IMG/VR virus record: IMGVR_UViG_3300012209_000001
Length of the DNA stretch: 37,616 nucleotides
Strand: one strand, 5' to 3'
Origin: an uncultured virus (IMG/VR IMGVR_UViG_3300012209_000001)
Lineage: Duplodnaviria > Heunggongvirae > Uroviricota > Caudoviricetes
Part shown: one piece after another, positions 1 through 37,616 of the stretch
How the letters are laid out: every line of letters starts with the position of its first letter
Numbering within the stretch: the first letter of the stretch is position 1
Position numbers and translations under genes: made by a program
The notes under the pieces: model-generated
Database searches by the model: none
Seen by the model: the letters and a program-made list of their open reading frames with translations, nothing else
What the model was told of the DNA's origin: nothing

Positions 1-172
1 CCTCAATCTGCTTTTGCAACACAGCAATGACATCCTGTGCTTGCTGTGTGGACAGGTAAGCATAACTTGAACCGTCTGTATGGCTGAGGACCAGAACAAT
101 ATCCTGGGTGTCCACTTCCTGCCTGAAAATCCTGATGGTCGTTTCGTTAAATTGTGTGTCGATCTCATCCAT
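1..172 (-). CDS. hypothetical protein, truncated by window edge (MDEIDTQFNETTIRIFRQEV...)
   Basis: Manual translation; ATG at 172 with GGAGG RBS, overlapping the end of the upstream ORF; open to the window start. Confidence 0.6.
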   Translation of the reverse strand, partial: MDEIDTQFNETTIRIFRQEVDTQDIVLVLSHTDGSSYAYLSTQQAQDVIAVLQKQIE

Positions 173-341
173 TTTCTTTGCCTCCCTGCTGGTTCACTTT
201 TTGCATTCGCTCTCTCTCCTGCTTTGCCAATCGTGCAACAACATCTTGCATAGTTTCACCTGTGTGGGCCGCAATGATCTTTAAATCTTTGCGTGCCTCT
301 GGCGTGACCCTGATGACAGGGTTTCTATTTGTCTCATTCAT
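165..341 (-). CDS. small ribbon-helix-helix-like DNA-binding protein, probably leaderless
   Basis: PVIRVTPEARKDLKIIAAHTGETMQDVVARL fits the RHH pattern; ATG at 341 lies 7 nt after a consensus -10. Confidence 0.6.
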   Translation of the reverse strand: MNETNRNPVIRVTPEARKDLKIIAAHTGETMQDVVARLAKQERERMQKVNQQGGKENG

Positions 342-377
342 GGTATGCATTATACTACTTTGCATACCATATGTCAA
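340..377 (-). promoter_or_regulatory. consensus sigma70 promoter with overlapping 10-bp inverted-repeat operator
   Basis: TTGACA(377-372)-17 bp-TATAAT(354-349); ATGGTATGCA(340-349)/TGCATACCAT(361-370). Confidence 0.8.
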
Positions 378-394
378 GACTGTCGAGATTGCCA

Positions 395-985
395 TTATGA
401 CGCCTCACTTTCGAGATCCCACAATGTCACCTGCTGCTGCTGACCAAACACAGGCACGCATTTGCCAAATCGACTAAACACGTCCATAAACCTCTGCTCA
501 TTCGGCCCGAGATAACAAAACAGGTTATCATGCGTCGGCCCCTGCTCGCTCTTTCCGCTCCCGACAAACCGGATGCGGCCACGAACGAAGCAAATCGGAT
601 AGTTGAGCAATAACTTCTGTACGCAGGCTGTCCCGGTACACGCATTGATCAGGAGCACTGCCTGCTTAATATTGCCACTCTCATACTCCGCTATAAGCTT
701 ATCTGCCCAGAGCACCTGATTGCTTTTGCCTCCAATGCGCCCGTAAGGCGGGTTAACAAACACAGATGCCGCAATCCAGGGCAAGAGTAAACCATCATCG
801 CTTTTCGTGTAGTAGCGGGTTGCCCTGACTACCTTATTCGCCTCTGCGCACGATGCCGGGTCAAGTTCAATGCCGTCCATAACACGGCGAGCGGCTTCGA
901 TGTAGATGGCAGGTGTGAACCATTCGTTGCTGCCTGACAAAGTGCGAGCAATGTGTGAATCGCCCTCGATGAGTGATTGTGTCAT
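395..985 (-). CDS. phage DNA N6-adenine methyltransferase (Dam-like), copy 1
   Basis: EWFTP...IELDPASC...FVNPPYG motifs; ATGA overlap at 982-985. Confidence 0.85.
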   Translation of the reverse strand: MTQSLIEGDSHIARTLSGSNEWFTPAIYIEAARRVMDGIELDPASCAEANKVVRATRYYTKSDDGLLLPWIAASVFVNPPYGRIGGKSNQVLWADKLIAEYESGNIKQAVLLINACTGTACVQKLLLNYPICFVRGRIRFVGSGKSEQGPTHDNLFCYLGPNEQRFMDVFSRFGKCVPVFGQQQQVTLWDLESEAS

Positions 986-1179
986 GATGCTACTCTCCGC
1001 TCCCATCGCTCGATTCTCTCTTCCAATGCTACCCGTTGCTCACCAGTTAACTTGTCCAGGTCACTCAACCATTTCTCTTTGCCAGGTCCGCACTTCTTCC
1101 ACTTGTCAGATGACAACGCAACGTAAAGACATACGTAGTTCATGTTCTCTAACCATTTCGGTATATCTTTATTCCACAC
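982..1179 (-). CDS. hypothetical protein
   Basis: AAGGAG RBS before GTG; coupled to the downstream MTase. Confidence 0.55.
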   Translation of the reverse strand: MWNKDIPKWLENMNYVCLYVALSSDKWKKCGPGKEKWLSDLDKLTGEQRVALEERIERWERRVAS

Positions 1180-1192
1180 GGTTATTTCTCCT

Positions 1193-2086
1193 TTAACGAA
1201 CAACCTTTGTGCTACGATAATCCTTACCAGAAACTTTCACCGGGATGCATCCATCCATCAAACGCGAATAGGCATGATCGCCAATGTAGGAGGCCAATCC
1301 CTCCATATTGTTCGTGCTGATGCCGATGGGACGCCGGGCCGTAATACGATCATCAATAATCTGGAAGAAAACTTCTTGCTTAAAAGGTCTTGCGCTGGCT
1401 TTATCAAGGTCATCAATAATCAGGAGAGGTGTTGAAATGGCCTGCATCACCAAATTCCACTCATCGTGGTCATGGTTCATTTTGTCGTAAAAAGCCATGA
1501 AGAACTTAGGGGCCGTTACAAACAAAGACGATACTGGAACGGGTCGCATACGCAATGCGTTGCCAATAGAAGTCAGCAAGTGTGTCTTTCCTAGTCCGCT
1601 ACCCCCATAAAGTAGCAGTACACCTTGAGGATTCTCCGCAAACGCCCTAGCTTTCTCTAAAGCATTGCGCCACGTTTTGCGGGCTGCCACCAAATCCTCT
1701 ACTTCTTTCTTGCGAGCCTCTTTTCTGGCTATATCCGTTTCTTTGTTATAGATGACCATAAGACGCTGATAATATTCTTTACGCTCCGGGTCATACTGCT
1801 CAAACCGGCGCGCCGCTAACTCTTGGCACACATGAGGCTCAATCCATTCTTTTCCAAGCCAGCCGCCATATGTCCTCTCAGCCATCGCTTGCAGCTTCTC
1901 TTGCCGCTCGGCTTTCTCCGCTGCCTCTCTCTTTGCTTTGCGCTGACAGGCACAGGTCCGCTCAATATAGCGGCCATTCGGAAGCAATAATGGCTCAACA
2001 GGACCGCAGACAGGACAAATCCAGGTATCCGGTTTTCTTTCCATCGGCGGCAGCAAACGTTGTCCAACTTTTACTAAATCTCCCAT
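1193..2086 (-). CDS. DnaC/IstB-like AAA+ helicase loader with N-terminal Zn finger
   Basis: CPVCG...CACQ, Walker A GGSGLGKT, Walker B LLIIDDL, STN, SRL, GKDYR. Confidence 0.9.
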   Translation of the reverse strand: MGDLVKVGQRLLPPMERKPDTWICPVCGPVEPLLLPNGRYIERTCACQRKAKREAAEKAERQEKLQAMAERTYGGWLGKEWIEPHVCQELAARRFEQYDPERKEYYQRLMVIYNKETDIARKEARKKEVEDLVAARKTWRNALEKARAFAENPQGVLLLYGGSGLGKTHLLTSIGNALRMRPVPVSSLFVTAPKFFMAFYDKMNHDHDEWNLVMQAISTPLLIIDDLDKASARPFKQEVFFQIIDDRITARRPIGISTNNMEGLASYIGDHAYSRLMDGCIPVKVSGKDYRSTKVVR

Positions 2087-3465
2087 TATTCCCCCTCCTC
2101 TGTTTCTACAGGTGCACTCACGGTAAGCGTATCAAAGCGAGTGTAACTCTTATTGAAGTAGAGTGAAACCTGCCCTACAGGTCCGTTACGGTGTTTTGCC
2201 ACAATGACATCAGCAATGTTTGGACGCTCTGACTCAGGATTGTACACGTCGTCCCGATATAAGAACATCACTATGTCGCTATCTTGCTCAATACTACCAC
2301 TTTCTCTTAAATCAGACAATTGCGGTATCTTGCATTGCCTTGACTCTACTGCACGTGATAACTGTGAAAGGGCCATGACAGGCATATCTAGCTCACGTGC
2401 TACACCCTTCAACTTCCGGCTGATCTCGGAAACTTCCTGTACTCTATTCTCCTGTTTGCCATTTTTGCCGGGAAGAGACATGAGTTGCAGGTAGTCAATA
2501 ACTACCAAACCGATAGTGACACCACTGGCACGCAGTCGACGAATCTTGCTACGTACTTGATCAGGAGTAATATCTGATGAGTCATCAATATAAATGTCCA
2601 TCTTGTTGATACGGTCTATGGCCCCAACAATCTGCTCCCAATCTTCGTCATCGATCCATCCAGTCCGCAGGCGTTGTTGATCAATACCGGCCTCCATCGC
2701 TACAAGTCGCTGGAATAATTGTTCTCGACTCATCTCCAGGCTAAAGATTGCGACGCCGTGACCATACTTTGCTGCCGCATTCCTGGCAAGGCTCAGTGAA
2801 AATGCCGTCTTGCCAATGGCAGGCCGGGCAGCCAGGATGATTAAATCAGATTTTTGGAGTCCGCCGGTAAGGCGGTCTAAATCAATGAAACCTGTGCCTA
2901 CACCAATAACCTGATTGTTACTCCGCATCTCACATAATCGGGTCAGCGTATCGATGAAACCTTGTGAGATATCACTCACCGCTACAGGTTCGGAGCGTTG
3001 CTCACTTACATGTAACTGATAGGCTAATTGTTCCAGTGACTCAATAGCCTGCTCCGCCTTCCCATCAAAGGCCAGTTCAGTTGGCTTCGTCACCCCAAAG
3101 GCAATAGCCCGGCAAATGGAAAGTTCTCTCAACGTCTGCGCATGCTCTGTGGGGTCAAAAACGCCTTGATCTGGTAATTCCAGTGGATAGAACGGATCAT
3201 CTCCTAACACTTCAAGGCGTCCAGCTCGGTCCATCTCTTGTTGCACTTCCACATTCCCGATTGGTTTATGGTGCACATGGAGATCAAGAATAACCTCAAA
3301 AATGGCCCGGTGTCTGTCCTGGTAGAAATCTTCAGGCTTTAAGAAATCAATCTTCTCTAGTGATTGTGGATGGAGAAGAATACTGCCCAGGACGCGAATT
3401 TCAGCTATTGGGTCGTTGGGTATCTGCTTCTCTACCAGACGTTTGCTTTCTTGCCGTATGACCAT
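2086..3465 (-). CDS. dnaB: replicative DNA helicase DnaB
   Basis: TGFIDLDRLTGGLQ, AARPAIGKT, FSLEMS, IDYLQL, LSQLSR, SDLRESGSIEQDSD, AKHRNGP. Confidence 0.97.
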   Translation of the reverse strand: MVIRQESKRLVEKQIPNDPIAEIRVLGSILLHPQSLEKIDFLKPEDFYQDRHRAIFEVILDLHVHHKPIGNVEVQQEMDRAGRLEVLGDDPFYPLELPDQGVFDPTEHAQTLRELSICRAIAFGVTKPTELAFDGKAEQAIESLEQLAYQLHVSEQRSEPVAVSDISQGFIDTLTRLCEMRSNNQVIGVGTGFIDLDRLTGGLQKSDLIILAARPAIGKTAFSLSLARNAAAKYGHGVAIFSLEMSREQLFQRLVAMEAGIDQQRLRTGWIDDEDWEQIVGAIDRINKMDIYIDDSSDITPDQVRSKIRRLRASGVTIGLVVIDYLQLMSLPGKNGKQENRVQEVSEISRKLKGVARELDMPVMALSQLSRAVESRQCKIPQLSDLRESGSIEQDSDIVMFLYRDDVYNPESERPNIADVIVAKHRNGPVGQVSLYFNKSYTRFDTLTVSAPVETEEGE

Positions 3466-3466
3466 G

Positions 3467-4981
3467 TTATTCCCCCATTGCGGCTATACTTGCTAACGCA
3501 GCATCTTCTATCTCATCAACAATGTACTGGCTACCTTCGGTTGACGCTATCGGTCTTTCCGCTTGCACAGTAGTATTTGTGCTCACCACTCTCAAATGCG
3601 ACTTCTTTTTCACATATCGCTGGATATTATTGGCAACATCCATGATGTCAACGCTGCCACGCTTTTTGTAGTAGTCGTCTGCGTCCATGCGTTTCTTCCC
3701 AAGCCTTACCTCATCCTCAGTGTAGTAAGATGCCAATGGCTTTGCACATTTGCTGGCCTGCATCAATTTGAAATCGGTCAACAGGGGAGCACCGCGCCAG
3801 AAGTCAAAGAGCAACAAGCATTTTCTCGTTCCCCACTTCATCTCTACCGGCGGTTCCTGTGGAGGCGTTGCTTCTGGCTCATCTTCTTCGATGAGAGGTG
3901 CCTGCGTCACTTTCTCCTTACCCTTCCCTTTTCCACGACCACCTGCAGACTTACCCGGTTTTTTTGTAGTCTCGGTGGCTATAGGAGAAACAGCACTTGC
4001 TTGCTGTTGTGGCTGCTCAGTCGCTTGTCGATTCGATTCGTCAACGGCTTGTGTGCTCGATGGCATTTCTTGGCTGTGTAACGCGTTTTCTGACGCTTTA
4101 TTTTTGTGACCGTCAACTGCATGGGTTTCTTGAGTAAGGCTATCTGTTGCACGTGCCGGAGGCTCAGGAATGGCATTGTGATTAGGGACCATAGTGCCGG
4201 TGGCGTCAAGATGGTTTTCCCCGGCTGGCGTCAAGGGAGTGCCAGGGGGTGTCTGTTCTGGCTGAGTGGTTATAGAGCCACCTGGGTCGGATGATAATGG
4301 TGGTATATCAGTTGCTTGTAGGATGTGAGCAATCTGTGCTCTGAGATCTGCTACTTCTCTTTCAAGCTTTTTTTCTTTTTCAGATTGATGAGAGGGCGCG
4401 TCGTCGCTAGACGACATATTACTTTCTTTAAGAGTATCTTTAGAAGTATCTTTATTAATATCTTTAGCACGCTCAACTTGTGCTTGATCTTGTTCACCAA
4501 ACGTATCAGGCTTGTCATTTTTCGTGAACAAGCTTGTATTGTTTCGTGAACAAGTTTGTTCTATTTCGTGAACAAGTTGAGCGCTAGGAACCTTTGCAAG
4601 CTCAACTTGTTCTTTTTGTGAACAAGAAAAGAAGAGCCTGTTAATCTCCCAAATATCAATAATTGTAATGTGATATTTGGGCATACCTTTTTCCCGCCCG
4701 TTCCTCGCTTTTTCTCTTTGTATCTCTGCATGGACAAGACCTGCATCGTGGAGACGTGGCAGCATCTTACTTAGTGCGCTGACAGAGTATCTGGTCTGCC
4801 CACTTAGTTCTCTCAGGGAAACAAAGCGTGGTTTCATATCCCAATAAATGCGACGAAGATCGCTATAGAGGTATTTCTCCTCTTTGGTAAGATCGCAATA
4901 AGCGATAAATAGGATGTTGGGAACGCGGGTGAAGTTTTTGGAATAACTCTCGTTATCAACTTTCTCGTCTTTGATACTCAT
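3467..4981 (-). CDS. phage replication initiator / replisome organizer (lambda O-like), module 1
   Basis: N-terminal NFTRVPN plus wHTH-like SLRELSGQTRYSVSALSKMLPRL; internal iterons; long disordered linker; directly upstream of dnaB and the loader. Confidence 0.75.
   Translation of the reverse strand: MSIKDEKVDNESYSKNFTRVPNILFIAYCDLTKEEKYLYSDLRRIYWDMKPRFVSLRELSGQTRYSVSALSKMLPRLHDAGLVHAEIQREKARNGREKGMPKYHITIIDIWEINRLFFSCSQKEQVELAKVPSAQLVHEIEQTCSRNNTSLFTKNDKPDTFGEQDQAQVERAKDINKDTSKDTLKESNMSSSDDAPSHQSEKEKKLEREVADLRAQIAHILQATDIPPLSSDPGGSITTQPEQTPPGTPLTPAGENHLDATGTMVPNHNAIPEPPARATDSLTQETHAVDGHKNKASENALHSQEMPSSTQAVDESNRQATEQPQQQASAVSPIATETTKKPGKSAGGRGKGKGKEKVTQAPLIEEDEPEATPPQEPPVEMKWGTRKCLLLFDFWRGAPLLTDFKLMQASKCAKPLASYYTEDEVRLGKKRMDADDYYKKRGSVDIMDVANNIQRYVKKKSHLRVVSTNTTVQAERPIASTEGSQYIVDEIEDAALASIAAMGE
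4425..4626. repeat. putative origin 1: iterons plus AT-rich unwinding repeats
   Basis: TTTCGTGAACAAG at 4520, 4542, 4564 (22-bp period), a variant at 4614, inverted CTTGTTCAC at 4489; TATCTTTA at 4435, 4447, 4459 (12-bp period). Confidence 0.8.
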
Positions 4982-5592
4982 GCAGCACCGCCCACTTCTT
5001 CCGTAGAATTTATAGTGACATCCCACATTTTGAGTGTGGAGTATGTTTGTTTTATAGGGCTGACGTGTTCAACAACTACGCCAAACTGTGAAAAGACCTC
5101 GATGAATCGTTGTGTATTAGGACCGAGATAAACAAAACAGGTGCCAAACATCTGTTTATAGTTATTGGCTGTTTTATGTGGCACCAGGAAAGTAACCCGG
5201 TGGTCTGGAATACAGATAGGGAATTGCCAGAGAGGATAAAACCATTTAGCATTGACTTCAGTGGTTACCAGGGCTATAGCCTGATGAACTTTGCCTTGCT
5301 CATACGACTGGAGTAACTTCTCGATGAATAAACCTATGGTACTCTTACGTGTGGCTTGCATTTTGGCTGTGCGACCATAAGGGGGGTTCAGCCACAGAGT
5401 ACGTGCTTGCCAATCCTGATCGAGTCCATTTTGTTCTTTGGTGTAGTAGCGATCAGCTTTAACGATTTGATTGGCTGCAGCACACGATGCCGGGTCCAGT
5501 TCGATTGAACCCATAACTAGACGTGCTGCCTCGGTATACTTTGGGGGAGTATACCATTCGGCGCTTTTTGTGACAGGGAGTATTTCACTCAT
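4978..5592 (-). CDS. phage DNA N6-adenine methyltransferase (Dam-like), copy 2
   Basis: EWYTPP...IELDPASC...WLNPPYG; GGAGGG RBS. Confidence 0.85.
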   Translation of the reverse strand: MSEILPVTKSAEWYTPPKYTEAARLVMGSIELDPASCAAANQIVKADRYYTKEQNGLDQDWQARTLWLNPPYGRTAKMQATRKSTIGLFIEKLLQSYEQGKVHQAIALVTTEVNAKWFYPLWQFPICIPDHRVTFLVPHKTANNYKQMFGTCFVYLGPNTQRFIEVFSQFGVVVEHVSPIKQTYSTLKMWDVTINSTEEVGGAA

Positions 5593-5778
5593 GATATTCC
5601 CTCCGATCACCACCCAGGTCTATTAGCCCATCTGTTATACAAGGCTTGCATTTCCTTGCCAAAACAGTGCATAATAGAGTTAGGCGGCGTAGTGAACTAA
5701 GGGTGCTATCGAACCGGGTCCAAGCGATAGATAGCACCTGAGCTGCTAAAGTTTTATTTTGTTGGCTGATGTCAGCCC

Positions 5779-5976
5779 TTAATTGCCGTCTTGAGATTCC
5801 CTCTCTTCGATGTAACGCCTTAATTCTTCGGGTTTGATCTTCCACCGACCTGTACGTCCACCAAGTTTGAAGCCGCGTATTTCTCCACTCTTGAGTTTCT
5901 CTCTGACGCTGGCCTCTGTCATTCTGAGAATGCGAGCCACATCCTCTGGTGTAAGTAGTTCTTCCATCGCTAGCAT
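5779..5976 (-). CDS. excisionase-like HTH_17 DNA-binding protein
   Basis: LLTPEDVARILRMTEASVREKLKSGEIRGFKLGG...WKIKPEEL; AGGAGG RBS. Confidence 0.85.
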   Translation of the reverse strand: MLAMEELLTPEDVARILRMTEASVREKLKSGEIRGFKLGGRTGRWKIKPEELRRYIEERESQDGN

Positions 5977-6321
5977 TGTAGCCCTCCTGCTGTATTCCAT
6001 AACCTACAGATAGTATACCATAGGATTTTATATATATCTGTACCTTGCGTTTATTGTGCGTATATCCGTTATACTCACTGTTACATGTTTTGTTGTGCGC
6101 AGTTGCGTTATTGTCGAAATAAGAAATAAGTGTCACGTTGTCCTGCTTCCCTGTTATTCAGTTGGTTGGTCGTGTTGTGTCTGCATTGCTCGTTGATGTG
6201 CTTGCTCGTTTTTCGTGTGCAGTTCAGCACAGAGCAGGGCACGCAGTATGCCGGTCATTGGCAGCCGCGTCCTGTAGGTCTTTGATTTGGGCCTGGATAG
6301 CTGCGTAGCGTTGTTCTTCGT

Positions 6322-6810
6322 TCATAGTTGTGTGCCCTCCGGTAACTCAGGCATATCTGGTATGGCGTTGGCAATCTCCGCGATGGTGAGTCCTTCGTAT
6401 TTGGCGATGGTGCTGCCACTGGCTGGTATTGTTCGCCAGACGGTATGCAGTACGAGATCATAGGCCCGACGTGCAAGGAGTTGTATAACTTCCTGTCTTT
6501 CATTTATTTCCCAGAAGCGTTTTGCATCGAGCATATCAAGTGCATTCGTTTCGAGTAGTTCATCGATAAGTTGGTCAGCAAAGCCTATGAAGTGTGTATC
6601 ACGTCGGTTGTTATCAGATGGGACAACAGTTATCTTCACTGGCGTGTAACCTGTGTAGACGACCCGCTTCTGCATCGCGCGTACCATCGTCCAGGCGTTA
6701 GGTGCTTGAGCAACGCCATCAATGATGTCGGCTTCAGCGATAGTTTGCCAACCAGCGCCGTTATTGATTTGAAATTGTGCTTTGGGATTGTTTGCATTCA
6801 TAATTGTCAA
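6322..6810 (-). CDS. hypothetical phage protein
   Basis: GGAGG RBS; start overlaps the upstream stop. Confidence 0.6.
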   Translation of the reverse strand: MTIMNANNPKAQFQINNGAGWQTIAEADIIDGVAQAPNAWTMVRAMQKRVVYTGYTPVKITVVPSDNNRRDTHFIGFADQLIDELLETNALDMLDAKRFWEINERQEVIQLLARRAYDLVLHTVWRTIPASGSTIAKYEGLTIAEIANAIPDMPELPEGTQL

Positions 6811-7205
6811 ATCACCTCCGTTGTTATGAGCAAAGAAAGACAGCCCTCTTTGTGCTGAAAGCCAGGGATAAGTTCAATGCGATCCTTGAAGGCACTGCTA
6901 TATCCTGCGTAATAGGCCCTACAATCACGGCAAGAGACTTCGATGTGACCTTCGTGGCCCTCCTCCACTGTGACTATGGTGGCTTGGATGTGTTGTACCA
7001 TGCGCTGGTAGACATCTGTGTCGATGCGAACCCATGGGGGCACTCCACCTTCTGCACTCATCACATTTTTGAGTCGAAAGGCTATGCTAGTAATGACTCT
7101 CTCGCGTTGTGCGGGATGAAGTGTGATAATATTGCCGCATTCTTGAAATAGCTCAGAAATAACGGTGCTAACGATTTCGCTCAGTCTCACGGTTGTCATC
7201 TCCAT
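6807..7205 (-). CDS. hypothetical protein with CxxC...H..C motif
   Basis: CRDC...HKEGC; packed in the operon. Confidence 0.6.
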   Translation of the reverse strand: MEMTTVRLSEIVSTVISELFQECGNIITLHPAQRERVITSIAFRLKNVMSAEGGVPPWVRIDTDVYQRMVQHIQATIVTVEEGHEGHIEVSCRDCRAYYAGYSSAFKDRIELIPGFQHKEGCLSLLITTEVI

Positions 7206-7471
7206 GTAATAAATTGTCTCATCCAGTCTAGTTCTTGTTGGATTGCTGCGAATGAGGCATATTCTGCTCTGCTCAGTTCAATGAAATCGGTAATCAGGTC
7301 CCGCTTGAAATCGGCTATGGATTCGCCTTTGGTTGCGCCCAAACCGTAGACGGTCGTATGTTCATTGGTAACAGAGTACCAACCGTCAATGGTACGGTGA
7401 ATGGTTACTACGATAGGTTGGGCAAACTTGCGATGAGAGGGCAGCCTGCCGGAGAGATGGTGTGTGCTCAT
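7196..7471 (-). CDS. hypothetical protein, possibly HicB-like N-terminal fold
   Basis: GWYSVT...VYGLGATKGESIADFKRDL resembles the HicB G-x-T-x-E-E-A pattern. Confidence 0.5.
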   Translation of the reverse strand: MSTHHLSGRLPSHRKFAQPIVVTIHRTIDGWYSVTNEHTTVYGLGATKGESIADFKRDLITDFIELSRAEYASFAAIQQELDWMRQFITWR

Positions 7472-7779
7472 GGTTGTGACTCCTCTGGTTTATCGATGAG
7501 GGTCTGACTATAAGGCTCAGAATATTCCAGCAATTGGAATTGCCATTTATCATCGAGCATTGAGATGACATTGACGAGATTATGCTTTGCCGATACATGG
7601 AGTTCTTCATTCTCGTACCATGCTTGTTCAACTTTGAAGTAGTAAAGAGTTGTCTCGAAGGTCACGACAATACGTTTGCCTACCAGTTGCGCAGGAAGGG
7701 TTTCATTTTCTTCTCGGGCAAATGGGTTTATGATAAAGCACATGTGTCTGTCGCGCATGTAAAGAATGCCTTTTTTCAT
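7468..7779 (-). CDS. hypothetical protein
   Basis: ATGA-coupled ORF. Confidence 0.6.
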   Translation of the reverse strand: MKKGILYMRDRHMCFIINPFAREENETLPAQLVGKRIVVTFETTLYYFKVEQAWYENEELHVSAKHNLVNVISMLDDKWQFQLLEYSEPYSQTLIDKPEESQP

Positions 7780-8054
7780 ACTGGTATCTCCATCTCCTCT
7801 TCCAACCAACGCAAAAAGCTTATGGCATCCTCAATTCCGTAGCCCTGCTCTAACACCTCCTCACTCAGCCACATGTCACGGATGAGGCGAGAGAGCCATA
7901 AGCGTGGTACAAGTTCGCCTGGCTTAAGTGGCATGGCCTTGATAGTGGTAATGCACTTCTGACGAAGCACTTCATCGTGGATGCCACTGTCGGTTGCGCC
8001 TCCATCATAAGCGTAGAGGCCATCTAACGCGTCGCGTAGTTCTTGTTCTGTCAT
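7776..8054 (-). CDS. hypothetical protein
   Basis: ATGA-coupled ORF. Confidence 0.6.
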   Translation of the reverse strand: MTEQELRDALDGLYAYDGGATDSGIHDEVLRQKCITTIKAMPLKPGELVPRLWLSRLIRDMWLSEEVLEQGYGIEDAISFLRWLEEEMEIPV

Positions 8055-8479
8055 GACTCATCTCCATCAGGCTCTACCGTGACATTGCCACGCAGAATCA
8101 TCGTGCAACCATAACCACTCTTACATGAGCAGGCGTGTGGTGGTGTACGGGCCAGCCACACGTAGCCATCGCGTCCTGGTTTAGCCTCTTTGACAAAGCC
8201 ACAGGGCTGCCCGTCTAGCGTGGACTTCCAGAAGCGAGGTAAAAGCCATTGCCGAACGCTGATAGTGCCCTCTTCTTGCTCTGGTATCTCTTCAGGGTGA
8301 CACTGCCAGCAAGAACACTCGTGATCCTGCGCAACTGCTGCAAGTTGGGTATGATTGCCTTGAGGTGTGATGGATATGCCCTCTAACACTATTTGGCGCG
8401 GGTGTGGTTGAAGTGCTAGGCCTCGCCTGGAGATGAGACCGTCCCATCTTACATCGAGAAAACCGCCATTTTTACTCAT
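8051..8479 (-). CDS. Cys-rich hypothetical protein
   Basis: HECSCWQCH and HACSC..GYGC motifs; GGAAGG RBS. Confidence 0.6.
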   Translation of the reverse strand: MSKNGGFLDVRWDGLISRRGLALQPHPRQIVLEGISITPQGNHTQLAAVAQDHECSCWQCHPEEIPEQEEGTISVRQWLLPRFWKSTLDGQPCGFVKEAKPGRDGYVWLARTPPHACSCKSGYGCTMILRGNVTVEPDGDES

Positions 8480-8550
8480 GCTCTGCTGCCTTCCGTAAAT
8501 ATTGGGTAACTATCATTTTCCGCTATCCGCCGAGCCGATTGCTACCGGGC

Positions 8551-8901
8551 TCACGCTTGACTGCCTGTCGTGCCAGCAGAACCTGAAAGCTCGTTGTTAC
8601 TCTCTTGCTCCAATGTCTTCAGCAACTCCACGATTTGCTCCTCGTTCAGCGATTCAATATCCCAACGCCAGCCGAGGCACAGCCAGATTGCGCCACCGGC
8701 TGAACGTGCCACCATGACTGCATTGGACTTGCGATAGTGTGGCGAACTAACAATATGGCGATCCGCTTCGATCAGATGAGGTGGAACTTTGTTCATCTGG
8801 CATGTCCAGCCATGTTTGGTACAGATTGCTTTGATTTGCCTCGTGCTAAGACGGGTTACATCTTTACCTGTCTCTAGCCCATTTTGCTTAGATATTTGCA
8901 T
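8551..8901 (-). CDS. hypothetical protein
   Basis: ORF in the operon; start uncertain. Confidence 0.45.
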   Translation of the reverse strand: MQISKQNGLETGKDVTRLSTRQIKAICTKHGWTCQMNKVPPHLIEADRHIVSSPHYRKSNAVMVARSAGGAIWLCLGWRWDIESLNEEQIVELLKTLEQESNNELSGSAGTTGSQA

Positions 8902-9032
8902 GATTGTGTGTATCCACTTTCCACATATGATAATATTGTTCGTGATGTGTTGTACCTGTGTAATTACACAGGTGTGTGAAATAAGTGCAAGAGCCTGCAT
9001 TGACGGTTGAGAGTCGTGCAGGCTCTTTGCGT

Positions 9033-9314
9033 TTAGTTTGTTCTCATTGCCGCCAGCCGCTTTTCATGGATAGCATTCAGCACTTGGCAACTCTGGCACT
9101 GGCAATCAATAAAGTTGTAGCCTTTAGCGTAGTGAGTCCCACCACAGGGCACGATTACATCACCGCAGAACTCCACCATCTCAATGATACGGTTGCCAGT
9201 ATGTAGGGCAACGCCCCAATCGGTAATGGGTTCGAGGGTGAACTGCTGGCCTTCTTTGACTTCGGGCAGTTCGTCAAGGGCCAGGGTGATAAGTTGCGCT
9301 AGGGCTTCAAACAT
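9033..9314 (-). CDS. hypothetical Zn-binding protein
   Basis: C.G.H...CQCQSC; TAATG coupling. Confidence 0.6.
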   Translation of the reverse strand: MFEALAQLITLALDELPEVKEGQQFTLEPITDWGVALHTGNRIIEMVEFCGDVIVPCGGTHYAKGYNFIDCQCQSCQVLNAIHEKRLAAMRTN

Positions 9315-9751
9315 TATTCATCCTCCTGAGAGTTGAGTATCTCATTCACTTTCTGGACATTTTCATCATCAGTGAGAAAGTTGCCGAGATGCCAACTGCG
9401 ACGACGTATCTGCAGTGCTGTCATAGCAACTTGGAAGTTCTGTTCGTCCAGACTGGTCACGAAATCAACAGGAGAGGCCTGTGTGTATCCTGCGTTAAAC
9501 AAATTGCCTGCCAACTGAATGAGAGCAAGATAGCCACCAGACCAGTGCTCATTGGCTATTAGCTCATCAAACTTGATCCCATCGCGACCCACGTAACTCT
9601 TAGCTCGTTCCCACGTGCCACTATTGGAAGTCAAAATGTATAGTGCCGCCCCGTACTCCTCGTTAATGTGCCCTTCGTAGATTTTTCCGGTTTGTTGAAT
9701 GGCAACAAGGAAACGCTGTCTGTGATTCTCGGATTTGAAAATGATTTTCAT
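9314..9751 (-). CDS. conserved phage protein (DUF2538/DUF6075-like)
   Basis: F.SE.H..RF...EYGAALYILT...WSGG...LAGNLFN pattern; family recalled, not searched. Confidence 0.55.
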   Translation of the reverse strand: MKIIFKSENHRQRFLVAIQQTGKIYEGHINEEYGAALYILTSNSGTWERAKSYVGRDGIKFDELIANEHWSGGYLALIQLAGNLFNAGYTQASPVDFVTSLDEQNFQVAMTALQIRRRSWHLGNFLTDDENVQKVNEILNSQEDE

Positions 9752-10047
9752 TTGTGATCCTCGTACTGCTTGATAATGTGTTGCACCATCTTATGTACTC
9801 GCTCAATATCATCTGGTGTTGGTAACAATCCCTCGCGTTCGAGATAAGCGTGCTCTATCTCGCGCATCTTTGCAAAGAGTTCACTATCGTGTGCAGCCCG
9901 CTCTTCTAGCTCAATCGTCAGGTCAAGGTCGTGGTCATCCCACGGGTGTTTGTCGAAGAGTGCCTGATACAGTGCGATATCATTGGCTCTGCTCAGTTGT
10001 TCGCCACGTTGCGCGGCGGCGATGGCTTGCTCGAAAAAGTCTTTCAC
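9748..10047 (-). CDS. hypothetical protein
   Basis: GTGA/ATGA-coupled ORF. Confidence 0.6.
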   Translation of the reverse strand: MKDFFEQAIAAAQRGEQLSRANDIALYQALFDKHPWDDHDLDLTIELEERAAHDSELFAKMREIEHAYLEREGLLPTPDDIERVHKMVQHIIKQYEDHK

Positions 10048-10580
10048 AATATTTCCTCTTCATCCTCGGTGACTATGAGATCGTTTGCCTTGACCTCGAT
10101 TGTTCCCTTATCGGTGCGGCGTTCCCCTTGCCACTTCACGGAGCCATTCAGGGCATAGCCCCACGGGCTAAGAAAGTGCTGGATAAGAAATTGCAGCCAT
10201 TCTACGTAGTCGTAGAACTTCTCTGCTCCATTCCACTTAATGGCTGTCCCTTGCTCATTAGGTGCCCATTTGCACCATAAGCCAGGAACGCCAGCAGGAG
10301 TGGGGTTATAGTTAACCAGAGCAGGATGATAAGCTGGACGCCCATTGCAGCTATAGTGTGTGAGGCTGATACTGTAATCTGTAATCCCGGTAAAGTAGAT
10401 GCTGAATAAGCCTAATGGTAGTTCTGCTGCTTCGCGTATTGGATCGGGGATAGATGGTAACATGCTCTCATTCCACAGCATATGGCGCGTCTCCGCAAAA
10501 CGCTCAAGGTAGGCTTTGTGTCCTGGCGTTAGTGGTTTGTCTAAATCGAATTGTCCTTCAAATGTTGTCGTGTATCCCAT
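10044..10580 (-). CDS. conserved phage hypothetical protein
   Basis: MGYTTTFEG...PGLWCKW...WNGAEKFYDYVEWLQFLI...LNGSVKWQGE; recalled as a recurring phage family. Confidence 0.7.
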   Translation of the reverse strand: MGYTTTFEGQFDLDKPLTPGHKAYLERFAETRHMLWNESMLPSIPDPIREAAELPLGLFSIYFTGITDYSISLTHYSCNGRPAYHPALVNYNPTPAGVPGLWCKWAPNEQGTAIKWNGAEKFYDYVEWLQFLIQHFLSPWGYALNGSVKWQGERRTDKGTIEVKANDLIVTEDEEEIL

Positions 10581-10597
10581 CGTTAACTTGCTTTCTG

Positions 10598-11107
10598 CTA
10601 GTGGTTGTAAATTGCCGGATTTTCGCAGTTCTTCAATGCCCACTTCACCCACCAGTCTAGCCAGACGAGTCTGGCTAGGATAGGGTCAAGTCCATTGCTA
10701 ACGTAGTCATTGCCCCAATGGAATTCATCAAATCCAGGTTGCGCATCAGGGTGTCTTGCTTTCCATCGGTTGAGGGCCTGCTCAATAGCCAGAGCGTGTT
10801 CAACATGGAGTGCTGTATGTCCAGGGTGCTCACGCATAAGACCGGTTTCACGGTTGAAGAAGAGATCGCGGAGTCCCACCTCATCGCAGAACTCTCCCCA
10901 CTGGCTATAGCCGGGATGTCTGCCATTGCTGTTTTTCGTCATTTCATCGTTGGGGAATGTTGGCGCGTCCGGTTGGTGTATCTCTTTGACCATAGGATCG
11001 TAGTAACAAACTTTGCCATTGACGACGCGAGAGTAGCCTGTGGTGTACTCTTCGTCCTCTTCGATTGGCTCCATTTTGAGTTCGCCGATGTAGATTGAAT
11101 AACTCAT
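10598..11107 (-). CDS. conserved phage hypothetical protein
   Basis: MSYSIYIGE...RHPGYSQWGEFC...RLVWLDWWVKWAL; AGGAGG RBS. Confidence 0.7.
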   Translation of the reverse strand: MSYSIYIGELKMEPIEEDEEYTTGYSRVVNGKVCYYDPMVKEIHQPDAPTFPNDEMTKNSNGRHPGYSQWGEFCDEVGLRDLFFNRETGLMREHPGHTALHVEHALAIEQALNRWKARHPDAQPGFDEFHWGNDYVSNGLDPILARLVWLDWWVKWALKNCENPAIYNH

Positions 11108-11388
11108 GCTTGTGCCTCCTGAACTGTGGTTTGTTGCTTCTCTGCCATAATCGCGGCAATTTGACGATCAACCTTTTCCTGGTGCTTATCGTATCGGGCC
11201 TCAAGCAATGCCTGGTTCTCTGGTGTATCAGGGAGGACAGCATCAGATTTGCAAATGCTACGAACGCCTGTAGACCACTTGACGCGCACATACTCAGTAC
11301 TCTCGCGGGTCCAACTTTCAAGAACAAAGCCTTCGTAGATGCCATCACTGATGTTCTTCTTGAGCACTTTGTCAAATTCTGCGTACAT
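11104..11388 (-). CDS. hypothetical protein
   Basis: GAGGA RBS; coupled ORF. Confidence 0.6.
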   Translation of the reverse strand: MYAEFDKVLKKNISDGIYEGFVLESWTRESTEYVRVKWSTGVRSICKSDAVLPDTPENQALLEARYDKHQEKVDRQIAAIMAEKQQTTVQEAQA

Positions 11389-11390
11389 GA

Positions 11391-11597
11391 TTATTCCTCT
11401 CCCAGCATCTCCCTGATATCGAGGATGTCTCCCATCGCTTGTGTCAGATCCAGGTCTATTTTCTTGAGTGCCAAGTCCTTGTGTAGCGGCGAGAGTGTAT
11501 CTAAGGCACTCTGTACTGTAACCTCAAGATTGTAGATGAGATCACGTAGACGGTCTTCATCGATGCGACTTTGCTTCGTGGTTGCTTCAGCGTTCAT
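11391..11597 (-). CDS. hypothetical protein, first gene of the leftward operon
   Basis: AAAGGG RBS; downstream of a promoter. Confidence 0.6.
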   Translation of the reverse strand: MNAEATTKQSRIDEDRLRDLIYNLEVTVQSALDTLSPLHKDLALKKIDLDLTQAMGDILDIREMLGEE

Positions 11598-11654
11598 ATC
11601 AGCCCTTTCTCATTATAATTCTTGTGTTCAATATCGTACAATCATATTGTCTAA

Positions 11655-11731
11655 ATTATAGATTATGGTACTACTGTATGTCAAGTGCTAACGTTTTATC
11701 GGATTGACGTGATATCATAATTGTGTATAAT
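11655..11731. promoter_or_regulatory. divergent promoters
   Basis: Minus: TTGACA(11684-79)-18-TATAAT(11660-55); plus: TTGACG(11704)-16-TATAAT(11726). Confidence 0.65.
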
Positions 11732-11764
11732 TAAAGACAGAGTAATCAGCCTGAGGAGGGAATC

Positions 11765-11998
11765 ATGAACAAGCAGCAAGATACAATAACATCTCAAGAA
11801 GCAGCCGATATGTTGGGTGTTGAACTTGGCTATCTGTACTTTTTGAATAGAACAAACCAATTGTCGCCTATTCCGCAAAAAACAATAAAGCAAAAGCCAA
11901 GATTGAAATATCGCCGCTCTGATGTTCAGGCATTCTTGGAGAAACAAGAGCAAAAAGCCAAGGAGGATGACTTTCGACACCTCCAACCTGCCAGTTAA
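11765..11998 (+). CDS. MerR-like/HTH_17 DNA-binding protein
   Basis: ITSQEAADMLGV...LKYRRSDVQAF; GAGGAGG RBS. Confidence 0.8.
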   Translation: MNKQQDTITSQEAADMLGVELGYLYFLNRTNQLSPIPQKTIKQKPRLKYRRSDVQAFLEKQEQKAKEDDFRHLQPAS

Positions 11999-12007
11999 AA
12001 ATAAATG

Positions 12008-12044
12008 ATATGGGGCACGTTGCTCTGGTGCCCCGTTATATTTT
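12008..12044. terminator. terminator between convergent units
   Basis: GGGGCAC/GTGCCCC stem with AT-rich flanks. Confidence 0.6.
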
Positions 12045-12133
12045 CCACACATACGATTCCCCAAATATACTTGTAAAGAGTAAGTTACTAAGTTTCGCAG
12101 TTGGTATAAACCCCGTAAAATCGGAGCCTTTTC

Positions 12134-12277
12134 TTACAAATCCTCATTCCAACACGAATACTCTCGCCACAATCCCGGCCAAAATACCAGCGGCCAGCCC
12201 AGCATCAGCAACACGATAGCCAGTGGTACGCTGCCCATGAGGCCGAGTGTGAAGAGTGCGCGATCTCTGCGGTTCAT
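12134..12277 (-). CDS. 47-aa membrane peptide (not in ORF track)
   Basis: MNRRDRALFTLGLMGSVPLAIVLLMLGWPLVFWPGLW...; AGGAG RBS; ATGA overlap. Confidence 0.55.
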   Translation of the reverse strand: MNRRDRALFTLGLMGSVPLAIVLLMLGWPLVFWPGLWREYSCWNEDL

Positions 12278-12549
12278 GATTGCTCCTGATATTCTGCGAG
12301 TGCATCAGTGACTCTTGATCGTAAGTCTGTTTCGTCTGTGTGTTCAATATGGGGCATGCACTCTCGCAAGAGACGCACGATCTTATCGTTCTCTTGTTGT
12401 GTGCGCTCAAAGCGGACAGCCCTCATCATAATCTGTGCCCACGGGAGATCGGCCCGGTCTTTGCGTTTGTGATAGAGATCGAGTAGTTCCGTGGTGGATA
12501 GCTGAAATATGATGCTGTCGTTGACATTGTCTGCTGGCTGGTCTTTCAT
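12274..12549 (-). CDS. hypothetical protein
   Basis: AAGGAG RBS; ATGA overlap. Confidence 0.55.
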   Translation of the reverse strand: MKDQPADNVNDSIIFQLSTTELLDLYHKRKDRADLPWAQIMMRAVRFERTQQENDKIVRLLRECMPHIEHTDETDLRSRVTDALAEYQEQS

Positions 12550-12755
12550 TGGGCACTCCTTGTCACCTCTGCTAGCTGCCACGCCTCGGTTACTTCGCTG
12601 AACGGCACGCTCAAATCCTGCAAGCAGAGCATCATCTGTACCAGAGCGCGGAAGCCTACTTTTTTTTGGTATCTCACTGCAATATCTTCTATTTGTTCTA
12701 TGGTGAATCCTGCTTCTTTGAGTTTTTGTAGTTCTTGAATATCCATCCTCGACAT
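12546..12755 (-). CDS. hypothetical protein
   Basis: AAGGGA RBS. Confidence 0.55.
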   Translation of the reverse strand: MSRMDIQELQKLKEAGFTIEQIEDIAVRYQKKVGFRALVQMMLCLQDLSVPFSEVTEAWQLAEVTRSAQ

Positions 12756-12771
12756 ATCCCTTCTATGGTAT

Positions 12772-12981
12772 TTATTTGACTCTTTTGTTGTCTTGTAGTT
12801 TCTGTTTACCTTTTTCTGTCAGCCGGTACGTGCCGTCTCCTCGGTTGTAGCTCACCCATCCGGGCAACTCCATCTGGTAGAGGCTCGGTAAGTTGCCTTC
12901 GTCTTTCATGTTTCGAATGGTTTGATTGATGCGTCCAAGCGTTGGGTTCCCGTTCCTTTGATACGTTCTCTGCGTATTCAT
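12772..12981 (-). CDS. small winged-helix-like protein
   Basis: GWVSY...GTYRLTEKGKQKL wing motif. Confidence 0.55.
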   Translation of the reverse strand: MNTQRTYQRNGNPTLGRINQTIRNMKDEGNLPSLYQMELPGWVSYNRGDGTYRLTEKGKQKLQDNKRVK

Positions 12982-12983
12982 AC

Positions 12984-13253
12984 CTATATATACTCTTTTG
13001 CTTGTTTACCTTCTTGTAGCCGTTCGCTACACTCAAACCGCTTGTTATAAATTATATCCAGATCAGGATTAGGCGGTCTGTTGAGCAGTGGGTTGTTGCT
13101 CTGTACCGGGCTGCGATAGCGCACTCCATACGGCGATGGTGGCTCCTGCCCGCGTTTATATCGTGGTCGGTAGCCCTTTGTATCGTTTCTGCACAATACG
13201 AGCGATATGATGCAGCAGAACAGTAGTGCAGCCAGGAGTACTATAGCAATCAT
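12984..13253 (-). CDS. membrane-anchored hypothetical protein
   Basis: N-terminal hydrophobic helix; coupled ORF. Confidence 0.55.
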   Translation of the reverse strand: MIAIVLLAALLFCCIISLVLCRNDTKGYRPRYKRGQEPPSPYGVRYRSPVQSNNPLLNRPPNPDLDIIYNKRFECSERLQEGKQAKEYI

Positions 13254-13537
13254 GGCTCGTCCTGCACAGTCTCATAAAGTTCAGCGCACTCCTGGCACAT
13301 TCTGTTTATCTCTGTACTTAGCTGGTCTGTTGGCTTGCGTACGGCACAGTGCATACAGCAGAACGTCTCGTGTTGTGGCTCAGGTGGCAGTGCTGCTCTT
13401 TGCCAGCATTCCTCGCATACTTGCAGAACAAGTACAGCAAAGGCCCATGCAATGAGCGCCTCGACAAAGTGCCTACTAGAGATGAAATCAAAGCCTCTCG
13501 CCAGAATGATACCGAGTAGGGTGATGAGCACGATCAT
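13250..13537 (-). CDS. membrane protein with C-terminal Zn finger
   Basis: Two hydrophobic segments; CMHC...CQEC. Confidence 0.6.
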   Translation of the reverse strand: MIVLITLLGIILARGFDFISSRHFVEALIAWAFAVLVLQVCEECWQRAALPPEPQHETFCCMHCAVRKPTDQLSTEINRMCQECAELYETVQDEP

Positions 13538-13722
13538 AGGGTTTGTTCCTGTTCCAATGGATCACTCGATGGGAAAATCTGTTGAATCTCTTCTTCCGTG
13601 ACTCGTTCTCTCATTCTCCTGGTACGAGATCCCCAGGCATATCCAATGGTGCATCCAATGATGGTTATGACAATGGCTGCCAGGGCTGTCAACTCGTAGG
13701 CGGCAAATGCGGCGCTATTCAT
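13534..13722 (-). CDS. single-pass membrane protein
   Basis: One TM helix; AGGAG RBS; coupled. Confidence 0.55.
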   Translation of the reverse strand: MNSAAFAAYELTALAAIVITIIGCTIGYAWGSRTRRMRERVTEEEIQQIFPSSDPLEQEQTL

Positions 13723-13934
13723 TTCAGTTCTCCTGTCAGGTAGTATCCCTCGCTATCTTCAGCAATGAGCCCTTTCGACAACATTTCATCGAGACGGGTT
13801 GCAACGCTCTCTCTGGTCGGGAAAAGAACAATGTCCCGGCTATCTGGGCCGATTGCATTGCTCCGAACCGTGGCGAACACATCGAATCTCCCATCTTTGT
13901 CCTGAAAGCCAATAATGAGGCTATGTTCGCTCAT
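13719..13934 (-). CDS. hypothetical protein (winged-helix-like C-terminus)
   Basis: GAGGT RBS; RLDEMLSKGLIAE..GYYLT. Confidence 0.5.
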   Translation of the reverse strand: MSEHSLIIGFQDKDGRFDVFATVRSNAIGPDSRDIVLFPTRESVATRLDEMLSKGLIAEDSEGYYLTGELK

Positions 13935-14127
13935 AGGGTACCTCGCTGATACTGCCTTCGACGTAGACGCCCATGTGATCGAAGTGGACATCCGTATTCA
14001 TGTTATTGTAGTTTGAACTTGAGAAAGTAAACGTTTGCTGCTGTTGACGTTGACGTAACTGTTCAATAATTGTGGCGTCCTGGCCGCGAGAATTTTCGAT
14101 GTTGATACTGGTCATATCGGAGTTCAC
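13921..14127 (-). CDS. hypothetical protein
   Basis: GTGA overlap; fills the operon gap. Confidence 0.4.
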   Translation of the reverse strand: MNSDMTSINIENSRGQDATIIEQLRQRQQQQTFTFSSSNYNNMNTDVHFDHMGVYVEGSISEVPYERT

Positions 14128-14273
14128 GGTTTATGCTCGCTTTCGGCCTGATCAGGTTCCTCTTTAAGTTTGTCAGACAGCACTTTGACATCGGCGATAA
14201 GTTGGTTGATCTGTGTTTGTTGTTGGAGCAGCATCTCTTCAATCCGCTCCAACGCTTCAAGAAAAAAATCCAT
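14124..14273 (-). CDS. 49-aa coiled-coil peptide (not in ORF track)
   Basis: MDFFLEALERIEEMLLQQQTQINQLIADVKVLSDKLKEE... Confidence 0.55.
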   Translation of the reverse strand: MDFFLEALERIEEMLLQQQTQINQLIADVKVLSDKLKEEPDQAESEHKP

Positions 14274-14299
14274 GCTGCCCCTGCCTTTCTTCTGGTTGC

Positions 14300-14536
14300 C
14301 TAAGTCGATGGATTGAGCAAGGCGTCAAGTGTCGATTTTTTGATACGGTACGCCTGGCGTGCTCTCACATGGGGAAGTGTTACGGCCTCCAGTGCGCCAC
14401 TTTTAACCCAACGCCTGACCGTTGTATCGTCAACTCGTAACCGGCGCGCAACTTCGCGGACGGTTAGCAATTCATCCGTTGGCTGTTCTATTGACTGTTG
14501 TGCTTTCTGTTTCTTGGCAAGTTTTTCTTGGTTCAT
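14300..14536 (-). CDS. excisionase-like HTH_17 DNA-binding protein
   Basis: LLTVREVARRLRVDDTTVRRWVKSGALEAV...YRIKKSTL. Confidence 0.9.
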   Translation of the reverse strand: MNQEKLAKKQKAQQSIEQPTDELLTVREVARRLRVDDTTVRRWVKSGALEAVTLPHVRARQAYRIKKSTLDALLNPST

Positions 14537-14748
14537 TTCGGTATTTCTACTTTCTTTAATTGTTGCGTTGACATTGGCTCAGTAACATAATCTGATTTGA
14601 TAGCGCGGTGGCTGGTAGTGAGAAGTCCATCATCTTCATCTTCGTAATCGCCAGGTGGGACATCTTCGCCTATGGCCCGGTAGCTGCGCCAGAGGCGAAA
14701 GGGATTAACAGGATTGATTGATCGATGTTTCCGAGAGAATAATTTCAA
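14533..14748 (-). CDS. hypothetical protein
   Basis: Probable TTG start after GAGGA; ATGA overlap downstream. Confidence 0.45.
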   Translation of the reverse strand: MKLFSRKHRSINPVNPFRLWRSYRAIGEDVPPGDYEDEDDGLLTTSHRAIKSDYVTEPMSTQQLKKVEIPK

Positions 14749-14755
14749 TGAATCC

Positions 14756-15421
14756 TCATTCGCAAATGAATTGGTCTCCAAGATACTTGTCAATCACGAC
14801 AAGCACACGCGTACCGGGAAAGAACTTGCCTTCATCCAGCAAGGGACTTAGCGTCAGGTTATTTATAGCCGTCATTTTGATGATGTGAGGCATACAATCA
14901 AAATCTTCAAAAAACTCTTTGTCGGGGTGCAAAGTGATAAAACGTGCCTGGTAGCAGTTGCGTATGGTTTCCTGCCCCTGTTCTATAAGCTTTTGTTGGA
15001 TGTGTTTGAGTTCATCCAGTGCGTCCTGGTAGGTATGATGGTTGCTTGTCGGCTTGTTTGGTTGTTGATCTTGTGTAATATTTTCCATGATTTCTCCGGT
15101 GTTCGGTAATGGTCGCGGTGTATTCGCTTTCTCGATGATGCTATGTGGAAGTGGTGTAATGGGATGCATGATAGTATCTTGATCAGCTAATTGCTGCATG
15201 GTGGGAGACCACGGCGAGATCAGGGGATCAGTATCAGGAAACAGCGTCGTGTCTCTCCTGCTTAGCAACGTCATGAGTTTAGCGTGATACAACTCTAACT
15301 GTTTTTTGACAACAGTCTCGATATACCATTGTCGTTTTTGACGATCATCTTCTTTTCTGCGTAGTTCAGATTCGTCTTTTGTCAATTTGCGTAAAGAGGA
15401 TTGGTTGTCGTGGGTCGCCAT
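14756..15421 (-). CDS. hypothetical protein
   Basis: 221-aa ORF in the operon. Confidence 0.6.
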   Translation of the reverse strand: MATHDNQSSLRKLTKDESELRRKEDDRQKRQWYIETVVKKQLELYHAKLMTLLSRRDTTLFPDTDPLISPWSPTMQQLADQDTIMHPITPLPHSIIEKANTPRPLPNTGEIMENITQDQQPNKPTSNHHTYQDALDELKHIQQKLIEQGQETIRNCYQARFITLHPDKEFFEDFDCMPHIIKMTAINNLTLSPLLDEGKFFPGTRVLVVIDKYLGDQFICE

Positions 15422-15490
15422 AATATTTTCACTTCTTCTACATCCTCACGTCAACGCGAAACAGCCGCGTAGGGCGTTGTGGGTGCTAAA

Positions 15491-15922
15491 CTATAGCTCT
15501 ACAATGTCAATGTTGTAGATCTCCTTCATCAGCTTCTTGCACCGTTTGTGTTCCTGAGACTTCCGTGTTTCAGGAGACTTGATATCTTCGACAATATGTC
15601 TGCCACCAGCTTCCAGATCGTCATAATTGGCATCATCGATGTAGCGCCCTACTTCCACACCGCTAATGACCAGTGGATAGACTGTATGAAATCTAAGGTT
15701 GGTGATTTTACCTGCAGCGGATAGTGCTCGCAGGTCTTTCATTCGCCGATACTCTCGCAGCGAACTAAATGTAACGCTGGGCTCTGTGACACTCTCAGCG
15801 TTACTAGCGTGAAACGGACAGTACTTGCACCGCTTGATCAGAGGATTCCATTCTTCTGGAGTGATATATGCCCCGCAACTACGAGGACATCGATAAATGT
15901 GTGGAACGTACACTTTTGTCAT
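15491..15922 (-). CDS. DUF1064-like PD-(D/E)XK nuclease with N-terminal Zn ribbon
   Basis: FSSLRE...AGKITNL...Y.DDANY...IVEDIK; CPRSC...CKYC. Confidence 0.7.
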   Translation of the reverse strand: MTKVYVPHIYRCPRSCGAYITPEEWNPLIKRCKYCPFHASNAESVTEPSVTFSSLREYRRMKDLRALSAAGKITNLRFHTVYPLVISGVEVGRYIDDANYDDLEAGGRHIVEDIKSPETRKSQEHKRCKKLMKEIYNIDIVEL

Positions 15923-16325
15923 CCGGACACCCCTTCGTTGAGAGAGCCGTGTTCGACAAGGAAGCATACAAGCGCCTGACGCCACTGGTTTGATCGGAAT
16001 GAGTGGTACTTTTGGTATAACCTGAGCAAGTAACCAGACTCCAACCGTGTAAAATCTGAATTGGAATATTCGAGACTTGACCACACAGTCATGGAGAAAT
16101 CATGACTGAAAATTGTGGGAAGGAAGATGTGAGTATGTGGAACCCTGGCGTGTCTCATGTGAGAACGCCTTGGAAGGAAGTAACCAATACCAGTAATATC
16201 AAGAGATGCCCAAATATACAAATACATAACGTCTATCCACACATCAACTATCCAGGAAACGACATCTAAAGCCAATAGGATATGATATACTGTGTGTTGT
16301 TATAATTAACAACGACAACTTGCTA

Positions 16326-16355
16326 AGTATAGTCCGCTGTTATCGGACTTGTCAA
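16326..16355 (-). promoter_or_regulatory. leftward promoter with operator in the spacer
   Basis: TTGACA-18-TATACT; palindrome AGTCCG-N7-CGGACT at 16331-16349. Confidence 0.7.
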
Positions 16356-16434
16356 GGGAAAATCTATCATTCTCTTATCATTTTCTTAACAGTGTTTTTG
16401 TATGTAATAGTCTCATTAAAGGAGAGACATTCTT

Positions 16435-16875
16435 GTGATCCAACATCAGCCGCCACCAGGCATTTGCTATGAAGACTATGATGGAAAGCGTTTTTGTGAG
16501 GTAATTGCCTCCTTTGTGCAGCAGTCCGGTCTCTCTCAGTCTAGGATTGTTGAGCGAGCTAATGAACGATCTCGCGAAAGCGCCATTTACATGCTTGCTC
16601 CAAATTTACAGCGTTCCACGTTGAGCCGTCTTGTACGAGGCATTGATTCAGTGAGTAATCTCACGCTCTACCGTATTGCACGCCTTGGGCTGGGTCTTCC
16701 TGAAGAGACGTGTACTTGGCTCGAACGATTACGGCAGATGGAAGCACCTGTTAACCACACGACGCAGCCTCGCAACGTCGTTGTAGCCCCACAAAAGCAT
16801 ACTTCGCACAAAGATGGTGAGTCCGAACCCCCAAAAGTGCCTTTCTGGATAAACGAAATCTCTATTGTTCTCTAG
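16435..16875 (+). CDS. XRE-like HTH transcriptional regulator
   Basis: SGLSQSRIV...LQRSTLSRLVRG; AAAGGAG RBS. Confidence 0.65.
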   Translation: MIQHQPPPGICYEDYDGKRFCEVIASFVQQSGLSQSRIVERANERSRESAIYMLAPNLQRSTLSRLVRGIDSVSNLTLYRIARLGLGLPEETCTWLERLRQMEAPVNHTTQPRNVVVAPQKHTSHKDGESEPPKVPFWINEISIVL

Positions 16876-16957
16876 TCTTGTTACACTACCATGCTGTATC
16901 ATGCTAGTGGCTTGAAATTCAACAAACTGTGTTCTCAAGCCGATTGATAGTCAATGT

Positions 16958-16976
16958 AGTCAGGAGATACCGGACT
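16958..16976. promoter_or_regulatory. second copy of the operator
   Basis: AGTCAG-N7-CGGACT; half-sites differ by one base from the 16331 site. Confidence 0.55.
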
Positions 16977-16986
16977 ATTATGGAGC

Positions 16987-17496
16987 ATGAGTATGGAGGT
17001 GCTGAGATTGTCTGACTTGCCTACCGGCGAGGGAAAGACGTTCAGACAGAAGGAAAACTTGAATAGGTTAGGTCGGTGGGTAGAGGCGCTCAATACCATC
17101 CTGGGCACAAACCAAACAGAAATGGCCGGGCGCATTGGCATCGTGAAACAAACGCTTTCAGATGCGACGCGGGGGAAAGGTGGAGCTGGAAGAGAAACGA
17201 TTCTTGCGCTTGCCGAAAAGTATCGCTTGTTGGCAGAGTCCAGGGGTGTAACACTACCTGTGGCATGGGAACTCTTCTTTAGTGTCTCCTGGTTTGATAG
17301 TAGCGAGGTAATTGGTGGTGCGGATCAGACACTAGAAAGTTTGGAGTTTGTAGCGTCAGTTATCAAGGAACGTGACATGCTTAGGCGTAACATTGTAAAA
17401 GAACGAACAAGAAAGGAAGAATTAGCTCGTGAGAATCAGATTTTGCGTCGAGAGAACCGTGCCATGAAAAAGGAGATTGAGCGACTCAGGGGATAA
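16987..17496 (+). CDS. XRE-family HTH repressor with C-terminal coiled coil
   Basis: GTNQTEMAGRIGIVKQTLSDATRG; heptad-rich C-terminus. Confidence 0.7.
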   Translation: MSMEVLRLSDLPTGEGKTFRQKENLNRLGRWVEALNTILGTNQTEMAGRIGIVKQTLSDATRGKGGAGRETILALAEKYRLLAESRGVTLPVAWELFFSVSWFDSSEVIGGADQTLESLEFVASVIKERDMLRRNIVKERTRKEELARENQILRRENRAMKKEIERLRG

Positions 17497-17594
17497 GAGG
17501 GAACTCTTAGCTTATCTGGCTTTTCAAACTAATGGTTCCCTCTCAAAAAAACATATCCAGTTGATTATAACGTCTTTCCATGTTTTGTAAAGTG

Positions 17595-17631
17595 AGGCCG
17601 CTTCTCATGCGAGATAGCGGCCTTTTTGTTT
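17595..17631 (+). terminator. intrinsic terminator
   Basis: AGGCCGCT...AGCGGCCT stem followed by a T tract. Confidence 0.7.
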
Positions 17632-17716
17632 GAAGATTCCCCATTGGACGATAACATTGTTAACTACTTGTTAACGCGTTGTTGCGGCAGCTTGTATGCT
17701 ATTGCAACTTGGCTGA

Positions 17717-17956
17717 TTATGATTGCCGCTTTTGTTCTGTACTGTCGTTTTCAGTTTCGCTCTCTTGTTTCGGTTTGTAGCCAGCGATGAGCCCGTCTTT
17801 GTAATGGACTCGCATAATCATTGGCAGGTCTTGTCTATCTGCTTCTCGCTCGGCTTCTTCACGTAGTTGAGCAACCCGATAACTGGGAAAGCGTGCATAG
17901 AGACGTTGCCCGGCTTCATAGCCCTGATTAAAAGTTAACTGATAATTGATTGACAC
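17717..17956 (-). CDS. hypothetical protein
   Basis: GGGAGG RBS before GTG. Confidence 0.55.
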   Translation of the reverse strand: MSINYQLTFNQGYEAGQRLYARFPSYRVAQLREEAEREADRQDLPMIMRVHYKDGLIAGYKPKQESETENDSTEQKRQS

Positions 17957-18067
17957 CGGTTCTACCTCCCTGTGATACAATCTAACGTGCTGGATGCCCA
18001 TCCTAAAGTGCTAGCCGACGCTCTGAATGCGACCAGAGCGTTAGGCAGTGCTGAACTCTATAACCCC

Positions 18068-18337
18068 TCACAAACTAGAATGCTCGTCTTCCATCGCCTC
18101 AGACAACGAACCACCATCCAAGGCAAAACGATCATCTGTAATGTGGTCTGTTCCGATGTCGGCTGCATGAGGCATTTCTATCAACTCTAGCCCGTATGCC
18201 TTGAGGTTGCCAAGTTGAGGTGCGTCTTCTGGAATTGTCCACGTCTTAGTGAGTGAGTCCCATTTGCAGAGACGTTTAGCATATTTGAGTCCTCTGGCAT
18301 AATCGTTTTTAATTGGCCTGACAGCGATTAGTAACAT
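18068..18337 (-). CDS. hypothetical protein
   Basis: GAGGAG RBS; KWDSLTKTW motif. Confidence 0.55.
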   Translation of the reverse strand: MLLIAVRPIKNDYARGLKYAKRLCKWDSLTKTWTIPEDAPQLGNLKAYGLELIEMPHAADIGTDHITDDRFALDGGSLSEAMEDEHSSL

Positions 18338-18350
18338 TGCTATTGCTCCT

Positions 18351-18614
18351 CTACATCTCGATCTTCTGGTGTTCATTAATATGTTGTGCGAACTGCTCAT
18401 AAGAGAGTCGTGTTACGTTGCTATCGGTACCAAAGCAAGCAGTACTGGCAATGCGTACCGTCCCCTGTCCATCAGACTCAAAGTTGACACTCTTACGCCC
18501 CAGGATGTTTGCACCGAATAATTCACGCTGTTGTGCTGCTGTCAACTTGTGATAGTCGTCGCCTTCCAGATCGTTCATCGCTGCGATTGCCGCTACATCG
18601 TACTTGGTAATCAT
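18351..18614 (-). CDS. hypothetical protein
   Basis: AAGGAG RBS; downstream of a promoter. Confidence 0.6.
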   Translation of the reverse strand: MITKYDVAAIAAMNDLEGDDYHKLTAAQQRELFGANILGRKSVNFESDGQGTVRIASTACFGTDSNVTRLSYEQFAQHINEHQKIEM

Positions 18615-18678
18615 CCCATCTCTCCTTAATTGAATTGTTGGGAGTAATCCGTTTTCAAAACAGGAAACCTCCTTAATT

Positions 18679-18710
18679 TAATAATACCGTACATACGTTG
18701 ATTTTGTCAA
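18679..18710 (-). promoter_or_regulatory. leftward promoter, twin of 19866-19897
   Basis: TTGACAAAATCAACGTATGTACGGTATTATTA on the minus strand. Confidence 0.8.
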
Positions 18711-18711
18711 G

Positions 18712-19161
18712 TCAAGAGGCTTTAGATTTTTGTATCCAATAGTTAACGATTTGGTTAGTAATTCCCAAATGTTCAGCTACTTCTCTATTGGTCAAACCTT
18801 GTTCATGCAATTGCAATGCTCGCTCTCGCATCTCTGGAGGATAGGTTTTTGAGCGTCCGACCTCTGGCGATAACTCAACTGACTTGAGGCTATCAACATA
18901 ATAGAGATTAGCTACATCTGTACGTACGCCCTCTATTTTCCCTGTAACAAAAAGCCGATACACCGCATCTCTGGAATAATCTCGTCCCGTCCGCTCTTTC
19001 AGGATTGCGCGTGCGCCTTTCGTCGTCGTTGCCTCTTTTCCGTTGATTGTGATAGTTTTTATTACATCGCCAGGTCTGTTTTGCTTTGGCTGGCCCTTAG
19101 ATGCTTTCAATTCTCTCTCCTCTAATAATTCCAACTTATGTTGTATTTGTAAGTCTACCAT
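18712..19161 (-). CDS. two-domain DNA-binding regulator (MerR-like plus C-terminal HTH)
   Basis: YSRDAVYRL..TGKI; YPPEMRERALQLHEQGLTNREVAEHLGITNQIVNYW. Confidence 0.75.
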   Translation of the reverse strand: MVDLQIQHKLELLEERELKASKGQPKQNRPGDVIKTITINGKEATTTKGARAILKERTGRDYSRDAVYRLFVTGKIEGVRTDVANLYYVDSLKSVELSPEVGRSKTYPPEMRERALQLHEQGLTNREVAEHLGITNQIVNYWIQKSKAS

Positions 19162-19192
19162 AGCGTTTCTCCTCTCTCAAGTTCAAGTATAT

Positions 19193-19221
19193 TTGACAAA
19201 ATCATCATACCATGATATTAT
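19193..19221 (+). promoter_or_regulatory. promoter for the HNH gene
   Basis: TTGACA-17-TATTAT; shares TTGACAAAATCA with the twin promoters. Confidence 0.65.
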
Positions 19222-19253
19222 GACAAATACAACATAAGTATGGAGGTTTGGTA

Positions 19254-19829
19254 ATGGACACGTATGAACTTGCACGTTTGCGAGGAGATATTGCACTACT
19301 TGCACGAACCCCGAATAAAGCACGTGAAATAGTGCAGACGCTTACCGAAACTGATTGGGAATATGTTATCGGTGAGCAGGACGAGCCACATGTGGAGTGT
19401 TTAATCTGCAAGAATCTCTACTTGCCGGGGCACTATGATATTCTTTCTTGTCATTTTAATATGTGTCACGACTGTAGAGAGAAAAGGGGGTGGGATAATA
19501 GGAAAACCTTGAATAAGGAAAATAGAAAGTTTCATTTTAATCTGGAAAGAGCGAGGGTGAAAGGTCTTCCTGCTACCTTGACATTTCCTGAATGGATTAT
19601 GACGCTTGAGCACTTTCAATGGAAATGTGCCATTTGCCAGATCAACCCCTATCAGGTGGAGGATCATTTTGTACCTCTTATTCATAGTGGAGGTACAACG
19701 CGAGGAAACATCATTCCTCTTTGTCGCGCTTGTGACAAGCACAAAGGGTGGAAACTTCCCGGTGAAATCACTGGACTCTCTCAAGATGCTATACAGCGTG
19801 TATATACCTACCTCCAGCAATTTTCCTGA
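19254..19829 (+). CDS. HNH endonuclease with Zn ribbon
   Basis: CAIC...EDHFVPL..GGTT.GNIIPLCRACD; N-terminal CLIC/CHDC. Confidence 0.85.
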   Translation: MDTYELARLRGDIALLARTPNKAREIVQTLTETDWEYVIGEQDEPHVECLICKNLYLPGHYDILSCHFNMCHDCREKRGWDNRKTLNKENRKFHFNLERARVKGLPATLTFPEWIMTLEHFQWKCAICQINPYQVEDHFVPLIHSGGTTRGNIIPLCRACDKHKGWKLPGEITGLSQDAIQRVYTYLQQFS

Positions 19830-19865
19830 ATCTTAGAAAATACGTTGATTTTACCCTCAAAAACA

Positions 19866-19897
19866 TTGACAAAATCAACGTATGTATGGTATTATTA
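19866..19897 (+). promoter_or_regulatory. rightward promoter of the recombination/early operon
   Basis: TTGACAAAATCAACGTATGTATGGTATTATTA; extra inverted half-site at 19840-19852. Confidence 0.8.
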
Positions 19898-19975
19898 GAG
19901 AGTAAGAAGAAACAAAAACGCTCGCCGAGCGACCAAGCATCAAGCGAGCGAAACATCCTAAGAAGGAGTATTCAA

Positions 19976-20485
19976 ATGGTACAGCAGACAGAGAAGATGA
20001 GCAACCTACTAGCCTATTTTGAGAGGGCAATTGACCAGATCGTTATTGATGTAGATTTTGCCGAAAAGAGCCGTGGAACCATCGCAATCGTCCCGGCCTC
20101 CGGTGGTGATGACCCATACATCGTTACTGTTGATGAGAGTGGCGACGTGCCGTGTGCCGTGAATTGTACCTGCAATGATCGGTATTATCGCAAAAGCTAC
20201 TGCAAGCATATGCAAATAATAGACCTCTACTATCAGCGTATCGCTGATATCTTCGCTCACGATGAGCCAGTTGTCACCGAGCCAACCCCAGATGAGATTG
20301 CTGCCCAGCATGATCTCTCATACATTGAGGCGATCACTGCTGCGTACGAAATGATCGGGGCTGAGAAACATGTCCATTGTGGAGGCTGTAGGCAGATTTG
20401 CGGCGAGGGCAAGGGCGACCGATGTAAGCCCGGCTTCTGCTTCTGGAATAGCTTCTGGACAGAGGCGCAGCGCAATGCTGCATGA
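19976..20485 (+). CDS. SWIM zinc-finger protein
   Basis: YIVTV...CTCNDRYYRKSYCKH; AAGGAG RBS. Confidence 0.8.
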   Translation: MVQQTEKMSNLLAYFERAIDQIVIDVDFAEKSRGTIAIVPASGGDDPYIVTVDESGDVPCAVNCTCNDRYYRKSYCKHMQIIDLYYQRIADIFAHDEPVVTEPTPDEIAAQHDLSYIEAITAAYEMIGAEKHVHCGGCRQICGEGKGDRCKPGFCFWNSFWTEAQRNAA

Positions 20486-20906
20486 CGTAATGACGAACGG
20501 AGATGGTGATGATTGGTATTGCCATCTCAGCAATTCGATAGAGAATGGAGAGCTAACGGTGGAAATCACTTTAGAACAGTACGAGCAAGCCATAGCCGAG
20601 CATAAGCAAAAGGTTATAGAGCACAAGGATCATATCGTCGCACTGATACGTGAAGAGGACGATTTGATTGCGCTGTCAGAGCAGTACAGAGATTGGCCTC
20701 TAGAAGAGTTACGCAGTGAGTACGCGAAGTATGGTGGTGAGAGAGACACTGACAACAAAAACATGATGGCCCATTTCATCGTCATCACACGACAAGCGGA
20801 CCTGTCTAGCAAAATTGATGCCAGCGAGCATGCTATTCAAGAGTTGTGGGAAGAAGTGGTTGAGTTTGAGCGCGAAGTCAAGCGGTTCAAGTCTGAAATT
20901 TCGTAG
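20475..20906 (+). CDS. coiled-coil hypothetical protein
   Basis: Start overlaps the SWIM gene end; helical composition. Confidence 0.55.
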   Translation: MLHDVMTNGDGDDWYCHLSNSIENGELTVEITLEQYEQAIAEHKQKVIEHKDHIVALIREEDDLIALSEQYRDWPLEELRSEYAKYGGERDTDNKNMMAHFIVITRQADLSSKIDASEHAIQELWEEVVEFEREVKRFKSEIS

Positions 20907-20962
20907 CGAGAAGAATAGTAGCAGGACAGACACAACGCTGCTCTGCGAGGAGAAGAAAGTCA

Positions 20963-21742
20963 ATGTTCAATCCACGAGAACACCTTATGCAGCTAAAAAG
21001 TCGTGAAGGCAGCAAGGATTATCTACCAGTTGCTTGGAGACTTGTTTGGTTCAGGGAGGCATTTCCCCAGGGCTTAATTGAAACGGAATTGGTTCACCTC
21101 GATCTCGACAAGGACACCGAGGATGAGGTCTTTGCTTGGAATAGCGAAAAGCGTCGTAGCGAGAAGGTGGTAAAGACTGCCAAGGGTATCGCGGTTTTTA
21201 AGGCAACGGTGAAAGATGGCATAGGTGGTGTAGCTACTGGCACTAAGTCAGAGAAAGCAGCCTCATTCGCTGATTTTATAGAGAAAGCGGAGACGGGTGC
21301 GATTGGGCGTGCCCTGGCCGCTCTTGGCTATGGTACGCAGTTTGCGCCTGAGATGGACGAGGCCCATCGTATTGTTGACGCGCCGGTAGAACGTCTTGCC
21401 GATGAGCCAGCGCCACCACGCCCACTACCAGCTTCAAGACCTATCCAGAATGCCCCTGTAAATACGTCTAAATCACAACAGAATGGCGCTGGTGAGCCCG
21501 TAACGGAACAACAAGAGAAGAAGCCGCTCTCTGTTAAAGAATACTTTAGCGTGGTCTACAGGCACGCGCTAGCCCTGAAGCAATTCAGTTTTGGTGAAAC
21601 TGCTGGTGACAAAGAGAAGATGCAGGCGTTTCTCGATTTCGCTGGCCCGGTTGTTGGCACAACTCTTACCAGTGTTGGACATCTTACGAAGTCACGGCTG
21701 GATGACATTGAAGCGTATCTGAACGCCAAAGACGCGGCATAG
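20963..21742 (+). CDS. Rad52/Sak-like single-strand annealing protein
   Basis: DYLPVAWRLVWFR...IEKAETGAIGRALAALGYGTQFA. Confidence 0.75.
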   Translation: MFNPREHLMQLKSREGSKDYLPVAWRLVWFREAFPQGLIETELVHLDLDKDTEDEVFAWNSEKRRSEKVVKTAKGIAVFKATVKDGIGGVATGTKSEKAASFADFIEKAETGAIGRALAALGYGTQFAPEMDEAHRIVDAPVERLADEPAPPRPLPASRPIQNAPVNTSKSQQNGAGEPVTEQQEKKPLSVKEYFSVVYRHALALKQFSFGETAGDKEKMQAFLDFAGPVVGTTLTSVGHLTKSRLDDIEAYLNAKDAA

Positions 21743-21789
21743 TGTAGTGAGTTGGGCCGGTTCGCGCTGGCCCCTCGAAAGGAATCATC

Positions 21790-22584
21790 ATGACAACAAG
21801 GACAAATAGACAACAGTTCGTCAAGACAGAAGTACTCAACGTGTTAAGACAAGGATCAACGAAAGAGACGTTCTATTACCTCCCATCGGGCCAACTAGAG
21901 CGCAAGCTTTACCAGGAAGTCAACGAAGTGCTTGAGCGAATCGGCGGCAAATGGAACGGGAAAGCAAAAGCGCATGTGTTTGAGATTGACCCGGCCCAAC
22001 TACTTGAACTTGTCTCTACCACTGGCGAGATGCCACCAAAGAACCCGACTGCATTCTTTCCTACACCTGAGCCTGTGATCGCTGAACTGTTGCGTGGTGG
22101 TATTCCGGCCCATGCATGGCACATTCTTGAGCCATCAGCAGGGAAGGGAAACATTGCTGAAGCGATACGCACCTACTGTCTTGACCACAATGTCGATGCT
22201 GTGTTCGGTTGCTGTGAGATTGTTCCGCGCTTCCGTGATGTGTTGCAGGAGAAGGGTTTTAGGGTTCTGGACGAGCCTGATTTCCTTCAGTATCAACCCG
22301 ACTTCCTCTATGACTTCATAATTATGAATCCCCCTTTTGCCGTAGAGGGTGATGCGCTAGCATATGTGACCCACATAGAGCACGCATGGTCACTGTTAGC
22401 CCCTGGTGGTGAGCTACGTGCGGTTGCACCGGCTGGCTTCGCGTTCAGAGACGATAAGCGGGTTGTCCATTTACGTAGCCTTGTAGAGAAGTACGGAACG
22501 TGGGAAAAGTTGGAAGGCAAGTCATTTACTGAGAGTGGTACAGGAGTAGCAACCGTGATACTCTCCATGCAAAAAGCATCGTAG
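21790..22584 (+). CDS. SAM-dependent DNA amino-methyltransferase
   Basis: FFPTP, ILEPSAGKG, DFIIMNPPF, FTESGTGV. Confidence 0.85.
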   Translation: MTTRTNRQQFVKTEVLNVLRQGSTKETFYYLPSGQLERKLYQEVNEVLERIGGKWNGKAKAHVFEIDPAQLLELVSTTGEMPPKNPTAFFPTPEPVIAELLRGGIPAHAWHILEPSAGKGNIAEAIRTYCLDHNVDAVFGCCEIVPRFRDVLQEKGFRVLDEPDFLQYQPDFLYDFIIMNPPFAVEGDALAYVTHIEHAWSLLAPGGELRAVAPAGFAFRDDKRVVHLRSLVEKYGTWEKLEGKSFTESGTGVATVILSMQKAS

Positions 22585-22643
22585 CGCATAGTAGTGAGCA
22601 GGGCCGGTTCGTGTTCGGGCTGGCTCTGCAGGAAAGGATAACC

Positions 22644-22886
22644 ATGAAGATAGCCGGATATATTATCCATACCGAGGTTTTAGAGTGGGGAGCTTTTGAG
22701 CCAAAGACGGTGCGATCAATCGTGCATCGCCAGTGTGCTTGGAATGGCGATATGCTCTATCCTGAAGATGAAATGGACCTGCAGAAGATTCCGATAGAGC
22801 AAGCGCCACAATATGCTTGTTCGGCTTGTGGGAAATTGCTTTCTGAGCCTGCATGGTTTACTTTCCAAGCGGAGAGGATACGTTAA
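22644..22886 (+). CDS. small Zn-binding hypothetical protein
   Basis: HRQC...CSACG; GAAAGGA RBS. Confidence 0.6.
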   Translation: MKIAGYIIHTEVLEWGAFEPKTVRSIVHRQCAWNGDMLYPEDEMDLQKIPIEQAPQYACSACGKLLSEPAWFTFQAERIR

Positions 22887-23026
22887 TGTGTGATTGCCCT
22901 GATTGCACGATAACAATGGCAATTGTGCTATGGTACATCTCAACTGAAGTGTGGCTAGGTCGTCGGCGTCGGTATCATCACAAGCCTGCAGAAAGCGGTG
23001 TGATCAGGATATGGGCCAGGAGGTAG
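22886..23026 (+). CDS. 46-aa peptide MCDCPDC... (not in ORF track)
   Basis: TAATG coupling; GGAGAGG RBS; ends 4 nt before the next start. Confidence 0.45.
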   Translation: MCDCPDCTITMAIVLWYISTEVWLGRRRRYHHKPAESGVIRIWARR

Positions 23027-23030
23027 CACA

Positions 23031-23528
23031 GTGGTATATATGCTGAAAGAGTGGGAACCGCAAGAAGGGAAGATGCCTTGCCTGTCCATTGCGCAGCCTT
23101 TCGCTATGGCGATTATTCAGCGCAAGAAGAAAATCGAACTGCGCACATGGGGCACACACTACAAAGGGCTCATTGCTCTCCAAGCTGGAAAGACATGGTA
23201 CGGAGGCGTGAAGATACCGGGACACCCTACCGAAGCACAAATGCGCCCGATCAAAGAGTTTGCGCGGAAGTATCAGCTCCCGGCCTGCGTTGGCGATTAT
23301 CCCACTGGCGCGATTGTTGGCGTGGCTCGTTTAGTGAAGTGCGCCACGTTTACCAGGGAGGGCTATGAACGGTTGCGTGATCAGCACTGTTCGGATTGTG
23401 ACTGGACACCGGGGGAGTATGGCTGGCAGTTCGAGGATGTGCAAGCGTTGCCAGAACCGATCTATGGCGTTCGTGGGTATCTCGGATTGTTCGCAGTTGA
23501 TGAGATCGTGCTAGGATGCGATTTGTAG
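23031..23528 (+). CDS. ASCH domain protein
   Basis: LSIAQPFA..I..KKKIELRTW...GAIVGVARL...RGYLGLF. Confidence 0.9.
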   Translation: MVYMLKEWEPQEGKMPCLSIAQPFAMAIIQRKKKIELRTWGTHYKGLIALQAGKTWYGGVKIPGHPTEAQMRPIKEFARKYQLPACVGDYPTGAIVGVARLVKCATFTREGYERLRDQHCSDCDWTPGEYGWQFEDVQALPEPIYGVRGYLGLFAVDEIVLGCDL

Positions 23529-23625
23529 CGTTTAAAATGTAGTTAGTGAATTATACGTCGAGCGTTACACAGGGCGTCTGTTGCCGATTGTGGCGCGATG
23601 AAAATTGAGAGAAAGAGGTTGATTG

Positions 23626-24057
23626 ATGAGAAACAAAGATCGAAAAGATAAGTATGAGCACATCGATGAGGCAACAATGTTAGGCTTCCTAGCCAATGCT
23701 CTGTTTGATCGTGGCAATGATCGTGGCGCAACATTCCCACGATCAGATGCCGAAGATATGAGCCGTGGGTTGCGGTTCATCCCTGGTGAAGTCACTGTAG
23801 CGCGACGGAAAGGCGATAATGTTGCCTTTGTTGACCAACACTGCCATCATTCCTGCTGCTGGTATTGGCAATTCCCAGACGGCTCGCGTACGTACTACTG
23901 GGAGCGCGGCGACTACGAGCAGATTGCCGAAGCGAACGGCAAAGTGAAAGATGATGAGGGCAAGTATCCCGATGCTGTTGGGCCCTGTCCTGATTGCGGG
24001 AATATCCATACCAGGGGAGGCCATGTGAAGGCTGAGTCTGTAGGAAAGGATGCCTGA
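23626..24057 (+). CDS. hypothetical protein with C-terminal CPDCG Zn ribbon
   Basis: AGAGG RBS; ORF in the operon. Confidence 0.6.
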   Translation: MRNKDRKDKYEHIDEATMLGFLANALFDRGNDRGATFPRSDAEDMSRGLRFIPGEVTVARRKGDNVAFVDQHCHHSCCWYWQFPDGSRTYYWERGDYEQIAEANGKVKDDEGKYPDAVGPCPDCGNIHTRGGHVKAESVGKDA

Positions 24058-24148
24058 TTACCGCTTTTTCACACCGCCACAAGAATCACCTGGCAGCGGT
24101 ATCCTGAAAGCCCTGGTTGAGATCGACAACCAGGGCTTTTCTTTTTGT

Positions 24149-24460
24149 TCAGTGGGCGTACAGTGCTTGCCAATTCCCTCGATGTCCTGAACAACTTCCC
24201 GGCCTGCCACCACTCTTGCTATACAACCCATCATGACACTCAATCACGTAGCCTATGCCACGGGGGAAGTTCGGGATGCATCGGAAGTAGCGGCCATTGC
24301 AAAACGCTGGATTGGGCGCGTAGATGAGCCGACCACGGGCCGCTACAAACGAGTAGTTCCAGGGATTATTATTGACGCCAGCCGCGTAAGTTGGCGTGCT
24401 ACATGAGAATGTGGCGACGAGGGCGATAGTGAGAGTGATGGATGCGATGAGACGTTTCAT
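24149..24460 (-). CDS. secreted Cys-containing protein, DUF3761-like C-terminus (moron)
   Basis: Signal peptide ending TYA-A; ECHDGLYSKSGGRPGSCSGH; opposite orientation to its neighbours. Confidence 0.7.
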   Translation of the reverse strand: MKRLIASITLTIALVATFSCSTPTYAAGVNNNPWNYSFVAARGRLIYAPNPAFCNGRYFRCIPNFPRGIGYVIECHDGLYSKSGGRPGSCSGHRGNWQALYAH

Positions 24461-24594
24461 ATATTCCCCTTCAATTGTTGTGTTTTGCCTATCATATCAT
24501 TGCTGAGAAGCGCCTCCAATGGGATGCCTAAAGGTCCATTATTTCGAGCAAACTACTCTGTACGGTTGTTGGATTGGCCTGTCAAATGGTTGTA

Positions 24595-24623
24595 TTTACA
24601 AAGCGAAAAGCCTATGCTATACT
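24595..24623 (+). promoter_or_regulatory. promoter of the recombinase operon
   Basis: TTTACA-17-TATACT with TG extension. Confidence 0.65.
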
Positions 24624-24679
24624 CATGTATGACGACTAACAGTCCTTAGATGACATGGTAAAATCAGGGAAGAAGAAGC

Positions 24680-25639
24680 ATGCAAGACATCGTAATTTAT
24701 CAAACAAAAGAGGTTATGACGCTAGATCAATGTATTCTAGCCTGGATTGCCGCCAAGAAAGGGAGATCAAACAGTAGCAAGACAGAAAAAGCCTATCGAG
24801 AAACACTTGGACAGTTTCGTTTGCTGTTGCAGGGGTATAAACGTGATCTCGATAGTGATCCTGGTATTATTGCGCCGCTGGCCCAGGGGTGGGCAGAGCA
24901 GACCACCAGTACACGACGTACTGAGGTGACACCTGCAACGTATAACCAGCGTCTAGCAATTCTCTCAAGCTTCTATGAGTATGCGATCAAAAATGAAGTG
25001 CTGCAGCGTAACCCGATTGAACGTGTAGAGCGGCGTAATCCAAACAAACAATATCAAGCCAAACAAATTGATACCAAGAAAGTTAAAACCGGCCTGGCTG
25101 CCATTGATCGCTCTACAGATGAAGGTAAGCGGGATTATGCAATCCTGAGTATTATGCTGGCAACTGGAAAGCGTGTGTCAGAAATTGCCAATATTCTTTA
25201 TGGGGATATCCAAAAGCAGGGTGATACTGTGCTTCTCTCCTGGCCTCGATGTAAGGGAAACAAAAAACTTGATCCTGACGTGCTGAAAGAAAAGACAACG
25301 AGGGTTCTATACGAATATCTCCATATGTCTTATGGCTCAAAACTTGGACATTTGGCAAATGATGCGCCGATCTGGCTTTCCTTCTCAGATCGCAATAAAG
25401 GAAAGCAGATAGGAGCACGAACAATCCAGCGAATCTGCGAGACATATCTTGGTACGTCAAAAGCGCACGCGACTAGACACACCTGGGCCGTTGCTATGAT
25501 GAACCAGAATGCTACCCTTGCTCAAATTGGGCGCGGGCTCGGACACTCCAATTTGAAAACAACCTCAGACTACCTTGAAGAGTTGAGCGCCTATGAGAAT
25601 CCGTATGCAAGCGCGTTAGAAGATATGTTTGGGATATAG
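24680..25639 (+). CDS. tyrosine recombinase / integrase (XerCD-like)
   Basis: TYNQRLAILSSFYEY; catalytic TGKRVSE, HATRHT, LGHS, TTSDY. Confidence 0.93.
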   Translation: MQDIVIYQTKEVMTLDQCILAWIAAKKGRSNSSKTEKAYRETLGQFRLLLQGYKRDLDSDPGIIAPLAQGWAEQTTSTRRTEVTPATYNQRLAILSSFYEYAIKNEVLQRNPIERVERRNPNKQYQAKQIDTKKVKTGLAAIDRSTDEGKRDYAILSIMLATGKRVSEIANILYGDIQKQGDTVLLSWPRCKGNKKLDPDVLKEKTTRVLYEYLHMSYGSKLGHLANDAPIWLSFSDRNKGKQIGARTIQRICETYLGTSKAHATRHTWAVAMMNQNATLAQIGRGLGHSNLKTTSDYLEELSAYENPYASALEDMFGI

Positions 25640-25651
25640 GGAGATGAAGAG

Positions 25652-25936
25652 ATGACAAAGTGCCTTGAACAATTACCCCTCTTTGGGCGATTGGAACTTT
25701 CTGATGATGGGAAGCAACTCCTTCTTGATGGCATACTGCTTGCTCCAGATCAGGTGATTACGTATCACTGCAAGAATGGAAGCGAGCAAGTACCAGCACG
25801 GGTCACCTATGATAGCCGGTACGGCTGGTATCTTCGCTTTGAAGAGTTTCTAGGTCATACATATCTTAATAGACCACTCACTCACAAGAGTATTCAGTAT
25901 ATAGTTGCGAGTAGTCAAGGAGAAAATAGCTTATGA
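25652..25936 (+). CDS. hypothetical protein (N-terminal QLPLF)
   Basis: RBS; coupled ORF. Confidence 0.6.
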   Translation: MTKCLEQLPLFGRLELSDDGKQLLLDGILLAPDQVITYHCKNGSEQVPARVTYDSRYGWYLRFEEFLGHTYLNRPLTHKSIQYIVASSQGENSL

Positions 25937-26196
25937 GCCAACCGACTACAAACCCACGCCTACTAGAACAACGCAATGGCATATCCTTTGTTCAATGTTT
26001 GCAGATGTGCCTCCAACAACGCGATCTGGTCACCGAGTGGCAACGGCTCTCAGGCAAGAAGCTCGTAGCCAGCAGCCCTCTAGACCGCATGATTGACGAG
26101 GCCACCGGCTACGACATGGCGATCATGCAAGAGTTTGCTGATTTTGTCTATGAATTTGTATGGCAGTCATTTGGATTGGAGGAAGTAAAGCCATGA
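25933..26196 (+). CDS. conserved hypothetical protein
   Basis: SPLDRMIDEATG...FADFVYEFVW; ATGA coupling. Confidence 0.65.
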   Translation: MSQPTTNPRLLEQRNGISFVQCLQMCLQQRDLVTEWQRLSGKKLVASSPLDRMIDEATGYDMAIMQEFADFVYEFVWQSFGLEEVKP

Positions 26197-26657
26197 GTGA
26201 GTACGAAACACTCGATCTGGACGAAGAGGAAGAAGAAGAAACCGATGAAGGGTGGCAAGAATACTGGCTTGTGGTTGGAGGCGTGAGCAAGAAATCTGAA
26301 CAGGCTATTGAATCAGTCGATGGCAAAGTCTTACGTATGACAGCATCCACTCGTGGCTACACACGACAACTTCAGGAGACAAGAATCAATACTTATTACC
26401 CTGGGGTTCCTCCTATCTATGCCGTGTGCCTGCTCTACCTTCCAGACGATGATGATCAGGGATTCAGTTTCTTTACCGATGATGGAGAGAAGGCCCGTCA
26501 TTTTTTCATTGCCTCTGCTGATGAGCACCATGATCTGTATATCTATTGCGACGATGGTTCTATTCCACGATTTGAATCAGATACAACGCAGCTCCGCTTA
26601 GTTACCGAGGAAGAATGGTTTGCTATTGCAGACGCGAAGGGGGAAAGTAAGTCATGA
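26193..26657 (+). CDS. acidic hypothetical protein
   Basis: GGAGG RBS; ATGA coupling. Confidence 0.6.
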   Translation: MSEYETLDLDEEEEEETDEGWQEYWLVVGGVSKKSEQAIESVDGKVLRMTASTRGYTRQLQETRINTYYPGVPPIYAVCLLYLPDDDDQGFSFFTDDGEKARHFFIASADEHHDLYIYCDDGSIPRFESDTTQLRLVTEEEWFAIADAKGESKS

Positions 26658-26938
26658 GTGAGAGGTTTCAAGCTCTATCAGATGGCTATAGCTGGAAAGT
26701 CATTGACACCGAAATCACACATTTTATCCGTGGGCGCGGACATGTCGTCCATCACGTCCAGTGGTGCCAGGATGAGCAAGAAGCGTGCAGCATCGCTGAT
26801 AACCTTAATAAGACACGAGGGCACGCAGCTAACGAACCGAAATGTTGTGTTTGCGGCTCGCAACCTGCCGGGCCTGCCGGTGAAGAGAATCCGCGTTGTG
26901 GCCCCTGCTGGTCCAAATTGGCAGACATGCATGGATAG
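26654..26938 (+). CDS. hypothetical protein with Zn finger
   Basis: CCVCG...CGPC. Confidence 0.6.
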   Translation: MSERFQALSDGYSWKVIDTEITHFIRGRGHVVHHVQWCQDEQEACSIADNLNKTRGHAANEPKCCVCGSQPAGPAGEENPRCGPCWSKLADMHG

Positions 26939-27152
26939 AGAAACGATGAGGCAAGAACTACAAACCCGTCTCTGGCAACACGACAACCTCTGGCGCATTC
27001 AGTCCCTTCGCCAACTACAGGACCGTCACGGCACGCTGCAAGATGCCTGGGAGAGCCGCCGTGACGAGGATGGGCACGTTCTGTTCTTCGAGACGGAGGA
27101 GCAGGCCAGGGAGCATATGGACAGTGAAGCAAAGAAAGTTGAGGAAGAATAA
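26931..27152 (+). CDS. hypothetical protein
   Basis: MDRETMRQELQ...FETEEQAREH; overlaps the upstream stop. Confidence 0.55.
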   Translation: MDRETMRQELQTRLWQHDNLWRIQSLRQLQDRHGTLQDAWESRRDEDGHVLFFETEEQAREHMDSEAKKVEEE

Positions 27153-27427
27153 TGGAAGACGAAATAGCATCACGTGACCTACCAGATGGACGCCGGGCCT
27201 ATATCATCCACTTAACCTATGGTCGGGCCCGTATCTGCATTGCTAACAAATATTGTCCCATGAGCATCGACAACTCGTATTGATATGCTACTCCTGAGCT
27301 TGCAGTTAGCAAGTTAAACGAGTGGGACGTTGAAAAAGAAGCAGAACCCGATGGCTGGTTCCGTAGCCCCAATACTGGCAGGCGAAGACCAGATGGTGAC
27401 GCGAGCAAAGAATATATCTCATGGTGA
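27152..27427 (+). CDS. 91-aa protein with in-frame TGA at codon 44 (candidate selenoprotein, or pseudogene)
   Basis: TAATG coupling; GAGGA RBS; frame continues 47 codons past the TGA to just before a terminator. Confidence 0.6.
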
Positions 27428-27438
27428 TCGCTAGTACA

Positions 27439-27479
27439 ATAAAGGTGCCCGTATGTCTCCCCAGACCCGGCACCTTTAT
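27439..27479 (+). terminator. terminator-like hairpin closing the recombinase operon
   Basis: ATAAAGGTGCC/GGCACCTTTAT 11-bp stem. Confidence 0.7.
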
Positions 27480-27832
27480 CGCTGCTATTGCCAACTGAGA
27501 GGACAATTTAGCTCTATTGCTCAGATAATACAGCCTATCGAGCAACGATGTATACACTATAGATGAATCATCGACACTTGTCTATAGAGGTTCATTGAAC
27601 GCAAAAGCACCAGGCCAACAATCCGCTTTCTGGTTGTGCTATGAAATTTAATTAACATGCACAGAATCGTTGCCCTGGTGCCTTCGCTTGAGTGGGATAC
27701 CTTACTGCCTGGCAAATTCTCAAAATGTGTACCCTCTTTGGATACCGCAGCCATTATACCAGTTACCCACACTCTTGTATAGCCACATTGCATAGCATCA
27801 TGCTATCACCACGAATCACGCACATTCACGGT

Positions 27833-27871
27833 CCTGCACTGCTTTCTCGTCGTGGCAGGGCTTTTTGTGTT
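27833..27871 (+). terminator. intrinsic terminator
   Basis: CCTGC...GCAGG followed by GCTTTTTGTGTT. Confidence 0.5.
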
Positions 27872-28127
27872 GCTTTAGTACTACGTATGACTAACCCATG
27901 CAACGACGTGAATTCTCTCTACAGGCTGATTCACTTGATTTTATCTCATCAGTAATGTTATAACTTGTATGGTTGTTCTAAATACATTTGTACGGTTGTA
28001 TTATCAAGACCGTTTGAGGTTCCTCGATAGCGATAGAGGAATAACTATTGTTAGGTGATTGATACGGTTTGGAACATGTGCGCCTGAAGAGTAAGTGGTA
28101 GACACATTTTCACGAAAGGGAAACATC

Positions 28128-28310
28128 ATGACGCAACGTAACCAGTACACACAATTGTCTTTCTGGCAAGAACCAGAACAGCAGTCCTTGTGGACAGATG
28201 AAGAATTGGACAACTTACCTGTAGAGTGGCCCATGAAACCGTTGGCAGAAGTGCGGCAGATCGTACAATTGGAGTTGCCGTTTGAGTATGAGGATGAAAC
28301 TGTAGGGTAA
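28128..28310 (+). CDS. 60-aa acidic peptide with three clamp-binding-like motifs
   Basis: AAAGGG RBS; QLSFW, QQSLW, QLELPF; own terminator. Confidence 0.65.
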   Translation: MTQRNQYTQLSFWQEPEQQSLWTDEELDNLPVEWPMKPLAEVRQIVQLELPFEYEDETVG

Positions 28311-28350
28311 AAAAAGAGCCTACCCTTCTTGTTGGGTAGGCATTTATTTT
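28309..28350. terminator. bidirectional terminator
   Basis: A tract, GCCTACCC/GGGTAGGC stem, T-rich tail; between convergent genes. Confidence 0.75.
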
Positions 28351-28366
28351 GCTTTAACTGGGTGGC

Positions 28367-28870
28367 TTAGGCTGATATATCATCTCTTTCAGTCCACTCG
28401 TCAAAAGTTGGCGTTCCAATCAGCGTACACCCTCGGAAATACCCAAAGAGATGACCGATACTGAACTCAATAGGCATATCTCTTCCTTGCAGCATCACCA
28501 CGTCTGTAGCTGTACTCACAAAAGCGTTAATAATGTGTTGCTCAGTAAAGGACTGCTCTCCGTAGTCTGATTCTTCATACGCTGCAACCATGCCATAAAA
28601 GTAACCGCTAACGAAGTCCTCGCTCGCTACCAGTACGCCGGGAACCTCTTCAGTGATGATGTGAGGCCTGGCTATTCCATCATCACCAACAACCAGGCCA
28701 GTGTTAATCGTCATGGCATGTGGGTTGCCAAGTACCATTTGTGGCTCAGATCGCTTCTCAGGTGGGAAGGCCTCGCCAGCCGCGATGTTGCGACGTTGCA
28801 GAGGTGTATATTCGAGGATACAATACTTGTTGTCGGTGTCTAACCTTCGTGGAAGTGGAGAGTGATTCAT
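28367..28870 (-). CDS. hypothetical protein
   Basis: AAGGAG RBS; FVSGYFYG and IGHLFGYFRG helices. Confidence 0.6.
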   Translation of the reverse strand: MNHSPLPRRLDTDNKYCILEYTPLQRRNIAAGEAFPPEKRSEPQMVLGNPHAMTINTGLVVGDDGIARPHIITEEVPGVLVASEDFVSGYFYGMVAAYEESDYGEQSFTEQHIINAFVSTATDVVMLQGRDMPIEFSIGHLFGYFRGCTLIGTPTFDEWTERDDISA

Positions 28871-28959
28871 GGTAAGATACTCCTTGGAAATAGATGTAGT
28901 CCCTCGGTTCCAAGCTTAGGACTACCTACTGGCGGCGACTCGTAAAGGGTCGCCATTTT

Positions 28960-29181
28960 TTAGTCTTTAACGTACAAATTTTCGACGTTTTCCAAAGTGA
29001 GCTTTTCGCCAAGCTTTTCACTAAGCGTATTTAACACTTTGTAAGCGAACAGAGTAGACACTGCGTTCTTTTCCTTCCCACTCTCCAACCGATTTACGGT
29101 TGATATGGACACTCCGGCGTTGCTAGCCAGATCAAACACAGACCATCCTGCTCTTTTTCGTAATTCTTTCAAATTAGACAT
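28960..29181 (-). CDS. XRE/Cro-like HTH regulator
   Basis: NLKELRKRAGWSVFDLASNAGVSISTVNRLESG; AAAGGAG RBS. Confidence 0.9.
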   Translation of the reverse strand: MSNLKELRKRAGWSVFDLASNAGVSISTVNRLESGKEKNAVSTLFAYKVLNTLSEKLGEKLTLENVENLYVKD

Positions 29182-29224
29182 GCGAATATCTCCTTTTTTA
29201 ATTTGAAATATCTGTGGCATGCCT

Positions 29225-29329
29225 ATGGTATCTACCGAGTACGACACTGTCAATAAATGCTCCCTTATGTTCCTATGTCAGATATATCTGTGATACACCA
29301 TTGACAAAACGAAGTATAACAGGTATAAT
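29225..29329. promoter_or_regulatory. divergent promoter switch of replication module 2
   Basis: Minus TTGACA(29253)-17-TACCAT; plus TTGACA(29301)-17-TATAAT; palindrome CAGATATATCTG at 29279-29290. Confidence 0.75.
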
Positions 29330-29466
29330 TGTGATTGTCAAGATGTATCTCTGATATGTCTGAAGATCAGCCGAAATAAAGCCTTAGTTTCCACAACTAA
29401 GGCCCTAGCTCAAGTGATGAAGCCCTCGGTCTGCAAAACCAAAGCTTCATCTAGGAGAATTCTATC

Positions 29467-29856
29467 ATGCAAAAGATTGTTAATCAAGCAGCAACCGGGC
29501 AACCTGCAGTAACCAGAATCGTCAGCATCGAACCCTTCATCCCTCGCAGTTACCACGTCCTACTGGTAGAGATGGACACCACAGAGAAGCATGTAATTGT
29601 TTCCTCGCCCGATGTACTCAACCTGAAAGTTTGCTACGTTCACTGTATGACCAAAGAAGTCAAGCACGCCACTGTATTTCACCTGACAGGGCCTATCACA
29701 ATTCATCTCCTCTCAGCCAAAAAGTTTCCCGGCTATTACTACGTGTGCAAGTGGTCAGAGCGCCATCACCGTTATGCCTGTAGCTCTCTAGAGGGTAAAC
29801 AATGCGGTTTCTGCTCTCACATTGATGAATTGGCACAACTTCATCCTGTAGCTTAG
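29467..29856 (+). CDS. hypothetical protein with degenerate SWIM-like finger
   Basis: SAKKFPGYYYV...YACSS...CGFCSH; AGGAG RBS. Confidence 0.6.
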   Translation: MQKIVNQAATGQPAVTRIVSIEPFIPRSYHVLLVEMDTTEKHVIVSSPDVLNLKVCYVHCMTKEVKHATVFHLTGPITIHLLSAKKFPGYYYVCKWSERHHRYACSSLEGKQCGFCSHIDELAQLHPVA

Positions 29857-29923
29857 TTTTCCATGGCTGGTACAAACGATGTACCAGCCCTCTTTGTATT
29901 TTTGAGATAGACGAGGTGTTGTT

Positions 29924-30949
29924 ATGGAAAGTGCAATTATCCCCACGCAGGAACAACTCATCAAGTTCTTTGAGCGTTGCCCCAATATCATCCTCTATGG
30001 GTTCCCCCACGGGGCGGTACAAGACCGATGGGCATTGCTCGCCCTGGTAAGTTACTGTCATGTTGGGATGCATCCCAATTGGACCCTAGACGAGCTAGAA
30101 GGCCCATATAAGTTGTCACTAAGAGAGATAGCCACGATCACTGGGATTGACCATACAGCACTGCGTAAGAGGGCAGGCAAGGACAAGCGAGATGGTGCAC
30201 TAGATCGCTTGCAGCAGTTAGGATATGTCACAATCCTTGACGCCCGACCCATTGATTTCATCAATGGGCAACCCACAGGAAAGCCGCAAACGTACCTCTA
30301 CATTCATCTTAGAAAGCTCTGGGAGGACAATCTTACCTTCAGTGAGACACACCGTATGCCGATGGGGAGGCCCGTGAATCCTCGTGATATTGAAATCGTT
30401 GTGAGTGCCGGTGTTGACGTGGTCAACACACAAAGTACCCCTTCCACTGTTGACCAGGGCAACACCTATGTTGACGACAACAACACACCCGTTGACCACG
30501 TCAACAAGAACGTTGACAGGGGCAACAACCGTGTTGACGACGCACGCTCAAACTCTGCACAAGACTATATAAGACCTATAAGACAAATAAAAGAAAAAGA
30601 AAGACCGTCTCCAGTTTTTGAAATTGAAGATCAGGAACCGGAACCACCACAGAGGGAAGAGTTATCCTTTTCCTTCAAAGCTGACATCACAAGAACATCT
30701 AACGCATTCGGTGAGGCTCATCTAAGCAAAGACACTAGAGAGGCAATCACGCAGATATACAACGAGGAGAAGGGTCATATTGATATGGCTATGTTTCGGA
30801 TAAAGTACGATACAGCAAAAGAAGAGACAAATAGAGCAACATTAGAGCAAGTACAACAATTAGGTTTTTCAGATAAAAGTTCTTATTTGCTACATTGTCT
30901 TCATAAGAAATGCAAACTATTTCATACGTCTATCAACGTATCAGCATGA
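29924..30949 (+). CDS. phage replication initiator (lambda O-like), module 2
   Basis: wHTH-like LSLREIATITGIDHTAL...LDRLQQLGYV; internal palindromic iterons; upstream of a DnaC-like gene. Confidence 0.7.
   Translation: MESAIIPTQEQLIKFFERCPNIILYGFPHGAVQDRWALLALVSYCHVGMHPNWTLDELEGPYKLSLREIATITGIDHTALRKRAGKDKRDGALDRLQQLGYVTILDARPIDFINGQPTGKPQTYLYIHLRKLWEDNLTFSETHRMPMGRPVNPRDIEIVVSAGVDVVNTQSTPSTVDQGNTYVDDNNTPVDHVNKNVDRGNNRVDDARSNSAQDYIRPIRQIKEKERPSPVFEIEDQEPEPPQREELSFSFKADITRTSNAFGEAHLSKDTREAITQIYNEEKGHIDMAMFRIKYDTAKEETNRATLEQVQQLGFSDKSSYLLHCLHKKCKLFHTSINVSA
30413..30606. repeat. putative origin 2: palindromic iterons plus A-rich tract
   Basis: GTTGAC at 30413, 30449, 30470, 30491, 30512, 30533 (21-bp period), five followed by N5-CAAC; AAGAC/A-rich tract 30561-30606. 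Confidence 0.8.
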
Positions 30950-30962
30950 AAGGTAAGGAAAG

Positions 30963-31811
30963 ATGAGACGGAGACAGAAACTCATTGTAGGCAGGAAACA
31001 ACCGCCTAAGAACACGCACGCCGTCAGAAACGAACAGCGTATTCAAGAGTTGCGAACCATGTCCTATCAGGAATACCTACAAACGCCAGAGTGGGCAGCC
31101 AAACGCCAGCAAATCTTAATACGAGATGAGCACCGATGCCGAGTGTGCAATGGCGGTGAGCAATTAAATGTGCACCATCGCACTTACGAGAGACGTGGAG
31201 ACGAAGATTTAAACGACCTGACCACGTTATGCCAGCCCTGCCATGAGTACTTTCATAACCGAAAAGAGCAGGTATCACTTGAACAATTCATAGACCCATT
31301 CAGACGTAACAGTTTTAGAACGTTCAATCCGCGCGTCCCCGGTGTGCAAGAAGCATTTCAGGAATGCGCTGAGTACGCCCGTGACCCGGACGGCTGGTTA
31401 CTCCTGGTAGGGCCATCCGGTTGTGGTAAAACACACTTAGCAACGGCTATAGCCAAGCAGTGCAAAGAAAGAGGAGCGAGTGTATTAAGTTATTCTGTCC
31501 CTGATCTCTTAGATTTCTTGCGCTCAACATCTACCTACTATGAAACATTCAAGCAGATAAAAGAGGTTGAAGTACTGGTATTAGACGACCTGGGAATGCA
31601 ACAAGGTTCACCGTGGGTAACAGAAAAGCTTTTCCAACTTTTTAATCATCGTTACATTTCAGGTTTGCCAACGATTATTATAGCTAGCATTAAAGGATTG
31701 CAAGAACTTGACGAGCGTATTCGCTCCCGCCTCTCCGACAATAGCTTAGTAACGCCGATCATTTTCGAAGATACGCGTGATTATCGGCCCAATCACCCAC
31801 AGCGAGACTAA
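30963..31811 (+). CDS. HNH domain fused to DnaC/IstB-like ATPase
   Basis: YLQTPEW..KR...RDEHRCRVC...VHHRTY...LCQPCH; GPSGCGKT; VLVLDDLG; RIRSRL; DYR. Confidence 0.85.
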   Translation: MRRRQKLIVGRKQPPKNTHAVRNEQRIQELRTMSYQEYLQTPEWAAKRQQILIRDEHRCRVCNGGEQLNVHHRTYERRGDEDLNDLTTLCQPCHEYFHNRKEQVSLEQFIDPFRRNSFRTFNPRVPGVQEAFQECAEYARDPDGWLLLVGPSGCGKTHLATAIAKQCKERGASVLSYSVPDLLDFLRSTSTYYETFKQIKEVEVLVLDDLGMQQGSPWVTEKLFQLFNHRYISGLPTIIIASIKGLQELDERIRSRLSDNSLVTPIIFEDTRDYRPNHPQRD

Positions 31812-31824
31812 AAGGGTGCTCCAT

Positions 31825-32124
31825 ATGCCAGGACCGACAGAAACGCCAGAGCCAGCACAAGCCATTCACCGCGAACATGCGTCGTTGCCAGTGGATATGC
31901 AAATGTGGATGGTTGACACAGCAAGTGAGTTTGGGGAGGATGAGACTGTGTGTGTGAATGAGTTGGTATGGTGTTTCCAGCATACCGGATGTACCGAGGA
32001 GGAGTTCTATAGTAAACTGATTCACGCGTATGGCATAACTGAGAGAAGTAAACGTATGGATATGTTATTCGCAGAGTTCAAGCAATCATTGTTACTGGTG
32101 GTTGACGCCGTGATGGTGTCCTGA
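31825..32124 (+). CDS. hypothetical protein
   Basis: AAAGGG RBS. Confidence 0.5.
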   Translation: MPGPTETPEPAQAIHREHASLPVDMQMWMVDTASEFGEDETVCVNELVWCFQHTGCTEEEFYSKLIHAYGITERSKRMDMLFAEFKQSLLLVVDAVMVS

Positions 32125-32135
32125 GAGGTGAAAGC

Positions 32136-32405
32136 ATGAATTGGGGTCACATTATCGACCTAATGACGGGCAATATTGAAGCGCTAGCGTTTAACCGGCA
32201 ACAAGAGGCGAACACATGGGAGCCGATGATCTTAGCTGAAATGGACCCACCATCCAGCCCTGATGGAAAGATGCGTATCAAATTTGTGCCAAATCGGTGC
32301 AGTCCAGCCTTTCCCGGTGATATGACCTACTACTGGACGAGGGAAGAACTGCTGAAGCGTACACGAAAAGTAGCAGAGACAACGATAGCAGAGGTGAAAG
32401 AGTGA
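32136..32405 (+). CDS. hypothetical protein
   Basis: GAGGTG RBS. Confidence 0.6.
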   Translation: MNWGHIIDLMTGNIEALAFNRQQEANTWEPMILAEMDPPSSPDGKMRIKFVPNRCSPAFPGDMTYYWTREELLKRTRKVAETTIAEVKE

Positions 32406-32644
32406 GTCAGGAAGTCAATTCAATTGAAGAACTTATAGCAGCAGGGACCAGTGAATTACAAATGCTGGCTGATGCGGGTAACACAGTCGCGCAACGTTGG
32501 CTATGGGCTATACGGAACCAGCCCATAACGCCGATGAAACTCAAAGCGTTTGGTGAGATGCGTGTTGCGCTGATGGGTGATGAAAGTGCAGAGGCGAGGC
32601 AAGTATACGAGGCATTATGGCCGAAAGAGGAGAGTGAACAGTGA
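32402..32644 (+). CDS. hypothetical protein
   Basis: GAGGTG RBS; GTGA coupling. Confidence 0.6.
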   Translation: MSQEVNSIEELIAAGTSELQMLADAGNTVAQRWLWAIRNQPITPMKLKAFGEMRVALMGDESAEARQVYEALWPKEESEQ

Positions 32645-32949
32645 GCGAACAAGAAAAGAAGCCAACTACTCACATAGAAGTTACTGAAGAACAAAAAATA
32701 AAATTGCGTGGTTATCTCAAGTTGATGGATGAGGCCGAACGAACTGGTAGGGACTTCAATCTCTTTGATTATCTTTTTCATGACGATATGTGTTCTGTTG
32801 GCCCGTTTCCGATTTTATCGCAAGAGGGTGATAGAGGGACGTATCGTTGTGAAGCCTGTGGTGCGACTTTCATTCGTCGTGTGAGTGTCGCTGAGAAAGA
32901 TTGGAAACACTATCTGCCAGGGCACGAACCGGAGAAAGAAGGATGGTGA
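32641..32949 (+). CDS. hypothetical Zn-ribbon protein
   Basis: HDDMC...YRCEACG; GTGA coupling. Confidence 0.6.
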   Translation: MSEQEKKPTTHIEVTEEQKIKLRGYLKLMDEAERTGRDFNLFDYLFHDDMCSVGPFPILSQEGDRGTYRCEACGATFIRRVSVAEKDWKHYLPGHEPEKEGW

Positions 32950-33323
32950 GCGAGCAAGAACGCTTTATGCTTGATGTGTTACGCCTCTTCTCGCTGGACG
33001 AGACAGATTGCTATAGTATGCTGTTCTGGCGCTGTAAGGAGGCTGGTGGTGTCGAGTTCTTTGTAATTGTCAACGACGTGTTCTGGTGGGCTACAGCCGA
33101 TCTAGAACCAATTATGCCAAAGGACTTGCCAGTGATACGTCAAGCCATAGAGGATGTGCGTAGAGTAGCAGGCAGTAACGCTGGTATGTGCGAAGCATTT
33201 GAATTGTGGGCTGCAAGGAAACGCAAGATGCGACCACAGCAGCCAGCATATCCACAGGATGAGCGATTGAGGGCGCTGTTCGATGAGTGCGGACCTGAGA
33301 GAGCGCCAACTGAAGAGGGGTGA
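32943..33323 (+). CDS. conserved phage hypothetical protein
   Basis: NDVFWWATADLEPI...LWAARKRKMRPQ...LFDECGPER. Confidence 0.7.
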   Translation: MVSEQERFMLDVLRLFSLDETDCYSMLFWRCKEAGGVEFFVIVNDVFWWATADLEPIMPKDLPVIRQAIEDVRRVAGSNAGMCEAFELWAARKRKMRPQQPAYPQDERLRALFDECGPERAPTEEG

Positions 33324-33465
33324 ATCGAAAAATCGGCGTCCCTGCTGCCATCAGGCAACCAGGAAGCGCCGAATGTTTGTGTGTCCAGCGCGATGCTTGT
33401 AGGCAGACAAGCGCTGCTTTGTAAACATTACATGTACAGTGTAGCGCTGTAATGAAATCCAAGGC

Positions 33466-33696
33466 TCACGCTGGAGGGCCACTCGCATTCGTTGGTGGCA
33501 ATTGCCGGGCCTGTGGTGGTGCTGACCCTGGTTGCCATTTAAAAGCGCCTCCAATAAACCAAAAAGCGATAACTGGCGAGACGATAGCCAGGGCATCGCT
33601 CACGTTGACATGGGCAATGATGATGAGTACGGTTGCCATTGCGAGAACGGCGAGTGTGATAATAAGTGCGGGTAGTTCTTGGATGAATGAGTCCAT
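33466..33696 (-). CDS. putative holin (2 TM)
   Basis: Two hydrophobic helices; immediately downstream of the endolysin; GAGGAG RBS. Confidence 0.6.
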   Translation of the reverse strand: MDSFIQELPALIITLAVLAMATVLIIIAHVNVSDALAIVSPVIAFWFIGGAFKWQPGSAPPQARQLPPTNASGPPA

Positions 33697-33708
33697 GATG
33701 TCTCCTCT

Positions 33709-34719
33709 CTACGACGGCTCCAGGTCTTTGATAACGGTTTGTATAGCCGTACCAGCCGATTGTAGCGCTGGTAGAAGACCCTGTAACGTGGTAATGGCGG
33801 CCTGGGTATTGATGGTCACAATGGGGGTTGTAGGGGTCGTTGTGGACGATTGCTTGTCAATGTGAGCCGGATAGCAGGGACCGCTAATCCCTGGTACGCT
33901 ATCCATTTCTTTCTGCGGATCATAGGCGATAATTCCACGCTCAAAATGCTGCTGCGTCACTGCCTTGTACCCTGGCATCTTTTGCTCACCACTGGTAGGC
34001 AATCCGAATTGAGAGAGGCCGTTCAGCCCGGTAGCGGTGCAGGTGCGATAGTAGGTCAGGATGCCGAAGGCGATATCGAAGCCAGTGGACTTGCAGTGCC
34101 ATCTGGTGTCTTTTGTGGTCCCGGTATCAATGAAGTATTGGCTGGCTTGGCTAATGTCTAACACGGTGTCACCTCCTGCTGATTGTGAGCCTCCGAGGTA
34201 GGCTATCAATTCGTCCCACGGATAGGGACCTGGACATCTGGCACGATTGACTTGATCGAAGTCGGCATGAGACACAATACCCGATTGTAGGTCACCACGC
34301 CGTTTTGCTATGCCGTAGTAGTCGCAAATTGCCTGGATGACCTGGAATGAAGCCTGCTTTTGTGGTTCAGTGAGCTGATCGCTATTGTTCGTTGAGGCCT
34401 TGCAGTGCTCGATTGAAATAGTGTAGTAGTTTGGGTTGATGTTGGCGGGCCAGGGCATTGTAGGTTGATCAATCAATCCATTGGACCAGGCCGCTACATC
34501 CATGCTAATTCCCTGAACCACTTCACCGTCTGTACCGATGATGATGTGAGCACTTGCATCAGCCGTATCTCGAAAGAAGTTGGCGATGGCCTCCGCACTG
34601 GTGCCTCCTGCCGTACCGTGTAGGCACACGTGGGTTGGTTTATAGCCCTGCCGGTCCATACTCTTATTGCCATAATCAATCTCGGTAGCTGTGTCAATCC
34701 AACCATTAACTATTTTCAA
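33709..34719 (-). CDS. endolysin, N-acetylmuramoyl-L-alanine amidase (Amidase_2) with LGFP-like repeat
   Basis: CLHGTAG, SAHIII, TISIEH, SHADFD...CPG; FGLPTSGE...QHFERG; GAGGTG RBS. Confidence 0.9.
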   Translation of the reverse strand: MKIVNGWIDTATEIDYGNKSMDRQGYKPTHVCLHGTAGGTSAEAIANFFRDTADASAHIIIGTDGEVVQGISMDVAAWSNGLIDQPTMPWPANINPNYYTISIEHCKASTNNSDQLTEPQKQASFQVIQAICDYYGIAKRRGDLQSGIVSHADFDQVNRARCPGPYPWDELIAYLGGSQSAGGDTVLDISQASQYFIDTGTTKDTRWHCKSTGFDIAFGILTYYRTCTATGLNGLSQFGLPTSGEQKMPGYKAVTQQHFERGIIAYDPQKEMDSVPGISGPCYPAHIDKQSSTTTPTTPIVTINTQAAITTLQGLLPALQSAGTAIQTVIKDLEPS

Positions 34720-34735
34720 TGCGGCACCTCTATAT

Positions 34736-34770
34736 AAACAAAAAAACCACCTTGCGTTTTCGCTGGTGGC
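34736..34770 (-). terminator. intrinsic terminator just upstream of the endolysin RBS
   Basis: GCCACCAGCGAAAACGCAAGGTGG followed by TTTTTTTGTTT on the minus strand. Confidence 0.7.
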
Positions 34771-35045
34771 TCACGGGCTCGTCTGTTTGGACAGCCCGGT
34801 AGCATTCCAAAATACCGGGCCGTGGTCCGCTTGATAGCATCGTCGTAGCAAACAATAAAGTAGCGGACCCATGGGCAGTGTAGCAGATTGAGGGGAGCAA
34901 GGCAACCGAGCATGGGGGATGGTTGCCTTGCTGTAGCCGGTAGATGTGTAGTTGGGCGTTGTTGCCTCGAACATTATAGCAAATTACCGGCGCGTACACA
35001 ACCGAAAACGGCGCGTCAGGATGAGCAACAGACGACCTTGCTGAG
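34770..35045. ncRNA. candidate structured RNA / long leader of the lysis cassette
   Basis: Four perfect 7-12 bp stems enclosed by a 9-bp long-range stem; no credible ORF. Confidence 0.5.
34973..35001 (-). promoter_or_regulatory. extended -10 promoter facing the lysis genes
   Basis: TTGTGT-17-TATAAT with TG extension. Confidence 0.55.
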
Positions 35046-35168
35046 TTGTGACGACTGATTAGCTTACCGTTCAGAGATGGCTTGTCAGAATGATTGTAGC
35101 GAGAAAGTGGAGAGTGAGGGATGAGAGGGCAATTTTGAGAGAGTGCGAACTATTAGTGTGAAAACCTC

Positions 35169-35197
35169 TTGACAACAGTGTGTACACATTGTATGAT
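35169..35197 (+). promoter_or_regulatory. promoter with palindromic operator
   Basis: TTGACA-17-TATGAT; TGTGTACACA at 35179-35188. Confidence 0.75.
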
Positions 35198-35238
35198 GTA
35201 GACATCAGATGAATGTGAAACAAAGTGAGGCAAGAAAT

Positions 35239-35637
35239 ATGGCAAACAGAAAACAGCGCATTAATGTAATGTTAGAAGAGTCTACAGTCGAAGAACTGGA
35301 AAAACAGTATCCAGAGAAACAGCGCAGCGATTTCATTGAACAACAGGTTAGGAGGGGTCTGGGTATGCCAGAAGCAGAAGGGCAAAAAGGATTTGCTGTA
35401 TACGAACGTAGCATTGATGATGGTTTCGGTTCTCAGATTGTCTATGTCAAAGATGGCCGGATAGTGCATCAGTATCTTAGTGCCAGGCAAGGCCACTATA
35501 CTGGTGATGGCAATCCTGAGTGGATAGGGCAAAAAGTCAACGTCTTGTATGGCAATGGCTTCAAAAAGCTGAGAAGTGCGGCAAGAATTCAAGAAATTGA
35601 GATGGAGTGGTTGCAAGAAGAGGTGCTTGAACCATGA
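35239..35637 (+). CDS. RHH (CopG-like) domain fused to an unknown domain
   Basis: KQRINVMLEESTVEELE...RSDFIEQQVRRGL; GAGG RBS. Confidence 0.7.
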   Translation: MANRKQRINVMLEESTVEELEKQYPEKQRSDFIEQQVRRGLGMPEAEGQKGFAVYERSIDDGFGSQIVYVKDGRIVHQYLSARQGHYTGDGNPEWIGQKVNVLYGNGFKKLRSAARIQEIEMEWLQEEVLEP

Positions 35638-35849
35638 GTAACGACGAATTGTTTCGTGATGCTGAGTTCATAGCCTCAGAAGCTGAGTTGCACCAACGCA
35701 AGAACGAGCCGCTTAATACAGAATTGCGCTGCTACATTCAGCCGCACACGATGGAACGTCTGCGTGAGATGGTTGAGGAGCGAAAAACGAGTACTGATGT
35801 TGTTGTGAATATGGCGCTACGGGCGCTGTTGTACGATCAAGGATTTTGA
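35634..35849 (+). CDS. small RHH-like protein
   Basis: LRCYIQPHTMERLREMVEERKTSTDVVVNMALRALL. Confidence 0.6.
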   Translation: MSNDELFRDAEFIASEAELHQRKNEPLNTELRCYIQPHTMERLREMVEERKTSTDVVVNMALRALLYDQGF

Positions 35850-35882
35850 ACGCAGCCAAGCTGCAAAGAAAGGACAGAAACG

Positions 35883-36176
35883 ATGTCAGGTCAATGGAAT
35901 AGTGAAGCACAGCGATACGAAGTATTCTCAACATTAGAGGGTGGCATGGTCCCCACTGGCAAGCCTATGGACTATCAGATGCAGCCAGGGGTTGATTATT
36001 GTGGTTATTGTAAACACGGTTTTGATGATCAGGGCAATTGTGTTTGCGATGGGCTTGGTGGAGGTCATACGCCTACTTGTAGTTACTGTCACTCCGCCTA
36101 TGATGGCAAAGGCAACTGTAATTGTGATGGCTTCGGCAATGATCCTGAGACGGGCGAGCCATTACCATACGCTTGA
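35883..36176 (+). CDS. Cys-rich protein with tandem CxxC-x9-CxCDG repeat
   Basis: CGYCKHGFDDQGNCVCDG and CSYCHSAYDGKGNCNCDG; AAAGGA RBS. Confidence 0.65.
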   Translation: MSGQWNSEAQRYEVFSTLEGGMVPTGKPMDYQMQPGVDYCGYCKHGFDDQGNCVCDGLGGGHTPTCSYCHSAYDGKGNCNCDGFGNDPETGEPLPYA

Positions 36177-36204
36177 GCAACCACAATGCCCACGCTAGTC
36201 TACA

Positions 36205-36230
36205 AGCCGCTTCAGTAGTGAGAAGCGGCT
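36205..36230. terminator. hairpin between convergent genes
   Basis: AGCCGCTTC/GAAGCGGCT stem. Confidence 0.6.
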
Positions 36231-36233
36231 CTT

Positions 36234-36854
36234 CTATTTCCCCTGCTCACTCTTCAGATATCTCCTCGCCAGAACCTCTACCGTCACCACAAACGTGATC
36301 TTAATCACAATCAAGATTCCACCTGCCAACTCACCAAAGACAGTGATCGTGATTCTACTGCTGTACTCCTGCTGCAGTAGTTCATTGGCGACCTGAGAGA
36401 TAGCCAGAAAATACGGTCGCTCTTGCATATGGATAATCTGCGTCTGGACGATATCAATCGTTTGAGGATGCGCAAGAATAGCCCTGACCGCAGCGTCGAT
36501 GCTCACGTAGTTGGTGGTAGAAGAGATTAGTAGTGTTTGTGCGGTGCCAGATAGGTTGCTGTTCTGTAGATTGGCCTGATCACTCTCCCATGTCGGCAAC
36601 ATGTTCTGTAGTTCGCTGATTGCCTGAGCATTGTTGTCTGCTGGCCCGTATTGCAGGATAAGTGCGTCTTTGGCGATACGCTGCGAGATGGACTGCTGTA
36701 GCGTAGCGTAGTGGAGGATAGCATCGTTGTTGGAGATGGTGAGTGGAATAGCTTGAAATATCATGATGGCACCAACAGCCACGAATGCGAGCGTTTCGAT
36801 GATGCGGACGAACGCCAGGAAACCTTGAGGTGTACTGAGTAATTTGATCATCAC
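36234..36854 (-). CDS. 2-TM protein with PilJ/NarX-like extracytoplasmic sensor domain and no output domain
   Basis: TM, QQSISQRIAKDAL, helical bundle, TM, short tail. Confidence 0.6.
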   Translation of the reverse strand: MMIKLLSTPQGFLAFVRIIETLAFVAVGAIMIFQAIPLTISNNDAILHYATLQQSISQRIAKDALILQYGPADNNAQAISELQNMLPTWESDQANLQNSNLSGTAQTLLISSTTNYVSIDAAVRAILAHPQTIDIVQTQIIHMQERPYFLAISQVANELLQQEYSSRITITVFGELAGGILIVIKITFVVTVEVLARRYLKSEQGK

Positions 36855-36895
36855 ATATTGTTACCTTCCTTGGTTATTTAATGCAATACGGTTAT

Positions 36896-37270
36896 CTAGT
36901 GCAACACGTGGGCCGCGTAGGCTCCGATAATACTCAAAAGAATCGCTATGAAAATACTGACGATGCCAGCCAGGACACGTATTTGCATCTGGTTTTGATT
37001 TTCCTTCAGTGCCGAGTCACGTTTTTGTGCCTCAACTTCTGAATCGGCTAGTTTTGTGTTGAGATCGGTCAGTTGTGATTTGGCGCTACTGACCTCGCGC
37101 TCGATCCGCTCAACCGTTTCACGAATGCTTCGAAGCTGCAGCTCGTTCTCTTTGGCGGGCACATATTGTTGTAACTGGTTCTGTAACTGCTGCACCATTT
37201 TTTCGAGTGCCTCAATCCGAAAAGTTAGTGTCGATTGGTCCTGCTGCATCCCTTGTTCCTCATGTAACAT
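36896..37270 (-). CDS. coiled-coil protein with C-terminal TM (XhlA/holin-like)
   Basis: Heptad repeats then VLAGIVSIFIAILLSIIGAYA; position after a probable tail gene; start uncertain. Confidence 0.6.
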   Translation of the reverse strand: MLHEEQGMQQDQSTLTFRIEALEKMVQQLQNQLQQYVPAKENELQLRSIRETVERIEREVSSAKSQLTDLNTKLADSEVEAQKRDSALKENQNQMQIRVLAGIVSIFIAILLSIIGAYAAHVLH

Positions 37271-37325
37271 GCATTATATGATTAAAGTAAACAATCATAT
37301 AATGCATGTATTGTACATATTATAG

Positions 37326-37616
37326 CTAGAACCACACTCGTGCATAATTAGTAAGATTAGGGCCTGTTGTGGCGTCCACGCTGTATAAATAAATTATTCC
37401 GTTTTGTCCCTGGTATCCAGTGGTTGTAACTTTCACAATTGGCACCTGAGAATTAAAGATAGACATTATCTCTGGTAACATGAGTCCCACTGTCGTTCCC
37501 GGCGCAAGTCCAGCATACAACGTCGTCCCCACCAACTCAATCGTGCTATTGCTACCGTACCTCGTGAGCAGGCCATTTCCAAACGCTGTTGCCTGATCGG
37601 TGGTCATACCACTTGC
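37326..37616 (-). CDS. C-terminus of a probable tail/baseplate protein (truncated by window edge)
   Basis: Frame open to the window end; beta-rich GLAPGTTV...IVKVTT; late-gene position. Confidence 0.45.
   Translation of the reverse strand, partial: ASGMTTDQATAFGNGLLTRYGSNSTIELVGTTLYAGLAPGTTVGLMLPEIMSIFNSQVPIVKVTTTGYQGQNGIIYLYSVDATTGPNLTNYARVWF

Follow-up and report, generated by a model that had tools for sequence, protein, structure and literature searches.

Gene organization at the locus

The stretch of DNA analysed here, called the window throughout, measures 37,616 nucleotides. It comes from a temperate tailed phage of soil metagenomes, and has a GC content of 47.5%. DnaB- and DnaC-like genes and an endolysin gene (annotation by Pfam and PHROGs) are found in the window in addition to the elements of the integrase region, which are as follows.

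24680-25639, plus strand: integrase, first gene of the plus-strand operon
27141-27145, plus strand: Shine-Dalgarno-like GAGGA, 6 nt 5' of the ATG, read from the sequence
27152-27427, plus strand: whole gene, with 91 sense codons, one of them UGA (selenocysteine proposed), ending at TGA 27425-27427
27281-27283, plus strand: in-frame UGA, codon 44, proposed to specify selenocysteine; the residue falls in strand beta-4
27297-27315, plus strand: SECIS-type hairpin, 7-bp stem AGCUUGC/GCAAGUU, loop AGUUA (from folding and clade comparison)
27439-27479, plus strand: strong hairpin 3' of the gene, likely a transcription terminator (-22.5 kcal/mol, z -4.5)
28960-29253, minus strand: HTH repressor

The gene at 27152-27427 closes the tightly packed plus-strand integrase operon, which starts at 24680. 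Its ATG overlaps the TAA of the upstream gene (TAATG, 27150-27154). The reading frame begins with MEDEIAS, runs for 43 codons to DNSY, meets the TGA at 27281-27283, and continues for 47 sense codons up to the TGA at 27425-27427. As none of its 47 codons is ATG, GTG or TTG, the second half lacks an independent start. An initial annotation of the same DNA had described an open reading frame placed at the TAATG overlap behind a GAGGA ribosome-binding site, interrupted by a single TGA followed by 47 protein-like codons that lack an own start, and the reading frame agrees with it on each of these points. The operon terminator also placed there after the gene is matched by the strong hairpin at 27439-27479, which likely acts as a transcription terminator; a separate U-run is missing, and the hairpin does not appear in the list made by the terminator scan.

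A near-identical 80-kb IMG/VR record (G001) adds genes for a large terminase and tail-fibre-like proteins. This record gives no independent evidence on the gene, because it is 100% identical to positions 4200-37616 of the window.

A family of small phage proteins

The read-through protein is matched by no Pfam, PHROG or NCBIfam model. Homologues spanning the TGA were found by tblastn in cultured phages, namely Sinorhizobium phage Phosso (XYS97833.1), the Caulobacter jumbo phages BL47 (gp271c) and CcrBL9 (gp257c), and the Brevundimonas jumbo phage Bambus (BAMBUS_01390). The four proteins, all annotated as hypothetical, are 31-40% identical to the read-through product, and share its length and motifs. 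All four aligned homologues carry Cys, encoded by TGY, at the column of the TGA, within a [YW]-C-[YF] motif. A profile search retrieved 1084 cluster representatives at E<=1e-3; nearly all of these measure 90-115 aa, and the matches span both halves of the protein. The motif of the homologues, [WYF]-C-[YF]...W...EP.GW.R.P..GRRRP.GD...EY, corresponds to the one given in the initial annotation. The window protein is a full-length profile match to the family, and keeps 13 nearly invariant columns.

Residues at column 44 vary among the top 150 protein relatives: 88 have Cys, 31 Asp, 7 Glu, 4 Trp, 4 Gln, and a few others occur. The early suggestion that the TGA sits at a conserved Cys holds as far as Cys is the commonest residue, and fails as a statement of strict conservation, given the 31 Asp and 7 Glu. 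Asp or Glu at a catalytic Sec/Cys site is unusual. Cys, Asp, Glu and, at the TGA, putatively Sec alternate at the position, and a conserved second Cys is missing; for these reasons residue 44 is tentatively viewed as a nucleophile or a ligand-binding residue, rather than as part of a CxxC-type redox pair.

Folding of the 91-aa read-through protein, based on a 43-sequence alignment, predicts a single compact domain (pLDDT 95.5, pTM 0.85) made of four strands, one helix and a conserved C-terminal segment, with residue 44 in strand beta-4. According to this model the gene product would be a small beta-meander-plus-helix domain. A product ending at the TGA would be only half of this domain, because the codon falls mid-way in the single folded unit. 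No fold search rose above noise, the top matches being at E 0.3 with Foldseek and, with VIA, LolB at Z 5.0 and AcrF1 at Z 4.7, and an atlas search with a natural Cys-form returned clusters of hypothetical proteins only. Family members reside in early or accessory phage modules, and the genes next to them, where annotated, serve mostly in DNA metabolism and regulation. No conserved partner gene was seen among the 82 same-strand neighbours scanned (of 143 computed), 17 of which have a PHROG match.

Codons found at the UGA column in related DNA

Members of the family with TGA at the column (TGA-forms) are invisible as full-length proteins in protein databases, and loci had therefore to be read at the DNA level. 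Three DNA collections were scanned by combining a 12-sequence alignment (A4), the pattern GRRRPDGD and confirmation by tblastn. A first viral scan with a 3-sequence alignment had confirmed nothing; A4 was used because the 43-sequence alignment is too diverse for pattern scans. TGA was found at the column in 18 of 45 readable loci from viral contigs (48 fetched), in 2 of 6 from a one-genome-per-species collection (8 fetched), and in 52 of 76 from metagenome contigs, the latter being the best 80 of 119 loci and a set enriched for the subfamily of the window. The tally left out L135, which is mis-registered, and the column could not be read in L054, L055, L057, L105, L119 and L134.

Pooled and de-duplicated, the collections yield 120 distinct loci, of which 71 have TGA, 39 a Cys codon (TGY) and 10 other codons (GAC, GAG, TAY, AAC, ACT, TCC). 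TAA, TAG and TGG are found at the column in none of the 120. This tabulation, recommended when the gene was first noted, contradicts the possibility raised at the time that the TGA is unique to this genome. Identity among the TGA-forms is only about 40-60%, and their GC content spans 42% to 80%; none of the 71 has a second stop within 25 codons upstream or 40 codons downstream. A quick tree of the loci, from which L036 and L052 (truncated) and L060 (same record as L031) were dropped, is poorly resolved and compatible with a single origin of all TGA-forms, so that the 71 loci do not count as 71 independent events.

TGA serves also as a regular stop in the same genes and in the same phage. A second TGA terminates 16 of 21 TGA-forms, and TGA terminates 9 of the 28 window ORFs that reach 150 aa, and a sense reading would add 16-164 codons to the 9. 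Decoding at the column is therefore context-dependent, and does not reflect a changed genetic code.

Two side observations concern single relatives. Trp is found at the column in 4 of 150 database proteins (three identified: P0004, P0025, P0104), as against TGG in 0 of 120 DNA loci, and P0004 and P0025 also have A-V codons typical of TGA-forms; the Trp-bearing proteins are probably TGA-forms called under a table in which TGA means Trp (table 4). The metagenome relative L105 (958-1228, 61% identity) has a match length that is not a multiple of three, and no GRRRP anchor was found in frame; this copy could be frameshifted or wrongly assembled.

A conserved hairpin downstream of the UGA

TGA-forms are marked by a hairpin at a fixed distance from the codon. 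Numbering from the U of UGA as 1, the dinucleotide G-U is found at nt 25-26 in 66 of 71 TGA-forms, compared with 6 of 49 other loci (Fisher 2e-20). In 57 of 71 TGA-forms and 4 of 49 others, the G-U is enclosed by 6 bp or more of uninterrupted stem. The loop, which starts 20 nt after the UGA in the family, is of the GGUC type in 36 TGA-forms, CGUGA in 9 and AGUU in 7.

The window carries a minority variant, in which 27297-27303 pairs with 27309-27315 (-8.0 kcal/mol) and the loop is the 5-nt AGUUA (27304-27308), with G27305 and U27306 at nt 25-26. The z-score of the fold is -3.0 for 60 nt, and -0.87 in a 101-nt context. Loose hairpin criteria are satisfied by 6 of the 63 window TGAs flanked by 35 open codons on both sides, and the hairpin alone is therefore not diagnostic; what rises above chance is the comparative signal. 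No Rfam model matches near the site.

In bacterial SECIS elements a hairpin of 5/6 bp carries a G that is invariant in its loop (PMC4607533), and 16-37 nt separate the UGA from the apical loop (PMC10778597). The family hairpin fits the SECIS geometry, because its 20 nt fall in the 16-37 nt range and a G resides in the loop of a short hairpin.

Two other stems had been drawn in the initial annotation, one of 5 bp just 3' of the UGA, the other of 8 bp enclosing it. Both can form in the window (5/5 and 8/8 pairs), and neither is conserved, relatives keeping 3-4 of 5 and 4-6 of 8 pairs. The notion that one of them is the functional hairpin is thus not borne out; the conserved structure is that at 27297-27315. 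The 8-bp complementarity (27240-27247 with 27305-27312), is perfect in the window and in the metagenome contig L068 that has the same sequence. This pairing would sequester the SECIS loop and the 3' arm. It could compete with the hairpin at 27297-27315 and modulate recoding in the phage of the window, or be there by chance.

Covariation and covariance model

Stem residues change in a concerted fashion. In alignment A5 (19 sequences) 29 cells are changed on both sides of the stem, compared with 11.6+-2.7 in shuffles (0/500), and the covariation score is 0.42, versus 0.07-0.20 in slid registers. The pair 21-30, which links two synonymous third-codon positions, exhibits 5 pair types in the same alignment. 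In A6 (59 distinct rows) 65 cells are changed on both sides, compared with 31.2+-4.9 in shuffles (0/500). Covariation of the hairpin, proposed earlier as a check, is hence documented by compensatory changes in A5, in A6 and in the clade of the window (see below).

A covariance model (R1) was built from the window and 18 viral loci only; its E-values are rough. Among 93 sources R1 found 36 matches at E<=0.01, all at TGA-form sites, and 34 of the 36 are in metagenome or genome loci other than those used for training, though L068 repeats the sequence of the window. The best match to a Cys-form has an E of 0.044. The window, itself part of the training set, scores 31.6 bits, other members up to 48. 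R1 had no match at E<=1 in the E. coli fdhF or host selD regions; this was to be expected, because the model carries the coding sequence and the spacing of the family, but counts as a negative result all the same.

Sequence conservation and base call in the clade of the window

The closest relatives of the window are L068 (same sequence), L069 (87% identity) and L070 to L079 (56-63% identity). TGA and a 5-nt NGUNA loop are kept in all of them. Each of 10 clade members keeps 6-7 of the 7 stem pairs, and stems differ by compensatory changes (CUUGC/GCAAG, CUUGC/GUGAG, CUCGC/GCGAG). After the TGA, pN/pS measures 0.16-0.31 in 10/10 clade pairs, and 0.16-0.30 when codons beyond the hairpin are considered; differences between the window and L069 are distributed as 4/4/15 over the three codon positions. 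The protein downstream of the TGA is thus under purifying selection, the opposite of the relaxed selection that had been named beforehand as evidence against a selenoprotein.

The codon at 27281-27283 is covered without differences by contigs from sequencing runs X4, X6 and X8, which belong to 3 studies and all read TGA, as the base-call check suggested at the start had called for; one of the three runs may correspond to the source sample, and run X9 does not cover the codon. Word depth in the runs is low, at 3-7x. RNA runs are absent from the sequencing runs listed for the locus. Soil runs X6, X8 and X9 hold also more divergent copies, which match the family gene over 39-90 nt with 5-9 differences. 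Several family variants coexist in these soils, since the diverged matches continue into different flanks.

Selenocysteine machinery in carrier genomes

The window has neither tRNA nor tRNA-Sec genes, and the 80-kb phage record has no tRNA, no tRNA-Sec, no sel genes and no host flank. Two TGA-forms come from Chloroflexota MAGs: L058, which at 55% identity is nearer to the window than any other relative from outside its clade, belongs to a Thermomicrobiales MAG, and L062 to another Chloroflexota MAG; the contigs that carry them (6.4 kb and, separately, 58.6 kb) are tied to the MAGs by binning only. In both genomes (G002 and G003) selA, selB, selD and tRNA-Sec are all found above curated cut-offs. 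The three Cys-form carrier genomes tested also have the Sec machinery, and its presence therefore does not discriminate between the forms.

In both MAGs the selD gene is interrupted by an in-frame TGA, beyond which lie hairpins with GGUC and CGUGA apices; SelD is itself a selenoprotein there. Compared with the phage gene, the host selD loops are farther from the UGA, by 12 nt. In the two selD loci (L066 in G003, L067 in G002) the UGA is the 11th codon of the matched frame, the SECIS stem is GGCGCA/UGCGCC, and G-U lies at nt 37-38.

All five carriers of the family (G002-G006, with L058, L062, L059, L060 and L061) have selA, selB, selD and tRNA-Sec above cut-offs, and Sec protein families are found in 1-2 of 14 control genomes, versus 5/5 carriers. 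This could reflect a link between the family and hosts that use Sec, or chance. Among 401 genomes of the phylum of G002 the only carriers are G002 and G003, and an association test has no power. The best relatives of the terminase are 48-49% identical and reside in genomes of 68-73% GC, as compared with 47.5% in the window. None of three such genomes reaches the selB cut-off (G222 scores 225 bits, the cut-off being 242), a result uninformative on the host of the window phage.

Proposed decoding of the UGA and alternative readings

UGA, hairpin and downstream protein sequence are conserved together across many diverged phage relatives. On the strength of these comparisons, the gene at 27152-27427 very probably encodes a 91-residue phage protein in which the UGA at codon 44 is decoded as selenocysteine by the machinery of the host. 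The hairpin at 27297-27315, in frame and 20 nt after the UGA, would present G-U in its loop and be bound by SelB of the host, loaded with Sec-tRNA(Sec); the ribosome would then insert Sec at codon 44, and read on to the true stop at 27425. We infer SelB binding, selenium incorporation and a Sec pathway in the host of the window phage. The selenoprotein interpretation, already advanced in the initial annotation, gains support from the tally of TGA and Cys codons, the covarying hairpin linked to the TGA, the selection on the downstream codons and the confirmed base call. If it is correct, the full-length protein depends on the Sec trait of the host and on selenium supply. The balance tips slightly towards a wider reading, in which the TGA-forms make up a widespread family of bacteriophage-encoded selenoproteins from soil phages, some of them Chloroflexota-linked, which carry their own SECIS and need SelA, SelB, SelC and SelD from the host. 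As the gene closes the integrase operon of a temperate phage, the UGA could work as a sensor of the state of the host.

Conserved UGA and hairpin denote recoding, not the identity of the inserted residue. The UGA might be decoded as Cys, Trp or Ser, by a SelB/SECIS-dependent or a near-cognate route, or read through inefficiently as a regulatory gate, in which case the 43-residue product would predominate, and the gene, which ends the integrase operon, would yield the full-length protein only if Sec-tRNA is at hand. Relatives do tolerate Cys, Asp and Glu at the site, and the 8-bp alternative pairing could mask the hairpin in the window. However, that pairing is degenerate in relatives (4-6 of 8 pairs), the hairpin has the geometry and the loop of bacterial SECIS elements, including the GGUC of fdhF, the alternation of TGA with Cys codons is the classic Sec pattern, and the 43-residue fragment amounts to half of a single predicted domain. 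We regard decoding as a standard residue, or a gate, as improbable.

Chances are slimmer still that translation simply ends at the TGA, because of a nonsense mutation in a pseudogene or because the gene has only 43 residues, and that the downstream frame is a decaying remnant. One base change separates TGA from TGY or TGG, gene callers stop at the TGA, and this was the favoured reading while protein databases alone had been searched. Decay is contradicted by a TGA present in 71 of 120 loci that are only about 40-60% identical and free of other stops, by a downstream pN/pS of 0.16-0.31, and by a hairpin that co-occurs with the TGA. The usual marks of pseudogenes (a lesion not conserved among relatives, further lesions, relaxed selection) were not found. 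The early pseudogene reading was dropped once DNA-level loci were read, together with the idea that Trp was the ancestral residue.

It is very unlikely that TGA is a sense codon throughout, under table 4 or 25, in either the phage or the bacterium it infects, or that it is read by a phage suppressor tRNA. Trp at the column in 4 of 150 database proteins, such as P0004, would fit this view; in contrast, TGA terminates 9 of 28 large window ORFs and 16 of 21 TGA-form genes, tRNA genes are absent from the window and from the 80-kb record, and TGG is never found at the column in the 120 DNA loci. A sequencing or assembly error at 27283, suggested by the low word depth (3-7x) in the runs, is scarcely credible, as contigs of three studies cover the codon without differences, and L068 and relatives at 56-87% identity have TGA as well.

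Relation to known selenoprotein genes

The family resembles E. coli fdhF (codon 140) in having an in-frame UGA with a hairpin located just downstream, inside the open reading frame, and a UGA that aligns with Cys. The E. coli K-12 gene, read directly, features GCA-GGUC-UGC, with GGUC at nt 22-25; the GGUC loop of the family starts 2 nt further. G23 and U24 are presumably the SelB contacts in fdhF. The GGUC loop is common to fdhF and 36 of 71 family members; the clade of the window has instead the 5-nt NGUNA. Unlike fdhF-type bacterial selenoprotein genes, the family is phage-borne, lacks a Pfam, NCBIfam or PHROG model, and includes relatives that tolerate Asp or Glu. Viral and metagenomic Cys-forms, unlike TGA-forms, are mostly devoid of the SECIS-type hairpin.

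Virus-encoded selenoproteins relying on the Sec machinery of the host are known in the glutathione peroxidases of poxviruses (molluscum contagiosum, fowlpox; PMC8310308); in the phage family the same dependence is predicted. Poxvirus selenoproteins belong to eukaryotic viruses, feature a SECIS of eukaryotic type, and are encoded by genes captured from a known family of cellular enzymes. In contrast, the phage family is found in viruses infecting bacteria, has a SECIS of bacterial type, and has no known cellular enzyme counterpart. Poxvirus selenoproteins are the ones named in a 2021 review of viral recoding (PMC8310308). No bacteriophage selenoprotein was found in the full-text literature, a scope outside which most subscription journals fall.

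If confirmed, the family would extend selenocysteine recoding to the viruses of bacteria. It would also indicate that phage genomes hold genes split or truncated by standard annotation, as the TGA-forms surfaced in DNA only, and that the fitness or the host range of a phage could hinge on a trait of some bacteria and on the availability of selenium. For the study of SelB specificity, dozens of natural SECIS variants (GGUC, AGUU and CGUGA loops) are available here in one protein context, together with a small, confidently folded protein in which Cys, Asp, Glu and, as predicted, Sec alternate at one site.

Other features of the window

Blastn of the locus and of positions 1-20000 of the window found no match in cultured phages, and neither did tblastn of a 518-aa ORF. 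The window reaches 4199 bases past the start of the 80-kb record, and the boundary of the latter falls inside a 519-aa ORF (3467-5026). Positions 1-4199, which are outside that record, carry DnaB-like and DnaC-like genes. Two DnaC-like helicase-loader genes reside in one phage, at 1193-2083 (minus strand) and 30963-31808 (plus strand); the N-terminal part of the product of the second also matches HNH-endonuclease PHROGs.

Upstream of the gene analysed, the ORF listing shows a 164-aa GTG ORF (26658-27152) overlapping a 94-aa ORF (the two regions of the window being 26654-26938 and 26933-27152). The interval 26654-27152 is likelier to hold two small genes joined by a ATGGATAG overlap, the second starting at ATG 26933. 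In the 80-kb record, the locus L008 (41-3430, minus strand) encodes a protein of 1129 aa, in which residues 690-821 form a Hint module of the intein/hedgehog type.
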